Part shown: positions 1-64,000 of the stretch, one piece after another
Layout: every line of letters begins with the position of its first letter
Numbering within the stretch: the stretch's first letter is position 1
Assembly: GCA_964187785.1 (NCBI GenBank)
Contig: OZ076409.1
Span: forward strand, 92,008,001-92,072,000
Source: Amphiscolops sp. MND2022
Lineage: Eukaryota
Reading direction: 5' to 3'
Length of the DNA stretch: 64,000 nucleotides
Notes under the pieces: model-generated
What the model was told of the DNA's origin: nothing
The model's database searches: none
The model's input: only the letters and a program-made list of their open reading frames with translations
Translations under genes and position numbers: made by a program

Positions 1-289
1 AGATTAGGGTTGTTTCGTCGTATAGGTAAGGGTTGTGGTAGGGATCGCAGTCGTAGTCTGGGTCGAGTATGTATGTGAGAGGAGTTGAATTGGGAGGAAG
101 AGGGCGTCGGGTTGTATTGTAGAGTTGAGGGTTTTCTTGGTACCATTCTGGATATTGCAGTTTGTCAACGGTGGATTTGTTGAACTTGATGAGGCGCCTT
201 ATGAGCCATCTCTAAATCGTGGTCCTTCGGGGGTTCGGATGTTGTGTAAAATCGATAGTCGATGTAATCCCCGAAGCGAAGACGTGGCT

Positions 290-1647
290 TTAGGAGTTTT
301 TTGATTCCATATCTGGTGGTGCCATGGTTTGTGGCTGCTGCATAGGGATTGTTTGTAGTTGTTGTGTAATTGGAATGTTATTGGGGGGCGTTGTTTTAGG
401 TGTTTTCCACCATGAGGGGCGGTTTGCCCAATTCGCTCCTGAGAAGCAGTCTTTCGTTTCGTGGCTCATTTTGCCGCATGTCTCGCAGGGAGTGGATTGG
501 GTTGGAGCGTTTGTTTTTTGGGATCGTTTGTCCCTATTGGTTTTCCTGCAGTTTCGTAGGAGGTGACCTGGGTTGCCGCACCCAAAGCATGTTCCCGTTG
601 CTTGGGGGGATTGTTTTGTTGTTGTTGTGAACTGGGTTCGACGTTGTGGACTCCTGTGATTGAAAGACTGTCATTAGTAGCGAGTCCGTTGAGTTCGATT
701 TCTCGCTCAAAGTGTTGTACCATTGTCTCGTACGACTTAGTTTCTAGTCTGGCCTGGTTTAGGACCTTCTTGAGATGTGGTGGCGTTTTTGCATAGAAGG
801 AGGTTTCTATGAATCGGGGGGCGTCCTCTCCATATGCTTCTTGTGCTAGTTTTTGGTACTGCTCCAAGAAGTCTGGGAAGGTTTGTTGGCTTGGGTTAAA
901 TGACAGATTTTCCCATTTGCATCGTGCAGTTGCCACTGACTGCTGTCTGACGTATCTCCGGCGGAAGCCTGCTAGGATGTCGTTCAGGTGTTCGCGTGTA
1001 GCTTCCGTCATGTTCCTGATTGTTTGTAATGCTTCGCCTCTCAGGAGGGAGTGGAAGTAATGGATCTTTTCCTCCTCAGTGATATTCGGGTGCACTTTGA
1101 GGCTTGTTTGGAAAAGGTCTTCAAAGTGCTCGAACTTGTTCGTTTTCCCCTCGAAGGTTGGCATCGTGGTGGACATGGCTTTTGGTAGCCTGGGGAACCC
1201 TGAGTTGTGGGTGGTTGCCGTTTGCAACGATTGTAACAGTTTATCAATGATGTCATCGGGGTACCTCTGGTTTGGAGGTGGCAAACTTGATGATCGTTGA
1301 TGATTTTCTTGTTGGTTCGCCGAAACTCCTGTCACCATGTTGGAACTGACGTTCCTAGAGTTACTGCTAGATTCGAGGTTTCCAATTTGTTCAGGTTCGG
1401 TATCATGGTGTAGAATTGAACCCGAAGGTCAAGTCAGGTTTTCGATCAATCTCGAATTTTCTCTCTGACCAAATTCTGCGTCTCTTAATCTCTTGGATAG
1501 TCGATTCTCGATTTTGTTCGAAATATCTGAGAAATCTTGCTCGGTTAAATAAGTATTTTCATCAGAGACCTGGCTTGTTATCTCAGCGTTTTCCAAGCTA
1601 CTACTTTGGTCGCTCCTAAGTTTCCTCTTCTGGGATTTCTCAGGCAT
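290..1647 (-). pseudogene. gag: Frameshifted gag of Gypsy-1 (N-terminus MPEKSQKRK.. inside the LTR; capsid region 466-1338; zinc knuckle CETCGKMSHETKDC)
   Basis: ORFs 1429-1674 and 466-1338, plus a CCHC knuckle in another frame near 430-480; ends ..MESKNS-stop. Confidence 0.85.
1325..1337 (-). promoter_or_regulatory. Primer-binding site TGGTGACAGGAGT (tRNA-Leu-like)
   Basis: Immediately follows the LTR-terminal CA; same motif in Gypsy-2 and Gypsy-3. The Leu assignment is from resemblance to tRNA-Leu 3' ends and is unverified. Confidence 0.75.
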
Positions 1648-4600
1648 TGTCGAAAAGTTAAGATGTTTGAACAAGTCAATTCGTCTGGTTTAACGAGCGG
1701 ATGAACAATTCGAGAGTTTTCCGGAACAAAGTTGTTCGGATACACAGATGCATTTTCAAATCCAAAGAAAACGTTCACAAATAAATAAAAGAGTACAATC
1801 AATAATCAGGGAACTCAAAATTCAAAACTTGGAAATCACGAGTCAACGTCGAGTTTTTACAAAATCAAAGTAACAACAATTGTGTTTTCCCTTTTCCCGC
1901 ATCAGGTATATATACTTTACGCTAGACACGCGGGATAAATCCCGCGCGTGAATTCACACTTCGTTCTGCTCGGCGTCCTTCCGAGGCAAGAAAATCCAAT
2001 TTAGGTACGTTTCCTCGGGACTCGGCTTTCGGTTTCATCTCACTTTAAGGAAAAGTGGGAATCAACTTCCTGCCGAAGTCCCAATTCCGCGTACCTTTCT
2101 TCTTCATTTCCCGCCAATTCAAGACGCCGAACCGAAGTTAGCACTGAAATTCATGAACCTAGCTACTGACGCGGGAAATGAAATTTACATCGAAGAAATT
2201 TGAACTCTAAATAAAATAAACTGCACTAAATTGGGAAAATGGGATTTCAGGCAATATTAATCTCATCAACCGAACACAAAATGGTCAATTTTATGGGGTA
2301 ATTCACTGATCAAAATTCTGGTCGAATACCAGGGCGATTTGTTAAGTTGAATTTCCGGAACACTTGACCGGATATTGAACACCATAAATTAGCACAGGGG
2401 GGATTAACACAACTTTAATGGCTTCAGTAAGTATTATATGCCATTCAATCAATAATTAATTGGAACAAATTGATAATTAACACTTATCACAACGTAAATA
2501 ATTTTTCACTCATTTTCAACTAAACGGTTGCCCCGGCGGTCTACCCGAGGTGGTGTACTAACAACACGGTAATATTTTAACAGAAATACTGCAAAACGAA
2601 CGAAGTATTGCTTTGGTGGGAGAATCAGAATCAGGACAAATTAACTATATTATTTAAGTTACACTAATGATTAATGCACATTAATATTGATTATATTTGG
2701 TTGATTGTCCCGGTGGTTGTCCCGGTGGTTATCCCATTTTTGGAAAGTAGAGTTGGACGACCAGGCGGTTGACCTGAATATTAAAACAAATATTTTCATC
2801 GTTTAGATCCTTCATTATTTCCATCGGGTATTTATCGGTGGTTTGAGCTTCTTTGAGTTCTGTGTTCATATTAGAATAGTACAACATGTTATATAGTAAT
2901 ATTATTGCTTCAGTTATTTCAAGCGTGCGACCAGGCGTGCGTCCCAGCACTCGGTCGACTGGTAAGCTGCCTGGTATTGCTGATCAGCTAGCGCGGTGTA
3001 TTTGCGCTAATCGCTGATTGGTCCAATGAAATTAGAATGAAATTAGTCTGCTTTAGCTCCGTTGTTATTGTAGCGGTAAATTGATCAGCGTGCTGGCCGA
3101 GTTAATTTCGGTCGATATGCTGGTCGCTTTACTGTAAACAAATCACACTAATATTATTTAAGTCTTTTACATATTTATGTATTTTAGGTACTGCGCTGGG
3201 TTCATAATGTTTGTTGGATGGTTTAAATGGATTGTTTGTTAATTGTTTCTTTCAGGGTCAGTGATGTTCTTATTCGGTCCTTTTCTGGGTGATTTCTCCA
3301 TTCCCTTCCTTTGGCGTTCTCCTTGTATTCAGTATTTCGCTGCTCCCTGAGGGCTGCGACACTAAGGAAGAGATCAATGTCCTCTTTTTTGACATTAAGT
3401 CCAAAATGAATAGAATTCCACTGAAGAGGAGGTGAATGGTCGAAGTTATCCGAGTTTTTGACGTTATATCCGGAGAAATTGCGTTTCACTACGGAGGAAG
3501 CTAAGGTTGGAGAATAATTCGCCTCCTTGAAAAAGGTCCGCCGGTGAAATAAAAAGTTGCTCGAGAGAATCCTTGAAAACGCTTGAACTCTCTTGACTCG
3601 CTTTGAAGTACTTTTGTGCTTTTTGAGCCTTAGGCAGGGCGCCAAATTACGCCGTTCCCTGATTGTTTCTGCTTTTCCGGGCGGTACGTTGCCTTCGCCA
3701 TACTTGTTTGCTTAATTGAGAAGTGTAGCCGGCCTCAGTTTAACCTTACTTTCTTCGCAAAACGAGTGTGGCAGAAAATATCCGGTGCTTCTTGTTCATA
3801 TTGCTCACTTTCGCAGACGGAAGTCCTCGTAAGGAAGGAAACAGTTGGAAATGCTAGACCCCTACTTTTACGTTTCCCTTTGTTGCGAAGTTTTTGAAAC
3901 GCATCGAAGGGCACTAAAGTTGATTCATGTTTGTTATCAGTTATCAAAGAAGGCATTCAGTAGCCTGGAAGACAATTCACAAACGTGTGTTAAAACTCCG
4001 CCCTGGTGTGAAAATCATTTTCGTTTCCGCAGCAGAGGATGAAATATCTCCGTTTGCAGTGGTTTTAACACGATTGGTCTATTTTGGAACATTTTGATGT
4101 CATTTTTGGTTTTTAGATTTGAAAAAGCGTTTCTCGTGTCTGAAATGTAATCATCATTTCTTGTACATTTGAAAGTCATCACTGTGTTTTTTGAAAGACA
4201 GACAAAGGTTTGGACACGTGGATTATTTTGTTTTAGCAAATTTGTTTGAGTTGATTTGCCAATTCTGTTTTATATTCTCTAATGGGAGAAACGACCCAAA
4301 CATAATTAGACAGTTGAATAGTAGCTTTCTATTCTTTTAAATGTCTTTCGAACAAATTCAAAATGCACTTATAAATTGTTCATTGGTTCTTCTCATCTTG
4401 GTCTCTCTTTCTCCCGAACCAGATGAAATCGGTACCATTCATTTCTGTCCTAAGGCAAGGTTAGTCTTTAGGAAAAACAATTGTCCTTCAACTCAACTAT
4501 AATATGTTTGAACAAACTACCGTAATATACCACCCATCCAAGGCTTCAGAAAGCTTCCGCAGCAAATCTAAGCTTTTCACTTTCTCCTGTTAAGCGGTGT

Positions 4601-4659
4601 TTTTGAAACTAACTCAGGGCCCCAGTTGAATTATACTGACGCAAAACTCTCCCAATGAC

Positions 4660-6360
4660 ATCCAAATAACATTAAATTTTTTCACATCAATGTTCAAGAT
4701 GCAAAAACTAAACATAAAGATTTACATTTTGTAAACAACATGAGTGAAAACTAAGTGGTCGGTTTTTGCGAAACTTGGCTCACTGGAAACAAAGCAAAAC
4801 GTGTAGGATTTTTATCAAAACCCTTTCAAAACGTTTGGAAAAGATCTTTGGAAAAAACTATCAAAACAAAAGGCGGTGGTGTTGTGATACTTGTGCCAAA
4901 ACTCCTGAATCACAAAGAACGCCATGATTTTAGCCAAATGGACCCGCTTTTTCCGAAAGTCTCTGCATCGACTGCAATTTGCCTTGTTAGCTCATTAATA
5001 TTGTCCTCAAAAAGGTCCTAAAGTTTCCTTCATTGAACAACTAGCTTGAAGTATCGATAAGGCTATTACTGAAAGTTTCCCTATTACCCTTATGACTGAC
5101 TTCAACTTGAATCATCTCAGCCACAGAGCAAAAACTGAATTAAATAAACTTAAAGTTCTTTATAATCTAACACCTGCTGATACGATTATACCTCCCTGAG
5201 AACATGAAAAATCTAAGACTCTCCTTGACTACAATATTCTAGACAATGATTTGTTCACCTGAACTGTCTGGTAACTGAAACTAAATCCGAAGTCGATCTT
5301 TTTGCAACGCTTCTGATTTCCAACCGAAAAAGTCTTCAAGTTCATTTTTTCGATCCCAACTCCTACAAATTTCAGCATTTACGCCATACTTTGGGCCCAG
5401 TTTTTCAGACAAACACGCGCAGAATACCATTTCACTGTTTTTAGTTCGATACGTTGAGAACGTGCTCCGCTAATCACCGTGTTTCATAAAATAACAAAAG
5501 CAAATCCGAACGCAAAAAACTTGAATTTGTTTGGTAGGTGAAACAATTACAACGGAAAAAAACGATGCGAGGAAGATCAAAGTGACAAATGTGACATTTA
5601 AAGTCTATGAGAAAAAACTTAATCATTCATTGTAGCAGATCAGCTGAAGTTGAGACGGCAATTAGTTGTAGCATCGAATTATGAAGAGAACTGGAAGTTC
5701 ATTAATGAGCTACGCTGTTTCGATATATCAGCAACACTCTCGATTCACTTTATCAATCTCTGCGTGATTATTGATAATAAGGCCTCTCAATAACAGAGAA
5801 ACCGCGAGTCCGAAGTCAAAGAAAAGTCTTCTCCATTGGATACATTACTAATGAGGACCGTTTTGATGCTTCGAGAAACCTAAAAAGAAACAAATATCTG
5901 GGTCGGTCCAAAATACCCGCGTGTGCATTGAAAGACGGTGCCCACGGTGCTGAAAACTTTTGGTTTAAGTTTGCTTCATTTTGAAACGATGCATTTATTT
6001 GCTTCATTGAGTTTTTCAGAATGGAAAGTGTCCAATGTTTCTATATCTCAACAATTTTCATTGGTTTATCGAAAGCATTTACTCCAATCAACCACAATAC
6101 GCTGCTTAAAATCCTTCTTTCGTGGGCATCTACGACCTCTCCTGCCACATGATTGAACGATTGTTGAGAGATAGAAAAAGAAGAGTTTTCAAATGATTTT
6201 TACGATTTGCTGAATGGCCATCAGGGCGTTTAACAAGGAACAAGTTTTGGTCCCCTCATGTTCAATCAAAATGCGAACAACATCTATCATTGCAAAGAGT
6301 AAGATTGTCATATAACCCAAAACTTAGATGACAGAATGATGTTTGCGGAACAGAATGAAC
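4660..6360 (+). pseudogene. Highly decayed CR1/L2-group LINE ORF2 (APE endonuclease and RT remnants)
   Basis: Scattered motifs FFHINVQ, VGFCETWL, GGGVVILV, TDFNLN and GV.QGTSFGPLMF across stops and frameshifts. Confidence 0.7.
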
Positions 6361-6419
6361 AGAAACAAGCCGGGAACAGCCAAAGCCAGCACTAAACCTT
6401 AGGCTCAAAAAGCACCGAA

Positions 6420-6960
6420 GCTCTTTAAATTGTAAAGGGGACCCTTTGGGCTTTTTGAAACTCCAGTTTGTTGGAAATTAACAAAGAAAATTTACGAGGG
6501 GACCTCTTTGGAGACCTTGAAAAAACTTCGAAAAAAAATCAAAACTCGAGATTTTCGAAGTGTAAAGTTGCAAAAATTGTGAATCAGGGACCCTTTGGGA
6601 TTTTTTTGCATCCATTCTGTTGCAAAAGTCTGAAACAAATGAAAGGGGCACCATTTGGTGCAACCCAAGCATTTTTAAAAAGTCTCATAGTCCCGAAAAA
6701 ATCCAAGTGAAAACTCCAAGATAGCCAAACGAGGGATTTTTAGTATGTCTTCGAGGTTTGTTCTGAATGTAGTTTTTTTTTCGTTTTGGACAAAATTCTG
6801 AGGTTCGAGTGTTCTGAATCTTCGTAGTTGAAGTTGATGTGTTGAACAAATGAACGATAAAGTGGACATTAGGCGTCTAAAAAAACTATCCACTGTAAGA
6901 ATGGGACACTTATGTTCAAAAGCGCCCACTAAAAACATCTAAAGCGAGGCATTTTGATAT
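6420..6960. repeat. Interspersed non-coding repeat family with internal GGGACCCTTTGGG...CATCCATTC units (other copies about 46050-46370, 48820-49143, 51960-52030, 56280-56580)
   Basis: Shared words gggaccctttggg, catccattc, tctaaagctcaaaaatagc and aaaagtgcccact recur at these positions. Confidence 0.65.
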
Positions 6961-7164
6961 AGGTTTCATTTCTAAAAAAAGCTGGATAAAAAACACTCCA
7001 AAGGATAACCATTTGAGCTCGAAGCTTGTGCTATCTTTACAGAAATCATAACAAAATCAAAAGGACGAATCTCTAGTCAGATAAATAATTTAAAAAAACC
7101 CTTTCCAACCCCAGTCAGACAACAGCGGTGACCATTAGTCCAAGTTGCGAGTACGTTTTATTGC

Positions 7165-7248
7165 AAAAACTAGGATTATTTTACAAAAAGCAAACTAGGA
7201 TTATTTTACAAAAAGCAAACTAGGAATCTTGCTCAAACTAGGATTTTT
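7165..7248 (+). repeat. Short tandem repeat, about 25-bp unit AAACTAGGATTATTTTACAAAAAGC
   Basis: Two full units plus degenerate partial units visible. Confidence 0.8.
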
Positions 7249-7785
7249 CCTTCCTTCTTATCTAGAAAAAAAAACAAAATAACATTGCGGGAAACAACTT
7301 GCGGGAGAATTCAAATTCGATGGAGGTTTCAAAACCATCCGCATGATGATGTTCAGCTCCAAAATTTCCGATCTATGGGACCCCATCACAATTTCATTTC
7401 CCGCAATCAAGGGCAAGATTCAAAAAAACACTCTTCTTTCAAAGCGACGCTTCAGCCATTTGTTTAAGTTTATCTAGTTCAATAATTCTGTAGTTGGAGG
7501 ATGGCATATTCGCAAGACTCAGAGTTACACAAAACTAATAATAATAATAATAATAATTGAATTTATCAGGGTGCGCTGTATATATAAGCATCATATAAAA
7601 TTATAAACATAAAAGTGCAAACATAAAATAATTTAGCCCCTGAAAAGGCTTCCTATAAGCACTTAGGCTTTTCAAGAGGAAACCTTTTGAAATGATTTTT
7701 TTGTGTTTTTTCAGTTTTTTGTGTGTGTGTGTGGTAGAGATTTGACATTTAATTAACCGTTTCAATCTATCCAGCTGAAAAAATT

Positions 7786-10597
7786 CTAATTGCATATAAG
7801 ATCAATCAAGTCACCATTTCCAAAAATGTAGAGATCTGCAATTTGGTGGTAGTAATTTTGAAAACAGTTTTCGTCCATTTCGCATATCAGTTCGTCTGTA
7901 AATAAAACACCCCACTTGCGCAATGCATTGATGAGTATGATTGCCCGAGAATCTAGCCTATCATTTTCTCCTGTGCGATTCCATATATTTAGACTACCAT
8001 TTCTTGTTTGTCTATTTTGCGTTCCAATGCAAAGACTTTTGAAACCATTTCGTATCTGGTTAAGGGAAAATTTGAAGATTTCATAAACATGATACTCAAA
8101 CACTGTTCTAATTTTTAATTCGTTGAATTTTTCAGTAACACTAGTTCTGGTTGGAAGCCTTAAAGCTATCCTCATTAGTTTTTTTGTAATAAGAAAATTT
8201 TAAGCAATTTAGTTTTTGGGCCCAAGCCATACAGAAGCACGCCATACTGAACCAGAGGTGATATAAACGATCGAATATATTGTACTAACTGTTTTTCGTT
8301 CAACGTTGCCCTTAATTTGTACAAGATTCCGCTTTGTTGCGCCAATTTGGCAATAACATGATTAATGTGCTCTTGGAAGTTCAATTTTTTATCGAAATGT
8401 ATACCCAAGTATTTATAACTCTCACAAGAGGAAACTTCATGATCCCCAATAAAAATGTTCGGTTACTTCACAGATTTCTTCTCAAAAACGACAAACTTTG
8501 TTTTCGTGTAATTGCAATCCAAGCGATTCATTTCTGTCCAATTTTGGAACAAAGTTTTATCATCAGACTTTGTATTTAGCTTTTCGATCATAACTGTATC
8601 ATCCGCATACTTTATTATTTTACTCTGCCATTTTTCATCGGCGCCCAAATCATTAATATAAACAAGAAATAAGAGAGGGCCAAGTATAGATCCCTGTGGG
8701 ACTCCACGTTTTATTAATTTCATGGATGAGCATTTATCCTCAATTTTCACATACTGACACCTATTCGTTAAGTAACTCGTTAGGAGTTTATGAGAAATCC
8801 TCTGATACCGATTCGATTCAATTTATTCAACAGAACGCTGTGATCAACTGCATCAAAAGCTTTCCTGAAATCAATAAAAACAGAGTTCGTTTTAATTTTG
8901 GACCTCCAATTTGCTTCTATTTCTTTAAAAAGTGATGTTGCGGCTTGGATAGAATCTTTCTTTTTTCTGAACCCATATTGATTTTCCGAAAGAGTTCCAA
9001 ATTTTTCAAAATAGTTCATCAATCTTTTGTGTATTACCTTCTCGAAGAGCTTTGATAAATTACCCAGAATAGAAATCGGCCTGTAATTGGAAGCTAAACT
9101 TGTTGCACCAGCTTTAAAAATTGGTATTACTTTAGCAATTTTCATACTTTGAGGAAACACTCCTGCGTATATGCAATTGTTGAAAGCAGTTTTTAGATAA
9201 GGACTAACAATTCGGGAAGCTTTCTTTAATACGGCGACCTCAATGCAATCCATGCCAACAGATTTTTTGTTTTTCAATGTGGAAATGTGTTTCGAAACTT
9301 CATCCTCAGTAACTGGGCGCATGAATATTGATTGCGGTTGTTCAACCTGCTGACTTTTAAAACAATGAGTTAATATTGTGTCTGAGGTATCAGCAGCAGT
9401 TATGAAATAATTATTAAAATCTTCTGCAGATAAATCACATTTTGCTACTTGATTCAAAGTGCCTTTCACCTTTTTTATGTATCTGAAAAATTCTCTCGAA
9501 TTATTGCGGTCAATTCTAGATTGAACTTCATTCCGCTTTGCGTTTTTAATTTCCATATTGACTTCATTTCTTTTTTTCCTGTACTTCTCGTAATCAACAG
9601 ATGATTTTGTTTTTAACCATAAATGATAATGTTTATCTCTATTTGCTATGTGCCTCTTAATACAATTTGTTATCCAAGACTTTTTGGGTTCATGGCGTTT
9701 CACTTGCTTGGTTGGGAAATATTTATCAGTTGAATCTTTGATTACATGCGCGATCTCTTCTAGATATGATTCGGCATCTGAATCTTGTTCATTAATTTTA
9801 CCCAACGAATGATTCAAGAAGAAAAGGAATTTTTCACAGTAAAAAGAGTCTTCTAATTTCTTGAGTGATCGATATTCAAAGATGTTTTCCGCAATTTCAT
9901 AAAAAATTTCGAAAGACAGTTCTAAGCTGTAATGGTCAGAGAATGTTGTTTTTTTAATCTGCGTTAGTTGCACCGGAATATTGCTGTATATGGAGTCTAT
10001 GCAAGTACTAGATGTAGCAGTTTCTCTTGTAGGTTGTCGCAAGCTAACCAATTCCAACCCTTGGGCTGTCATCAAATTTTCTAACGTTATCCGTGCTGCA
10101 AGGTTTTCGTTTAACAAATCAATATTGAAGTCTCCACAAGCTATCTGCATACCTTCACCATTTTTATCCAATACTTCTTCAACATGGTCCAGATACTGAC
10201 TTCTATTCCTCGACGGTTCACAATAGAAACAAGAAACTATTATTTTCTTTTTCTTTTTGAAGTCACTAATTTTTACAGATAATGACTCGTAGGCTTCATC
10301 CGTGTGAAGTAATTCAGCTTCCAGGTCCGATGTAACATAAATTGCTACACCTCCACCTCGTTTGCGGTTTCTGGTGCTAGCGAAAGGTCTTTGGTATCCT
10401 TCGAGACAATACAGTCCTGCTTCATTTTCGTTTTTCCACCATGTTTCGGTTAATGCGATTACGGACGGCTTTGTTTGTGCAACCAATATTTCAAGATCTT
10501 CTAAATTTGCAGATACTGATCTTATATTATTATACAGAAAAGTCAACCCCTCTACCACACGTTTTTTAAAGTTTTTATTTGAATGTTCTGTCAGCAT
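7786..10597 (-). pseudogene. LINE ORF2p (APE endonuclease + reverse transcriptase) with two 1-bp homopolymer frameshifts and one in-frame TAA
   Basis: Motifs YNNIRS, LTETW, GDFNIDL, CIDSIY, FSDHY, YRPIS, DFRKAFD, GVPQGSILGP, YADD, YLGI. Breaks near 8790, 8463 and 8180. Confidence 0.92.
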
Positions 10598-10679
10598 TAA
10601 TTGCAGTCAAATGTGTTTTTTTAAGGTTTGTTTTTGCATTTGCGTTTCGTCAGCGTTACATTGTTATTTCTATATTTTT

Positions 10680-11519
10680 TTAGGACATTTGACCGCAATT
10701 GGATGATGTTTGTTCATCTATTTCTGGTTGAACAGTTCCAAGACAAAGTGCTTTTAGAGTTGCCATCCCTTCTGCATCTGGTGAGCTTCGTATTCGTTTC
10801 AGTGCACTTTTTAGTTGCAACTCCATACCGGACTTTTTGGGTGCAGGAGTAGAAAACACAGTTGCTGATTTGGCAGGCTCCAATTGTTTCTTTTTCACAG
10901 CACAATGTTTGATATCTTCAACTGCTTGTACGCTTTTTACCACCACTGACTTGAAGGTATTATCCTCATTTTTCATAAAGACTTTCACATTGCAATTTTG
11001 GGTTGTTGTTATTAGACCGAAATCGTCAGCTTTCTGCTTGATAGACCTTTGTTGGGGTGGAAGCCTCTCCTTCATGTAGATTGGTTTTCGATTGATTGGA
11101 TTTAGCGCTCTTGCCAACCATGATTTACGGCCAAAAATCTCGTTTTTTTGATTGAAATATATAAATTTCACTATAATTGCAGGGGGATAGTTGCTATTTT
11201 TCCAGGGGCCCAGAAAATGGCAGGCCTTGAAATCCGATGGGTGGGCGGAAAAGCTCAGAAATCGTCGAAAAAAGTCACATACCTGTAGTTCCAGTTGTTC
11301 AAAATTCGGATTGAGCGGGGCATTCTCAATTATGATGCAGTCTTTGGAGGAATAAACCTCACACTCGTTAACCCTTACCTCCAGATCCGATACCCGGTTC
11401 TCCAAAGATAGTATTTTCTCGTCCTTAATAGATAATTGCTCCAATAGATGTGATAATAAGGATCGTAAATTGGAATTTTCAATGTTCTGTAATGCATTTT
11501 CGACATTAAGTTCAGACAT
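10680..11519 (-). CDS. LINE ORF1p (coiled coil plus RRM-like nucleic-acid chaperone), 279 aa, intact
   Basis: Heptad region LENRVSDLEVRVNECE, then DCIII..AIIVKF..IYMKERL, typical of CR1/L2 ORF1; directly upstream of ORF2. Confidence 0.8.
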   Translation of the reverse strand: MSELNVENALQNIENSNLRSLLSHLLEQLSIKDEKILSLENRVSDLEVRVNECEVYSSKDCIIIENAPLNPNFEQLELQVCDFFRRFLSFSAHPSDFKACHFLGPWKNSNYPPAIIVKFIYFNQKNEIFGRKSWLARALNPINRKPIYMKERLPPQQRSIKQKADDFGLITTTQNCNVKVFMKNEDNTFKSVVVKSVQAVEDIKHCAVKKKQLEPAKSATVFSTPAPKKSGMELQLKSALKRIRSSPDAEGMATLKALCLGTVQPEIDEQTSSNCGQMS

Positions 11520-12299
11520 ATTTGAGCGGTCAATGTTTTAATTTCACCAAGAATAAGAACTATTACGTAACAATGAAGCTAAACGAACGCGACCGTTTTC
11601 TAGCTATGCATGTTCTCTTTTTTCTATGCATGTTCTCTTTTTTGTGCTCACTTTCCAATCGTGTTCACCGAAATTCAGGAAACACCATCAATTAGTACTC
11701 TTAGTAGTAAATGTTCTTTAAAATACTCGAAAGTTATGGCGAAATTTTTAATGAATTAGAAAATGACCGAAAAGCGAACTTTGTTGTCAAGTGACTATCT
11801 TCATCATCGTCACCTGCGAGAAGATATATGAATTCTTTTCAAAATTATGGCCAGTGCGTGTATTTTAATGATGCTGATTTTTCACAAGCCGTTTATCAGG
11901 CCAAAAACGAGTACTGGAAATGTATGATTAGATGAAACTTGAAATAGAAACATTCTGAACAAAAAACTCGTCTCTCCGAACTGCGTTTCAACCAGTCAGA
12001 AGACTTAGATTCTTGAATCTAATAAAGACAGCTCCTACGAGATGACCTGAAGTAGAAAGACGATCGAATGAAAAAAACAAACAACGTTAATCGAACTCAA
12101 AAATAGATCAATGAATAACCAAACACTTCATCGTGCTCAATCCAAGTGAATCAAAAAGCTATGCACGTACTCGGAGCACTGGGATGGAAACTGCATGGCA
12201 GTATAAAATACTGTATCCAGCGGCGTGCTGTTCTGTGATTGGCCAGCAACATGCTGTATAATAAAGCAGATTAGAGTAGGATTTGTTGACACATAACAC

Positions 12300-13824
12300 T
12301 ACCCATTTCAGATTTGCGTTCATTCCACAAATATTGGCATTTATTAAGTTTTACGAAAGTGGTGCCCCTGGGTTTAAACAATGTAAGCAAAGCGGTGCGG
12401 CAATCAAATTTTCAGATCTCCACACACATGGAACATCATTGAAAAACCATATCATGCGCCATCACAGACATTCGGTTGACGAAGAGTGTACAATTTACTT
12501 TTATGGCCCGGCCTAAAAGCAGGGTACCGACTAAATAGCAAGTTACTTCTTATTGCAATGAATTATCTGATTAGATTTTTATTTTATTGGGAATTAAATT
12601 TTTCTTAATGTTAAAAATGATTAAATTAATAATCTGAAATCAATTATTTGATTGACAGCTGTATACTTCAGAATGATGAAAGTATTAGGGACCATCGAAA
12701 GTAATTTGTACCACTAAGAGGAAGCCAACAGATATAAAATCCCGAAACTGGAGGATTATTAGGTAAAAAATGAAAACGATTATCCAACGTTACCAAAGCT
12801 ACACAGAGTTAAGATAGCTCATTGCTGTTCTAGTCATGTCTTACCATTCGAAATTGTTGAGGAACCAATTTTCAAATGGAGTTTTAATTTTGGGGGTATT
12901 AACCGGAAGGCGATAGCGGAAAAAACAAGCGTTCCGGCAAAAGACTGGCGGGACAAAATCACAAATATTTTCAAGCAGAAACGTGTTTCATACATGCTGG
13001 ACGATTGGACAAACCCGGTTTCTAAAAATCATCATTTGTGCTTTATTTTCAAAATAAACGGCAAAATATTTTATTGGTCGAGTGTGGTGATTAACGACAA
13101 AACTGCCGCAAGTATCAAAAGTGAAACCATGAAAGTGTTCTGATCAAATTGAATGACAAGGCGGCAGAGTCGTTAGTTGTGTCGCAGACAACGCAAGAAA
13201 CATGCAAGCAGCATTGTGCAAAATTTGCGATGAAAAAGGGAACTGTGTCAATATCGGATGTTGTGTTCACTTATTAAACTTACTGACCGTAGATCTAATC
13301 AGAAGCATTGATGTTCTCAAGGCAGCTATGTAAAGTGTTGATGAACTTTTTAACAACGGCGAAGGTGAACAAATTAGTGCACATTCGTCTACGAGCAAAT
13401 TCAAGCGCAGAAAAGCTAGATGATATTCTATTCATTCGCTATAATTTTGAAAAGATCTCGAAGATTCGATCACCGGATTAGGAAGTCGAGGAAATAAACA
13501 AAGAAATCGAAAACTGGCAAGATTTATATCATACCATTGATTAAATGTCTTCATTTGGCGAAAATATAATGATATTTTGTCTAAATTTGGGATTTTCTCT
13601 GAGAGATAAGTAGGAAAACAAGTGATCTCAGATCAGTGTGCTGAATCCAGCGCTGTATACAGCAAAAAATGCTGTACGCAGCGCACAGCAATTAATAGGA
13701 AATACAGAAATTTTCCCATCCGACTGTGAGATTGGTCAATTTTCAACTAGTCTTGCCTTTCGAATCTGACTTTGACAATCGCTCATTCAGCCATCGATCG
13801 CGGTAACTGGACAGTTGACGAGAA
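12300..13824 (+). pseudogene. Decayed hAT DNA-transposon transposase, 5' part (interrupted by Gypsy-2)
   Basis: BED-finger-like QCKQSG..GTSLKNHIMRHH, PFEIVEEP, LDDWT, VADNARNM and GCCVHLLNL remnants. Confidence 0.7.
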
Positions 13825-13829
13825 TATTC

Positions 13830-15446
13830 TGTTACGACTATTGTTCGGTGTCGTTTTAGAACTAGTCGCAGTTTGTGCTTTGACTGGGGTGGACGTTCTC
13901 GCTACGGAGACGTTTTCTTGGTCAGAATCAGAATCTTGCAAGTTCAGATTAACTGAGCGTTTCTTGTTCGCAGGTGCTATTAATTTGAGCATTTCCTTTT
14001 GATTTTCAGCTAATATTTTTGTTAGATCAGTCATTATCTCTTTTCTCAGAGTTGTTTTTATTTCCTCCAGGTTTTCAAGCTCAAGTCTAGGGTTTTTACT
14101 AGAACTAGGTATCAGGTTTTCGGTGGAGTTATTTTCAGCTAGGGAAGCTTCAAAATCTCCCGACGCTAACTCAGCTATAGCTTTTCTCTTCTGGCTCCTT
14201 GTCGTCGTTTTCAAAGTCGAGATATCAGAGTCTTTGGCAAGAATTAAATTCTTCAAAGAAATTTTGAGTTTTCGTAATTACAACGAGCAACAAAGTTTTG
14301 AAACAAATTCAAGTTCAACTAAAAATACATGTCCTCTCTACATATTTATACCTTCTTAGCATCATTTGTTCCTCACCTAAAAACTCCTAGGAATCTTAAA
14401 AATCGGGTTTGTTCAACAAAATTCGCCGATGATTCAAATTATTTCAGTCTGGCGTCATAAATTCAGGTATCGAAATTCCTAGTTGCGTCAACATTCCGTG
14501 AGACTTTGTTGAAATCATTTTTGTTCAGATAATCCATTTCCTGTTTGATCTTCAAAACCGCGGTAAAATGGAAGTCTAACTGACATTTTCATCGGCGTAG
14601 GCACGCCGGCGTGAACTATTAGTCAATATCCAACTCAAGGAGTTGGAATTTTGAGGAAAAAGATGATGTTCAAAAATGGTGACGGAAACGATACGTCGCT
14701 GAAAATTCGCCGTTGAGAATATTTGAAACGAGAAACAAATGATGCTGATGGGCATTAAGGCAGACTGACTTCAGTATACAACAAACATGAAATTCAACAT
14801 AATAATTGACTTGGGTTACGGGGATACTCCGTATCATGTCCCAAATACTATCTAACTGCAACAGCACAAGAATAAAAATAAAACAATGTAACAAAGGCAT
14901 TTCAAAACTGGTACAAATCCGAAATTGCTTTCGGGATCATTCATTCATCATCATATTTAGGGTTAGGTTATAAAATTAGCATCAAACAGACATCAGTATA
15001 ATTTACGTATACACTTCGTGACTTGGAATTAGGTCCTGAGTAATACAGCTTTTATCATACAGAAAACATGACGTAAGTTTACGAGGATTAGTGCAAAATC
15101 CATCACCATCAACTGATCATAAACTGCAAAGAAAGCATCGGCATGAATTACAGGTACACTCCGTAATATGGCGAACTTCAGAAGATTAAACCGGATATGG
15201 AAAATCTATTAAGCGTGAAATCTTTTAACCGGAAGTTTTAGCTAAAAATCATTTCTCAAAATATTTCGTGACGCATACGTTAGATTCTTATTCTGAAAAA
15301 TTGTCTACGAAATAATCTTAGCTGCACTGTAGGTAGAATTATATTAGTTTAGTTAGTATTTTAATGGTACTTGCAGTATCCCCTTCCTCTGCCTCTTCCT
15401 AGGGCGAAACACCATTCACACCCACGACCGGGAGCGGGTCGTGACA
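13830..15446 (-). repeat. Gypsy-2 terminal 3' LTR with an internal deletion of about 736 bp (equivalent to 33799-34534)
   Basis: Junction ccgtaaTAT/Ggcgaac at 15167-15169 with TAT microhomology. Confidence 0.92.
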
Positions 15447-16007
15447 GGGCCCCTCTCCTCGCTAAATACGTCGGTAGGCCGTGGCAATGGGGAATTTCTT
15501 TTGTGACTAGCACTGAGGGTCGGCTTAGGTAACTTCTCATCGGGTGGGGGCCGCGACCTCTCCCCGCAGTCATACGGGCAATTCTCTTTTCTTCTTCTTC
15601 AAGTTCCCGCACCATGTTTTCAAAATGTTCCCGTTCCTCTTGGGTGATTTCGGGTGGCTTGATTGGTTCATTCAGATCATTCAAGCTTGAGTCTGCTAAT
15701 TGCGTGAGGGGGGTATTTACTTTTCCGCAAGGCTTGAAAGGAGGCTGGCTTGGCTTCTTTGCTACGTTATTTCCCCGTCCTAGGGACCTGAAAAATTGGC
15801 GGTCTTCTAAGTCAAGATCGTAGAGGGCCTCTAAGTCGTCTGCGGAGGGTCCGTTTCCTCCCTGGGCCACGATGGTCCCTCGTTTCCTTTCATTACCCAG
15901 TGTGGGGAAATTTTCTTTTTCTTTACTTTGAGGGGGGAGAGTAGGAGTCTCGGGTTCTTCATAGTAGTCATCAGAGTCGACGTCTTCGGGTAGGGCAAAA
16001 GATACTC
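15361..16007 (-). pseudogene. 5'-truncated third copy of ORF287
   Basis: Sequence breaks within the RVSF codons and joins LTR DNA. Confidence 0.85.
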
Positions 16008-17992
16008 CTTGTCGTCATTTTCAAAGTCGAGATATCAGAGTCTTTGGCAAGAATTAAATTCTTCAAAGAAATTTTGAGTTTTCGTAATTACAACGAGCAA
16101 CAAAGTTTTGAAACAAATTCAAGTTCAACTAAAAATACATGTCCTCTCTACATATTTATACCTTCTTAGCATCATTTGTTCCTCACCTAAAAACTCCTAG
16201 GAATCTTAAAAATCGGGTTTGTTCAACAAAATTCGCCGATGATTCAAATTATTTCAGTCTGGCGTCATAAATTCAGGTATCGAAATTCCTAGTTGCGTCA
16301 ACATTCCGTGAGACTTTGTTGAAATCATTTTTGTTCAGATAATCCATTTCCTGTTTGATCTTCAAAACCGCGGTAAAATGGAAGTCTAACTGACATTTTC
16401 ATCGGCGTAGGCACGCCGGCGTGAACTATTAGTCAATATCCAACTCAAGGAGTTGGAATTTTGAGGAAAAAGATGATGTTCAAAAATGGTGACGGAAACG
16501 ATACGTCGCTGAAAATTCGCCGTTGAGAATATTTGAAACGAGAAACAAATGATGCTGATGGGCATTAAGGCAGACTGACTTCAGTATACAACAAACATGA
16601 AATTCAACATAATAATTGACTTGGGTTACGGGAATACTCCGTATCATGTCCCAAATACTATCTAACTGCAACAGCACAAGAATAAAAATAAAACAATGTA
16701 ACAAAGGCATTTCAAAACTGGTACAAATCCGAAATTGCTTTCGGGATCATTCATTCATCATCATATTTAGGGTTAGGTTATAAAATTAGCATCAAACAGA
16801 CATCAGTATAATTTACGTATACACTTCGTGACTTGGAATTAGGTCCTGAGTAATACAGCTTTTATCATACAGAAAACATGACGTAAGTTTACGAGGATTA
16901 GTGCAAAATCCATCACCATCAACTCATCATAAACTGCAAAGAAAGCATCGGCATGAATTACAGGTACACTCCGTAATATAGTATTTGAAAGGTATAGCAA
17001 TGGCTTAATAAATTAGTATAGAATTCAAGACATTACAACTTTGTTCTTCTCATAATCCTTCCTCACAGTGCAGCTGTTTTCCTCTAAAACCTAATCAAGA
17101 AATTCCTTAGCTAATAATGAACCAGGAAAAATTCTCTTAAACTTTCATTCGTTCCATTCTTTTCTAACTATATGTTCTCAAACCACTCCGCAAATGCTTC
17201 GTATGTATTAAGATTGCTTATAGTAGAGCGGTGGACTACAATTTTACAATTCGCCACGTAACTGCTACGTACGTATAAAGATTGCTTATAGCTAGTAGGT
17301 CAGAGTGGACAGAAAGCGAGCGGAACGCGTAGGCGAATTCATTCTTTCTCTCTTATTCTGATTGGCGTTGCTAGGGGCAACCGAATTCAATACCGCTCGC
17401 GCTAGCTAAGAATAATCCTGCCGAGGAGGTGACGTTATTAGTCCGCGAAAGTAGAATATCTAATTTTAACTCAGTAGAGTGACGCCGTCATTACGTTGTA
17501 AATCCTCTCTTAAGTCACTTGATTGCGCCTTAAGTGGGTATTGACAACTACTTTATCACAGAAAACACCAAAACAACTCTGTCTTTTATGTATTTTTCCT
17601 TTTAGATCGTATGGATTCCGTTGGGATTGCGGGATTTTAAATGTGTTTTATTTTAGTGTGGAACTGAAGAAAAATCCCTGTTGTTAAATGTCTATTTTGG
17701 TATTTAGATCAGTATGGCGAACTTCAGAAGATTAAACCGGATATGGAAAATCTATTAAGCGTGAAATCTTTTAACCGGAAGTTTTAGCTAAAAATCATTT
17801 CTCAAAATATTCCGTGACGCATACGTTAGATTCTTATTCTGAAAAATTGTCTACGAAATAATCTTAGCTGCACTGTAGGTAGAATTATATTAGTTTAGTT
17901 AGTATTTTAATGGTACTTGCAGTATCCCCTTCCTCTGCCTCTTCCTAGGGCGAAACACCATTCACACCCACGACCGGGAGTGGGTCGTGACA
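16005..17992 (-). repeat. Extra internal LTR copy lacking about 365 bp at the U5 end
   Basis: Matches about 32824-34811; junction with CTC microhomology at 16005-16007. Confidence 0.92.
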
Positions 17993-18770
17993 GGGCCCCT
18001 CTCCTCGCTAAATACGTCGGTAGGCCGTGGCAATGGGGAATTTCTTTTGTGACTAGCACTGAGGGTCGGCTTAGGTAACTTCTCATCGGGTGGGGGCCGC
18101 GACCTCTCCCCGCAGTCATACGGGCAATTCTCTTTTCTTCTTCTTCAAGTTCCCGCACCATGTTTTCAAAATGTTCCCGTTCCTCTTGGGTGATTTCGGG
18201 TGGCTTGATTGGTTCATTCAGATCATTCAAGCTTGAGTCTGCTAATTGCGTGAGGGGGGTATTTACTTTTCTGCAAGGCTTGAAAGGAGGCTGGCTTGGC
18301 TTCTTTGCTACGTTATTTCCCCGTCCTAGGGACCTGAAAAATTGGCGGTCTTCTAAGTCAAGATCGTAGAGGGCCTCTAAGTCGTCTGCGGAGGGTCCGT
18401 TTCCTCCCTGGGCCACGATGGTCCCTCGTTTCCTTTCATTACCCAGTGTGGGGAAATTTTCTTTTTCTTTACTTTGAGGGGGGAGAGTAGGAGTCTCGGG
18501 TTCTTCATAGTAGTCATCAGAGTCGACGTCTTCGGGTAGGGCAAAAGATACTCTTGTTAGCCTTTTCTTTTTCCTGGGTGTCGGTGTTTCTTTCGCTGGC
18601 GATTCTGGGCTTGACTCTAATTCGGCGTCGCTTCCACGGTAAACTTCCGTGGAAGAGTCACTGAGGTCAAGTCTTCCGACCATATTTACCGGTACGGTCT
18701 TCAATGGCGTGCTATGTCTCATATTTTCTTCATCTGATGAGATGTCGATGACTAGTGAATATCCTGCCAT
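17907..18770 (-). CDS. Second full copy of ORF287
   Basis: Offset 2650 bp from the copy at 20557; two amino-acid differences (G/R, T/A). Confidence 0.8.
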   Translation of the reverse strand: MAGYSLVIDISSDEENMRHSTPLKTVPVNMVGRLDLSDSSTEVYRGSDAELESSPESPAKETPTPRKKKRLTRVSFALPEDVDSDDYYEEPETPTLPPQSKEKENFPTLGNERKRGTIVAQGGNGPSADDLEALYDLDLEDRQFFRSLGRGNNVAKKPSQPPFKPCRKVNTPLTQLADSSLNDLNEPIKPPEITQEEREHFENMVRELEEEEKRIARMTAGRGRGPHPMRSYLSRPSVLVTKEIPHCHGLPTYLARRGALSRPTPGRGCEWCFALGRGRGRGYCKYH

Positions 18771-19414
18771 TTTTTAAAGCGGTAGAAATTGCGAAGTTTC
18801 TTTAATTTATGTAGGCGAGATTGTTTATTTAGATTAGTGAAGCGCTGGTCAAGCCTTGTGAAAATTGAACGACAAATGAACGTTTCACTTTGCTTTCTTT
18901 CGTAATTTCCATCGAATTCTTATTGGTCGATTTCTGTTTTCGTTCCGGTTCGTCCCGAGTTAGGTGAAACGAACTCTTTCCTGCTGCGCTGTGATTGGTT
19001 TAAATCCTTAAGGAAAACTTCTAATTTTAGCTCTCGTCCTCTTTTAGATTAATGGCGTAATGACATCTTTGACTTTCATTGTCGAATTACGTCCGTATTT
19101 CATGATCTCTTGATGTTTTTCCATGATTTTCTTTAGTAATTCTCAATGAATGTCTCTCCACCAGTAGGGTTTTTGGAAACGTTTTGTTTCGTCAATGCTT
19201 ATGATAAGCTTGAGATGTGAAGCTATGAATGGTTCCTTTTCCTTTTGAGCGAGAATGATATTAAGTTCATTTAATTAGATGCGTTCACGTAACGCGTTTT
19301 CGTCTTTTTCATTTTTCTTTTTAGGATTTCCGTGATAGTTCCGTGTAGTTTCTGTTTTATATTTCTTTTTTCTTTTAGATTTCCTTGACAAGTTCGTCTT
19401 TCTTCGTGTCTGGT

Positions 19415-19765
19415 ATGATGGATCAAGAAGAGGTAGAACGTGGCACTGCTGTAACTTCTGGTCACATAAGTGGAAATGAGACTGGCTACAATTATTCCGA
19501 AGATGACATAGTGTCTACGGAGAATGTAGTTGGATTGTCTACTTCAGGTTGGTAAATACTTTCTGATTTCCATGGGAATCCGGACCTTGGTATTTTTGGT
19601 GATCAGCCTTTTTGGTCCTACCCGTAACTCTGACGCGTCTGAATCCAGATCTTGATTTTCAGTAGCTCAACCTGGTTTTCCTTCCACTTCTCTTGGATTG
19701 GTTGTGGGAAATCCCTCTCCCGTCTTGCCACCAGCTAGTAGTCTCCTGTCAGTTGGAACTCCTCC
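19415..19765 (+). pseudogene. Duplicated exon 1 and part of exon 2 of the cargo gene
   Basis: Part of the 2650-bp tandem unit; truncated at the junction. Confidence 0.75.
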
Positions 19766-20642
19766 AATGAACCAGGAAAAATTCTCTTAAACTTTCATTC
19801 GTTCCATTCTTTTCTAACTATATGTTCTCAAACCACTCCGCAAATGCTTCGTATGTATTAAGATTGCTTATAGTAGAGCGGTGGACTACAATTTTACAAT
19901 TCGCCACGTAACTGCTACGTACGTATAAAGATTGCTTATAGCTAGTAGGTCAGAGTGGACAGAAAGCGAGCGGAACGCGCAGGCGAATTCATTCTTTCTC
20001 TCTTATTCTGATTGGCGTTGCTAGGGGCAACCGAATTCAATACCGCTCGCGCTAGCTAAGAATAATCCTGCCGAGGAGGTGACGTTATTAGTCCGCGAAA
20101 GTAGAATATCTAATTTTAGCTCAGTAGAGTGACGCCGTCATTACGTTGTAAATCCTCTCTTAAGTCACTTGATTGCGCCTTAAGTGGGTATTGACAACTA
20201 CTTTATCACAGAAAACACCAAAACAACTCTGTCTTTTATGTATTTTTCCTTTTAGATCGTATGGATTCCGTTGGGATTGCGGGATTTTAAATGTGTTTTA
20301 TTTTAGTGTGGAACTGAAGAAAAATCCCTGTTGTTAAATGTCTATTTTGGTATTTAGATCAGTATGGCGAACTTCAGAAGATTAAACCGGATATGGAAAA
20401 TCTATTAAGCGTGAAATCTTTTAACCGGAAGTTTTAGCTAAAAATCATTTCTCAAAATATTCCGTGACGCATACGTTAGATTCTTATTCTGAAAAATTGT
20501 CTACGAAATAATCTTAGCTGCACTGTAGGTAGAATTATATTAGTTTAGTTAGTATTTTAATGGTACTTGCAGTATCCCCTTCCTCTGCCTCTTCCTAGGG
20601 CGAAACACCATTCACACCCACGACCGGGAGCGGGTCGTGACA
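19766..20642 (-). repeat. Extra internal partial LTR (U3 side, about 877 bp)
   Basis: Matches about 33936-34811; blunt junction at 19765/19766. Confidence 0.92.
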
Positions 20643-21420
20643 GGGCCCCTCTCCTCGCTAAATACGTCGGTAGGCCGTGGCAATGGGGAATTTCTTTTGT
20701 GACTAGCACTGAGGGTCGGCTTAGGTAACTTCTCATCGGGTGGGGGCCGCGACCTCTCCCCGCAGTCATACGGGCAATTCTCTTTTCTTCTTCTTCAAGT
20801 TCCCGCACCATGTTTTCAAAATGTTCCCGTTCCTCTTGGGTGATTTCGGGTGGCTTGATTGGTTCATTCAGATCATTCAAGCTTGAGTCTGCTAATTGCG
20901 TGAGGGGGGTATTTACTTTTCTGCAAGGCTTGAAAGGAGGCTGGCTTGGCTTCTTTGCTACGTTATTTCCCCGTCCTAGGGACCTGAAAAATTGGCGGTC
21001 TTCTAAGTCAAGATCGTAGAGGGCCTCTAAGTCGTCTGCGGAGGGTCCGTTTCCTCCCTGGGCCACGATGGTCCCTCGTTTCCTTTCATTACCCAGTGTG
21101 GGGAAATTTTCTTTTTCTTTACTTTGAGGGGGGAGAGTAGGAGTCTCGGGTTCTTCATAGTAGTCATCAGAGTCGACGTCTTCGGGTAGGGCAAAAGATA
21201 CTCTTGTTAGCCTTTTCTTTTTCCTGGGTGTCGGTGTTTCTTTCGCTGGCGATTCTGGGCTTGACTCTAATTCGGCGTCGCTTCTACGGTAAACTTCCGT
21301 GGAAGAGTCACTGAGGTCAAGTCTTCCGACCATATTTACCGGTACGGTCTTCAATGGCGTGCTATGTCTCATATTTTCTTCATCTGATGAGATGTCGATG
21401 ACTAGTGAATATCCTGCCAT
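20557..21420 (-). CDS. ORF287: accessory 287-aa protein of unknown function, overlapping PPT and U3
   Basis: Intact ATG..TAA ORF with RKKKR, RVSF, acidic tracts, GRG repeats and C-terminal CEWC-x11-CKYH. Confidence 0.8.
   Translation of the reverse strand: MAGYSLVIDISSDEENMRHSTPLKTVPVNMVGRLDLSDSSTEVYRRSDAELESSPESPAKETPTPRKKKRLTRVSFALPEDVDSDDYYEEPETPTLPPQSKEKENFPTLGNERKRGTIVAQGGNGPSADDLEALYDLDLEDRQFFRSLGRGNNVAKKPSQPPFKPCRKVNTPLTQLADSSLNDLNEPIKPPEITQEEREHFENMVRELEEEEKRIARMTAGRGRGPHPMRSYLSRPSVLVTKEIPHCHGLPTYLARRGALSRPAPGRGCEWCFALGRGRGRGYCKYH
20643..20659 (-). promoter_or_regulatory. Polypurine tract AGCGAGGAGAGGGGCCC before LTR TG (copies at 15447 and 17993)
   Basis: Purine run abutting the TGTCACG LTR start. 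Confidence 0.75.
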
Positions 21421-22065
21421 TTTTTAAAGCGGTAGAAATTGCGAAGTTTCTTTAATTTATGTAGGCGAGATTGTTTATTTAGATTAGTGAAGCGCTGGTC
21501 AAGCTTTGTGAAAATTGAACGACAAATGAACGTTTCACTTTGCTTTCTTTCGTAATTTCCATCGAATTCTTATTGGTCGATTTCTGTTTTCGTTCCGGTT
21601 CGTCCCGAGTTAGGTGAAACGAACTCTTTCCTGCTGCGCTGTGATTGGTTTAAATCCTTAAGGAAAACTTCTAATTTTAGCTCTCGTCCTCTTTTAGATT
21701 AATGGCGTAATGACATCTTTGATTTTCATTGTCGAATTACGTCCGTATTTCATGATCTCTTGATGTTTTTCCATGATTTTCTTTAGTAATTCTCAATGAA
21801 TGTCTATCCACCAGTAGGGTTTTTGGAAACGTTTTGTTTCGTCAATGCTTATGATAAGCTTGAGATGTGAAGCTATGAATGGTTCCTTTTCCTTTTGAGC
21901 GAGAATGATATTAAGTTCTTTTAATTAGATGCGTTCACGTAACGCGTTTTCGTCTTTTTCATTTTTCTTTTTAGGATTTCCGTGATAGTTCCGTGTAGTT
22001 TCTGTTTTATATTTCTCTTTTTCTTTTAGATTTCCTTGACAAGTTCGTCTTTCTTCGTGTCTGGT

Positions 22066-25000
22066 ATGATGGATCAAGAAGAGGTAGAACGTGGCACTGC
22101 TGTAACTTCTGGTCACATAAGTGGAAATGAGACTGGCTACAATTATTCCGAAGATGACATAGTGTCTACGGAGAATGTAGTTGGATTGTCTACTTCAGGT
22201 TGGTAAAATCTTTCTGACTTCCATGGGAATCCGGACCTTGGTATTTTTGGTGATCAGCCTTTTTGGTCCTACCCGTAACTCTGACGCGTCTGAATCCAGA
22301 TCTTGATTTTCAGTAGCTCAACCTGGTTTTCCTTCCACTTCTCTTGGATTGGTTGTGGGAAATCCCTCTCCCGTCTTGCCACCAGCTAGTAGTCTCCTGT
22401 CAGTTGGAACTCCTCCTGGCTTTAGGGCTGCGCTTGCCCAGGCAGCTACGTCGGCCGTGCCCGCTGAATTTCCTCCTACTGAGGATATTGTTACGACTTG
22501 CTCTCGTACTCAACTCGATGCTGTGTCTCAAGGAGGTGAGACTAATTCCCCCTCCGAGGAAGAAACAAGTTAGTAGGTTTTGTCGTTGTCGTATTAATGC
22601 GCTGAAAAAAGGTGGCTAGTGATGGGAGTATTGGGTTTGTGTTTAGGTCCTTCAGTTCGTCAAAGGCGGTCACAGGTCGTGAGCTTTTCGACACCGCCTA
22701 AACGAGCTAAAACGGGCGATACTCCTCCTCCTTCACCATTGACTCCTGCCGAGGGGTGGATTAGTTAGTGCATTTTGTATTATCGCACTGTTGCACGGGT
22801 ATTGTTGTGGGGTTCGAATATCTTGACGAGTTAAAATAGTGTGATTTTTGAAATCATCTACTTTGTAAGGTTGTTTTGTAGTGTCATTGTGTTGTAGGTA
22901 ACGACGAGTTGACGTTGAGTCCGCAGGGTCTGAAGTTGATGGGTCAGCAGATTGTGGAAGAAGTTGACACCCGGACTGCTCGGGCAATTCGGAATAGTGA
23001 GTATTTGTTTGTACTATATGCATAGGTTAGTTGCAGGGTGGGTTTTTAGGGTATGGTTTTCCACGATGTCATTCCGTTTGTCGTGTGTTGCAGGTTTCAG
23101 TGAGTTGAAAACGAGGATGGACGCGCAAACTGACAGTCGCACAAAAGCCAAAAAGTACAGTCGCAAGAACATGTTGAGCAAACGCATGTTATCGTTGCAT
23201 CCCGCATACCGTGATTTCGTGAGTGGATCAAAGACGGGGGCCGGGACTCACTTTCATTGCCTGGTCTGTAAGCGTGATGTGGCCATGGGATCGCAGGGGT
23301 CTCGAGAGTTTGCTCGGCATTTCCAGTCTGACAGTCACTGGGACAAGGATGTCGTATACCGGGTTCATATGGGCATGCCCGTGTTGAACAAACTGATGGA
23401 GCCCTTGCAGCTAAGTGAAGAGCAGCTTGCTGAGTATCGCGCGAAGCCTTTCGTTGAGCTGGGTACTGGGTATCCGTTTCCTGAGGATCTCCTGCCGAAA
23501 CACTCCCGCGTGGAATCAAAAATTCCCTTCATGACCTTTGTGGGCTGTCTCTGTGATTTGTTGCGTTGTGGAGGCGATTTTGCTCTGGTGCGGCAACTCT
23601 GGAGTCACTTTTGTGTGTCACTGGACAAGCAGAAGGCTGATTTCGCTTTGCATTGGAGTCGTTCGGAATCCGTGGTAACTTGTGTGTTTTGTGTGTTTGG
23701 CTTCCTGTTCATCGTTTGGAGTTTGAGAGTTCATAATTTCCCGGTTTTATTTGTTGTTTTCAATAGTGTTCTTCTTTTGGAGTTATTGTGCTCTTCTTCT
23801 CTCTTTTTTTTCTTTCTTTTTTTTCTTTTTTTTTCAGACGTAGGTATAACGAATCATTGTGGCGTTTGTATTTTAGTCGTTTCTCTGTCAGGGGCTTGCT
23901 CCTCGAGTTCTTCGTCTAATGGTCAATGGGATAACGACGTTCAAGGACTATAGTGTCCAGTTCGAGAAGGATCTTTTCGTGTAGCGTTGCTACGTCCTAT
24001 TTTGGGAAAGTAATCAGTTGAAGAAAGTGTGTGTGGGGAGTGAGCCTATTGATCAGCCTGTTCCTGATGCAGAGTTGGTACCCCTGTCCCGCGTGATCCA
24101 TGTTCTGGAGTCAAAGCATTTGCCGTTAATTGTTCGTGGTGCCAGTCCCAGTTTGCTGAGTGTGATGGGCAGTAATCGTTCGGATGGTCGCCGTTTTGTT
24201 GTGTACCACGAGTTCAATGAGGAGACCTTCATACAGTTCCTGCGTCAAGCTCATCAGGACATATTTGGGATGGTAGATATCATTACCATCGTGGAGTATT
24301 TGATTCAAGGGCTCCGGAATGCTGTTTACGAGGAGTGGACGGAGGACAAGGTTGTGCTATGCAGATGTCTTCGAAGAGGCTCCGTTGAGTTCTATGAGTA
24401 TCGCGAGTTGTTGACAGACTTGATTAGTCTTTGGCCTTCAATTCGTCCGTACATCCGTTGTACTGTCAATCCCGAAGCACGTGGCAAATCAGCTACTGTT
24501 AGTATTTTTATTGGTTGCTTTGTCGTTTGCATCACGTGTTGTTTGTAGCTATAGTCGGTTTGATTGTGTTTTTGTTCTTTTCCAGATGTTTGGGACAGAC
24601 TGGCATCTGATTGCTGATAACATGATCGTGCAGCGCTTGGGTCTGTTGCGATTTGTTCTCGACACTTGTAAGTATGATGCTGATTGGTGTTGTTCTCAAT
24701 TGATGCTTGTATCTATCCAGTATAATTGTGTCGTTTGTTATTGTCTGATTGCGTTTGGTGTTCGGTTGTAGTGTTCGGTATTATCTTTGTAAACCCTTGT
24801 TGGTGTTTTAGTTCAAATTAATTTTGAGCAGATGCGTCAGCAACGAAAGGATTACGGCTTCCATGGCTACAGTGAATTGTGTCATTTTGTGTACTGTCTA
24901 CTTCTGCGGACTCGGGAGATTGAGTCATTGCCTGGTATCCATGATTGGGAGGCGTACATGGACGTGAAGAAAATGTCCGAATACCCTGCTGCATCAATGG

Positions 25001-26037
25001 AGACTTTCTTGGACAATTGTGACTTCGGTCGTGAGTTGCTCGCTGGAAAAACGTCTGAGGCTCAGGAGTTCCGTAGATATTGTCGTGATTTCCTGGATCA
25101 GCTGGTCACTGTCATTTTGAACAGTCCTAGTGTGTCATCTGTTGTGGCGAAAGGCCTCTGCAGTTTCAGTCCTGAGATTCTGTTGGAGGGAGATGCCCAT
25201 TCCGTGTTTACCTTATTTGCAGATCTTACTGGAGTATTGGTTTCCTGTGGAATTTTATCGTCCGATGATTCGAACGCTGCTATTGCTCAATTCAGCAGTT
25301 ACGTGGTGGAGAAAAGGAGGTGGCACGAAGGGTCTGACGTGAATGCCAGCGAGATCCCGGATGTGGTACGCTATTTGTTGCAGGACTTTAGGTTTGTCGC
25401 TCGTCCGGAAGTGTGCCGAGTTCTGAAGTTATGCTGTCTTGTAGTTGGGGTCCCCGCAGTGCAGTATCCTCCCGTATCATTTGATCTGAGCGGCTGTGCT
25501 TTGAGTAAAGCTGTCTTCCATGATTGCGTACGCTTAGTGCAATCGTACGTTTTGTGTGCGGGGTATGAGCATCAGGTGTTCTTTACTGATGTGACTTTGG
25601 ATGCGGTTCGAGATGCCATCGTTACTGCAGGGATCTTTTATATTACTCCCAGCTATGATCTCTGGAAGAATTACTGTGATCCTGGTGTGGACTCATTCAT
25701 CGCCAACTATCGCAAATTGTATTCTACATTTTTGCTGGAACGCCGCAAATCTTCAGAGAGGTATTATGTGGAGTGCAATAAAGCGAACAGACGTGCTCGT
25801 GGCAGTGTCGGGGCTTCTGGATCAGAGACCGGCAGTAATGTGAGCGGCGCTTCGAAGAAGAGTAAGAGCGGGAGTACTACGATACATGGTGGCGCGTCCG
25901 GGTCAAAGTCTGTGAAAAAGGTATCTAGTCAGTCTAGTCATTCTGGACAGTCGAAGAAACCAAAAGGTGGCACAAAGGGGCGGAAGAAGGATTCTAGTGA
26001 GGAACGAGATCCTGATGTCGTCCATAGAGTGGCATAA
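22066..26037 (+). CDS. Antisense 8-exon cargo gene (about 1032 aa): low-complexity N-terminus, C2H2 zinc finger, degenerate hAT-transposase-like body, basic tail; one in-frame TAG at 23982-23984
   Basis: Exons 22066-22198, 22314-22568, 22647-22763, 22898-22996, 23094-23674, 23892-24497, 24586-24667, 24812-26037. All seven introns are GT-AG with matching phases; the total is 3099 nt = 1033 codons. Confidence 0.78.
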
Positions 26038-26186
26038 TTGTGATAGTAGACATTTATAGGTTATAGACTGTTTGATGTTTGTTATTGTTGATGATATTTT
26101 GGCGTTGTTTTTGGCATTTTATTTGTATTTTTTGTTATAATTAACGTAGTCATTCCGGTTCAGTTTGACATGAGGAACTTTTCGTT

Positions 26187-29100
26187 CTAGGCGTGAGTTT
26201 GACGTAGTTCTTCCGTCGTAGCTGAGTCTAGCATTCTAAAGTCAGGATCCACGTTAGGTTTCGGATTAGGTCTCAGATTGTATCGACCTACTTTCCTAGG
26301 GTTATATCCAACGACTATAGGCGGTAGTTCAGGCGTTTTGGGAGGGCTTTCTAGAGGCGGTGGTGTTAGTATATAGGGATTGTCACTGACATCCAGATTA
26401 AATGACGTTACGTTGTCGGGGGGTGTTTTGTCTCCTTCGGCTGTTTCATTTGTGGCTGTTTGAGCCACGTCATTTTCCGTTGTAATCTCGCTTGTGGTTG
26501 TTTGAACCACGTCATTTTGCGTTGTAGGTTCGTCATTTTCGATTGTATCTGTGATCTCTGTGATTGTAGTTTCTTCTTTGGCGTTTTCCGTTGCGTCTCC
26601 GAACAGAACTTCTCCGAATTCGGTTTCCCAAGCTTGCGCGTACCAATCATTGTGGGTTGTTTTAACCTCTGGATCTGGAAGGTAATCTTCCCTTCTGACT
26701 GTTACGTCAGGTACTCGCTGATTGGGCGCATATAGCCTTAGGCGAATTCTATGGAGGGTTTGCGTGTAGCGGGTTCCTGTGCGGCGTACGACGTAGTTGT
26801 TGTTGGACAGTACTTTGACGACGATGTACGGACCCGTCCAGATGCAATCTTTGAAAACGAATTTCATTGACTGGTTGTCAGCTTTCGGATTCAAGACGTA
26901 GCAGTAGTCATTCACTTTGAGTGGCGTTGCAGTCGCTTTCTTGTCATAGTATTGTTTGTACTTGAGATATGACTGCATGAGATTGTCTTTAGCTGCTTGT
27001 TGTATCTCAGCTATCTGCTTCTGTAGTTGATCCGTTAGTTCGTCGTTGTTGTCTTTTTTCCATTCCGGCTTTAGTCCCAGCTTGATGTCTAGGATGTTAT
27101 ACGGGATGCGTCCGTGGAACACTGTTGTAGGTTCGCAGCCTAAACTTTCATGGTAGCTTGTATTGTAATTCATGACTGCTATTTGGACATATTTGTGTCA
27201 CATGGATCGTCGTTCCCCCGTCGATATCTTTAGGGAGGTTTTTAAAGAGGCATGAGTCCATTCTAGGATGCCAATGGTTTGAGCGTGTTTCGTCGTTGCG
27301 TGGCTTATTCGTATATCGAGTGTTCGTGCTATTTGGTCGACTACTTCTGACCTGAATTGTGATCCTTTATCTGTTAGTATAACGGTCGGTAGGTAGCAGT
27401 GTCGTGTCATGACGTCTATTATGCATCGTGCGACTGTTTTTGCTGTCATGTCCTGTGTCGGGTATGCGAAAAGATAACGAGAGAAGACGTCCATCATCGT
27501 GACGATGTGCTGATATCCATTGGAGGATGGTAGATTTGGTAGTATATCTACTTCTAGGCAATCTTCTGGTCCCAATGTGAATTCAGTGTTGCTCAGCATT
27601 TTGGGACGTATCTGTCGCGTGTCGATTCTTTTGTTGGCGATGCAGTCTGGGCAACTGGTAACCCAGGCGCGGATTTTTCGTGCTAGTCCCGGGAAATAGT
27701 ATTTGGCTCGGCATTCTTGTATCATCTTTGCTATTCCTGGATGTTTATTTGTCTTGCCATGTAGTGTTGATAGGAGTTCTGGTACAAGGTGTTTAGGAAT
27801 GATGACTTGATTGTGCGTGACTGATCCGTCCTCACCGTAGTATTTGCGCATTAGTACCCCATCTTTCATGATGATTCTTTCTTCGTGGCGTAGTAGGTGG
27901 CGTCCTCGTGGTTCAGTCTTTAGTAGGTGTTTGTCCTATTCTTCGTGCGACACCCGTTGTTTTAACGCTTTCAGTAGGGGGTCCGCATCTTGTTCGTTTC
28001 TGATTCGTGCGTTTTCTTTGATCGCTCCGAATGCATATACTGCGGAGTTGAGGGGTATTTTGATGACTTCGGTGACTTTGGTAGAAAGATCTTTTTCATG
28101 TTCGTCGTTGGCACGTTGTTTACTGAGGGCTTTCCAAGCGAAGATTTCTTGTTCTGATTCTTCCTCTTCATCTGGGAGGAAGAAAAGTTGTTCTTCATTC
28201 GCTACATCCGATGACTGTAGGTTTACTTCTATCGGTGCCGTAAGTATGTCGTACCGTAATTTCAGTTGTACTTTCTCTTTAGGTGTGAGTTCAAGTCTTG
28301 AGAGGAAATCTGCTGCCGTATTTTGTGACCCTGCTACGTGCATGATGCGGAAATTAAATTGGAGTACCTAGTCGCAGGCATTCCAAAGTGCAGGTGGTGT
28401 AGTTTTCGTTTGGAAAAATCGTGTGACCGAACGGTTGTCGGTTAAAACTAGCGTCGGTATTGTCGCTTCCCATAATATATGGCTGTATTCGAGGAAGGCG
28501 TGATATATGGCTAGAAATTCTTTGCAATAGATTGACATTTTCAGTTGTGCTGGTGAAAAAACACGGGATCCAAACGCGACAGGTGCGAAGGTTTTCTTTT
28601 TGGATAGTATTTTCTTTTCATCGTTTTCTTCTATCATGAGGGCATAGCCAGATGCGCGAAAACTTGCGTCTGTCATGAGAACGTATTGCTTTCCTGCTAA
28701 GGGCTGTCGGAGCGCGAGGCCACATTCTTCTGCTAGGCTGTCGTTGATTTCTTTGAAGTTGTCGACGAGTTCTTCGGATATTTTGATCTTGGCGTCGGCC
28801 TTTAGGAGTTCGTACATGCCTATGAGTTTTTCGGACAGGCGGGGTATGTAATTGCGATAATAATTGACGAATCCGATGTATTTTTGAACCTGTTTTTTGG
28901 ACTTGGGGAATCGAACTTTAGAAAGGAAGTTTTTGACTTTCTGGTCTTGCGGTGCTATTCCGTCTGGGGTGATGGTTCTGCCGAGGAATTCAACTTGTGT
29001 AACTCCGAAATGACATTTTTCGATTGTCAATTTCAGGCCTGCTTGTCTGATGCATTTGAAAACTGCTCTAATGTTCTTGATGAGTTGTTCCGTCGTATTT

Positions 29101-31437
29101 GCGGCAATACCAATGTCATCTACATACTGTGCACACTGATCTGCTTTGATGACTGCGTCGAGGTACTCTCGCATGAAGCTTGAGAAGGCTGAGAGGGCTC
29201 TACTTAGTCCTTGGGCTAGGCGCCGGTAGGCGAACGTTCTACTAGCAAAGTTAAAAGCAAGTAATTCTACTGACCTTTGATCTGCCATTTGAAGGCAGTG
29301 GTACGCTTGGGAGCAGTCGAGTTTGCAGAAAAGTTTTTTCCCAGCTAGGTGTTGTGCCGCATCTGAGAGGGTGCTGACGGGGTGGTTGTTGTTGATGTAG
29401 TCATCTGCTATGAGTGCGTTGATTTTGCGCAGATCCACCAGTAGTCTCAGTTTGCCGTTGGGTTTCCGTTGTGCAAATATAGGACTGGCGTACTTGGAGA
29501 AGGGGAGTGTCGTGATGATGCCGTATTTGTGCATGAGGGCCAGCTCTACTGTCAGGTCTTCTTTGAGATTGATTGGGACTGGTAGACTCTGGGTGTATAC
29601 TGGTTTATCATCTCTTGGTGTGAGGCTGACTTTGAATTGCGTGTTCATTCCGATGTCGAGACGGTGGCGGGCAAATATGTCGTTAAATTCGACTAATGTG
29701 CTTTCAAGGTTTTCACGGTCTTTGCCCGTAATTAGTGAGTCAGTCCATTTGAATAACGAAAGGAATTTGTGTCGAGATTCAGCGTTTTCAGTTGGATCTA
29801 GTTTTTCTAGTTCGGCAAGTTCTCGTAGTTCTTTCAAAATTCGTTTTTGTATGGCGGTGTGTTCTTGTTCATTGCCAGGGTTGTCTGGGGTTGGGAACCA
29901 GAATTTTTCTTCAATATCTTCGGGTTTGTCGACTTGCATAAGTGCGTTGATGTATGTGACTACATCGTCGTGCTCTGTTAGAAGGTTGAGTGCAGCGATG
30001 TCTACAGGCCGTATCAGTTTCGTTTCTTCTGGTTTGAGGATTTGTAGTTCCGCGATCTTGGTGTCTGGAGCTATCGTATAGGGGAAGTCTGTTGTGTTGG
30101 CGACCTTGATTGCTACTTTCTTGCTTCTGGCTGTTGTGATTGCTGGGGCTACTATTAGTTTTGAGTTTTCGTCGAATTGTGGTAGGGGCTGGATTGTCCC
30201 TGTGATGGTGTGTTCTGTTGTCACGGGTATCACTGCGTATATTATTCGCGTTGCTTGTGCTGGTATAGTATGTTTCGCTTCCGTTTTAATGGTGATAGGT
30301 TTCAGATTGCATTTTTGCATTTCGTCTGTGAGTGCCATCGTAATTTGAATCTTCGGGAAGTCAATTGTTCCGGGCAGTGTCGAGAATTGCGGCATGTTTC
30401 CGTAGGAATGCTAGTCCGATGATGGGGAAGGACATCTGGTTCATGACAATGAACGTTTCCTCAAAGTTATAGTTGCCAATTTTGAAACGTAATGTATACG
30501 TTGCCAGAGGTTGCTCGAGTTCAGCATTAGCATATTGTACCTTGAAAGGGGGTGGGGGTGCCTTGTGTATGATGCATTGGTTTGCATCTTGTCGGAGTTT
30601 TTCGGCGTCTCTTTCACTAATGGCATTGATGTATGCACCTGAGTCGACGAGGGCGTCTATTTTGACGGAATTGAAGTCTACTGGTAAGAAAAGCATTCGT
30701 TTTTTCTTTTTCAGTGTAATTGCTGACATTAGCGGAATGTAGTCGTCATCTTTGTCATGTTGTATGAATTCCTTGATGACGTCTAGGTCGTCGGGTAGTG
30801 ATGTTGGGTATTCTATTTCTGCATCGTTGCTTCTCGTCATCGCTGTGGCTGGTGCTGTCTGTGTGGGCGGTGGAGATGATGAATCAATGGTTGGGTCTTC
30901 AGGCTTCTGTTGCCACAACGTTTTATCTTCAATGCAAATGATGTCCTCTGCGTTTATGGGCGTGGACGTGACGGTGACGGGCACTGTTGGGGAAGGTCCT
31001 GGGTTCTTCAATATCGGTGAGGGCGGTGGTGGAAAATGATGTGTTTCTCTGGGCTGGGGCTGTGGGTTTGGTATCTGGATTTTGAAAGCAAGTTTGTTGT
31101 GGTCGTATATGTGGGGGTTGTCCCAAGGATCACATCTGTAGTCCACGTCATATATGTATGTTCGTTCAGTTTTGGATTCTGGCAGAGGTCGTTTCAGTGT
31201 GGCATAATTGTCAGGCGACTCCGTTATCCATTGGGGTAGTGGTGTTGGGTCTTCTGGGTGTCGTGCATTGTGTCTAAGTATCATGCCTACGTTCCAACGA
31301 CGTTGCCAGTCCTGTGTCGGTTCTTCGTTGCATTCTGTGAAGAAATCTTCCTCGTATCTATTTGGGGGGTCTTCGATGTTGTACGCCCTCGCGTCTACTT
31401 TTTCCCCGAACCGTAGACGCGGCGATTTTAGTTTTTT
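26187..31437 (-). pseudogene. pol: Gypsy-2 pol (PR LVDSGA; RT YVDD; RNase H; integrase H..H/C..C, D,D; long C-tail), disabled by one frameshift and three nonsense codons
   Basis: ORFs 30361-31284, 28368-30395, 27936-28343, 27198-27869, 26187-27173; the last four are in one frame separated by TAG, TAG, TGA. Confidence 0.95.
31384..31437 (-). promoter_or_regulatory. -1 ribosomal frameshift signal: A_AAA_AAC plus downstream hairpin
   Basis: Slippery heptamer 31431-31437 directly before the gag TAA; stem CGCGTCTAC/GTAGACGCG; the -1 frame is open into pol. Confidence 0.8.
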
Positions 31438-32885
31438 GTTTGGGTGTTGGCGGTGGGGACAGGGGCGTCACTGATTTTGTCCGTGGGGATGGTGAATTCC
31501 CTCTTCTTTCGTCTGGGGTCATTTGCCGCATTTGCTCCGTTCCAACAATTCTCGGTTTTGTGCATTTTTCCGCATGTATTGCACTTGGGTTTGGGGGCTT
31601 CGCTTTGGTTTAAGTCTTTGGTAGGAGGTTTGGCGTTGTTGTAGCGTTCTCTCTGGAGCCTGCGACACTGTGCTTTATAGTGGCCGTATTTTCCGCAGTG
31701 GAAACAATGACCTCGTTGTTGTTGGTCTTTTTTGTCTTCCGTCACTACAGCGTCCACTGTGTTGAGTGGGACTAGGGTGGTTTCATCGGGCGCTCCTAGT
31801 CCGTTTAATCGCATTTCCCGTTCGAGGTGGAGAATTATATCATTGTAGGGTTTATCCTCCAAGTATGCCCTGTTGAGTATCTTTTTTACGTGGTCGGGCA
31901 TTTTGGCGTAGATTGCGTTGTCGATGAATTTCTGTGCTTCAGAGCCAAACGCTTCTTTCGCGGTTTTTTGTAGGATATCAAGGAATTCGTGTAGTTTTTG
32001 TTTGGTGGGGTCAAAGTGGAGTGCGTCCCACTCGCATCTTGCTTTGGCGGAGGATTGAAAATTGCCAAAACGTCGTTTGAAAGCCGTTATGACTTCTTCC
32101 AGATTGTCTTTTTTAGTGTCGTCTAGGTTGCAGTACGCTTGGAGTGCGTTCCCGCGTAGTAGTGAGTGGAAGTAGTTGATTTTTTGGATTTCCGTCAAGT
32201 GGGGATACATTTTAATATTGTTTCGGAACAAGTCCTCAAAAAGTTGAAATTTTTTGGACTTACCATCAAAAACTGGAAGCGAAGCTGTGAGGGCTTTCGG
32301 CATCGGAAGTGGGTGGGCAGATGGGAACGTCTGCGGTTGTGGTGCGAACAGTATCTTTGACGTGGATGGTCGGTCTTTTGGTTGTTCGCTGAGTATACGT
32401 TGTGCTTTTGGTCTTTTGGTGGGTTGGTTAGTGGAATCATTGAGGACTCCTGTCACCATGTTACGACTATTGTTCGGTGTCGTTTTAGAACTAGTCGCAG
32501 TTTGTGCTTTGACTGGGGTGGACGTTCTCGCTACGGAGACGTTTTCTTGGTCAGAATCAGAATCTTGCAAGTTCAGATTAACTGAGCGTTTCTTGTTCGC
32601 AGGTGCTATTAATTTGAGCATTTCCTTTTGATTTTCAGCTAATATTTTTGTTAGATCAGTCATTATCTCTTTTCTCAGAGTTGTTTTTATTTCCTCCAGG
32701 TTTTCAAGCTCAAGTCTAGGGTTTTTACTAGAACTAGGTATCAGGTTTTCGGTGGAGTTATTTTCAGCTAGGGAAGCTTCAAAATCTCCCGACGCTAACT
32801 CAGCTATAGCTTTTCTCTTCTGGCTCCTTGTCGTCATTTTCAAAGTCGAGATATCAGAGTCTTTGGCAAGAATTAAATTCTTCAA
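31428..32885 (-). CDS. gag: Gypsy-2 gag (intact; likely start MTTRSQ at about 32837), two CCHC knuckles
   Basis: CFHCGKYGHYKAQC and CNTCGKMHKTENC; reads through the LTR end and PBS. Confidence 0.92.
   Translation of the reverse strand: MKNLILAKDSDISTLKMTTRSQKRKAIAELASGDFEASLAENNSTENLIPSSSKNPRLELENLEEIKTTLRKEIMTDLTKILAENQKEMLKLIAPANKKRSVNLNLQDSDSDQENVSVARTSTPVKAQTATSSKTTPNNSRNMVTGVLNDSTNQPTKRPKAQRILSEQPKDRPSTSKILFAPQPQTFPSAHPLPMPKALTASLPVFDGKSKKFQLFEDLFRNNIKMYPHLTEIQKINYFHSLLRGNALQAYCNLDDTKKDNLEEVITAFKRRFGNFQSSAKARCEWDALHFDPTKQKLHEFLDILQKTAKEAFGSEAQKFIDNAIYAKMPDHVKKILNRAYLEDKPYNDIILHLEREMRLNGLGAPDETTLVPLNTVDAVVTEDKKDQQQRGHCFHCGKYGHYKAQCRRLQRERYNNAKPPTKDLNQSEAPKPKCNTCGKMHKTENCWNGANAANDPRRKKREFTIPTDKISDAPVPTANTQTKN
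32446..32458 (-). promoter_or_regulatory. PBS TGGTGACAGGAGT (tRNA-Leu-like)
   Basis: Abuts the LTR-terminal CA. Confidence 0.8.
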
Positions 32886-34811
32886 AGAAATTTTGAGTTT
32901 TCGTAATTACAACGAGCAACAAAGTTTTGAAACAAATTCAAGTTCAACTAAAAATACATGTCCTCTCTACATATTTATACCTTCTTAGCATCATTTGTTC
33001 CTCACCTAAAAATTCCTAGGAATCTTAAAAATCGGGTTTGTTCAACAAAATTCGCCGATGATTCAAATTATTTCAGTCTGGCGTCATAAATTCAGGTATC
33101 GAAATTCCTAGTTGCGTCAACATTCCGTGAGACTTTGTTGAAATCATTTTTGTTCAGATAATCCATTTCCTGTTTGATCTTCAAAACCGCGGTAAAATGG
33201 AAGTCTAACTGACATTTTCATCGGCGTAGGCACGCCGGCGTGAACTATTAGTCAATATCCAACTCAAGGAGTTGGAATTTTGAGGAAAAAGATGATGTTC
33301 AAAAATGGTGACGGAAACGATACGTCGCTGAAAATTCGCCGTTGAGAATATTTGAAACGAGAAACAAATGATGCTGATGGGCATTAAGGCAGACTGACTT
33401 CAGTATACAACAAACATGAAATTCAACATAATAATTGACTTGGGTTACGGGAATACTCCGTATCATGTCCCAAATACTATCTAACTGCAACAGCACAAGA
33501 ATAAAAATAAAACAATGTAACAAAGGCATTTCAAAACTGGTACAAATCCGAAATTGCTTTCGGGATCATTCATTCATCATCATATTTAGGGTTAGGTTAT
33601 AAAATTAGCATCAAACAGACATCAGTATAATTTACGTATACACTTCGTGACTTGGAATTAGGTCCTGAGTAATACAGTTTTTATCATACAGAAAACATGA
33701 CGTAAGTTTACGAGGATTAGTGCAAAATCCATCACCATCAACTGATCATAAACTGCAAAGAAAGCATCGGCATGAATTACAGGTACACTCCGTAATATAG
33801 TATTTGAAAGGTATAGCAATGGCGTAATAAATTAGTATAGAATTCAAGACATTACAACTTTGTTCTTCTCATAATCCTTCCTCACAGTGCAGCTGTTTTC
33901 CTCTAAAACCTAATCAAGAAATTCCTTAGCTAATAATGAACCAGGAAAAATTCTCTTAAACTTTCATTCGTTCCATTCTTTTCTAACTATATGTTCTCAA
34001 ACCACTTCGCAAATGCTTCGTATGTATTAAGATTGCTTATAGTAGAGCGGTGGACTACAATTTTACAATTCGCCACGTAACTGCTACGTACGTATAAAGA
34101 TTGCTTATAGCTAGTAGGTCAGAGTGGACAGAAAGCGAGCGGAACGCGTAGGCGAATTCATTCTTTCTCTCTTATTCTGATTGGCGTTGCTAGGGGCAAC
34201 CGAATTCAATACCGCTCGCGCTAGCTAAGAATAATCCTGCCGAGGAGGTGACGTTATTAGTCCGCGAAAGTAGAATATCTAATTTTAGCTCAGTAGAGTG
34301 ACGCCGTCATTACGTTGTAAATCCTCTCTTAAGTCACTTGATTGCGCCTTAAGTGGGTATTGACAACTACTTTATCACAGAAAACACCAAAACAACTCTG
34401 TCTTTTATGTATTTTTCCTTTTAGATCGTATGGATTCCGTTGGGATTGCGGGATTTTAAATGTGTTTTATTTTAGTGTGGAACTGAAGAAAAATCCCTGT
34501 TGTTAAATGTCTATTTTGGTATTTAGATCAGTATGGCGAACTTCAGAAGATTAAACCGGATATGGAAAATCTATTAAGCGTGAAATCTTTTAACCGGAAG
34601 TTTTAGCTAAAAATCATTTCTAAAAATATTCCGTGACGCATACGTTAGATTCTTATTCTGAAAAATTGTCTACGAAATAATCTTAGCTGCACTGTAGGTA
34701 GAATTATATTAGTTTAGTTAGTATTTTAATGGTACTTGCAGTATCCCCTTCCTCTGCCTCTTCCTAGGGCGAAACACCATTCACACCCACGACCGGGAGC
34801 GGGTCGTGACA
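32459..34811 (-). repeat. Gypsy-2 5' LTR (2353 bp); contains the gag start and the last 86 nt of ORF287
   Basis: Minus strand begins TGTCACG and ends ..GTAACA directly before the PBS; near-identical to 13830-15446. Confidence 0.95.
34180..34200. promoter_or_regulatory. CCAAT box next to an RFX X-box-like palindrome GTTGCTAGGGGCAAC in U3 (copies about 17361-17381 and 20011-20031)
   Basis: Fits GTNRCY-N3-RGYAAC; TATAAG motifs lie downstream on the minus strand. Confidence 0.5.
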
Positions 34812-34816
34812 TATTC

Positions 34817-35430
34817 GAACAGCTACTGGACGACTTCAAAGCCTGTGTCAGTGAATAATTTTGGATTAGAGATTTTTTTGAATTTTTTAGATTTCAGGTT
34901 GCCATCTTCCTATGAAATTATAGCGAGCGTATTTCTTCTATAACTTAATTGATGGTAATATTTACTCCCTGGTAGGAAAGAACGCTTTCCTTGAATCACA
35001 AAGCGCAGGAAATATTAATTTTTGTCTTCAAAAATTGACGAGTGATGACATGGGGGTGCCGAAACGTTTCTTTGAAAGATCTTTTGTTTTTTTTTTAATT
35101 GACGTAGTAAGCTTTCACAGGATATTGCAGGGTGTTACATGATAATGCAGGAAAATGTTTTTTTTTGCACCATGAATCTGATCAAAGGTCATCTCAACGT
35201 TTCAAAACGTTTTAATATGATAGTTCGCCAGTTCATAGTTCATAGCTCGCCAGTTCATAGTTTTGTGAAAATGACTCCATGTTGGTTTCTTGCAGGTATT
35301 AAACTGGAATGGCCAATCTCATTGAAACAATCTTTGCACTCTGCCTGCTGTTTAGGAGTATCTTGGCTCTCACTTCGGGAAGTAAGTCGAACTGGTTCTT
35401 TCTATGACCCGCGAAAAAAAACAATGCTGT
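34817..35430 (+). pseudogene. Probable 3' continuation of the decayed hAT transposase
   Basis: Resumes after the TSD; RSILALTSGSKSNWFFS resembles a decayed hAT dimerisation motif. Confidence 0.4.
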
Positions 35431-36371
35431 CATCATAGAAACCATGGAAAAGGGCTGGCTGCTCGCTGCAGATTAAAGCTACTTGATTTCAAATGTCAAA
35501 TCGCAGTAAATTTGTGCATAATTTGTAGACGCAAATTCATTCAGCAAATCTTTCTCAATATTCAATAAGACATTCAGGGGAGATATATATGGCAGCAAAT
35601 GTCATTGACAATTAGAACAAATCTTTTCCCCTGAGCACTTTACAATCAGCATTTCACTTCCAGATATAAGTTTGAACAGCAACTCAATGCCGTTGGAAAA
35701 TGTCAATACAATTTGTTGCTCTAGGTTTTCCAAAAAACTGTTTTCCTCGTTCACTTGAACAATCAATTACATGTACTTCAAAATCGCATTTTTCTTCAAA
35801 TGATTGATAGTTTTGAGGTACACAAAACTGATTGAATAGGCTGCGCATCTTGTGATGTAAACAACTAAACTTAGATGAATAAAATAAACATAGATGGTTC
35901 ATCGGTTTGCAGAAAGTAAAAACCTGCTGTGGGGTGGGTTATCAAAAAAGGAGTCATCTGTTGTTTGCGTTGAAGCGGTGTTCCTTTTTTTGGACAGTTT
36001 CCTTGGACATGTTTCTCGCTCCATTATTTAAACCATAGTTTGTTCTGATTTCTAGTATGTACGGAAGTCTTTCCATAGTGGGATGACTCTGATCTTCAAG
36101 AATGGTACTGTTGTTTCAACTTGTGAATGCTGTAGCAAGGACAGCTGTACTTGGTTGCTATAGCTTGGATAGCAAAAAGGCTTAAAAAAGGAACACGTGA
36201 TATTCAAATTAGACGACAAAACAATGAAAATTGAACGCGGTAAAAGCGCTGAATAATACAAATTGAAAAGATGAATCATCGAATTATCAATATGATAATT
36301 AAGTAATCTCAACATTCCGCACCCCTTGATATGCATTTATCTACAATTATAAATCAACAATTGATTATCTG

Positions 36372-39300
36372 TTAGTGATCAATTGGAAGTTTCCTTAGCT
36401 TCACTACAGGTCTCAACATCTCTCCGGTGGCAGTCTTTACTTTGACCACTCTTGCGATGTCATCGTTTCCAGTATATGCATCAATGACACGACCAGTTTT
36501 CCATGAAAGGGGTGGAATATTATCTTCCGCGAGAAGAACTAAGTCACCAGCGCTGATTTGAGGCCCATTCTTGAACCATTTCTTTCGTACTTGGAGTGTT
36601 GTCAAATAATCTCTCATCCAAGCTTCCCAAAAATCCTTTTGAATTTGCTGGTGCAAACGAAAGCGGCCATTCAAGGAAAGTTTTTGATTACTCAGAGGCT
36701 GTGGCGACAAGGAACCACCAATTAGGAAATGGGCAGGTGTCAGCGGTGACAAGTCATTGGAGTCTGATGACAAAGGTGTCAAAGGCCTGGAATTGAGAAT
36801 TGCCTCAATCTGGTGGAGAACAGTAAGAAGCTCCTCATTACTTAATCGTTGTTGTCCAACGACACGACGTAAATGCCGTTTCAGGCTCTTGATACCAGCT
36901 TCCCACAGTCCACCGAAATGAGGGGCTCGGGGGGGGGAATGGTTATCCATTCAGATCCTTTTTTGTTTGCGTATGCAACGAATGATTCATGGTCCCTGCT
37001 AACGAGAAGTTCTTGTAACGTCTGTAGTTCATTTCTGGCACCAATGAAATTTAGGCTGTTGTCACTGAATATTTTTGATGGAGTACCGCGTCTAGAGGAG
37101 AATCTTTTCAAGGCCAGGATACATGCTTCTTTAGTTAGATTGGAAACAAGTTCGAGATGCACTGCTTTAGTGGCAAAACATACGAAGAGAGCTATTTATC
37201 GTTTTTGATTTGTCGCATCTCCGATTTTTGTCCAAACAGGACCAGCGAAGTCCAAACCACATTGAGAAAATGGTCTCGCTGGTGTAACTCGCTCCGCGGG
37301 TAATTCTCCCATAAGCTGGAAAGGGGGCTTTAACGAATATCGACAACATCTTATACAGTTTTTGATAAACCTATTTATGATCGGTTTCACTCCAACAATC
37401 CAAAATTGCTCTCTAATAGCAGAGTGAGTTAATTGCCCCCTACATGAAGTGTCTCTTCATGAAAGTGACGAACAATTAAAGGAACCAAAGACGACTCTTT
37501 CGGAATGAGAAGAGGGAATTTTTTCAACTCATTCAAGTTTGAATTCCCCAAACGGCCTCCAACTCGCAAAGCTTTGGCGTCTGTGTCATAGAAGGGACAG
37601 AGATTACGCAAATTTGAAAATTTGGAGAGCTCTTTTTGGTGCATTAGAAAATTGAAGTCTTGTTTCTGGAATCTTCTCTGCTCCATGCTTATCAAATCAT
37701 AAATAGCTGACCTTATCTCATGAGGTGAAATAGGTTCTTGAAAATGATTGCCATCTTTTTTGAGAGCTGCTAGAAAGCGCCGAACAATAGCTAAAACTCT
37801 ACACAGTTTAGTGAAATTGGAAAATCGCGAAATATCGATCAACGTTGGTTCCGATGTTACTGTTAAAACCTGTTTCGGTTCGCGTTTTTCGGGAACTTCT
37901 TCATTTGTAGGTCGATAATGTGGCCACTTTTCAATATCATCTGAGAGCCACGAAGGACCCTTCCACCATAACTCGTTATCTAATAATTCAGAAACAGTGG
38001 TTCCTCTCGAAGCAATATCTGCGGGATTTTCCTTCGTGGGAACATAATCCCAGTTTTTGCGAGGTAAAATTTCCTGAATATTGGAAACACGATTTGCCAC
38101 AAAAGTGTTCCAAACTCGCGGGAGTTTAGCAAGCCAGTTTAAAACGATTGTGCTGTCGGTCCAGGCGAAAATATTATATATAGCCAAAGCTTCACTCATG
38201 TGACATAGAAGCTGAGCTCCGAGTTGAGCAGCGCAAAGTTCGAGCAGAGGCATCGACAATTGTTTCACAGGGGCTACCTTTGTTTTGGCAGTGAGCAAAA
38301 ACACCTGCACTTTTCCATCGCAGTCTTTAGTTCGCACATAAACAACAGCTGCATAGCCCTTCTCAGACGCATCACAAAATACATGAAGTTGGCTGGTGTA
38401 CTTTGTTCGAGGAACAACACATCGAGGAATCTCCAGACCATTCAAACTGCTAAGCCCTTCACGCAATTTCATCCACTGATTCGCAATGGAGTCTGGAAGT
38501 TTCTTATCCCAAGAAATACCTTCCAACCAAGTTTGTTGAATGAGGCGTTTGAAGGCAATGATCACAGGAGCGATCCAACCGATTGGATCGAAAACCTTCG
38601 ACGAATCGGACAAGAGAGTCCGTTTGGTGGTCTGACTGATGTCATCTAAGTCAACTGAAAAGATGAATGTGTCTGAGATTGGTTTCCAGCAAATTCCCAA
38701 AGTTTTGATTTTATATTCTTCTGAAAAAAGTTGAAGTTGATCCGAGGTCTCACGCAGTTCTAAAGGAAGTTCCATAGTCAATCCAGGATGACTTGAGGTC
38801 CACTTTCTCAACTCGAAGCCAAACTTCGAGAGTTCCAGACACAACTCTTTTACAAGATTTCGTGCGTCTTCAATACTGTCAGCGCCACCAAGGAAATCAT
38901 CGACATAAAAACAATTGTTCAATGCGTTTGCCACCGATTCGAATTGAGTCTGACTGGCGACTTCTTTAAGACATCTTGTGGAGTGGAATGCGGAGGATGC
39001 AATACCATAAGTCACTCGCTTCATCCTCAGATGTTGAATCTCTTCATTTCTGCTGTTACGCCAGAGCAAACGATGAAAATATTTATCAGGACTATCAAGT
39101 TCGACTTGTCGATACATTTTTGCTATATCAGCTGATGGTGCAACTACCTTGAAACGGAAACGGTTTAGAATTGTGAACAGATCGTTTTGAACAACCGGTC
39201 CAATCATCAAGCTTTCATTTAGTGAAACACCGTTGGAAACCTTAGCTGAACCATCAAACACAACTCGTAGTTTTGTAGTTGTCGAATCTTCCTTGAAAAC

Positions 39301-41398
39301 ACAATGATGAGGTAAATAGTAAGTTTCATTCGACGGTTTATTGATTTCTTCTTGTGGAATAACTTCCATGTGGTCCAGAGAGATGAATTCATTTATAAAA
39401 TGGGAATATCTTTTCCTCAAATCAGGATTTCTGTCCAACCGGCGCTCTAACGATTTAAATCTACTCTCAGCCTGGGTTAGACTTTCACCCAAATGCATAT
39501 TCTCTTTAAACGGCAACTTGACAACGAATCGATTGTTAATAACCTTTGTTGTCGACTGGAAAAAGGTTTCACAACTGTTTTCTTCGTCAGTAAAAACTGA
39601 CTTTTTAGGTACGTTTTTTATCTCCCAAAACCGACGGAGGGTGTCATCAATCGAGAGATGGCAATGAAAAGCTTCCCCAACTGTGTCATCCCGGCGAAAT
39701 TTCCTTACGTTCAATTTCTATTATTTCTTCGAATACATCAGCACCAAGTATCATGTCGACTGGCTGGGAATGTCGAAAATGAGGATCAGCCAACTTATAG
39801 CGTTCAAGAACTTTAGGGAGCTGCAAAGTTTTGCTGGGCACGCTAGTGGTGAGTTGCTTCAGTACATACGCGGAAACTCGAATTTCTTTTGAAACTGACT
39901 TCAATACGATGTTAGTAAGGTCTGCTCTGACATCGTTCGACTGTCCACCAATACCACTGAGATTCAAGTGTTTCTCTGTTGTATTCAAATTCAGTCTCCT
40001 AGACAAAGCTTGCGTGATGAAACTCAATTGCGAGCCACTATCTAATAGGGCCCGACACGGGATGAGTTGATTTTTTGAATTCAAAACAGAAACAATAGCT
40101 GTGGGAAGCAAAATACTACAATTATTATTTTCTGTTACATTTCCGTCTTGTTTAAGATATAGACTGTTACCGCTGAATGTACTGGAAGTAGGCTCCTCCC
40201 GATGTAGCAATGAGTGATGTTTCCTTTTGCACTTCTGACAAGTTGATTTGGAAGTACAAGTCTTTATTCCATGACCTTCCTTCAGGCAGTTGAAGCATAA
40301 TCTCAATTGTTTGACCTTCTCATATTTGTCAGCAATTGAAAGATTGAGGAACTTGGGACATGTGTAAATACGATGAGATTGTTTGCAGAACGAACAAATC
40401 ATTGAAGTCGATTGATAGCTTTGATAATTTTCTGACTTGTTTTTAATATCAATATCCTTACTGCCTAATGCTTCTCGTTTCATTTCAGGTGATCGAATCG
40501 ATGCCTCTAGAGCTCTATCTCTTCGTTCAAGAAACTATCTCAGATCATCCATAGTCTTCATTTTACCGTCTACATTCGTCAATTGCCATTCCTTCGCAGT
40601 TTCGCTGTCTAGTTTTTCCGACAAAATATGCACCAAAATGAAATCGCTAGCTTTCGTGTCGATTCCTAAAGCACTCAAGGCCATTTCATTCTCATTGAAA
40701 GTCCCTATGAGTTTGCGAAGACTATCCGGGCCTTCCTTCCTCACATTCTCAATTTTCATGATATTGGTTAAGTGTGCCTTCGTGATCAGAAACTGGTTGT
40801 CATATCGATCTTGAAGCAATTTGATCGCAGCGTCGTAATTTGCAGCAGTGGTAGGCAAGTGTGACAAAACACATTTGGCGTCACCTTTTAACGCGCCCTT
40901 CAAATAAAAAAGTTTTTGCACTTTCGGCAGCGTTGGGTGATCATGGACTGTTCCTTTGAACATGTCAAAAAAGGATTTCCAATCTTTGTACTGACCGTCA
41001 AATGTAGGTAACTCAATTCTGGGTAATCGAACGTTATTCTCTCGGTGTATAGAACCGTCATCATCATCGGTGCTATCAGAAAGACCAGTTAGCCATTTTC
41101 TCATCTGCTTCATCAGACTTTCCAGTCTAACATCGTTTTCATCCTGCGTGAATATTTCAGCCTCCATGGCTTCTTCTGTATTTTCGGTACTATTTAAAAT
41201 TTCCAAGTTCAACTGATCGAGAACCCTAGCCTTCTCCTCCAGCGATTCAAGCAGCGTTTCAACAATTAATTTATCTTCAGAAGTAATTTCATCAACTAGT
41301 TTCGTCCTAATGTTTTCGAATTCACCTTTCTTTCGGGTTATTATACCCATGTGAGCCTTTCGAGAAGCAATTGACCTTCTCAAACCGCTTTCAGACAT
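36372..41398 (-). pseudogene. BEL/Pao gag-pol (DUF1759-like gag, CCHC knuckles, PR LLDSGS, RT YVDD, Pao RNase H, integrase, DUF5641-like tail) with stops and frameshifts
   Basis: LPRIELPTFDG, CSFCKQSHRIYTC, LRVVFDGS, FCDASEKGY, CGLDFAGP, FSDNSLNF, GGLWEAGIK. Confidence 0.93.
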
Positions 41399-41584
41399 TT
41401 TAGTGCTAAATAGAACAATTCTACTTCGGCTGTTACTTAGGTAGACCGTGTGCTCAGCCCCTTTCAGGCAGGACACGCTACAATTGATAAAACAAAGTAG
41501 AGTGAGTGTGTCGCAACGTATGAACGCAACCCCTTTCAGGCAGGTTCCTACAAAAACAGGAAATTTAAGACAATACCTTGGAGC

Positions 41585-42184
41585 TCAGAATGGATATCTC
41601 CAAGACTCTTTCGTTGTTGAAGTAACTTTCTTGTTAGGATCTTTCGAATGCTTCCTTTTAAGGACCTTTTCGTTGAGAAGTTTGTGAACTTTGGCAAAGG
41701 CTTTGCTTTCAAGATGACAAAGATCTTTCGATATGTGCTTTAAATCATAAAGATAATGCGAAACACCAACAAATATAATATTTGAGCAAAGTTGCCCACA
41801 GAGTGAGTTTAATTCAGCGTTCAATTGGAGCACCTTACTCTGTAGTTCCGATGTACCTCGTGGTGGCACACCAACAACGAAAACCTTCTTGGTGCGTGAA
41901 ATTAAAGCTTGAGCAATATCACAAATTTCGATCGCTACTGGGGAAGGTTCTTCTGCGGATCGAAAACTACCACTTTTCGAAACAAAATTCTCTAAGGCGT
42001 TTCCCCCAATAAATAACACAATTTTTTCGAACTTGTCTGGAGGTGGTATAAAATCCCAAAGATCTTTGGGGCGTGCTCCAGGAACAGATAAGACGTCAAA
42101 TGACGTAGTTCTAAACTTTTTCAGTAGGGAATCAGACAAAATGAGGTTTACTGAATTATTTTTTAAAAGCAGACTTCGTTTCAT
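41585..42184 (-). CDS. SGNH/GDSL hydrolase (esterase)-like ORF upstream of BEL gag, 199 aa from ATG
   Basis: Blocks LILSDSL (I), VPGA (II), FIGGNA (III), VGVPPR, DLCHL (V) in the canonical order and spacing. Confidence 0.75.
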   Translation of the reverse strand: MKRSLLLKNNSVNLILSDSLLKKFRTTSFDVLSVPGARPKDLWDFIPPPDKFEKIVLFIGGNALENFVSKSGSFRSAEEPSPVAIEICDIAQALISRTKKVFVVGVPPRGTSELQSKVLQLNAELNSLCGQLCSNIIFVGVSHYLYDLKHISKDLCHLESKAFAKVHKLLNEKVLKRKHSKDPNKKVTSTTKESWRYPF

Positions 42185-42238
42185 GTAGATTCCAATAAAT
42201 TTTTCCAAGAGAAAAATTAAAACGGTCTCACCATGGAA

Positions 42239-42256
42239 ATCACGTCGGGGTCACCA
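42239..42256 (-). promoter_or_regulatory. tRNA-Trp PBS TGGTGACCCCGACGTGAT
   Basis: 18-nt match to the classical tRNA-Trp PBS (as in avian sarcoma-leukosis viruses), 3 nt from the 5' LTR. Confidence 0.9.
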
Positions 42257-43382
42257 CCATGTTGTTTCAACTTGTGAATGCTGTAGCAAGGACAGCCGTA
42301 CTTGGTTGCTATAGCTTGGATAGCAAAAAGGCTTAAAAAAGGAACACGTGATATTCAAATTAGACGACAAAACAATGAAAATTGAACGCGGTAAAAGCGC
42401 TGAATAATACAAAATGAAAAGATGAATCATCGAATTATCAATATGATAATTAAGTAATCTCAACAGGTACTGTGACCCTGATAAAATATTACCTTCTGCA
42501 ACATTGGCACACGGTGGCGCTGTATCAACAGCTTTTTGGGATGCGCACACCATTGATGTTAGTACCAAAAACAATCTTTTCACAGGGAGGGGCTATTCAT
42601 TTCGAATTGAATGCACAGATCATTAAACTCGTTTTCTAACTTTCACTCGATGGGGCAACTTTTCGCGAATTTGTTCGGGCCCTTGTGTTGGACCTTCGTC
42701 AACCCCAAAACTGGAGTACTGGGATGTTTCCCCTCGTGCATTCAAGGCACTGGAAAATGATCTAAATGTTCTCTAATGTAACTTATTGTTTATGTACTGT
42801 TGTGATTAACATACGGCGGACATCACTTCGCAAACAAGATCTTGTTGTACTTTTGAAAAATCCGTAGTTTCTTTTTTGGGGCTTCGGGCTTCACTAGATG
42901 CCTAGAAGGAGCTGTTTCATTGCTGTTTTTGTGACAGCCTAAGACTCAAACTTGTGAGGTAAATCCAAAACCGAGAAAAAATATTGATACCATGTTTTCG
43001 TTAAAAGATGCGCAAGGCTATCTTTTCGCCGATAGAAGGTTTGAAAACGTTTCTCATTCCGGGTTACCACCATGCAAATCATACAGTTTCCATATAAGGA
43101 AATTACTTGCCATACATAAAAATTATGTTTGTGTCACGACTTCGAAGTTTTCCACAATTTCCTTTATTGCTTCATTGTATGACTCTCCTGTTTTCCAAGA
43201 AAGATTTTTAGTAAAACTGTGTTCTTTTCTGAGAAACCTTTCTAATAGTAATTATCGCAGGCTAATTCTAATCACGACTACGACAGCCGGACAAGAGGCC
43301 GTACCCGGCACTTTGCCGACATTTAAAAAAACTGACTCTAAGGATAAACTTTTGCCACATGTATTATCATGCTTTCATGTTT

Positions 43383-44914
43383 TATACACAATTACTATTA
43401 GTCTGTTAAAAGTAGGATTTGGTAGTTCAAATCAAGTTGTTGGAATTTGTTGATAAATGCTGAGTATGAATTGAAACAATGCAAGCAGAGACAACTATAC
43501 GGCAGTAAAGGAAATGCGTTCAAGTGACGTAAAGCTCTACTCCGGAAGCGTCACTTGAGCGCGTAGCCTGGTCCAATCAAATCGCAGTATATGTTGTGTT
43601 GGAATGTACATTTATTAACGGACAAATAAGGCTTTGGTCAAACGGCCGGTTCCGGCCATTTTATATATTTGTTGCTTTGATACCAATCATTCTTTTGATT
43701 GATTAATATTAGTACACTAATGCTAAATATCTACGCCAATGAAAGACTAACTGTCATTGCTTCGGATTTAATACCATGAGACAGTTAAGGACATTCAACC
43801 AAACTTTGAAGGCGCTTACTTGATAATAAGGCAATTAGCCCGTTCAGGCCCAATTGTGCTAGACGCTATATTAACTGTGCTAGGGTGGTTTGGCCCGGGC
43901 TACTTTGTTCAATGCAGTATTAGATATCATTCAGATTAGGCCATAGCCTTATAAAAGCTCATACTTGTAATCATATAATTTGTGCTTAGATGGATTCAGA
44001 GGAGCGCAAGTGGTCGCACGTCCAATGTTACATACCGCACATAGCATCAAATGTTTGTTGACATTCTTGAGTTGAATGTTTGTTAGCATAGAATAATGTT
44101 TGAAGTTGCAGCTGATATTCTAATCTTTGGTCGAGATGTTCCGTTTGTGATTTCCAAGGAATGTGTAAAATTAGGGAACTGTTTGATGTCACGTTTTTTA
44201 GGTATGTTAATTTACCCGCCTAATATGTAAAATATGCGAATGTCACCCTCCCGGAGGTATATATAACGGAATTCCTCAAGAGAGGGACACAATCCATTTT
44301 GATCAATTGATTTTGAAACGGTTTTATAGATTGCAAACCTGATTACCATTAAAATTTTACAACTTGAAATCTCCAATGCCTACTACCAAAAAACAAAAGA
44401 AAACTAGGAAGTCAAAAGGACTTGAAATGTTCTCAGATTTGGAGAACATAGATATTATGTTAGGCAGTAGACAATCTGAAAGAGAAGAAAGTGTAAATAG
44501 CAATCACGCAAGGAGACCACAGAGCGTTAATAGCAACCTGTTTGAAAACAACGAAAAAAGTTTATATTTGCCGAGAAGCTGAGTTAGGTGCTAATGCCGA
44601 TCTCGGAGAGAATTCCGCGAGTGTGCTAACTCTAGTGCTGAGATTAATAGACTGTCGAGTGAGTTAAACTCTAGAATATCTAAGGAGATGGATGAGATAA
44701 TGAAAAGTGTCAGTGTTCAGATTCAAAGGGCCATTAACGATGCCATTAGCAATCAGGTTTTACCTCAAATTCAAAATGCCATCATGACCAAAAATCGATG
44801 GAACGTTTCGGGTAAGAGACCGGACGCAAATCCCGAAGTTCCTCGAAGTGAAAAGGCCAGAAATGATTTGAGAAGTGAGCAACTTCAGAGTCGTCAATAC
44901 AATGACCATCTTGA
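43383..44914 (+). repeat. Solo LTR of a Gypsy-3-related family containing the gag N-terminal fragment (MPTTKKQKK..)
   Basis: Similar to 57442-59047 (tattagtctgttaaaa, ggccggttccggcca, gag N-terminus); no PBS or internal sequence follows. The left end is approximate. Confidence 0.75.
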
Positions 44915-47900
44915 TTGCTTCCGACAGTAATAGAAACCTTTCGACTGTTAAAATTGAACTTCGAGATGGATCCCGCTATATTCACATTCAAAACTTTTAC
45001 ATACGCAAACTTTGGCGAACTAAGCAAACCATGCATTAACAAGTGTTCGACTTCTTGTTCTTTTGGCAATAACGTTTTTGTTACAACCATCCCCTTTCTC
45101 ATGACGAGATTGCCAGATACCACAGATGGTAATTGTGATGTTGTTCTTACGTTTTTGATTGAAATTGGTTCCATGTTAAGCAGCGGCCAATACGTTCATC
45201 AACCCGGGCGTTAATTGACTACGTTATGATAATTTGCAATGTATGGAAATCATTTGGTCCAAGAAAAGATCATACTACAGAAATCTTCCGTTCCATAGGA
45301 GGAACATAGTATGGAAAACGCCTTCGTCATAGAATCACTATAGTTTGATCATTTTATCACATGGATGGATTTGTTTATTGCATGGTCCTAATATGACTGA
45401 ACTGTTTCCATTGAATCACCAAACATGACTTTTCATGATTTGAGTGTCTTTAGTGTGAAGGTCAAACCGGGATATTTGATCTCCTCTGTTTCAAAACCGA
45501 AACTAAATACAGTGTCCATGGTACCGTAAATTGCATTAGGCTACATATTAACCTAAATTTGATGACAATTTTTTCTCATTCCGGAATTTTCAATGCAAAA
45601 AAGGCGCGAAAATCATGTTTGGATTTTTTCAATTTGCAGCTCATAATCCTGGGAACTGAACGTTATATCCGAACTTTTGAAGTGTCATGTCCGAACTTTG
45701 AAAACGGTATATCCAACTTTGAAAACGTAATATCAGAACTTCGAAAACGTTATATACGAACTTTGGAAACGTTATATTCGAACTTTGAAAACGTTATATT
45801 CAAACTTTGAAAATTTTATATCCGAACTTTGAAAACGTTATATACAAAATTTGGAAGCGGTAATTCCGAACTTTGGAAACAAAAAAAGTAAAAGAACCAT
45901 ATCCGCTGGATAACGAAACAATCGAATGTTCCGAACATGCCATATCCTTTGGAGTTCATGTTGATCAACGTTTAACATACGATTTTGAAATCAAAAAGAG
46001 CTAGTACACATGGCCTAACATTTTTGAGCGAAACAATCCGGGAACGACATAAGTCGACATCAAATCTGAAGCTCAAAAATAGCAAAAGGACATCAAAGTA
46101 GCAAAAAACTCGAATGATCAGTTCCACAAAAATTGTTGCGAAACACTTTCGAAAGCCCAAAAAATCGAAATAGCGCGCCGGTTGGGTTTATCAACATACA
46201 TTATATGCAAAACACCAAAAAACTCGAAGGAGGGGCCCTTCAAATTGTTTTGAAAAAAGTGTCTATCAAGGCCAAGAAAACTGAAAAAAAGGACCCTTTG
46301 GGAATTTGCGACATCCATTCGGTCGCAAATATTCAAAATAACCGAAGGGAACACTTTGAAAAAAAAATGTTGTCATGACAAAGTCATGGACAACTGTACT
46401 ACAATAACAAAATTTCGTTGAAGTGCAGATCACAGTCAATCAAAAAGCCAGCAATCACAATTCAACACACAGGACGAATTAAAAAGATGGACGAGCGGAC
46501 CAGAAGGAGAATAGACAGAAAACTTGTTGGACTGATTCAACTGTACTAAATAATCTCATCTTAATCTAGCTTTCTCACTTGTCAAAATAAAACCAATCTC
46601 TCTACCCAATTTGTATTTTCTCTAAAGTTAGAAAGTTGAGCAAAGCAGAATTGACCCAACTCAACATTCGAATATAACATCATATAATTTGTGCTTAGAT
46701 GGATTCAGAGGAGCGCAAGTGGTCGCACGTGCCAATGTTACATACCGCACATTGCATCAAATATTTGTTGACATTCTTGAGATGAATGTGTTTGTTAGCA
46801 TAGAACAATCTGTTTGAAGTTGCAGCTGATATTCTAATTTTTGGTCGAGATGTTCCTTTAGTGATTTCCAAGGAATGTGTAAAATTAGGGAAATGTTTGA
46901 TGTCACGTTTTTTAGGTATGTTAATTTACCCGCCTAATATGTAAAATATGCGAATGTCACCCTCCCGGAGGTATATATAACGGAATTCCTCATGAGAGGG
47001 ACACAGTCCATTTTGATCAATTGATTTTGACACGGTTTTATAGATTGCAAACCTGATTACCAATAAAATTTTACAACTTGAAATCTCCAATGCCTACTAC
47101 CAAAAAACAAAAGAAAACTAGGGAGTCAAAAGGACTTGAAATGTTCTCAGATTTGGAGAACATAGATATTATGTTAGGCAGTAGACAATCTGAAAGAGAA
47201 GAAAGTGTAAATAGCAATCATGCAAGGAGACCACAGAGCGTTAATAGCAACCTGTTTGAAAACAACGAAAAAAGTTTATATTTGAATCCCAGAGAAGCTG
47301 AGTTAGGTGCTAATGCCAATCTCTGAGGGAATTCCGCGAGTGTACTAACTCTAGTGCTGAGATTAATAGACTGTCGAGTGAGTTAAACTCTAGAATATCT
47401 AGGGAGATGGATGAGATAATGAATAGTGTCAGTGTTCAGATTCAAAGGGCCATTAACGATGCCATTAGCAATCAGGTTTTACCTAAAATTCAAAATGCCA
47501 TCATGGCCGGTCCAGGACACATGACCAAAAATGGATGGAACGTGTCGGGTGAGAGACCGGACGCAAATCCCGAAGTTCCTCGAAGTGAAAAGGCCAGAAA
47601 TGATTTGAGAAGTGAGCAATTTCAGAGTCGTCAATACAATGACCATCTTGATGATCATATTGCTTCCGACAGTAATAGAAACCCTTCGGCTGCTAAAATT
47701 GAACTTCGAGATGGATCCCGCTATATTCACATTCAAAATTTTTACATACGCAAACTTTGGCGAACTAAGCAAACCATGCATTAACAAGTGTTCGACTTCT
47801 TGTTCTTTTGGCAATAACGTTTTTGTTACAACCATCCCCTTTCTCATGACGAGATTGCCAGATACCACAGATGGTAATTGTGATGTTGTTCTTACGTTTT

Positions 47901-49452
47901 TGATTGAAATTGGTTCCATGTTAAGCAGCGGCCAATACGTTCATCAACCCGGGCGTTAATTGACTACGTTATGATAATTTGCAATGTATGGAAATCATTT
48001 GGTCCAAGAAAAGATCATACTACAGAAATCTTCCGTTCCATAGGAGGAACATAGTATGGAAAACGCCTTCGTCATAGAATCACTATAGTTTGATCATTTT
48101 ATCACATGGATGGATTTGTTTATTGCATGGTCCTAATATGACTGAACTGTTTCCATTGAATCACCAAACATGACTTTTCATGATTTGAGTGTCTTTAGTG
48201 TGAAGGTCAAACCGGGATATTTGATCTCCTCTGTTTCAGAACCGAAACTAAATACAGTGTCCATGGTACCGTAAATTGCATTAGGCTACATATTAACCTA
48301 AATTTGATGACAATTTTTTCTCATTCCGGAATTTTCAATGCAAAAAAGGCGCGAAAATCATGTTTGGATTTTTTCAATTTGCAGCTCATAATCCTGGGAA
48401 CTGAACGTTATATCCGAACTTTTGAAGTGTCATGTCCGAACTTTGAAAACGGTATATCCAACTTTGAAAACGTAATATCCGAACTTCGAAAACGTTATAT
48501 ACGAACTTTGGAAACGTTATATTCGAACTTTGAAAACGTTGTATTCAAACTTTGAAAATTTTATATCCGAACTTTGAAAACGTTATATACAAACTTTGGA
48601 AGCGGTATTTCCGAACTTTGGAAACAAAAAAAAGTAAAAGAACCATATCCGCTGGACAACGAAACAATCGAATGTTCCGAACATGCCATATCCTTTGGAG
48701 TTCATGTTGATCAACGTTTAACATACGATTTTGAAATCAAAAAAAGCTGGTACACATGGGCTAACATTTATAGTCTTTATATACTCTTAGGTCATTTTTG
48801 AGCGAAACAATCCGGGAACGACATAAGTCGACATCATATCTAAAGCTCAAAAATAGCAAATAGACATCAAAGTAGCAAAAAACTCGAATGATCAGTCCCA
48901 CAAAAATTGTTACGAAACACTTTCGAAAGCCCAAAAAATCGAAATAGCGCGCCGGTTGGGTTTATCAACCTACATTATATGCAAAACATCAAAAAACTCA
49001 AAGGGGGGCCCTTCAAATTGTTTTGAAAAAAGTGTCTATCAAGACCAAGAAAACTGAAAAAAGGACCCTTTGGGAATTTGCGACATCCATTCGGTCGCAA
49101 ATATTCAAAATAACCAAAGGGAACACTTTGAAGAAAAAAATGTTGTCATGACAAAGTCATGGACAACTGTACTACAACAACAAAGTTTCGTTGAAGTGCA
49201 GATCACAGTCAATCAAAAAGCCAGCAATCACAACTCAACACACAGGACGAATTAAAAAGGTGGACGAGCGGACCAGAAGGAGAATAGACAGAAAACTTGT
49301 TGGACTGATTCAATTGTACTAAATAATCTCTTCTTAATCTAGCTTTCTCACTTGTCAAAATGAAACCGATCTCTCTACCCAAATTGTATTTTCTCTAAAG
49401 TTAGAAAGTTGAGCAAAGGAGAATTGACCCAACTCAACGTTCGAATATAACA
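43971..49452. repeat. Tandem duplication, units 43971-46679 and 46680-49452 (about 2.7 kb, moderately diverged)
   Basis: Collinear identity with several small indels. Confidence 0.95.
45650..45885 (+). repeat. Minisatellite, about 22-bp unit GAACTTTGAAAACGTTATATCC, about 10 units (second copy about 48400-48625)
   Basis: Directly visible degenerate tandem array. Confidence 0.85.
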
Positions 49453-51957
49453 AGTTCTATAAAACTGAAATGTCTCCGAAACAAAATCATAAAAGCCGCT
49501 CGACCACAGTCACTGGCATGGTGATAGGATTGGAGACTTTTCAATGAACACACATTTATTTTTATGTTTTGCATTGCATTATTTTCCTTTTTTCAATTTT
49601 TTGTTGACTCTGCTTTTTTCTTTTATCTTTTGCTGACTCTATGTTTACACATCTTGCACTTTCACATTTACGAACTCAATCGGTGTCGTTCAATACACTG
49701 ACACACTGTTGGCTTTTATATTCATCAACTTCCCTGACTGTTTTTGACGACGTAAGCAAACTATTTTTTTCCTTCTTTTTCTCTTTTGTTTCAGTGCGTT
49801 TTTCTTCTCTCCATTTTCTTCAATTTTTCACTTTTGACTGTTGTTTCCAAGTAGGACTTTTTCACTGTTTTTGGCACCTCTGCCTTTTTCCCGTTTTTCC
49901 TCTTCTTCCTTCTTTGCATCTTTTCTTGCCTCTTGGCTCTCTCATTTTTCGTTTTAAAATTCTTCTCCCGTAGCTTTTTTTAGATTTCTTTCCTCTTTTT
50001 TCTTTTTTTTTTGCCACGCGCGGCAACACAAGCAGAGAAACACGGTGATCAAACATTGGTGTCGGATCCATCTGTCGTTGCAGCTGGAGACAGCTGACAT
50101 TCCGGCCGGGGCTCTTTGCTCAAAGAGAGGAAGCCCCCCCCCTCTTGCCGCATAAGTGCCTTCGGCACAACACCGAAGAACGAAGTCTTCAGACTTTCCC
50201 GAAGGGCAGTTCATTTGCCTTGCAACTGAAAGAGTCGAAAATCATATTAGACTTCACTCACTTTCATCATATATTTCATTTGATCCGCCTAACTTCTTCT
50301 AACTTCAAAAGCATGCATCAACATCCGGTGTAAAAATCTCGAAGCTGAACGTTCACAGCCTACGGCTCACGCCATCACCATTTTTGGATGGATCATTCTT
50401 TTTTCGACGTTCTTTGTGATTACACCACTTCGTAATAAAAATTCTTTAAATCTTTACGCTAGCATAAGTTCAAAATTCAATCTGTGATATTTTTTCTTCC
50501 GCATTCTAGACATTTTGCGTTTCAACTGCGAACTTTGAGCTCACCTTCTGACCTTCTTTTGTCTAAATTACTAAAAATCCAGTCGACGTCCAACTTTTGA
50601 ATTTCATTTCACAGAGTACAAAAATACAACTCTTGAGTACAATAAAAATTCAATATCCAATGTCACTGCTGCTGCGTCTTGCTGCCTATCTGCTTCCTAG
50701 GTCTCCGTGCTCTGGTTGAGCCCATAGCAATGCAGATGGTCGAACTAAACCAGCCAATACAAGCAAGACTCGCACAAACAGCCACATTGAAGATGACATT
50801 TTTACTCGGACTTGGCAGCTTCATAATATCCATGCTTTTTCATTTGCTGTTCATGTATTTGTTTCACCGCTACTATAGATTGCATGAATTCCTGCCATTC
50901 ACGCAATTTCTTGAAGATAAAGAAAATAAAACGACACAAAAAATCACTTTACAACCGATTTTTCATGTCCCGCAAGAATACATTTCATTCTTAGAAACTG
51001 ATGAATCTTTTCCTTGGCGCAACAGGTGCCTTCTAACTCCTGCACCCACCCCAGCCCAGCCTTGTACTTTCTATGCCGAACGGCAATTGTAAGAACTTGC
51101 CTGCAAAGGTCACTCTACCTTTCTTTTTAGGATCAGGAACTTTTTGTGCCTCGTTGCTTACGTACATTTTTGTACCCATCCAAAGTATTTTCCTCCGCAC
51201 ACGTCTCATCTAGCAAACATAGTAATCATTTTTTTTATCTTGACTGCCAAATAAACAATTGTGTAGTGCGCACGTCGACACGTGCCGCTTTGGTGACCTT
51301 CCGGTGAGACTTGCATCAAAATTTGCTCCGTTCACGATACTGTTAATAACCACGCTGTTATCACCTGGCTTTTGCTTGTGTCATTAAGCCAATTTTTCTC
51401 ATTCATTAACCCCCTTTTGTAACTGCCTTTTTTCCTTTTCGCTCTTTTCTTGTATCACACGTGTTCATGCAGGACACGTTTCTTATTTTTCCCTTTTTTA
51501 GGCTCCTCTTATTTTATTTCCTTATGTCGTTGTCGTATGTAACTTTTTTCTTTTTGGGCATCTGTATAGGCTTTGCTTAGTTCCATTCGGTAGATTCATC
51601 TCTCTTCTGTTTCATGCCGGCGTCTTATCATCACCACCTGAAATATCATAACTACCCGGGACATTCCCTCTTCTTAAAAGCGGGGAGTGTCATGAAAAAG
51701 TCATGGACAACTGTACTACAATAACAAAATTTCGTTGAAGTGCAGATCACAGCCAATCAAAAAAGCCAGCAATCACAATTCAACACACTGGACGAATTAA
51801 AAAGGTGGACAAGCGGACCAGAAGGAGAATAGGCAGAAAACTTGTTGGACTGATTCAACTGTACTAAATAATCTCATCTTAATCTAACTTTCTCACTTGT
51901 CAAAATAAAACCAATCTTTCTACCCAAATTGTATTTTCTCTAAAGTTAGAAAGTTCT
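49144..51957 (+). mobile_element. Non-autonomous small-LTR element: 5' LTR 49144-49518, PBS-like TGGTGATAGGA, 2.2-kb internal region without gag-pol, PPT, truncated 3' LTR 51688-51957; partial LTR copy at 46371-46679
   Basis: TGTCATG..GGCA LTR; PPT AAAAGCGGGGAG at 51676-51687 directly before TGTCATG. Confidence 0.8.
50679..51092 (+). other. Short ORF with one hydrophobic transmembrane-like segment in the env position
   Basis: FLLGLGSFIISMLFHLLFMYLF followed by HRYYR; lies upstream of the PPT. Confidence 0.3.
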
Positions 51958-54264
51958 TGTGGCTTGGAGAAAACGAGTGACTATAATAGTCGCGTTTCAC
52001 TTCATGAAGTGACGACTACAAATCACACTCTTTTTGTTCAAATCTCTCATCAGCGGTTAGCAATATCCCTGTTTTCTTGAGTGTAGTTCAACAAAATTCA
52101 TAACTTCTCTGCAAAAGCAACTCAGCTGCGTGGTGGAAGTCTGTTTTTCTCAAGAAAACTTCCGAAGACTGTATGTTTTGAAATGAAAACACAGTATTTT
52201 CACTGTTTGCACTTTTCTTGACATCAACATTTTTAGCTATCCAAGAAAATGTAAAAATGATTGAAATGACTGCTCTACATTACAATCCAATTTTCTCTCA
52301 AATGAACTTCATAAAAGATTCTCCCCGATAAAACATTTTGTCTTTCAACTTTGCCGTTCCAAAAATTATGAAAGTTTCCATTTTCAAGCGCATCGCTTTC
52401 GTTTGTGAACTCACTGCCCAAAGATCCAAGGAAACTTGAATCAAAACAAAAGCGACTCAAATTAACGTTAAAAGAGGTGTATCACTTCAAAATGAGGATA
52501 GACACAGCACTCATGTACGACTTGGATTGGTTGGATTTTAGATTCTGGTCTCCATATCGGAAGACGTCTGCATTGCCCAGCATAAAATTCAACTTGGTTT
52601 GTATTCTACACTGTCATATTTCATGACGGTTTTTTATCATAAATTTATGGATTTTAGTGTTCTTTTACTTACTACTTACTTTATGGGTACGCCAAAGATA
52701 CTGCTGACTTCCCGAAATACTGTCAGAGTGTTTTTTGGGAGCCCTATGTTCTGATGAATAACCTCATCTGCACAGCTTTCTCATCATTTCTTTCTTCATT
52801 CTAACTGTTTTAGTTACCGATTGTTTTTCAAATTGCAGCTACTTCCAGACTTCAAATTTCCCAAACTTGTTGCCAGTAAGTTTTAAAGTGTGATTGTCAA
52901 AAATTCAGATTTTTAGACCAAAGAGATTGTGCCAAGAATCTAACTATCAAAAAAGTTTTACTTGTTGCGTACGGTTTTCGCTAAACGGACTAGATTGGCT
53001 AGTTTTCTCTCCAATATGCATTTCTGCTACACTCTATTATTCAAGAAAAGAGAATTTCAACAATCTATTCACTTTTAATGGTGATAATCAAATTGGCTCT
53101 TTATAATTACCAACCAAATATATTCGAGGTATCAATTCCAAGTACAAAACGACTAATTTCAGATCGTTACTTTTGCGCCCCTTGGGGGGTCAACTTGCCC
53201 CACTCCCGGTGCTAATTCTCCCGGGACGTAGGGGAGATACGAGGTCGATTGTTCCGAGTCAAAAGTTGAGGTAACATCTCTAGTATATGTACAGATTTCA
53301 GTGTTTTTTACAGTGGAAGGTTTTCGCGCTAATCAGCAAAGCTCTTTCTTTTCAAAAAAAGATAAAATTAAACTCCCACGTTAAGCATCAAACTCAACTA
53401 ACTTGGCTCGAACAATTGTCTAATCTGTGACAACTGCAATTCGAGGTCTGCGTAAAATACCTATTATAAAATTATTATAAAATACCGTAATCCTGAAAAT
53501 TCCAGTGATCTTGGGGTGGCCGAGTCAGGCAATGGTCATCTTCCAGAGTTTCGCGAAGATTATTGACAGTAAAAAATCCAAAAAAACCAGTAAAAACTCC
53601 AAAAAGTTTTGTCGAAGATTTTTAGAACTCTTGATAGGTTGCAAAATCAGGAATAGGCAAAATCGTTTTGAAGGTCACTGGGCGTCTTCAAGCATATCCG
53701 TCATTAGAGCTAATTAAGCAAAAATAGAGTCAAGTTGAAAATTTTGAGCCCCTGTGTCTGGATGTTTGGAAGATATTTAGAAAGAATAAAAAACCGAAAA
53801 GGAGCCGTTCCAAAAGAACTCCAGTTGTCATGCTTTTTCGAAGTCCAGAATCAGCTGGTTTTGTACATCGTATCATTCTTCCAAATGAAAGAGATCATTC
53901 CGTTTTTGCTTCATAAGTGACAGAGTTGGCATGTTTTAAAACAGAGTGTTTTAAAATTGTTTTAAATAAATATTTCAAAACAGTTTTAAACATTGCCATT
54001 TTCCATGCGTATTTTAAAACAGCTATCGTTTCTTTTCATTTTCGCAAATCTCACGTCAATTGTGCGGAATCGTTCATCTTGTGTTTTTCAGGTCTGGAGG
54101 GGATTTTTAATCCTTAGATCACGTACATTCTGAAATTCAGAATAGACTGAAACCTGAGACAGTCGTCCGTAAACTGGCTTTCGTATGCACTTGCTGAATT
54201 GAGCTGCATTTTCTGAGTACTTTTTGTGATAATGAAATGAATTGAGTTTTCAACTGTCAAATGT

Positions 54265-54660
54265 TTAAAATGTTTTAAACGTATAATACACCGTTTCCGC
54301 GTTGAGTGAAGCATATCAGATGTCAAGTGAATCGTCTCGTCTTTCGTTCCAAATTTTCAGCCAATCACCGGCCACCAAACTAAAAGTGCTTTACAATCAG
54401 AAATCAAGTGAACAATATCAGCTTCCAAATGAGTTAGCAAATAAGAATCACCAACGATGCTTTCAAATTTAACAAACGCTGAGCACAGAATGCTACATGT
54501 ACACAAACTCGTATGCGGCGTTCGTTCATTCAAGCTACGATTTCGTTCATATTAAATGAGATTTGCTGTATCAAGCTAATCAGTTTCTATTGGTTGTTCA
54601 TTTAATATCTGATGTGCTTCATTTAACGTGGAAACGGTGTATTATTTTAACGTTTTAACC
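54265..54660. mobile_element. MITE-like element with about 55-bp imperfect terminal inverted repeats
   Basis: ataatacaccgtttccgcgttgagtgaagcatatcagat versus atctgatgtgcttcatttaacgtggaaacggtgtattat. Confidence 0.65.
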
Positions 54661-55415
54661 AACTCTGGCACAAACCGAAAGTGTTGTTGTGAATCATTTT
54701 TCGGTTACAAATTATTTTTAAATTGAAAAGTTTGGAAAAGTGCAAGTAGTTCAAACCTCGGTAACATCTGAAACCTTGATGCACTGGAGCTATGCAAGCG
54801 GGCTGAGATGTCACTTAAAATTTCCTACGCTTCAACTCATGTGGCCTAATTCTGCTACGACTTTCACGTCGAACTCTTTTCAGAGAATCAACTTTCAAAA
54901 GATCAAGTTCAAAAATATTTCATTACATCAGGTCTACAGCATTCGTAAATGAACTACGTATCACAGGTTTGAAAGCCATCACAAAGTAACACTTGTGCAC
55001 TCTTATATTGCTAATTATCCGAAATGGGTTCTTTTCTGCCCCCCCCCCCCCACTACCAGAATTTTTAAAAAAATTCGAAAAGAATCAGACTGGCGTATTT
55101 TAAAAAATCTTTTTCCATAACAGGAAGTTAACGCCCATTAGAAAAGTGTTTTCTTTGAACAAAATATTTTTCGCGGATTTTGACTGTAATTATGTTCGAA
55201 TGCAGTTTTTGTGGCGCAACACAGGAAGTTGTTGATTTCCTGAAAATCGTATGAACAAAGTTTGTATCTCGATTCTAAGCTGCCACTCGGAGAATAAATT
55301 TAGAATTGAAGGTTTCTGGTTTGTTTTCGAGTCTTTTTGTTTCATTGTTTTCACTAATTTTCGAAAAAAATGGTGGTGGGGGAGGGGACAGAAAAGAGTC
55401 CCAAAATGTTCTGTT

Positions 55416-56274
55416 TTAATCTTTCTTGACTGTGAATGAAATTTCGCTCAGAGGGTTGATCATGAGAGCGGCAGCTGTGCTGAGGACTCCGTGCCAGATG
55501 ATGTGAACAAACGCGTGAACAACCAGTGACGCTGTGGATGCCTGAAGAAAGGGTAAAAAGGATGAATACATTTGAAGTTTCGTGAATGAAAATATCAATG
55601 GCAAACACATTCAAGCTGAATACAATTGAATGTTCATTTCGAACATAAGAATCTTTTGTTTCAAAGCAGTCTGTGATTTTGATTGAACAATTCAGAATAT
55701 TCCAAAATTTTTATCCATTTTTGGAGTTCAAACAACCAATAGAAATTGAGGTTTGAAGTTTGTAACGCTTCCATTGTATTCTAAAATCATTTCATTGGAT
55801 AAAAACAAGAGGAATGAAAACAAACAAAATGCCCGCTAAGCACCGGGATATTTTCCGCCACACTCGTATTGCAAAAAATATTGCTAAAGTGACGTGCCGC
55901 CTAGGAAAGCAGAAAAAACTTTCAGGCTACAGCACGGGTTCGAACCCACGACCTGCTGACTGGTTTAGAAAGCTGTTTGTTTTACACCCTAACCTGGGGG
56001 TCGGCGGGAAATATGAGGAGCAGCAGGTAGATGATGATTGCCAGGACGACAAGAAGGAACCACGCGCCTGGTGGTGTCTGGTTGGTTTTATCTTCGTCTT
56101 CATCGGCCTCGCCTTCTAATCGTTGACAGATTTTCTTGTTTGCCTGAAAAACGAACAAATTTGTCCAAAACTCAATTCAATTTAAAAAAGACTTACAATG
56201 AATCAACACGACACTACGGAAAATATCATTGACCGATTTAGCGTCACCATTAGAGTAGAACAAGACGGGAACGT
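55416..56274 (-). CDS. Last three exons of a putative host membrane-protein gene (56197-56274, 55994-56112, 55416-55541)
   Basis: GT-AG, phase-compatible; spliced peptide ..VPVLFYSNGDAKSVNDIFRSVVLIHCEADEDEDKTNQTPPGAWFLLVVLAIIIYLLLLIFPADPQASTASLVVHAFVHIIWHGVLSTAAALMINPLSEISFTVKKD-stop. Upstream exons not found. Confidence 0.55.
55915..55975 (-). repeat. tRNA-derived SINE-like remnant (B-box GGTTCGAACCC) in the host-gene intron
   Basis: B-box present, but no full cloverleaf. Confidence 0.4.
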
Positions 56275-56817
56275 CTGAAGTCGGCGCTATATCTAAAGCT
56301 CAAAAATAGCAAACTTTTTAAAATTGTAAAAGGGGACACTTTAGGCTTTTTCAACATCCATTCAGTGGCAATATATCAAAAAATTGAAGGACCCTTCGGA
56401 GACAATAAAAAAATTTCGAAAAAAGTCTCTTAAAGCCGAAAAAGGGGCGGGGAAAGTCTCATAGTGCCAAATATGGAAAGGGAGACCCTTCTGCTTTGGA
56501 ATGTTTGTATTTCATGTTAGAGGCTTGGGATGCGTTCAAAATGAAGAACTAAGTACTTATGTTAAAAGTGCCCACTGACAAAAAGTGGTACATACAGGGT
56601 GAGCTCTTGTCTAGTCTGACGTTAAAAAAGAAAAAAACTAACCACTGTAATAGCTGGACACTTCTCACTAGAAAAGCGCCGGCTAAAATGTGCCAATTGG
56701 CCTATTGCGACAGTGAGGTATTCACCAAATTGCTTGGCGAAGGAACCAATATACGATTAAACAGCCATTTAAAAAGTTAATGATTAATAGGTTGATTTCT
56801 TTCTTATTCTGGTGTTT

Positions 56818-57300
56818 GTAAGTAAGTAAGTAAGTTAATTTATTTGGATGAATGAGAGAAAGAAACAAAATAATGATGCATAGCATCCGATAATTATCAA
56901 TCTAAAACATCCAAAGAAGACAAGTTATGACCATTCATGCTCTTCGAGTACTTGCCACGACAACCATTTATGACGTATTGAATCTTTTTTTTTAATGGGG
57001 AAAAATTTTCTGGTGTCTCATTACGTACTTCTTTGAACAACTCCTTGACAGGATCTTCCATGTAAAGTTCAAAAACTGTCAGCACTTTACTCTCTAAAAC
57101 CAAGCTTGCAATGGATTCGAATAGCCTTTTGAAACAATAGCTCGGATAATTCTTCGCATGCGTTTTCAATTTTTGTCAAATTCATTTTAGCTGCTGAGCC
57201 ATACACTAAGTTACCGTAGGAAATGATTGACCAGGCAAACGAATTATAGAACATGAGAAGACATTTTCTTGGATACTATCGCATGCTGCCGCCTGTGATG
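56818..57300 (-). mobile_element. 5'-truncated LINE 3' end with (CTTA)n tail
   Basis: RT C-terminal-like FYNSFAWSIISYGNLVYGS and LTVFELY; tail gtaagtaagtaagtaagt on the plus strand. Confidence 0.6.
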
Positions 57301-58458
57301 GCACACTGATAACGACAACGGCAACAAACCAAGAAATGGTACCCGGAACTCTACCTACATTTTGAGCAAATACACTGTTGAACTTTTAAAAACTCACACT
57401 TAGCAATAATATTTGTTTGCAAACCGTTATATTTTTTAATATGTCGCAGTTTATATTAGTCTGTTAAAATTACGATTTGGGTTTAGCCAAAGCAATTCGT
57501 TGATGTAGTATACTGAGAAGTGAAATTGAAATGCGAAGTTGAATTGATGCAGTAGCAAACAATAAGCAAGTTAATCGCGAGAAGGAAACGTGTTCAAGTG
57601 CGAAAACGTCCTTTCTCGGCGAAATGACTTGCTACGCATTCGTCAACCAATCAGATCGTTTCTTTTGTTGTATAGGTGCTTTTATGCTATATTGGCCGAA
57701 TAAGGCCTTTTGATTTAATGAAGCTTACGTTCACTAGCTTTTTGGTCAAATGGCCGGTTCCGGCCAATTCATGCATCATAGTACTTTTTGTTTAATTAGA
57801 CTGGTATTTACTCGGAGCTTGTAAATTTATGATTTTAAACTAAATAGAAGCGTTTGTAACACTTTGATACCCAAATAACCCCGACCAAAATAAAATGGAC
57901 AATTAAGGCCATTTTACCATGTCCCCTTAATGGGCCGTTTATTTTATGGTTTTGAACCCATTCCGGCCTTAACATGAAAACATACCTTCACACATATTTG
58001 AGTTGTATTAAATTCCTACATGCAATAATACATTCCATTCTTGATGTGGTCAGCAGTAGTCTTGTGTCGGCACGTGCCTTCACTTCACACCGTTGTAAAA
58101 TATGTCAGCGGAGGTATTTGTTGACACTTTGATACAATTGCCTTAGTTGGTAATTTGTTTGTAGCTGCTGTTTTATCAGATGACTTTTAGATGCCATTCC
58201 TTAAATGTCCCCTAATAATATGCAGGTGTCGGGACATTTTTCCTATGAAGTTGTAAATCATATGATTCCATTTTTCTTAACTAGTCATGTAAAAAATGTG
58301 ATTGTCATTCCCCGAGCAGTATAAATAGTACCACCCTGTTGGGGAGAGTCATTAAATCAGTTGGTCTTGTACTAGTAAAGATACTCAAAATACTCAATAC
58401 AGTTACTCGTTAGCTTTCCGGTTTCAATAATTGAAATATTCAACCCGGTTCTGTCTTA

Positions 58459-60164
58459 ATGCCTACTACAAGGAAACAAAAGAAAGCGAGAAAGTCAAGG
58501 GGTTTAGAAATGTTATCCGACATTGAAAATCTTGATATCATGTTGGGGGAAAATCACTCCAGTAGTAGAACCGAAAGGGACGGAAGTCTAGATAGCACTT
58601 CAATTAGAAGGCATGAAAGTGTTTTGAGTAATGACTTAGATGACGGAGAGGAAAACCCTTACTCTGATCATAAAAATTCCAATGTAAGGTCAAATGCCAA
58701 TTACGGCCAAATTTCAGCGGACATGAATTGTCAGGCTGAAATTACCAGGTTGTCGAGTGAGTTAAACTCTAGAATATCTAGAGAAACAGACGAGATGATG
58801 AGTAACGTTAGTTCCCAAATCCGAAGAGTCATAAATGAGGCTATAAGCACTCAGGTCTTGCCTCAAATTCAAAATGTTATGATGGCCGGATCGAGAAGTG
58901 AGACTAGAAGGGGATGGGAAACTTCTGTTGAGAGACCGGAAATTAACTCCGAAGTTCAGCCCAATTTAAACGTGAAAAATAATTTTGGAAATGAACAATG
59001 CGGTGACCATCGCTCTGGTGAGTTCACTAATCGAAATGTTCATGACATGGTGACAGGAGACAACGAATATCCAAATCCAGTTCCTGAGTTTCTCTCAGGA
59101 CGTATCCCATCAAGAAGTCATCTCGATCAATCCTACGAGGACATCAACCTTGACACGACGATCCCAGCGCACGAGAGAATCACTACAGCTGCAGATCCTG
59201 ACCCCATTACTAGATTGGTCAATGTCTTGACTACTATGCAGAAGAGACCAACTCACCATACGCCCGGTCAATTCCAATACAATGACCTTTGACGGCAAAA
59301 GTGAGAAGTTTGAGTTGTTCGAAGATCTTTTCCACACTATGATCAAGATGCACCCAGAAATGACCGAACAAATGAAAATTAACCATTTTCATTCACTAAT
59401 AAAGAAAAATGCTCTCCAGACGTTCAGGAATATCAATTCGACAAACAGACAAACTCTTGAAGACGTACTAGTCACCTTCCGACGAAAATACGTCAAACCT
59501 GAGTCACAGGCGACTGCCAAGCATAAATGGCACCGTCTGGTCTTTGATCCCAATACGATGAAGCTGCCCGATTTTCTTGAAGAATTAAATCAAGGGGCAG
59601 AAAAAGCGTTTGGAGACCATGCGCAAAAAATGATTGACAGTTTGCTTTACGCAGAACTGCCACCGAAATTAAAACGGTCCGTCAACATGGCCAGATTAGA
59701 AAACGGCTCATACGATGAAATAGTTGCTCATTTGGAAAAAGAACTAGAGCTCAACGCCCTCGAGGAGTCAGACGACCTACCGATGGCAACAATGGCTTCC
59801 TCATCTGCTAAGCCCAAAACTCCCCTGTCCACTGGGCAACTGTCTGACATCACCTGCATTTACTGCAACAAAAAAGAGCCACATGGTCAAGGACTGCGAG
59901 AAGCTTAAGAAGAAAAAAGAGAAAGATGCCCAACAAGGCAAACAGACTCAGAAGAAAACATATCCTGAATGTGGGACTTGTGGCAAAAAGAATCATCCGG
60001 AGGAAAGATGTTGGCAAGGTGCAGGTGCGCATCTTAAACCCAAACGCACCAGGTCCGAAGACTCAAACGAAAATAAGCCCAACTCAAAGGCTCAGAAACT
60101 TCAAAACAAGCCGACATCATCAAGCTCTCAATCCTCATCTTCCAACGATGGGTCAAAAAACTAA
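58459..60164 (+). pseudogene. gag: Gypsy-3 gag, frameshifted
   Basis: ORFs 58459-59292, 59282-59908, 59883-60164; knuckle CGTCGKKNHPEERC; ends TCA AAA AAC TAA. Confidence 0.9.
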
Positions 60165-63100
60165 CTTCGTCACGACTCCAATATAACGAACTAGTATCCG
60201 TCCGCCAATACATCAGGTCGGACCCTCCAAAGAAAACCTTTCACCAATACAATCAGCAATTGATGGGTTATTCCCTGTTGTCTGGCAGCAACAGATGGAC
60301 AAAGCTATCATCACCACCTACAACAATACCCATTTATTCCAAAAACCAATTCCTGTTTGGGACCCTGACTATACAACCACCTTTACTACCCGGTTCAGGC
60401 CCATTCCCCTGATCGATGATTACAATCCAACATACATTGACCCAGACTATGGGAGAGATCCCTATTGGGACACTGAGATTTATAATCAGGATCTATTGCA
60501 ATTTCAGTATGTTCTAGATGACATTGAACACTACAACAAAACAATCCATGAGAACCCTCCAATTACCCACAACAAGAAAACACGAGCACTATTTGAAAAC
60601 TGGCAAATGAACGATGGTACAAACCACCCAGTGTTTCCAAACCCCTTGGGGACCGAGTATCTTGAAAATAGTGCTGAATCAATACCACAATCGCTATTAG
60701 ACGAGAAACAATTCCAAAATGTACTCATTACCAAAGATGGTGAACCAGACTGTATACCCCTGTCAACCAACATTAACCTCAAGTGCAAGAAACGCATGCT
60801 TTATTTCCCAATGGACTTTGGGGAACTGACCATTGATGGACTCATAGACACTGGGGCGCTATCCAGTGCAATGCCTGAAATGGACCTCCGGAAAATACGC
60901 CTTCTATCTCCACAATCTGTCATCCGGGAAGGTCCGCCTCCAAACTTTCGAATCATGGTCGCTAATGGGCAACTGGAAACTCCCAAGAGTACCATAGAGC
61001 TCAAATTTGAAGTTGGTAACATTGAGTTCCACGAAATTTTCATAGTAATGGAACATTTGACAGGACCGATTATTGGACTAATGTTCCTTCAGAGAAATCA
61101 TACAGTGCTGGACATGAGGCAAGGAATATTGAATTTCCCGTTCTTTTCGATGCAGCTCAAAACAGCTGACCACAAATATTCCAACGTACTAGAACCGATT
61201 CTCAACCCCACTGAGATAACAATTCCGCCAAATGACAGAGTCCTAATTAGGACCAACTCCCTACTGTATCCCGAGAATGCTGTAACTGGCTACTTACAAC
61301 CAAGTGATCTTTTACATGAAGAAGGGGACATCACATTTTGCCCAGCTTTGGTCACTCTGAATGATGGCAGTATATCGATTCCTGTGAACAATTTCACAGA
61401 TCACCCTTACAAGCTCAAAAAAGGACTTCACATTGCCAATTTCTTAGTCATGACGCCAGAACAGATGAAGTACGTCAAACCGGTAGACCCGACATCAACC
61501 TGGCACCTCTTGCAAAATGACCAAGAGCAGGCAGCCCATTATGTCAGCAGCATCATCAAGACGAATAAAAATCCTCAAAATTCTGAAAATTACTGGTTCC
61601 CAACTCCTGAAAACCCTGGAAAGCCCGAGGAACACACGCCTATCCAGGAACGAATTCTACGTGAATTACAGGCCTTACAAGACCTGGAGACACTCGACTT
61701 CACCAAAGATGAAGAGTCTCGTGCAAAATTCCTAGAAAACTTTGATTGGAGAAAATTGAAAAATTGCTAGTAGAATTCCATAATATATTTGCTCGACACA
61801 GATTTGATATAGGAATGAATGAGGAATTCAAGGTGAAATTAACACTTAAGGACGATTCCCCAATCTAAAGCCAGAGCCTCCCAGCCCCTATCAACCTGAA
61901 GGAGGACATCTTAGTCGAATTAGTCATGTTACACAAATATGGCATAATCACCACCTCGAATATATTACCATTCTCGAAATATGCGAGTCCAATATTCGCA
62001 CAAAAGAAACCCAACGGCAAACTCAGACTCTTGGTTGACTTGAGAAAAATCAACAATCTTATATCATCTCGGATGATTACATAAACAATAATCACCCTGT
62101 CAGTACCTTAGTCGACGCCGCCCAACACTTAGCAGGGAAAAAAGGGTTCTGTAAACTGCCTGCCGGTGGCTGACCAACGATCAATTGAAATGTTGGCCTT
62201 TAATTTCGCCAGTCGCACATTTGCATATAGACGTTTGGCACAAGGCCTTAGCCGGGCTCTGTCCGCATTATCGAGCTTCATGAGGGAAAACCTTGATAAA
62301 GTCCTTGAAGCGGATCAGTGTGCCCAGTATGTGGACGATATCGGCATTGCAGCCAATGATGCTGACCACCTCATAGCTAACCTGAGAGCAACGTTCAAAT
62401 GCATTCAGGAAGCTGGCCTTAAGTTGACAATGCACAAATGTCACTTCGGTGCAAAAGAAATTGACTTTCTCGGACGAACTATTACCCCACAAGGCGTCAA
62501 ACCCCAGAAACAGAATGTACAAAACTTTCTGGAAAAAACCAAATTCCCGAAGTCGAAAAAGGCTTTACAACGCTATGTGGGATTCCTGAACTACTACAGA
62601 AATTATTTCCCAAGAATTTCAGAACGCCTTGCTCCATTCTACAAGATGCTGAAAAGTGATGAAAAGGTCCTAGTATCGAAAAAATTAGTCCAGCAATTTG
62701 AAGAAATCAATAAAGCACTCGACAAATGTGGCGATTTGGCCCTAGAACAACCTATCCCGAACAAGCAAATTGCACTAATGACAGATGCAAGTTTTGGTGC
62801 AGCTGGGTACGTGGTCCTAATTGAAGACGATCCAAGTCAGATATACGTCACTCAGAAAGACGTATGCTCCGGTGGCATATGGATCAAAAACCTTCACCCC
62901 AGCACAGATCAAGATGTCAATTTATGCCAAAGAATTTCTTGCATTTTACTTCGCATTCAAAGAATGTTGGCATATCTTCTGGGGTGCGCCGAAACTGGAT
63001 ATTATCCTTACAGGCAACAAAGCTGTCACGCGATTTTTTCAAACAAAAATATTACCCCCAGCCCTGTGGAATGCGTGTGATTATGTGATTCAGTTCAATT

Positions 63101-64000
63101 TTGTCATAGCGCACATCCCAGGAGCACAAAATACAGCTGCCGACTATTTGTCCCGTTTGGAAGCAGACCCGAAGGACAAATTAGTCATGAAGATCCGCGA
63201 AGATGTACAAACGTTACCAATTGAAATAAACGTCCAATCCGCAGGGGTGTCACAAGAAGAACAAATCTTCTATACCAATGATGACGATGAAACAGAGGAA
63301 CAATATTGGGCCAGGAAAGAAGCAATCAGGAAAAATCCCGCCATAGATGAGCCCACTGTAACAATACAGACTCTGTCCACAAATTTGGTTAAACAACACC
63401 ATGATAAACAACTCCGATTGAGGAAAACGAACCAGATCATTATCGAGCAATCCAAAGATGCAGTACTACAACAATTGAAGGCAAAACTCCTTCATGAAGA
63501 GTTTTCAGAGAACCTACTGCAGCAGGATGCTCGATACAGACATTATGCAAACAACCTGGAACGAATTGTACTTAAAGACGAAATCCTGACGAGGCAATAC
63601 TTTGATGAAACAGGGAACGTTAAATAACATCAAATTTTGCTCCCGCAACACTTACTCCAGGAATTGCTTCAGTCTTTTCATGGGACAGCACATAAACATC
63701 CTGGGATCTCAAAAATGTTGCAGGAAATTCGACAGAGGTATTACTACCCTAGCATGGCTAAACACGTCAAAAAGTGGGTAGACGGGTGCGAACAATGCCC
63801 CAGAGACAAGAGAGTCCCTAACAAAACAATTACACCTGAACTGCTCAACTTGCCCGAATGGGACCTTGGACTTGAAGACGCCATGCAGATCGACCTATTA
63901 CCGAATCTTCCCCCAAGTGGAGGCTATGAAAATGTCCTAACAGCAGTTGATGTATTTTTCAGATATCTGTTCGCATATTCCCTTACGGACGCAACAGCGA
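60155..64000 (+). pseudogene. pol: Gypsy-3 pol (PR LIDTGA, RT YVDD, RNase H TDAS, integrase start) with multiple frameshifts and stops
   Basis: Collinear with Gypsy-2 pol. Confidence 0.92.

What the first reader, a model, noticed from the sequence alone, without database searches (positions are those of the whole stretch)
20557..21420. ORF287: nef-like 3' accessory ORF with a PP1-docking RVxF motif, GRG repeats and a C3H motif encoded in U3
Seen: a sense ORF crosses the PPT and ends 86 nt inside the LTR, so the CEWC-x11-CKYH motif and final GRGRGRG are LTR-encoded. RKKKRLTRVSF (RVSF at 21193-21204) is followed by acidic residues. Established: basic-RVxF-acidic is the protein phosphatase 1 docking signature used by GADD34, HSV ICP34.5 and ASFV DP71L; GRG repeats are PRMT5 and Tudor-domain substrates; HIV nef and MMTV sag overlap U3 similarly. 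Inference: a disordered host-modulating effector, for example recruiting PP1 or decoying piRNA Tudor proteins.
Basis: partly seen in the sequence, partly recalled or inferred. Interest (0 to 1): 0.75.

Follow-up and report, generated by a model that had tools for sequence, protein, structure and literature searches.

The report
Retrotransposon-encoded PP1 and SUMO adaptor
A large family of LTR retrotransposons in this animal genome keeps an extra, strongly conserved gene beside its 3' LTR; its predicted-disordered protein is predicted to dock the host phosphatase PP1 and probably SUMO, and so would likely act as an element-encoded adaptor that helps the element stay expressed.

Summary
The ORF is real, but lies on the minus strand (21420 to 20557). 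It is the last sense gene of a Ty3/gypsy element and ends 86 nt inside the LTR. Relatives number in the hundreds. 133 full copies fall into 19 subfamilies; dN/dS between them is 0.05-0.22. RVxF holds in 17 of 19 subfamilies, and a folding model puts RVSF in the PP1 groove (0.86, best control 0.10; a textbook pair). C3H holds in 3 of 19. Residues 257-266 are fixed as PPT/LTR-end DNA. A CRE-like site and two CCAAT boxes upstream point to an internal promoter. Beside it lies a conserved, probably spliced antisense gene. There is no Nef, Sag or GADD34 homology and no expression data. Best reading: a nuclear adaptor bringing PP1 to SUMO-marked complexes; the target is inferred. New accessory-gene family of a known kind.

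The parts
20557..21420 (-). ORF287, sense 3' accessory gene; predicted disordered but for helix 195-219
21376..21411 (-). Residues 4-15: hydrophobic V-I-D-I core followed by S-S-D-E, phospho-SIM-like (predicted)
   Evidence: invariant in 19 of 19 subfamily representatives with synonymous variation; SIM definition from PMC4476178 passages
21349..21363 (-). S-T-P-x-K, residues 20-24: CDK site / polo-box docking-like (motif names recalled)
   Evidence: 19 of 19
21193..21225 (-). Basic cluster (NLS-like) plus RVSF, predicted PP1 docking motif
   Evidence: 17 of 19 subfamilies; model interface residues 72-78
21148..21162 (-). Acidic aromatic motif YYEEP, partner unknown
   Evidence: pattern in 19 of 19
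20680..20694 (-). EIPHC motif; with C272 the only invariant Cys/His residues
20620..20652 (-). PPT and LTR 5' end (TGT at 20642); codons 257-266 almost without synonymous change, so a DNA-level constraint
20557..20642 (-). LTR-encoded tail (86 nt here, 86-95 nt in all 19 subfamilies): Cys plus Gly/Arg-rich end; C3H not conserved
21572..21717 (-). Internal promoter-like block: CCAAT at 21576 and 21648, degenerate CRE at about 21703-21717
   Evidence: two CCAAT 66-78 nt apart in 120 of 133 copies and 19 of 19 representatives (shuffles 0.7%); full CRE in 18 of 19 (shuffles 0.5%)
17907..18770 (-). Second full copy of ORF287 in a 2650-bp tandem unit
15361..16012 (-). Third, 5'-truncated copy, joined to the gag start by a deletion
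23018..26037 (+). Antisense gene, probably spliced from at least three exons (open frames 23018-23953, 24165-24548, 24832-26037; donor-like GT at about 23675 and 24498); C2H2-like finger in the first; head-to-head with ORF287
26187..32837 (-). gag and pol (protease, RT, RNase H, integrase; pol interrupted); gag ATG at 32837 lies inside the 5' LTR
32446..32458 (-). Primer-binding site, 13 nt complementary to the 3' end of host tRNA-Leu(CAG)
32459..34811 (-). 5' LTR, 2353 bp, TG...CA
13825..13829 (.). Target-site duplication, matching 34812-34816

Best explanation
ORF287 is a conserved accessory gene of a Ty3/gypsy retrotransposon family, likely expressed from its own internal promoter, whose predicted-disordered protein is predicted to dock PP1 through RVxF and probably SUMO through an N-terminal motif, and so would bring the phosphatase to SUMO-marked nuclear complexes to favour the element's expression. 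Shown: the ORF, its place, purifying selection, which motifs are kept, the upstream CCAAT/CRE block. Predicted: disorder, PP1 docking. Inferred from motif shape only: SUMO binding, nuclear import by the basic cluster, switching by CK2, CDK and Aurora-type phosphorylation (S or T at the x position of RVxF), RNA or chromatin contact by the basic Gly/Arg end. Inferred only: the target (SUMO-dependent silencing or transcription complexes) and the benefit. My odds by step: real protein 0.95; PP1 docking in this subfamily 0.7; SIM binds SUMO 0.55; anti-silencing or transactivating role 0.35.
For: dN/dS 0.05-0.22 in 47 of 51 subfamily pairs, 4 saturated; in 7 test pairs 0.10-0.21 in frame against 1.2-3.9 in four other frames, and about 0.2, with stops, in the codon-registered antisense frame. 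ORF identity falls to about 30% while integrase stays at 82-96%, yet the short motifs persist. SIM-like and STPxK motifs 19 of 19 with many synonymous codons. RVxF 17 of 19 subfamilies and 43 of 66 database representatives; V74 and F76 invariant in 21 long-clade proteins. One short clade has K-I-T/N-F at a shifted place, with a second Phe nine residues on and S-P between, the RepoMan spacing read from the primers in PMC5005033: motif turnover suggests selection for docking. Complex model: 0.86, best control 0.10; the mark was reached by 51 of 78 solved and 2 of 108 mismatched pairs; runs share at least 83% of contacts; partner pLDDT at least 47; residues 72-78 sit in the RVxF groove. Host has PP1 and SUMO genes. 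No transmembrane stretch (max hydropathy 0.4).
Against: No transcript or protein evidence. The 216-aa subfamily (0 of 17 copies) and the largest sampled 244-aa subfamily (1 of 27) lack an intact RVxF yet are young and multi-copy, so PP1 docking is dispensable in some lineages. The complex is a textbook pair that can pass from memory, used a stand-in PP1 (88% identical to the host's second exon), and the test is uncalibrated for peptides and disordered chains. SUMO binding was not modelled; SIM-like strings are common (PMC4476178 passage) and my pattern was fitted after seeing the motif. A sister family has a same-place ORF with neither motif. No target is identified.
Confidence: 0.4

Rival explanations
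1. Rev/CERV-like factor: it binds the element's genomic RNA through the basic Gly/Arg end and promotes export or packaging, with PP1 and kinases only regulating it.
For: Net charge +12 in residues 215-287, NLS-like cluster, one helix that could oligomerise; invariant EIPHC and C272. CERV of Cer1 sits in the env position and needs phosphorylation and cysteines for export (PMC10309623).
Against: CERV has folded, ring-forming domains and a spliced mRNA; ORF287 is predicted disordered, the helix is missing in all 9 short subfamilies, and the best-kept part is the acidic N-terminus.
Confidence: 0.2
2. Cell-cycle timer or tether: like RepoMan/Ki-67 (or MLV p12, recalled), it is switched by CDK, polo and Aurora kinases and ties PP1 or the integration complex to chromatin at mitotic exit.
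For: Invariant S-T-P-x-K, also present in the sister family's ORF; S/T at the RVxF x position; RepoMan-like spacing in the short clade; tandem CCAAT promoter.
Against: No KiR-SLiM as defined in PMC5005033 is visible in the alignment; separate from gag, so no evident route into the particle.
Confidence: 0.15
3. piRNA-pathway decoy: methylated GRG repeats soak up Tudor proteins.
For: An RG-G motif in 16 of 19 subfamilies; R150-G151 and tail glycines invariant with synonymous change.
Against: The triple GRG is in only 4 of 19; Arg is often replaced by His, Gln or Lys in the tail.
Confidence: 0.1
4. GADD34/ICP34.5-like translation rescue: it bridges PP1 to eIF2-alpha.
For: RVxF and model.
Against: No Pfam PP1c-binding/GADD34 match in 42 members; no conserved block after RVxF like the eIF2-alpha bridge needed by DP71L (PMC10807198 passage); NLS-like and SIM-like motifs point to the nucleus.
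Confidence: 0.07
5. Neutral frame, kept open by chance or by overlapping DNA signals.
For: Codons 257-266 are DNA-constrained; sampled loci were best protein hits, which favours intact frames; no RNA data.
Against: dN/dS far below 1 at dS up to 3, third-position excess (109 against 25 and 29 in one pair), frame-specific; 104 of 136 matches carry no stop (my count).
Confidence: 0.02

Closest known systems
Viral PP1 regulatory proteins: HIV-1 Tat, HSV gamma34.5, ASFV DP71L, TGEV protein 7 (PMC10807198, passages read)
   Same: Small parasite protein with an RVxF predicted to dock PP1; Tat is the nearest in logic (nuclear, basic, serves viral transcription).
   Different: No sequence family match; encoded by an LTR retrotransposon; carries an invariant SIM-like N-terminus; no eIF2-alpha bridge seen.
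HIV/SIV Nef and MMTV Sag (recalled)
   Same: Last sense ORF, crossing the PPT into U3; short-motif-rich.
   Different: No Gly2 myristoylation signal, no folded core, no transmembrane segment, no Pfam match; probably an internal promoter, not a spliced LTR mRNA.
CERV of C. elegans Cer1 (PMC10309623, abstract and passages)
   Same: Non-env accessory gene of a gypsy element between pol and 3' LTR; NLS-like cluster, cysteines, phosphosites.
   Different: CERV is folded, multimeric and spliced to gag exons; ORF287 is predicted disordered and has RVxF and SIM-like motifs.
Plant Retand/Tat elements with antisense TRP28 ORFs (PMC11963269 abstract; PMC7264820 first part)
   Same: Long pol-to-3'LTR region with family-wide extra ORFs of unknown function, one antisense.
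   Different: Animal host; antisense gene has conserved splice-donor-like sites and no TRP28 match; paired head-to-head with a sense U3-overlapping ORF.
RepoMan / Ki-67 PP1-binding region (PMC5005033, passages)
   Same: Basic-RV[S/T]F open to phosphorylation; same Phe-to-Phe spacing in the short clade.
   Different: No KiR-SLiM; no homology; the long clade, with this ORF, has F-x-L-P after RVxF.
VANC anti-silencing proteins of VANDAL transposons (PMC5735166, search listing only)
   Same: Fast-diverging element-specific accessory gene with a possible anti-silencing role.
   Different: DNA transposon, plant, folded DNA-binding protein (recalled); role shown there, only inferred here.

Membership tests
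Ty3/gypsy LTR retrotransposon (host element) | gag, then PR-RT-RH-IN order | tested here: met
   Pfam
Ty3/gypsy LTR retrotransposon (host element) | TG...CA LTRs, PBS, PPT, target-site duplication | tested here: met
RVxF-type PP1 interactor | [RK]-x(0,1)-[VI]-x-[FW] with basic residues before, in a disordered region | tested here: met
RVxF-type PP1 interactor | Motif conserved among homologues | tested here: met
   17 of 19 subfamilies; lost or degenerate in 2
RVxF-type PP1 interactor | Measured binding lost on V/F mutation | not testable with these tools
   model only
GADD34 / ICP34.5 / DP71L family | Homologous PP1c-binding domain with eIF2-alpha-binding block after RVxF | tested here: not met
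   no Pfam match at E<=1 in 42 members; no such conserved block
Nef / Sag | ORF overlapping U3 | tested here: met
   19 of 19 end 86-95 nt inside the LTR
Nef / Sag | Sequence homology; Gly2 myristoylation (Nef) or membrane anchor (Sag) | tested here: not met
Phospho-SIM protein | V/I-rich four-residue core flanked by Ser and acidic residues | tested here: met
   19 of 19; definition; core here is V-I-x-I
Phospho-SIM protein | SUMO binding raised by CK2 phosphorylation | not tested
   the one complex job went to PP1
CCCH / C3H zinc finger | Three Cys and one His conserved | tested here: not met
   3 of 19 subfamilies
env-like or sORF2/FAST fusogen | Transmembrane segment | tested here: not met
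   max 19-residue hydropathy 0.4; sORF2 abstract
hAT transposase origin of the antisense gene | Profile or fold similarity to hAT transposase | tested here: inconclusive
   no match to a shallow host hAT profile, Pfam or folds

The most novel reading that the evidence does not exclude
This gypsy lineage is organised like a complex retrovirus: a head-to-head accessory cassette in which ORF287 is an element-encoded, SUMO-targeted PP1 regulatory subunit that strips phosphorylation from host silencing or transcription complexes, and the spliced antisense zinc-finger gene supplies sequence specificity. It would be an animal LTR-element anti-silencing system.
Probability: 0.2. Interest if true: 0.88.

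Novelty: new variant of a known kind. Interest (0 to 1): 0.62.

Why it matters
Extra ORFs of LTR retrotransposons mostly have no known function. This one comes with hundreds of natural variants that single out the motifs under selection, so a precise test exists: PP1 and SUMO binding. My searches found no retrotransposon-encoded RVxF protein in the listings (8 of 10 papers listed, 15 of 98, 15 of 50; open-licence library only). If binding holds, an animal retrotransposon recruits a host phosphatase as viruses do, possibly against SUMO-dependent silencing.

Tried and rejected
No RNA holder was listed; this says nothing on expression, and no reads were laid. Pfam: nothing for ORF287 or, beyond noise, 42 members. 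ESM Atlas: no usable hit for ORF287 or antisense exon C. Profile search of 1.84 billion representatives: 182 hits; the 23 I read look like family members or fragments, and the 20 clusters looked up carry no names. Antisense gene as hAT transposase (my recalled guess): no support; only exon C was folded. Env-like spliced expression: no strong acceptor within 150 nt of the ATG in 19 of 19 representatives by a crude pattern; not excluded. PxIxIT/PxVxL-like motif near residue 236: 8 of 19, dropped. Homology to the sister family's 3' ORF: none. The PF11976 search returned mostly ubiquitins; SUMO was found among lower hits. Dropped rows: of 150 loci, 10 gave no ORF start by my pattern and 7 were truncated, leaving 133. 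Earlier scan findings: none. The host species was not determined. Supplements were not read.

Full report
Observation. The ORF lies on the minus strand, 21420 to 20557, 287 aa. RVSF is at 21193-21204 and the LTR begins at 20642, so the last 86 nt, with CEWC-x11-CKYH and the GRG tail, are LTR-encoded.

Element. Pfam shows gag, protease, RT, RNase H and integrase on the same strand: a Ty3/gypsy element. The 5' LTR runs 34811 to 32459 (2353 bp). It is followed by a 13-nt PBS complementary to the 3' end of a host tRNA-Leu(CAG), and GAATA flanks both element ends. The gag ATG (32837) lies inside the LTR. The 3' end is rearranged: a 2650-bp tandem unit gives a second full ORF, and a deletion leaves a third, truncated one. 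A copy on C9 has three tandem units too.

Family. Four searches of the 1.07-Gb genome scored 136, 150, 146 and 151 matches, partly overlapping and capped; 104 of the 136 have no stop (my count). The protein database gave 99 clusters, all from one source type and unnamed. From 150 loci I took 133 full ORFs in 19 clusters at 90% identity; these were best hits or hand-picked, so biased to intact copies. The tree splits a long clade (270-301 aa among the genomic clusters) from a short one (216-244 aa), support 95/90, midpoint root.

Selection. dN/dS is 0.05-0.22 in 47 of 51 subfamily pairs, 4 saturated. In 7 pairs the coding frame gives 0.10-0.21; four other frames give 1.2-3.9, and the codon-registered antisense frame about 0.2 with stops. 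Integrase stays 82-96% identical while the ORF drops to about 30%. AlphaFold2 with 42 sequences gives mean pLDDT 54, pTM 0.17 and one confident helix.

Motifs. Invariant in 19 of 19 representatives, with varied codons: Y4, L6-E14, S20-T21-P22, K24, P27, N29, L34, S37, S40, E89, P91, R150-G151, E243-H246, C272, G280, G282. Codons 257-266 barely vary at all, so they are held as PPT and LTR-end DNA. By subfamily: SIM-like 19, STPxK 19, aromatic-EEP 19, EIPHC 19, RVxF 17, RG-G 16, triple GRG 4, C3H 3. C3H is therefore rejected. RVxF is kept across the long clade amid changing neighbours; a short subclade has K-I-T/N-F at a shifted position with RepoMan-like spacing; it is absent from the 216-aa subfamily and F is replaced in 26 of 27 copies of one 244-aa subfamily. 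The N-terminal V-I-D-I-S-S-D-E fits the phospho-SIM description in PMC4476178 (passages); binding was not tested.

PP1 model. Residues 58-100 with a stand-in PP1 scored 0.86, best control 0.10; the mark was reached by 51 of 78 solved complexes and 2 of 108 mismatched pairs; runs share at least 83% of contacts; partner pLDDT at least 47; residues 72-78 contact the RVxF groove. The alignments were not used. This is a textbook pair, so the pass shows likeness, not binding. The host has a PP1-beta-like gene and a SUMO gene.

Expression. No RNA run was listed. Upstream of the ATG, two CCAAT boxes 66-78 nt apart occur in 120 of 133 copies and all 19 representatives (0.7% of shuffles), and a full CRE in 18 of 19 (0.5%), while the spacer to the ATG varies. 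An internal promoter is the likely route; this is inferred.

Neighbour. Between integrase and ORF287 an antisense gene appears in 39 of 40 long loci at about 40-70% identity. Its open frames end in conserved GTRAGT-type donors; exon C has dN/dS 0.07-0.28 in 30 of 33 pairs, 0.73 in one close pair, two saturated. The antisense direction would protect its introns in genomic RNA (inference). No family or fold was found. Two distant gypsy families at the window's ends carry it too. One has its own multi-copy 209-216-aa U3-overlapping ORF, unalignable with ORF287, with S-T-P-K but no RVxF or SIM: the slot is older than its content.

Mechanism. The simplest reading of the kept motifs is a phospho-regulated nuclear adaptor joining PP1 to SUMO-marked complexes, to the element's benefit (0.4). 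Rivals: RNA export factor (0.2), cell-cycle tether (0.15), Tudor decoy (0.1), eIF2-alpha rescue (0.07), neutral (0.02).

Known relatives and novelty. It works, at best, like a viral PP1 regulator such as Tat (PMC10807198, passages), sits like Nef (recalled), and parallels CERV (PMC10309623, abstract and passages) and plant Retand extra ORFs (PMC11963269 abstract; PMC7264820 first 10,000 characters). It belongs to none of these families by the tests run. Searches listed no retrotransposon-encoded PP1 or SUMO adaptor; I saw only listings for most papers, in an open-licence library. Verdict: a real, new accessory-gene family of a known kind, function predicted and untested; interest 0.62.

Noticed in passing
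window 23018-26037 (+): Conserved, probably spliced antisense gene with a C2H2-like finger, under purifying selection, shared with distant gypsy families; no family or fold found. Deserves its own follow-up.
   Followed up: partly
window 32459-32837: The gag ORF starts 378 nt inside the 5' LTR and reads through the PBS, so 3' LTRs carry the first 126 gag codons; both LTR ends are protein-coding.
   Followed up: partly
L212:8784-9413 (-), just left of the window: Sister gypsy family with its own 209-216-aa Ser/Pro-rich ORF ending inside U3; 150 scored matches; conserved STPK and a Trp/Ser-rich block; no homology to ORF287.
   Followed up: partly
window 13830-22416; L213: Tandem amplification of the promoter-ORF-partial LTR cassette here (2650 bp) and on C9 (about 2.9 kb, three units); mechanism or assembly origin not examined.
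   Followed up: no
L031, L041 and others: Near-identical antisense genes pair with different ORF287 subfamilies, which suggests module exchange by recombination.
   Followed up: no
window 28368-30395 (-): Weak herpesvirus dUTPase-like Pfam match (E 0.029) between protease and RT.
   Followed up: no
window 43970-49452: Tandem duplication of about 2.75 kb with an internal 22-nt repeat array, related to the LTR/gag start of the element at 58459.
   Followed up: no
window 36109-42465 (-): BEL/Pao-looking element with 206-bp terminal repeats (99% identical); family assigned by eye only.
   Followed up: no
window 7786-11519 (-): LINE-like element with endonuclease- and RT-like ORF; by eye only.
   Followed up: no
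G000 C8:35.59-35.63 Mb and C11:6.00-6.02 Mb: Long tandem arrays matching the tRNA-Leu 3' end pattern.
   Followed up: no
L155, L157, L159: Intronless genes joining several ubiquitin-like domains to a C-terminal domain with an H-G-T motif (PARP-like by eye).
   Followed up: no

Follow-up and report, generated by a model that had tools for sequence, protein, structure and literature searches.

A very abundant family of Gypsy-type LTR retrotransposons in the genome of Amphiscolops sp. MND2022 carries, on the strand opposite to gag-pol, an eight-exon gene for a protein with a zinc-finger pattern and, as predicted from a collinear homologue, the fold of a hAT DNA transposase. In the part of the literature that we searched, we found no paper describing such a make-up, or a hAT-like or intron-bearing antisense gene, for an animal LTR element. 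The copy analyzed here lies in a window of 64,000 nucleotides (assembly GCA_964187785.1, contig OZ076409.1, positions 92,008,001 to 92,072,000 of the forward strand), and all positions below refer to this window. The gene is on the + strand, tail-to-tail with pol of a minus-strand Ty3/Gypsy element, between pol and the 3' part of that element (Table 1). Its eight exons add up to 3114 nt, or 1037 codons plus the stop, and are joined by seven introns of 115, 78, 134, 97, 202, 88 and 144 nt, all of which are GT..AG with phases 1,1,1,1,0,0,1. A sequence-only reading had proposed 1033 codons, a difference due only to small splice-site choices, while its claims of eight exons, an antisense position inside a Gypsy-type element, a C-x2-C-x16-H-x5-H pattern and a single premature TAG all hold. 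This TAG is the only internal in-frame stop and is private to this copy, since the four other copies or subfamilies examined have a sense codon there.

Table 1. Features of the retrotransposon copy and its antisense gene, in window positions.
Position	Strand	Feature	Basis
34812..34816	.	Target-site duplication TATTC, right copy (left copy at 13825-13829)	Two other copies also show 5-bp duplications (CATGG, TCCAC)
32459..34811	-	5' LTR, 2353 bp, with TG..CA ends	Self-comparison, other copies and termini
32447..32458	-	Primer-binding site TGGTGACAGGAG, directly after the 5' LTR	Read from the sequence
31428..32885	-	gag ORF (DUF1759, CCHC knuckles); open frame starts inside the LTR, and an ATG spans the LTR/PBS junction	
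26187..31284	-	pol: protease, RT, RNase H, integrase; split into five ORFs in this copy; stop at 26187	ORFs; Pfam Asp_protease, RVT_1, RT_RNaseH, Integrase_H2C2, rve
22066..22198	+	Antisense gene, exon 1: start codon and conserved motif SGNET.Y.YS.DD	
22199..22313	+	Intron 1, unusually conserved non-coding block with five short palindromes	79-86% identical between subfamilies; about tenfold read depth
22314..22568	+	Exon 2, Pro/Ser/Ala-rich, phase 1-1	
22647..22763	+	Exon 3, contains PPKRAK, which looks like a nuclear localisation signal	
22898..22996	+	Exon 4	
23094..23674	+	Exon 5: BED-like finger and the region before the core	Collinear with P0211 residues 70-248 (E 7e-26)
23258..23338	+	C-x2-C-x16-H-x5-H zinc-finger pattern	Same spacing in P0211
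23877..24497	+	Exon 6: predicted RNase H-like core strands 1-5	Collinear with P0211 residues 252-444 (E 6e-20, from another copy of this subfamily); model secondary structure
23982..23984	+	Premature TAG, private to this copy	
24586..24667	+	Exon 7	
24812..26037	+	Exon 8: helical insertion and C-terminal part of the predicted hAT-like fold, then a Ser/Lys/Gly-rich tail	Collinear with P0211 residues 498-760 (E 3e-16)
21421..22065	.	Spacer between the two head-to-head accessory genes; presumed promoter	Position only
20557..21420	-	Sense accessory ORF of 287 aa, ending 86 nt inside the LTR sequence that begins at 20642; evolves fast; duplicate copies at 17907-18770 and 15361-15870	No Pfam hit
20643..20656	-	Polypurine tract next to the LTR start	
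13830..22416	-	Rearranged 3' end of this copy: 2651-bp tandem duplication (17116-19765 = 19766-22416), extra partial LTR/internal pieces, terminal 3' LTR at 13830-15446 lacking 733 bp	Other copies have a single unit and measure about 16.5 kb

Four subfamilies with 53-78% amino-acid identity keep all seven introns at the same codon positions and phases, although intron lengths vary, and exon 6 is exactly 621 nt in all four. Synonymous sites are saturated (pS 0.70-0.84) while pN is 0.13-0.30, so the protein is under selection. The genome contains more than 100 scored matches and 7877 first-look candidate copies, mostly open, and two of three other full-length copies keep all exons open with every splice site intact, whereas the third has one altered donor. 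The same tail-to-tail layout with pol is found in distant homologues (34-35% identity), in an intron-poor family, and in a second sample whose best identity to this genome is 49-50%. The pol order of protease, RT, RNase H and integrase is also seen in L028, L030 and L035. None of the homologues found came from a named protein set. Notably, the accessory genes evolve 2-4 times faster than pol at non-synonymous sites. There is no RNA evidence for splicing: the four sequencing runs that contain the stretch behave as genomic DNA, with depth in the thousands and none of the seven junctions, and long ORFs from Logan and ENA (P0054, P0102 and others), checked as possible spliced transcripts, read through intron sequence and are genomic. 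The conserved block of intron 1, which rests on four subfamilies only, matches no Rfam family, has no significant predicted structure and shares no motif with the LTR.

The link to hAT transposases, which was only inferred in the sequence-only reading, is now supported, but by structure only. Pfam gives nothing relevant for any exon or for 20 full-length homologues, and searches of PDB sequences with a single protein or with a profile find no transposase. Exon 8 folded alone gave a pLDDT of 64 and no PDB match with E below 0.3. The hAT signal appeared only when a natural full-length, intron-poor homologue from another sample, P0211, was folded; it is collinear with window exons 5, 6 and 8 but only 21-33% identical to the window protein, whose own fold was not predicted. 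The P0211 model (pLDDT 77, pTM 0.70) has strands at 240-246, 250-259, 262-272 and 300-302 with intervening helices, followed by about 330 helical residues, consistent with an RNase H-like core interrupted by an all-helical insertion domain. Hermes transposase fills the 12 best PDB rows in Foldseek (E from 3e-5), with Z 13.0-13.4 over 386-402 residues, although TM-scores are modest (0.3-0.55). Most of the nearest other rows (best Z 6.0) are other DDE transposases or recombinases (ISCth4, RAG1, P element), with two RIG-I-like helicases among them. Moreover, all 30 best Swiss-Prot models are hAT-derived, with ZNF862 at rank 2 and GTF2IRD2 at ranks 14, 22 and 25; ZBED8, ZMYM1, KIAA1586-like and hAT-dimerisation proteins are found in AFDB clusters; and language-model neighbours carry Dimer_Tnp_hAT (PF05699), DUF4371 and FAM200-ZBED5.

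The sequence-only reading also proposed that the catalytic D/E residues have been lost, which is likely but only inferred. By secondary-structure register, without superposed coordinates, no invariant Asp/Glu stands in strand 1 (F-S-[LIV]-[SAT]-[LF]-[RQK]), after strand 4 (R-G-C-S-P), or in the candidate helices 641-653 and 675-689 of the model. However, conserved acidic residues exist nearby (D237, E271, D/E665 and E/D698 of the model numbering), and window-type copies have E and D at the end of strand 1.

Taken together, this is a genuine, selected accessory gene of a Ty3/Gypsy-type retrotransposon lineage. Its seven introns lie antisense to the genomic RNA, so they are expected not to be removed from it and to survive each round of copying. 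By homology and predicted fold, the product has three parts: a disordered, Pro/Ser-rich N-terminus (exons 2-3 are rich in Pro/Ser/Ala/Thr) with the NLS-like PPKRAK motif; a BED-like CCHH finger, a region that does not match Pfam zf-BED and is modelled with low confidence; and a hAT-transposase-like body followed by a basic tail of 24% Ser, 15% Lys and 15% Gly. We infer that the DDE active site is gone and that an ancestor of the lineage took the gene from a hAT DNA transposon that had landed in antisense orientation in the pol-to-LTR region. Our best guess, which is pure inference as to function, is that the protein enters the nucleus, binds element DNA in a sequence-specific way, and promotes the family's own expression or protects it from silencing, and its fast evolution relative to pol fits co-evolution with a DNA target or a host defence. 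We give this reading as a whole a probability of about 0.55: the identity of the gene and the selection on it are very likely, whereas the regulatory or anti-silencing role remains tentative.

If this is right, the origin of the gene can be read from its fold, and it would represent domestication of one mobile element by another rather than by the host. It is about as likely as not that a lineage of animal LTR retrotransposons has domesticated a DNA transposase for its own use, kept it under selection through deep diversification (down to 21-35% identity) in at least two organisms, and may require it for the element's success as a sequence-specific DNA-binding or anti-silencing factor. On this view, since three core introns are present in this family and precisely absent in another, introns have been gained or lost inside a gene that travels only by reverse transcription of the opposite strand. 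The thousands of young copies and several diverged subfamilies also offer a natural system in which protein and target could be compared. In practice, such genes will be annotated as host “ZBED/GTF2IRD2-like” genes or missed altogether.

Other roles are possible but less likely. One may argue that the protein is an integration or pre-integration-complex cofactor, which uses its finger, basic tail and NLS-like motifs to carry the cDNA-integrase complex into the nucleus or to tether it to preferred chromosomal sites, without regulating transcription. The PPKRAK motif, the Lys-rich tail, a DNA-binding type of fold and strong selection at the level of element propagation would fit this view, and nuclear import has been raised as a possible role for plant antisense accessory proteins (PMC7264820). 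However, integrase here keeps its own zinc-binding, core and C-terminal domains, and the insertion sites of three copies, too few to judge, show no shared target motif beyond the 5-bp duplication. It is unlikely that the antisense transcript rather than the protein is what matters, with convergent transcription against pol yielding double-stranded RNA or piRNA precursors that tune the element's activity. The gene ends 150 nt from the pol stop and we found no canonical AATAAA when reading the stretch in between, so read-through into pol antisense is plausible, and antisense RNAs with regulatory roles are known for micropia, TART and IAP (PMC7264820). Nevertheless, an RNA-only role does not explain why 1037 codons are kept open in most copies, why pN is far below pS in every conserved exon, why exon lengths are conserved to the nucleotide, or why a coherent predicted fold is retained, although both roles could coexist. 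Equally doubtful is that the protein is still an enzyme, a hAT-like nuclease or recombinase with a shifted active site. The whole catalytic architecture is retained in the model, including the insertion domain, acidic residues lie close to the core, and three of 20 homologues have Asp after strand 4; but no acidic residue is invariant at the inferred catalytic places, insertions carry 5-bp duplications and TG..CA ends typical of integrase rather than the 8-bp duplications of hAT elements, and many of the best-matching hAT-derived host proteins appear to be non-catalytic. Finally, although nested insertions are common and this copy has a stop codon and a rearranged 3' end, a decaying hAT transposon or host gene hitch-hiking as a passenger is contradicted by the selection data and by the presence of the gene at the same place in every subfamily examined, including ones only 21-35% identical, and no terminal inverted repeats were seen, albeit without a search of the gene's flanks.

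Among known systems, hAT transposases (Hermes, Ac) and their domesticated derivatives (ZNF862, GTF2IRD2, ZBED5, THAP0/P52rIPK, FAM200, KIAA1586, ZMYM1) share the predicted fold, with an RNase H-like core interrupted by a large helical domain and perhaps an N-terminal CCHH finger, and the alignment runs to Hermes residue 609. As is probably the case in many of the domesticated derivatives, no catalytic triad is recognisable, by register. Unlike them, the gene shows no detectable sequence similarity, and it is neither in a cut-and-paste transposon nor a single-copy host gene but a multicopy gene inside an LTR retrotransposon, where it is selected. Bdelloid rotifer LTR retrotransposons are animal elements that also keep additional ORFs beside gag and pol, but those ORF3s (env, DEDDy, GDSL and others) are not reported as intron-bearing or transposase-derived; the text mentions neither introns, hAT nor transposase and its only “antisense” refers to small RNAs (PMC5408684). 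The VANC anti-silencing proteins of VANDAL (Mutator-like) transposons, DNA transposons of plants and the analogy drawn in the sequence-only reading, would be a parallel as fast-evolving, TE-encoded accessory proteins that could act on their own family's DNA. HBZ of HTLV-1 would be another, as a spliced, protein-coding gene on the antisense strand of a retroelement that acts as a nuclear regulator; however, HBZ is a small bZIP protein transcribed from the 3' LTR (the antisense promoter in the HTLV 3' LTR is cited in PMC7264820), whereas our gene has no bZIP hit, starts 1.4 kb inside the LTR boundary and encodes about 1037 residues of inferred transposase origin. Extra antisense genes in LTR retrotransposons have been known in plants for 25 years, with no clue to their origin or function, and the additional ORFs between pol and the 3' LTR of plant Gypsy elements (Grande gene23, RIRE2, Retand ORF4, PvRetro13) have the same position and orientation, are conserved across copies, are thought to have their own promoter, are nuclear in some cases, and are suspected of a regulatory role (PMC7264820). 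Those proteins have no clear relatives, and no support for a TE origin was found (PMC7264820); no Pfam family, including Transposase_28 (PF04195) of Retand, matched our protein at E up to 1-10. In contrast, the protein described here has a predicted DNA-transposase fold, its host is an animal, and its gene has seven positionally conserved introns.

The element is a minus-strand LTR retrotransposon, and its normal form is shown by other copies in the genome: a 2353-bp LTR, gag (Pfam DUF1759 plus CCHC knuckles), protease, RT/RNase H and integrase (Pfam Asp_protease, RVT_1, RT_RNaseH, Integrase_H2C2, rve), about 5.5 kb of further internal sequence and then the 3' LTR, for a total of about 16.5 kb. 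The LTRs begin with TG and end with CA, a primer-binding site (TGGTGACAGGAG) follows the 5' LTR directly, and a purine tract precedes the 3' LTR. The whole insertion is flanked by a 5-bp duplication, TATTC, and two other copies have their own 5-bp duplications. Thus, this is an integrase-type Ty3/Gypsy element. The window copy is young, since its LTR pieces are 99.6-99.7% identical, but its 3' end is rearranged inside one pair of target duplications: a 2651-bp tandem duplication repeats the sense ORF and exon 1 plus part of exon 2 of the antisense gene, extra partial LTR pieces are present, including an extra truncated LTR, and the terminal LTR lacks 733 bp, whereas other copies have a single unit. 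In addition, the gag open frame extends about 140 codons upstream into the 5' LTR, with an ATG spanning the LTR/PBS junction, and the same LTR-borne frame is open in the 3' LTR. The window also contains another related Gypsy element, whose RT is about 62% identical to the one studied and which is cut by the window end before its accessory region, as well as direct repeats with a period of about 2.7 kb (three units, 92-99% identical over parts).

Features of the retrotransposon copy, its antisense gene and neighbouring sequence, in window coordinates
Feature	Coordinates	Strand	Remarks
Whole insertion	13830-34811	-	flanked by TATTC
5' LTR	34811-32459	-	2353 bp
gag	32885-31428	-	DUF1759, CCHC knuckles
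gag open frame extending into the 5' LTR	32459-32885	-
Same LTR-borne frame, 3' LTR	13783-14256		open
Protease, RT/RNase H, integrase	31284-26187	-
Integrase C-terminal region	26187-27173	-	faces the 3' end of the antisense gene
Exon 1	22066-22198	+
Intron 1	22199-22313	+	115 nt
Exon 2	22314-22568	+	Pro/Ser/Ala/Thr-rich
Exon 3	22647-22763	+	Pro/Ser/Ala/Thr-rich, PPKRAK
Exon 4	22898-22996	+
Exon 5	23094-23674	+
Finger pattern	23258-23338	+	C-x2-C-x16-H-x5-H
Exon 6	23877-24497	+
Internal TAG	23982	+	private to this copy
Exon 7	24586-24667	+
Exon 8	24812-26037	+
Sense accessory ORF	20557-21420	-	287 aa; also 17907-18770 and 15361-15870
LTR sequence entered by the sense ORF	begins at 20642		ORF ends 86 nt inside it
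Rearranged 3' end	13830-22416
Tandem duplication	17116-19765 = 19766-22416		2651 bp
Direct repeats	44097-51978		period about 2.7 kb
Related Gypsy element	58459-64000	+	cut by the window end

Between pol and the 3' part of the element, eight exons were reconstructed on the opposite strand from the sequence, without RNA data. The seven introns (115, 78, 134, 97, 202, 88 and 144 nt) all begin with GT and end with AG, with phases 1,1,1,1,0,0,1, and the reading frame has 1037 codons, against the 1033 proposed in the sequence-only reading. Its only internal stop is a TAG for which a copy of the same subfamily and three diverged subfamilies have a sense codon. The finger pattern lies exactly where the sequence-only reading had placed it, and the tail of the product is 24% Ser, 15% Lys and 15% Gly.

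The gene model is more than chance, as seen from a comparison with three subfamilies of the same genome whose conserved exons 5, 6 and 8 are 53-78% identical in protein. All seven donor and acceptor sites fall at the same codon positions with the same phases, although one copy has a single altered donor, whereas intron lengths differ (for example 202, 108, 78 and 131 nt for intron 5) and, except for intron 1, intron sequences do not align. Exon 6 is 621 nt in all four subfamilies and exon 5 is 579-582 nt. Moreover, in exons 5, 6 and 8 synonymous differences are saturated (pS 0.70-0.84) while non-synonymous differences are 0.13-0.30. The last exon alone has more than 100 scored matches in the genome (7877 first-look candidates), and nearly all of the 94-100% identical ones have an open frame. 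Of three other full-length copies of this subfamily, two have all eight exons open with all splice sites and the third has one changed donor, and ten of eleven shorter loci keep exons 6-8 readable, one of them with a stop.

Notably, intron 1 is 79-86% identical between these subfamilies, and read depth there is about ten times that of the rest. It holds the palindromes CCATGG, TCCGGA, TGATCA, GACGCGTC and AGATCT, has no Rfam match and no significant fold, and is absent from the intron-poor family described below. It is possible that this block is an enhancer, an internal promoter or a binding-site array, but it remains unexplained.

The arrangement is not confined to one family. Distant homologues of the last exon (34-35% identity) lie tail-to-tail with a pol gene as well, and a second large family in the same genome (12122 first-look candidates) encodes the finger-to-C-terminus part as one uninterrupted ORF of about 860 residues in the same position. 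Where the window family has introns 5 to 7, the intron-poor type reads straight through, and for intron 5 the sequence is continuous at the exact spot in its relative P0211, an intron-poor homologue. This sister family, seen in the sequences labelled G000 and L030 (ENA ERZ25074608) and L029 and L035 (ENA ERZ1742291), lacks the three core introns but keeps several N-terminal exons, so intron number differs between retrotransposon families carrying the same gene. One subfamily of the intron-poor type, at many places in G000, shows the same single TAG inside the match in about twenty copies, which may be a shared stop or a small intron. The public sample ERZ1742291 holds the same layout, and since its proteins reach only 49-50% identity to anything in this genome, it is probably another organism. 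None of the homologues comes from a named protein set.

By sequence, the protein gave no Pfam and no PDB matches, and exon 8 folded alone was inconclusive (pLDDT 64, no match). P0211, however, is a natural continuous protein that is collinear with window exons 5, 6 and 8 (E 7e-26, 6e-20 and 3e-16, respectively), and when folded with 19 relatives it gave pLDDT 77 and pTM 0.70, with a predicted beta-beta-beta-alpha-beta-alpha core followed by a large helical region. Foldseek against the PDB puts Hermes hAT transposase in the 12 best rows (E 3e-5 to 1.3e-3), with the next hit at 0.03. A second aligner gives Z 13.0-13.4 with 386-402 aligned residues, model 195-695 against Hermes 136-609; most of the nearest other rows (best Z 6.0) are other DDE transposases or recombinases (ISCth4, RAG1, P element), with two RIG-I-like helicases among them, and HIV integrase, foamy-virus integrase and Transib follow at Z about 4. 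In addition, AlphaFold DB clusters return ZBED8, ZMYM1, KIAA1586-like and hAT-dimerisation proteins (E 3e-11 to 6e-6), and language-model neighbours in the ESM Atlas carry Dimer_Tnp_hAT, DUF4371 and FAM200-ZBED5 families. All 30 best Swiss-Prot models are hAT-derived, with ZNF862 second and GTF2IRD2 appearing three times, the two names given in the sequence-only reading. We therefore accept the hAT-transposase fold for this protein family, although it rests on a prediction for a homologue, and the window protein inherits it by homology.

The protein is probably catalytically dead, but this step is inferred without superposed coordinates. Across 20 homologues there is no invariant acidic residue in strand 1 of the core (F-S-[LIV]-[SAT]-[LF]-[RQK]), directly after strand 4 (R-G-C-S-P-T-L-F-N, with Asp in 3 of 20), or in the two helices that could correspond to the Glu-bearing helix (641-653 and 675-689, the latter with an invariant Q-S). 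The window type has Y-S-V-Q-F-E-K and V-R-G-A-S-P at the first two places. Nevertheless, conserved acidic residues do exist close by (D237, E271, D/E665, E/D698), so an unusual active site is not excluded.

The gene is kept by selection acting on the retrotransposon lineage, and the element inserts like any integrase-driven LTR element, with 5-bp duplications, not like a hAT element. An intron lying antisense in the genomic RNA is not recognised in that RNA, a principle that underlies antisense-intron retrotransposition reporters and explains how the introns are inherited. The accessory genes evolve faster than pol. The second of them, the 287-aa sense ORF, is head-to-head with the antisense gene, contains the polypurine tract and has no Pfam hit; it is kept in all subfamilies but is only 30-49% identical. 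At similar pS, pN is 0.13-0.30 for the antisense gene and 0.33-0.36 for the sense ORF, against 0.03-0.12 for RT and integrase. The integrase C-terminal region shows lower synonymous divergence (pS 0.48-0.55) than RT (0.61-0.73) between the same subfamilies, which may reflect an overlapping constraint from the 3' end of the antisense transcript.

A nuclear, sequence-specific DNA-binding factor, which would activate the element or shield it from silencing, fits the finger, the NLS-like motifs, the fold and the fast evolution, but this function is inferred and remains tentative, with a probability of about 0.4. One may argue instead for a cofactor for nuclear import or targeting of the integration complex, which is less likely, or for a mainly RNA-level role of the antisense transcript or a residual enzymatic role, both of which appear doubtful. 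A functionless passenger is contradicted by the selection data.

No description of a hAT-derived or intron-bearing antisense gene in an animal LTR retrotransposon was found in full-text searches of an incomplete library. Bdelloid rotifer LTR elements carry extra ORFs, but not of this kind (PMC5408684). The logic resembles HBZ of HTLV-1. The antisense extra ORFs of plant Gypsy elements (Grande, RIRE2, Retand) are of unknown origin and function, and a 2020 review found no similarity of these ORFs to other TEs (PMC7264820); it is these ORFs that the present gene matches in position and orientation.

Follow-up and report, generated by a model that had tools for sequence, protein, structure and literature searches.

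A stand-alone gene for a predicted SGNH esterase upstream of gag in a BEL/Pao retrotransposon clade of Amphiscolops

Transposon-borne SGNH genes and the window element

SGNH esterases have been described in CR1, RTEX and Penelope-like elements, and the esterase of ZfL2-1 has been shown to possess hydrolytic activity and to bind liposomes (PMC3905857). In elements of the ZfL2-1 type, the esterase is a domain of ORF1p that follows a coiled coil and takes the place of an RNA-binding ORF1; phospholipid binding and transposon-specific His and Ser positions also mark this class (PMC3905857). Among LTR elements, rotifer Vesta carries a GDSL/SGNH ORF3, which follows pol and is shared with Athena/Terminon elements (PMC5408684). 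Transposons of other orders carry SGNH genes whose function is unproven: in Ngaro the ORF is located after the recombinase (10.1101/2021.08.05.455354), and the Helitron-borne texim genes contain introns (PMC4021074). Belpaoviridae, in turn, are profiled with gag, pol and env only (PMC8742986), and the word 'esterase' is absent from the main text of PMC3118150. We found no report of an SGNH gene in BEL/Pao or of a 5' stand-alone esterase associated with leaky scanning in the literature covered; Repbase, subscription papers and supplements were beyond its scope and may hold one.

The window, i.e., the 64,000-nucleotide stretch of Amphiscolops sp. MND2022 DNA analysed here, contains a complete BEL/Pao copy of 6,357 bases on its minus strand (Table 1). 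It is bounded by two LTRs and a target-site duplication and has a tRNA primer site, a purine tract and a pol in the order protease, RT, RNase H, integrase. The order of Pfam matches (DUF1759, aspartyl protease, RVT_1, Peptidase_A17, Integrase_H2C2, DUF5641) assigns it to BEL/Pao, and the Pao-specific domains score strongly (DUF1759 E 2e-38, Peptidase_A17 E 2e-50, DUF5641 E 2e-31). The ORF at 39686-40534 contains three gag Cys/His knuckles. LTRs, the tRNA primer site, gag, the PR-RT-RH-IN order and a length within 4-10 kb are common to this element and Belpaoviridae (PMC8742986; PMC3118150), to which the window element adds a 5' gene. Its primer also differs: Belpaoviridae primers are listed, descriptively, as Arg or Gly (PMC8742986), whereas the first 15 tRNA-encoded bases of the site correspond to the 3' end of a tRNA-Trp(CCA) gene in this genome (ARAGORN, locus L111).

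The additional gene is a stand-alone ORF of 199 codons that starts 54 bases after the primer site and ends 186 bases before the gag start. The coordinates, LTRs, primer site and target duplication thus bear out the first-pass annotation, which had placed such an ORF between a tRNA-Trp primer site and gag inside a TSD-bounded element. Its remark that the ORF is unbroken while gag-pol is damaged is true and yet uninformative: gag-pol has 5 breaks (2 stops, 3 frameshifts) over about 5,030 bases, and at that density a 600-base stretch would be spared with a probability of about 0.55, so the contrast carries no weight. Despite these breaks, the LTRs differ at only 2 of 206 bases, as if an already broken template had been copied or the assembly contained indels. 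Elsewhere in the window, a Gypsy-like element (26187-32906) has very long terminal repeats, in which a 288-aa ORF without annotation is tandemly repeated (13830-22317, 32459-34831), and a tandem duplication of about 2.7 kb (43960-49450) contains a 22-nt repeat array and a gag-like leader fragment.

Table 1. Features of the window element, in window coordinates
Feature	Position	Strand	Basis
Target-site duplication, 5' copy, 5 nt	42466..42470	-	identical to 36104-36108
Whole BEL/Pao element	36109..42465	-	LTR pair, target duplication, Pfam domains
5' LTR, 206 nt	42260..42465	-	2 differences from 3' LTR, TG..CA ends
Primer-binding site complementary to tRNA-Trp, 18 nt	42239..42256	-	3' end of tRNA-Trp(CCA) gene
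Upstream mini-ORF of five codons; ATG in 3/6 subfamilies	42217..42234	-	sequence
Stand-alone SGNH hydrolase gene (predicted), 199 aa, ATG 42184, stop 41585; one out-of-frame ATG, no internal Met, pyrimidine at -3	41585..42184	-	
Spacer stem-loop, copy 1	41517..41552	-	
Spacer stem-loop, copy 2	41445..41480	-	
gag-pol, ATG 41401: capsid region, three Cys/His knuckles, protease, RT, RNase H, integrase; purine at -3	36372..41401	-	
Purine-rich tract preceding 3' LTR	36315..36327	-	sequence
3' LTR, 206 nt	36109..36314	-	LTR pair
Target-site duplication, 3' copy	36104..36108	-	identical to 5' copy

How does this gene compare with those already described? With the LINE ORF1p esterases (CR1/L2/RTEX, ZfL2-1, PDB 4C1B; PMC3905857) it shares a predicted SGNH fold, the Ser-His-Asp triad, a Gly/Asn oxyanion hole and a place in the first ORF of the RNA. 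Unlike the ZfL2-1 domain, it is a separate ORF added ahead of an ordinary gag, and the LINEs of this genome likewise depart from that type in having a stand-alone esterase before a normal PHD-type ORF1. With Vesta and Athena (PMC5408684) it shares the separate SGNH ORF in an LTR retrotransposon, intact catalytic residues, occurrence in several retroelement classes of one genome and an activity that is only predicted. Vesta ORF3 follows pol, with no BEL/Pao carrier named in the accessible portion of that paper, whereas the window gene precedes gag; a position 3' of pol occurs here in a different BEL family (group D). Further differences from Vesta are that genes in Amphiscolops are also carried within LTRs and by Gypsy elements and LINEs, that they are under clear purifying selection as judged from substitutions, and that their AUG depletion suggests scanning. 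Given Vesta and Ngaro, the surprise that the first-pass annotation expressed at an SGNH gene in an LTR element was overstated. What the present data add is a BEL/Pao carrier, placement of the gene at the 5' side and within LTRs, wide sharing inside one genome, a scanning signature backed by a natural control, and hairpins attached to the gene.

The predicted enzyme and its conservation in one BEL/Pao clade

The SDSL, PGA, GGN and DLCH blocks, from which retention of the triad and of the oxyanion residues had been proposed, correspond to S19, G36, N62, D154 and H157, and among 48 alignment rows these residues are kept in 42, 45, 44, 44 and 44, respectively. Block I of the window protein has a Ser at the position where the family name (GDSL) has a Gly. 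An AF2 model of the protein (pLDDT 89.3, pTM 0.86) matches the three-layer alpha/beta fold of solved SGNH enzymes, as the first-pass annotation had anticipated: Foldseek ranks PAF-acetylhydrolase (E 2e-7) and sialate O-acetylesterase at the top, a VIA-align comparison of the model with the latter gives a Z score of 17.9 and an rmsd of 2.2 over 160 residues, and the structure alignment delimits the predicted SGNH domain to residues 1-178.

The window protein alone had no GDSL match in a Pfam search, and a PDB sequence search with it was also empty. A match to the Pfam GDSL model is not a defining feature of the SGNH fold. Among the 48 family members, 23 match Lipase_GDSL_2 at E<=0.01, with scores below the curated cut-off, and the 48-row profile finds the ZfL2-1 LINE esterase 4C1B as its best PDB match (E 5e-4), with the catalytic blocks in register; a 13-row esterase profile yielded chance matches only. 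As a further lead, the ESM Atlas ranks GDSL-labelled clusters first for the window protein (score 0.94, family on 46% of members), and a profile search of 1.84 billion representatives retrieved 453 proteins at E<=0.001. The window protein is basic (pI 9.6) with a basic C-terminal tail and has no membrane-spanning stretch. We predict that the gene product is an active SGNH esterase with a Ser-His-Asp triad. The first-pass annotation had pictured a lipid- or membrane-acting enzyme; because the nearest structures are small-acyl acetylesterases, a lipid substrate is not implied.

Is the gene a regular constituent of its element? Esterase homologues in this genome amount to at least 153 matches (150 of 805 candidates scored), gag lies downstream in 30 of 30 loci examined, and in each of six subfamilies, with protein identities of 54-100%, the gene is found between primer site and gag. 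In 15 pairs drawn from these subfamilies, pN is 0.12-0.32 against a pS of 0.64-0.88, and dN/dS is 0.07-0.18 in the 7 unsaturated pairs; the pN values are similar to those of gag (0.10-0.31) and RT-RH (0.14-0.20). By these substitution patterns, the esterase gene is under purifying selection like gag and pol. The related genes in LINEs of this genome might suggest that the ORF is a nested LINE fragment or a neutral passenger. The selection data refute this idea, because all six subfamilies have the ORF in one position, with synonymous sites saturated and pN low; moreover, neither a remnant of LINE ORF1 or ORF2 nor a tail is present beside it, which agrees with the first-pass annotation, and the ORF is not nested among LINE esterases.

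The gene was absent from all 14 of the next-closest full BEL loci, hand-chosen from the BEL match list. In an RT-RH tree of rows from this genome, the seven esterase-carrying rows form a clade (99) that is nested among BEL lineages without the gene. Six copies of the clade (L105-L110) show no esterase match and also lack the gag start, and thus represent deletions rather than clean absences; locus L094 has one weak esterase profile match (E 0.029), located outside its element. The simplest reading of these sequences would be one gain at the base of the window's clade, old enough to saturate synonymous sites. Alternatively, the esterase may have been present in BEL anciently and been lost many times. 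Several BEL families without the esterase (L091-L097, L098, L100, L104) have instead an unannotated opposite-strand ORF of 150-340 aa between pol and the 3' LTR.

Access to gag and the hairpins after the stop

How might ribosomes reach gag? An ORF of 600 bases preceding gag is expected to block cap-dependent translation. Between the two starts, however, the window copy contains 1 ATG where 9.4 are expected from dinucleotides, as opposed to 20 (18.6 expected) in a control stretch of gag of equal length, and the six subfamilies together contain 4 where 56.9 are expected. A codon test, in which the protein was fixed and codons were drawn from gag-pol usage, extends this to 18 ORFs (16 located 5' of gag or ORF1 or in an LTR, plus the solo-LTR-like L088 and the unclassified L081): they contain 12 out-of-frame ATGs against 99.3 expected and 1 internal Met against 61, counts that overstate independence, as the pooled ORF families are related. 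The esterase start has a pyrimidine at -3 in 17 of the 18 ORFs, and the downstream start has a purine there in 13 of 16. A natural control is provided by BEL group D, a single family with the gene 3' of pol, in which two copies have 9 and 8 ATGs (6.0 and 5.4 expected) and an A at -3. Because upstream-placed ORFs are AUG-poor with a weak start and the 3'-placed family is not depleted, gag is likely reached by leaky scanning past the weak esterase start. These start contexts and the AUG depletion also make it likely that the esterase is the first ORF translated, as the first-pass annotation had supposed.

We envision that a minority of ribosomes would start at the esterase, while the rest would scan about 780 AUG-poor bases to gag, so that scanning would fix a low ratio of esterase to Gag without splicing. 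We are fairly confident of this step. The same signature, a long upstream ORF without internal AUGs and a weak start followed by a stronger one, is known from rice tungro bacilliform virus (PMC5902531) and from green-algal bicistrons (PMC11892635); scanning distances are similar, with 900 nt in those systems. There leaky scanning has been tested, whereas for these animal retrotransposons it is deduced from sequence. Several observations run counter to scanning: BEL group E is only partly depleted (6 ATGs against 12.5), a pyrimidine occupies -3 of the gag start in Gypsy1, scanning ribosomes would have to pass structured hairpins, and in the window's subfamily the ORF is bracketed by donor- and acceptor-like sites.

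The latter sites raise the alternative that splicing removes the esterase ORF from the RNA translated into gag-pol, with the unspliced RNA as the source of the esterase. In the window's subfamily, a donor-like site immediately past the primer site and acceptor-like sites within the spacer would fit; each of the other five subfamilies has a weaker donor, however, an acceptor is not evident in one, and an intron would not need to lose AUGs, which renders splicing improbable. Gag might also be reached by termination and reinitiation or by internal entry guided by the spacer hairpins. Conserved hairpins do follow 30-140 bases past the stop, and in one non-LTR element a downstream hairpin aids reinitiation (PMC5902531). 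Reinitiation predicts, on the other hand, AUG avoidance near the stop rather than throughout the ORF, it does not predict a weak first start, and the gap from stop to gag start varies from 80 to 325 bases across loci; we regard it as no better a candidate than splicing. Finally, stop-codon readthrough could fuse the esterase to Gag. The spacer of the window's subfamily can be read through in the frame of gag, and among 26 copies the stop is kept in 23, absent in 2 and preceded by a frameshift in 1; one copy (L037 775-6633) has esterase, spacer and gag-pol in one frame, open for 1,975 codons, which we take to be a private mutation. Such a spacer is confined to this subfamily, where the stop is mostly in place; several in-frame stops interrupt the spacer in 4 of 4 loci of other subfamilies, in 4 of 6 subfamilies its length is not divisible by three, and a weak search for longer or fused relatives of the esterase returned none among 840 candidates. 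Readthrough is therefore largely refuted across the clade, and we give it hardly any credence.

The spacer of the window's clade harbours a stem-loop in two or three copies in all six subfamilies and at no other locus (39 of 114 loci), and a model of this clade A hairpin has 10 matches, all within the clade. RNAalifold keeps only 4 inner pairs. A longer structure exceeds shuffled controls in pairing (82% paired, 1/500) and, less clearly, in double-change pairs (6, 40/500), an excess that provides modest support because the structure was drawn from the same sequences. A different hairpin, shared between classes, follows the esterase stop in BEL-D, BEL-E, Gypsy1, three LINE groups and L081. Its model, R2, was trained on 15 hairpins, and the 51 best of its 64 matches are all sense-strand sites directly downstream of an esterase ORF (positions compared by eye), including weak ones in Gypsy2, which was outside the training set; most of the others are sister copies of training families. 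The LTR-borne BEL group B has no such hairpin. A reverse-complement relationship between the clade A hairpin and the shared one found no support: on neither strand does the model of one detect the hairpins of the other. Since hairpins accompany the gene even 3' of pol, they look like part of a cassette and not like a gag packaging signal. A search of Rfam over 41380-42480 gave two chance matches far below gathering scores. Separately, tiny intron-like GT..AG stretches of about 27-31 bases occur after the esterase stop (window 41545-41573; L031, L033, L039, L040, L059, L071, L088) and could bear on RNA processing.

Might the protein act primarily on RNA? Oskar is an RNA-binding protein. It has also been named as a non-catalytic SGNH protein (PMC3905857). 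Conceivably, the main job of the esterase could be to recognise the hairpins after its own stop, for translation feedback or packaging, with catalysis being secondary. The one to three hairpins behind the stop in the window's clade, the shared hairpin known from BEL-D, BEL-E, Gypsy1, three LINE groups and others, the position of the best R2 matches, the persistence of hairpins with the gene 3' of pol and the basic C-terminal tail would all fit. The catalytic residues are nevertheless kept, group B lacks such a hairpin, the clade A and shared hairpins do not cross-match, and the ZfL2-1 esterase does not bind oligo-A RNA (PMC3905857); on balance, a primary role in RNA binding appears unlikely.

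Carriers in other classes and possible roles

A wider survey of the same genome, based on two distant relatives as queries (150 scored for each) and on 60 stretches hand-picked across groups, recovered the esterase in several classes of transposon. Among BEL elements it is found after the primer site (group E), inside both LTRs, which measure 1.3-1.6 kb, ending just before the primer site (group B), and between pol and the 3' LTR (group D). Two Gypsy groups have it just 3' of the 5' LTR; in these (L067 1374-1400, L071 8230-8272) no tRNA primer site is evident, and the esterase starts within about 20 bases. In three LINE groups it stands in front of ORF1, which in one of them contains a PHD finger. 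At the DNA-transposon-like locus L079 (4267-8365), an AUG-depleted esterase ORF precedes SET, DUF1258 and weak Transposase_21 matches, a link that is tentative because the only second copy is rearranged and partial. At several other esterase loci the neighbours are not classifiable. This family across many transposon classes, its AUG-free coding sequence and the downstream hairpins were missed by the first-pass annotation.

The esterase tree, a quick search with long branches, mixes the classes, grouping BEL-E with one LINE group and Gypsy2 with another. AU tests on 17 rows and a quick tree, with groups named by class after the esterase tree had been seen, reject a single clade of BEL-borne esterases (p 0.0008) and of LINE-borne ones (p 0.0002). 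These comparisons support an exchange of the esterase among transposon classes of this genome, and the gene is not the product of a single LINE capture; a LINE source is not shown, since the esterase of the window's clade sits on a long branch of its own, separate from the esterases that LINEs carry in the same genome. Its nearest tree rows are five public proteins (P0074, P0084, P0100, P0112, P0133). Each of these has 2-4 internal Met, unlike the depleted transposon family.

Taken together, we favour, at a probability of about 0.6, the reading that one BEL/Pao clade has long retained this ORF as an accessory gene for a predicted active SGNH esterase, which is likely translated by leaky scanning from the gag-pol RNA. 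The gene would have been gained once, at the base of the clade, from a pool exchanged between transposon classes, a step we hold to be probable, if slightly less so than scanning itself. How might the enzyme serve the element? As a basic, soluble protein it might act at anionic membranes and strip off acyl groups, short or fatty, which the ZfL2-1 esterase is able to do in vitro, and such deacylation might help the assembly and transport of particles or RNPs. This is the weakest step of the proposal, and we advance it tentatively and with some doubt.

Alternatively, the esterase may be a counter-defence factor that deacylates a host molecule; being useful to any transposon, it would be taken up by all classes. 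Some of its carriers form particles and others do not (BEL, Gypsy, LINE, one DNA-transposon-like locus), and it is always a separate soluble ORF. The DNA-transposon link consists, however, of one locus and one rearranged partial copy, and such a role seems to us about as improbable as primary RNA binding. In a more general and somewhat less unlikely version, the esterase, its own hairpins and its AUG-free coding sequence might constitute a portable cassette that can be inserted before the first gene of any BEL, Gypsy or LINE element, or even of a DNA transposon, without blocking it and that confers a class-independent benefit, such as disarming host defence or steering RNA through hairpin binding.

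These data extend the carriers of predicted SGNH esterases to BEL/Pao, in three positions. They also argue, at the level of sequence, that ribosomes of an animal host may pass a long first ORF of a retrotransposon by leaky scanning, for which the 3'-of-pol family serves as a natural control. Why transposons repeatedly acquire SGNH esterases has been a standing question since such enzymes were recognised in LINE ORF1 proteins. Because the protein considered here is small and stands alone, and is kept under purifying selection in many independent families, its substrate and role should be testable without the rest of an ORF1 protein.
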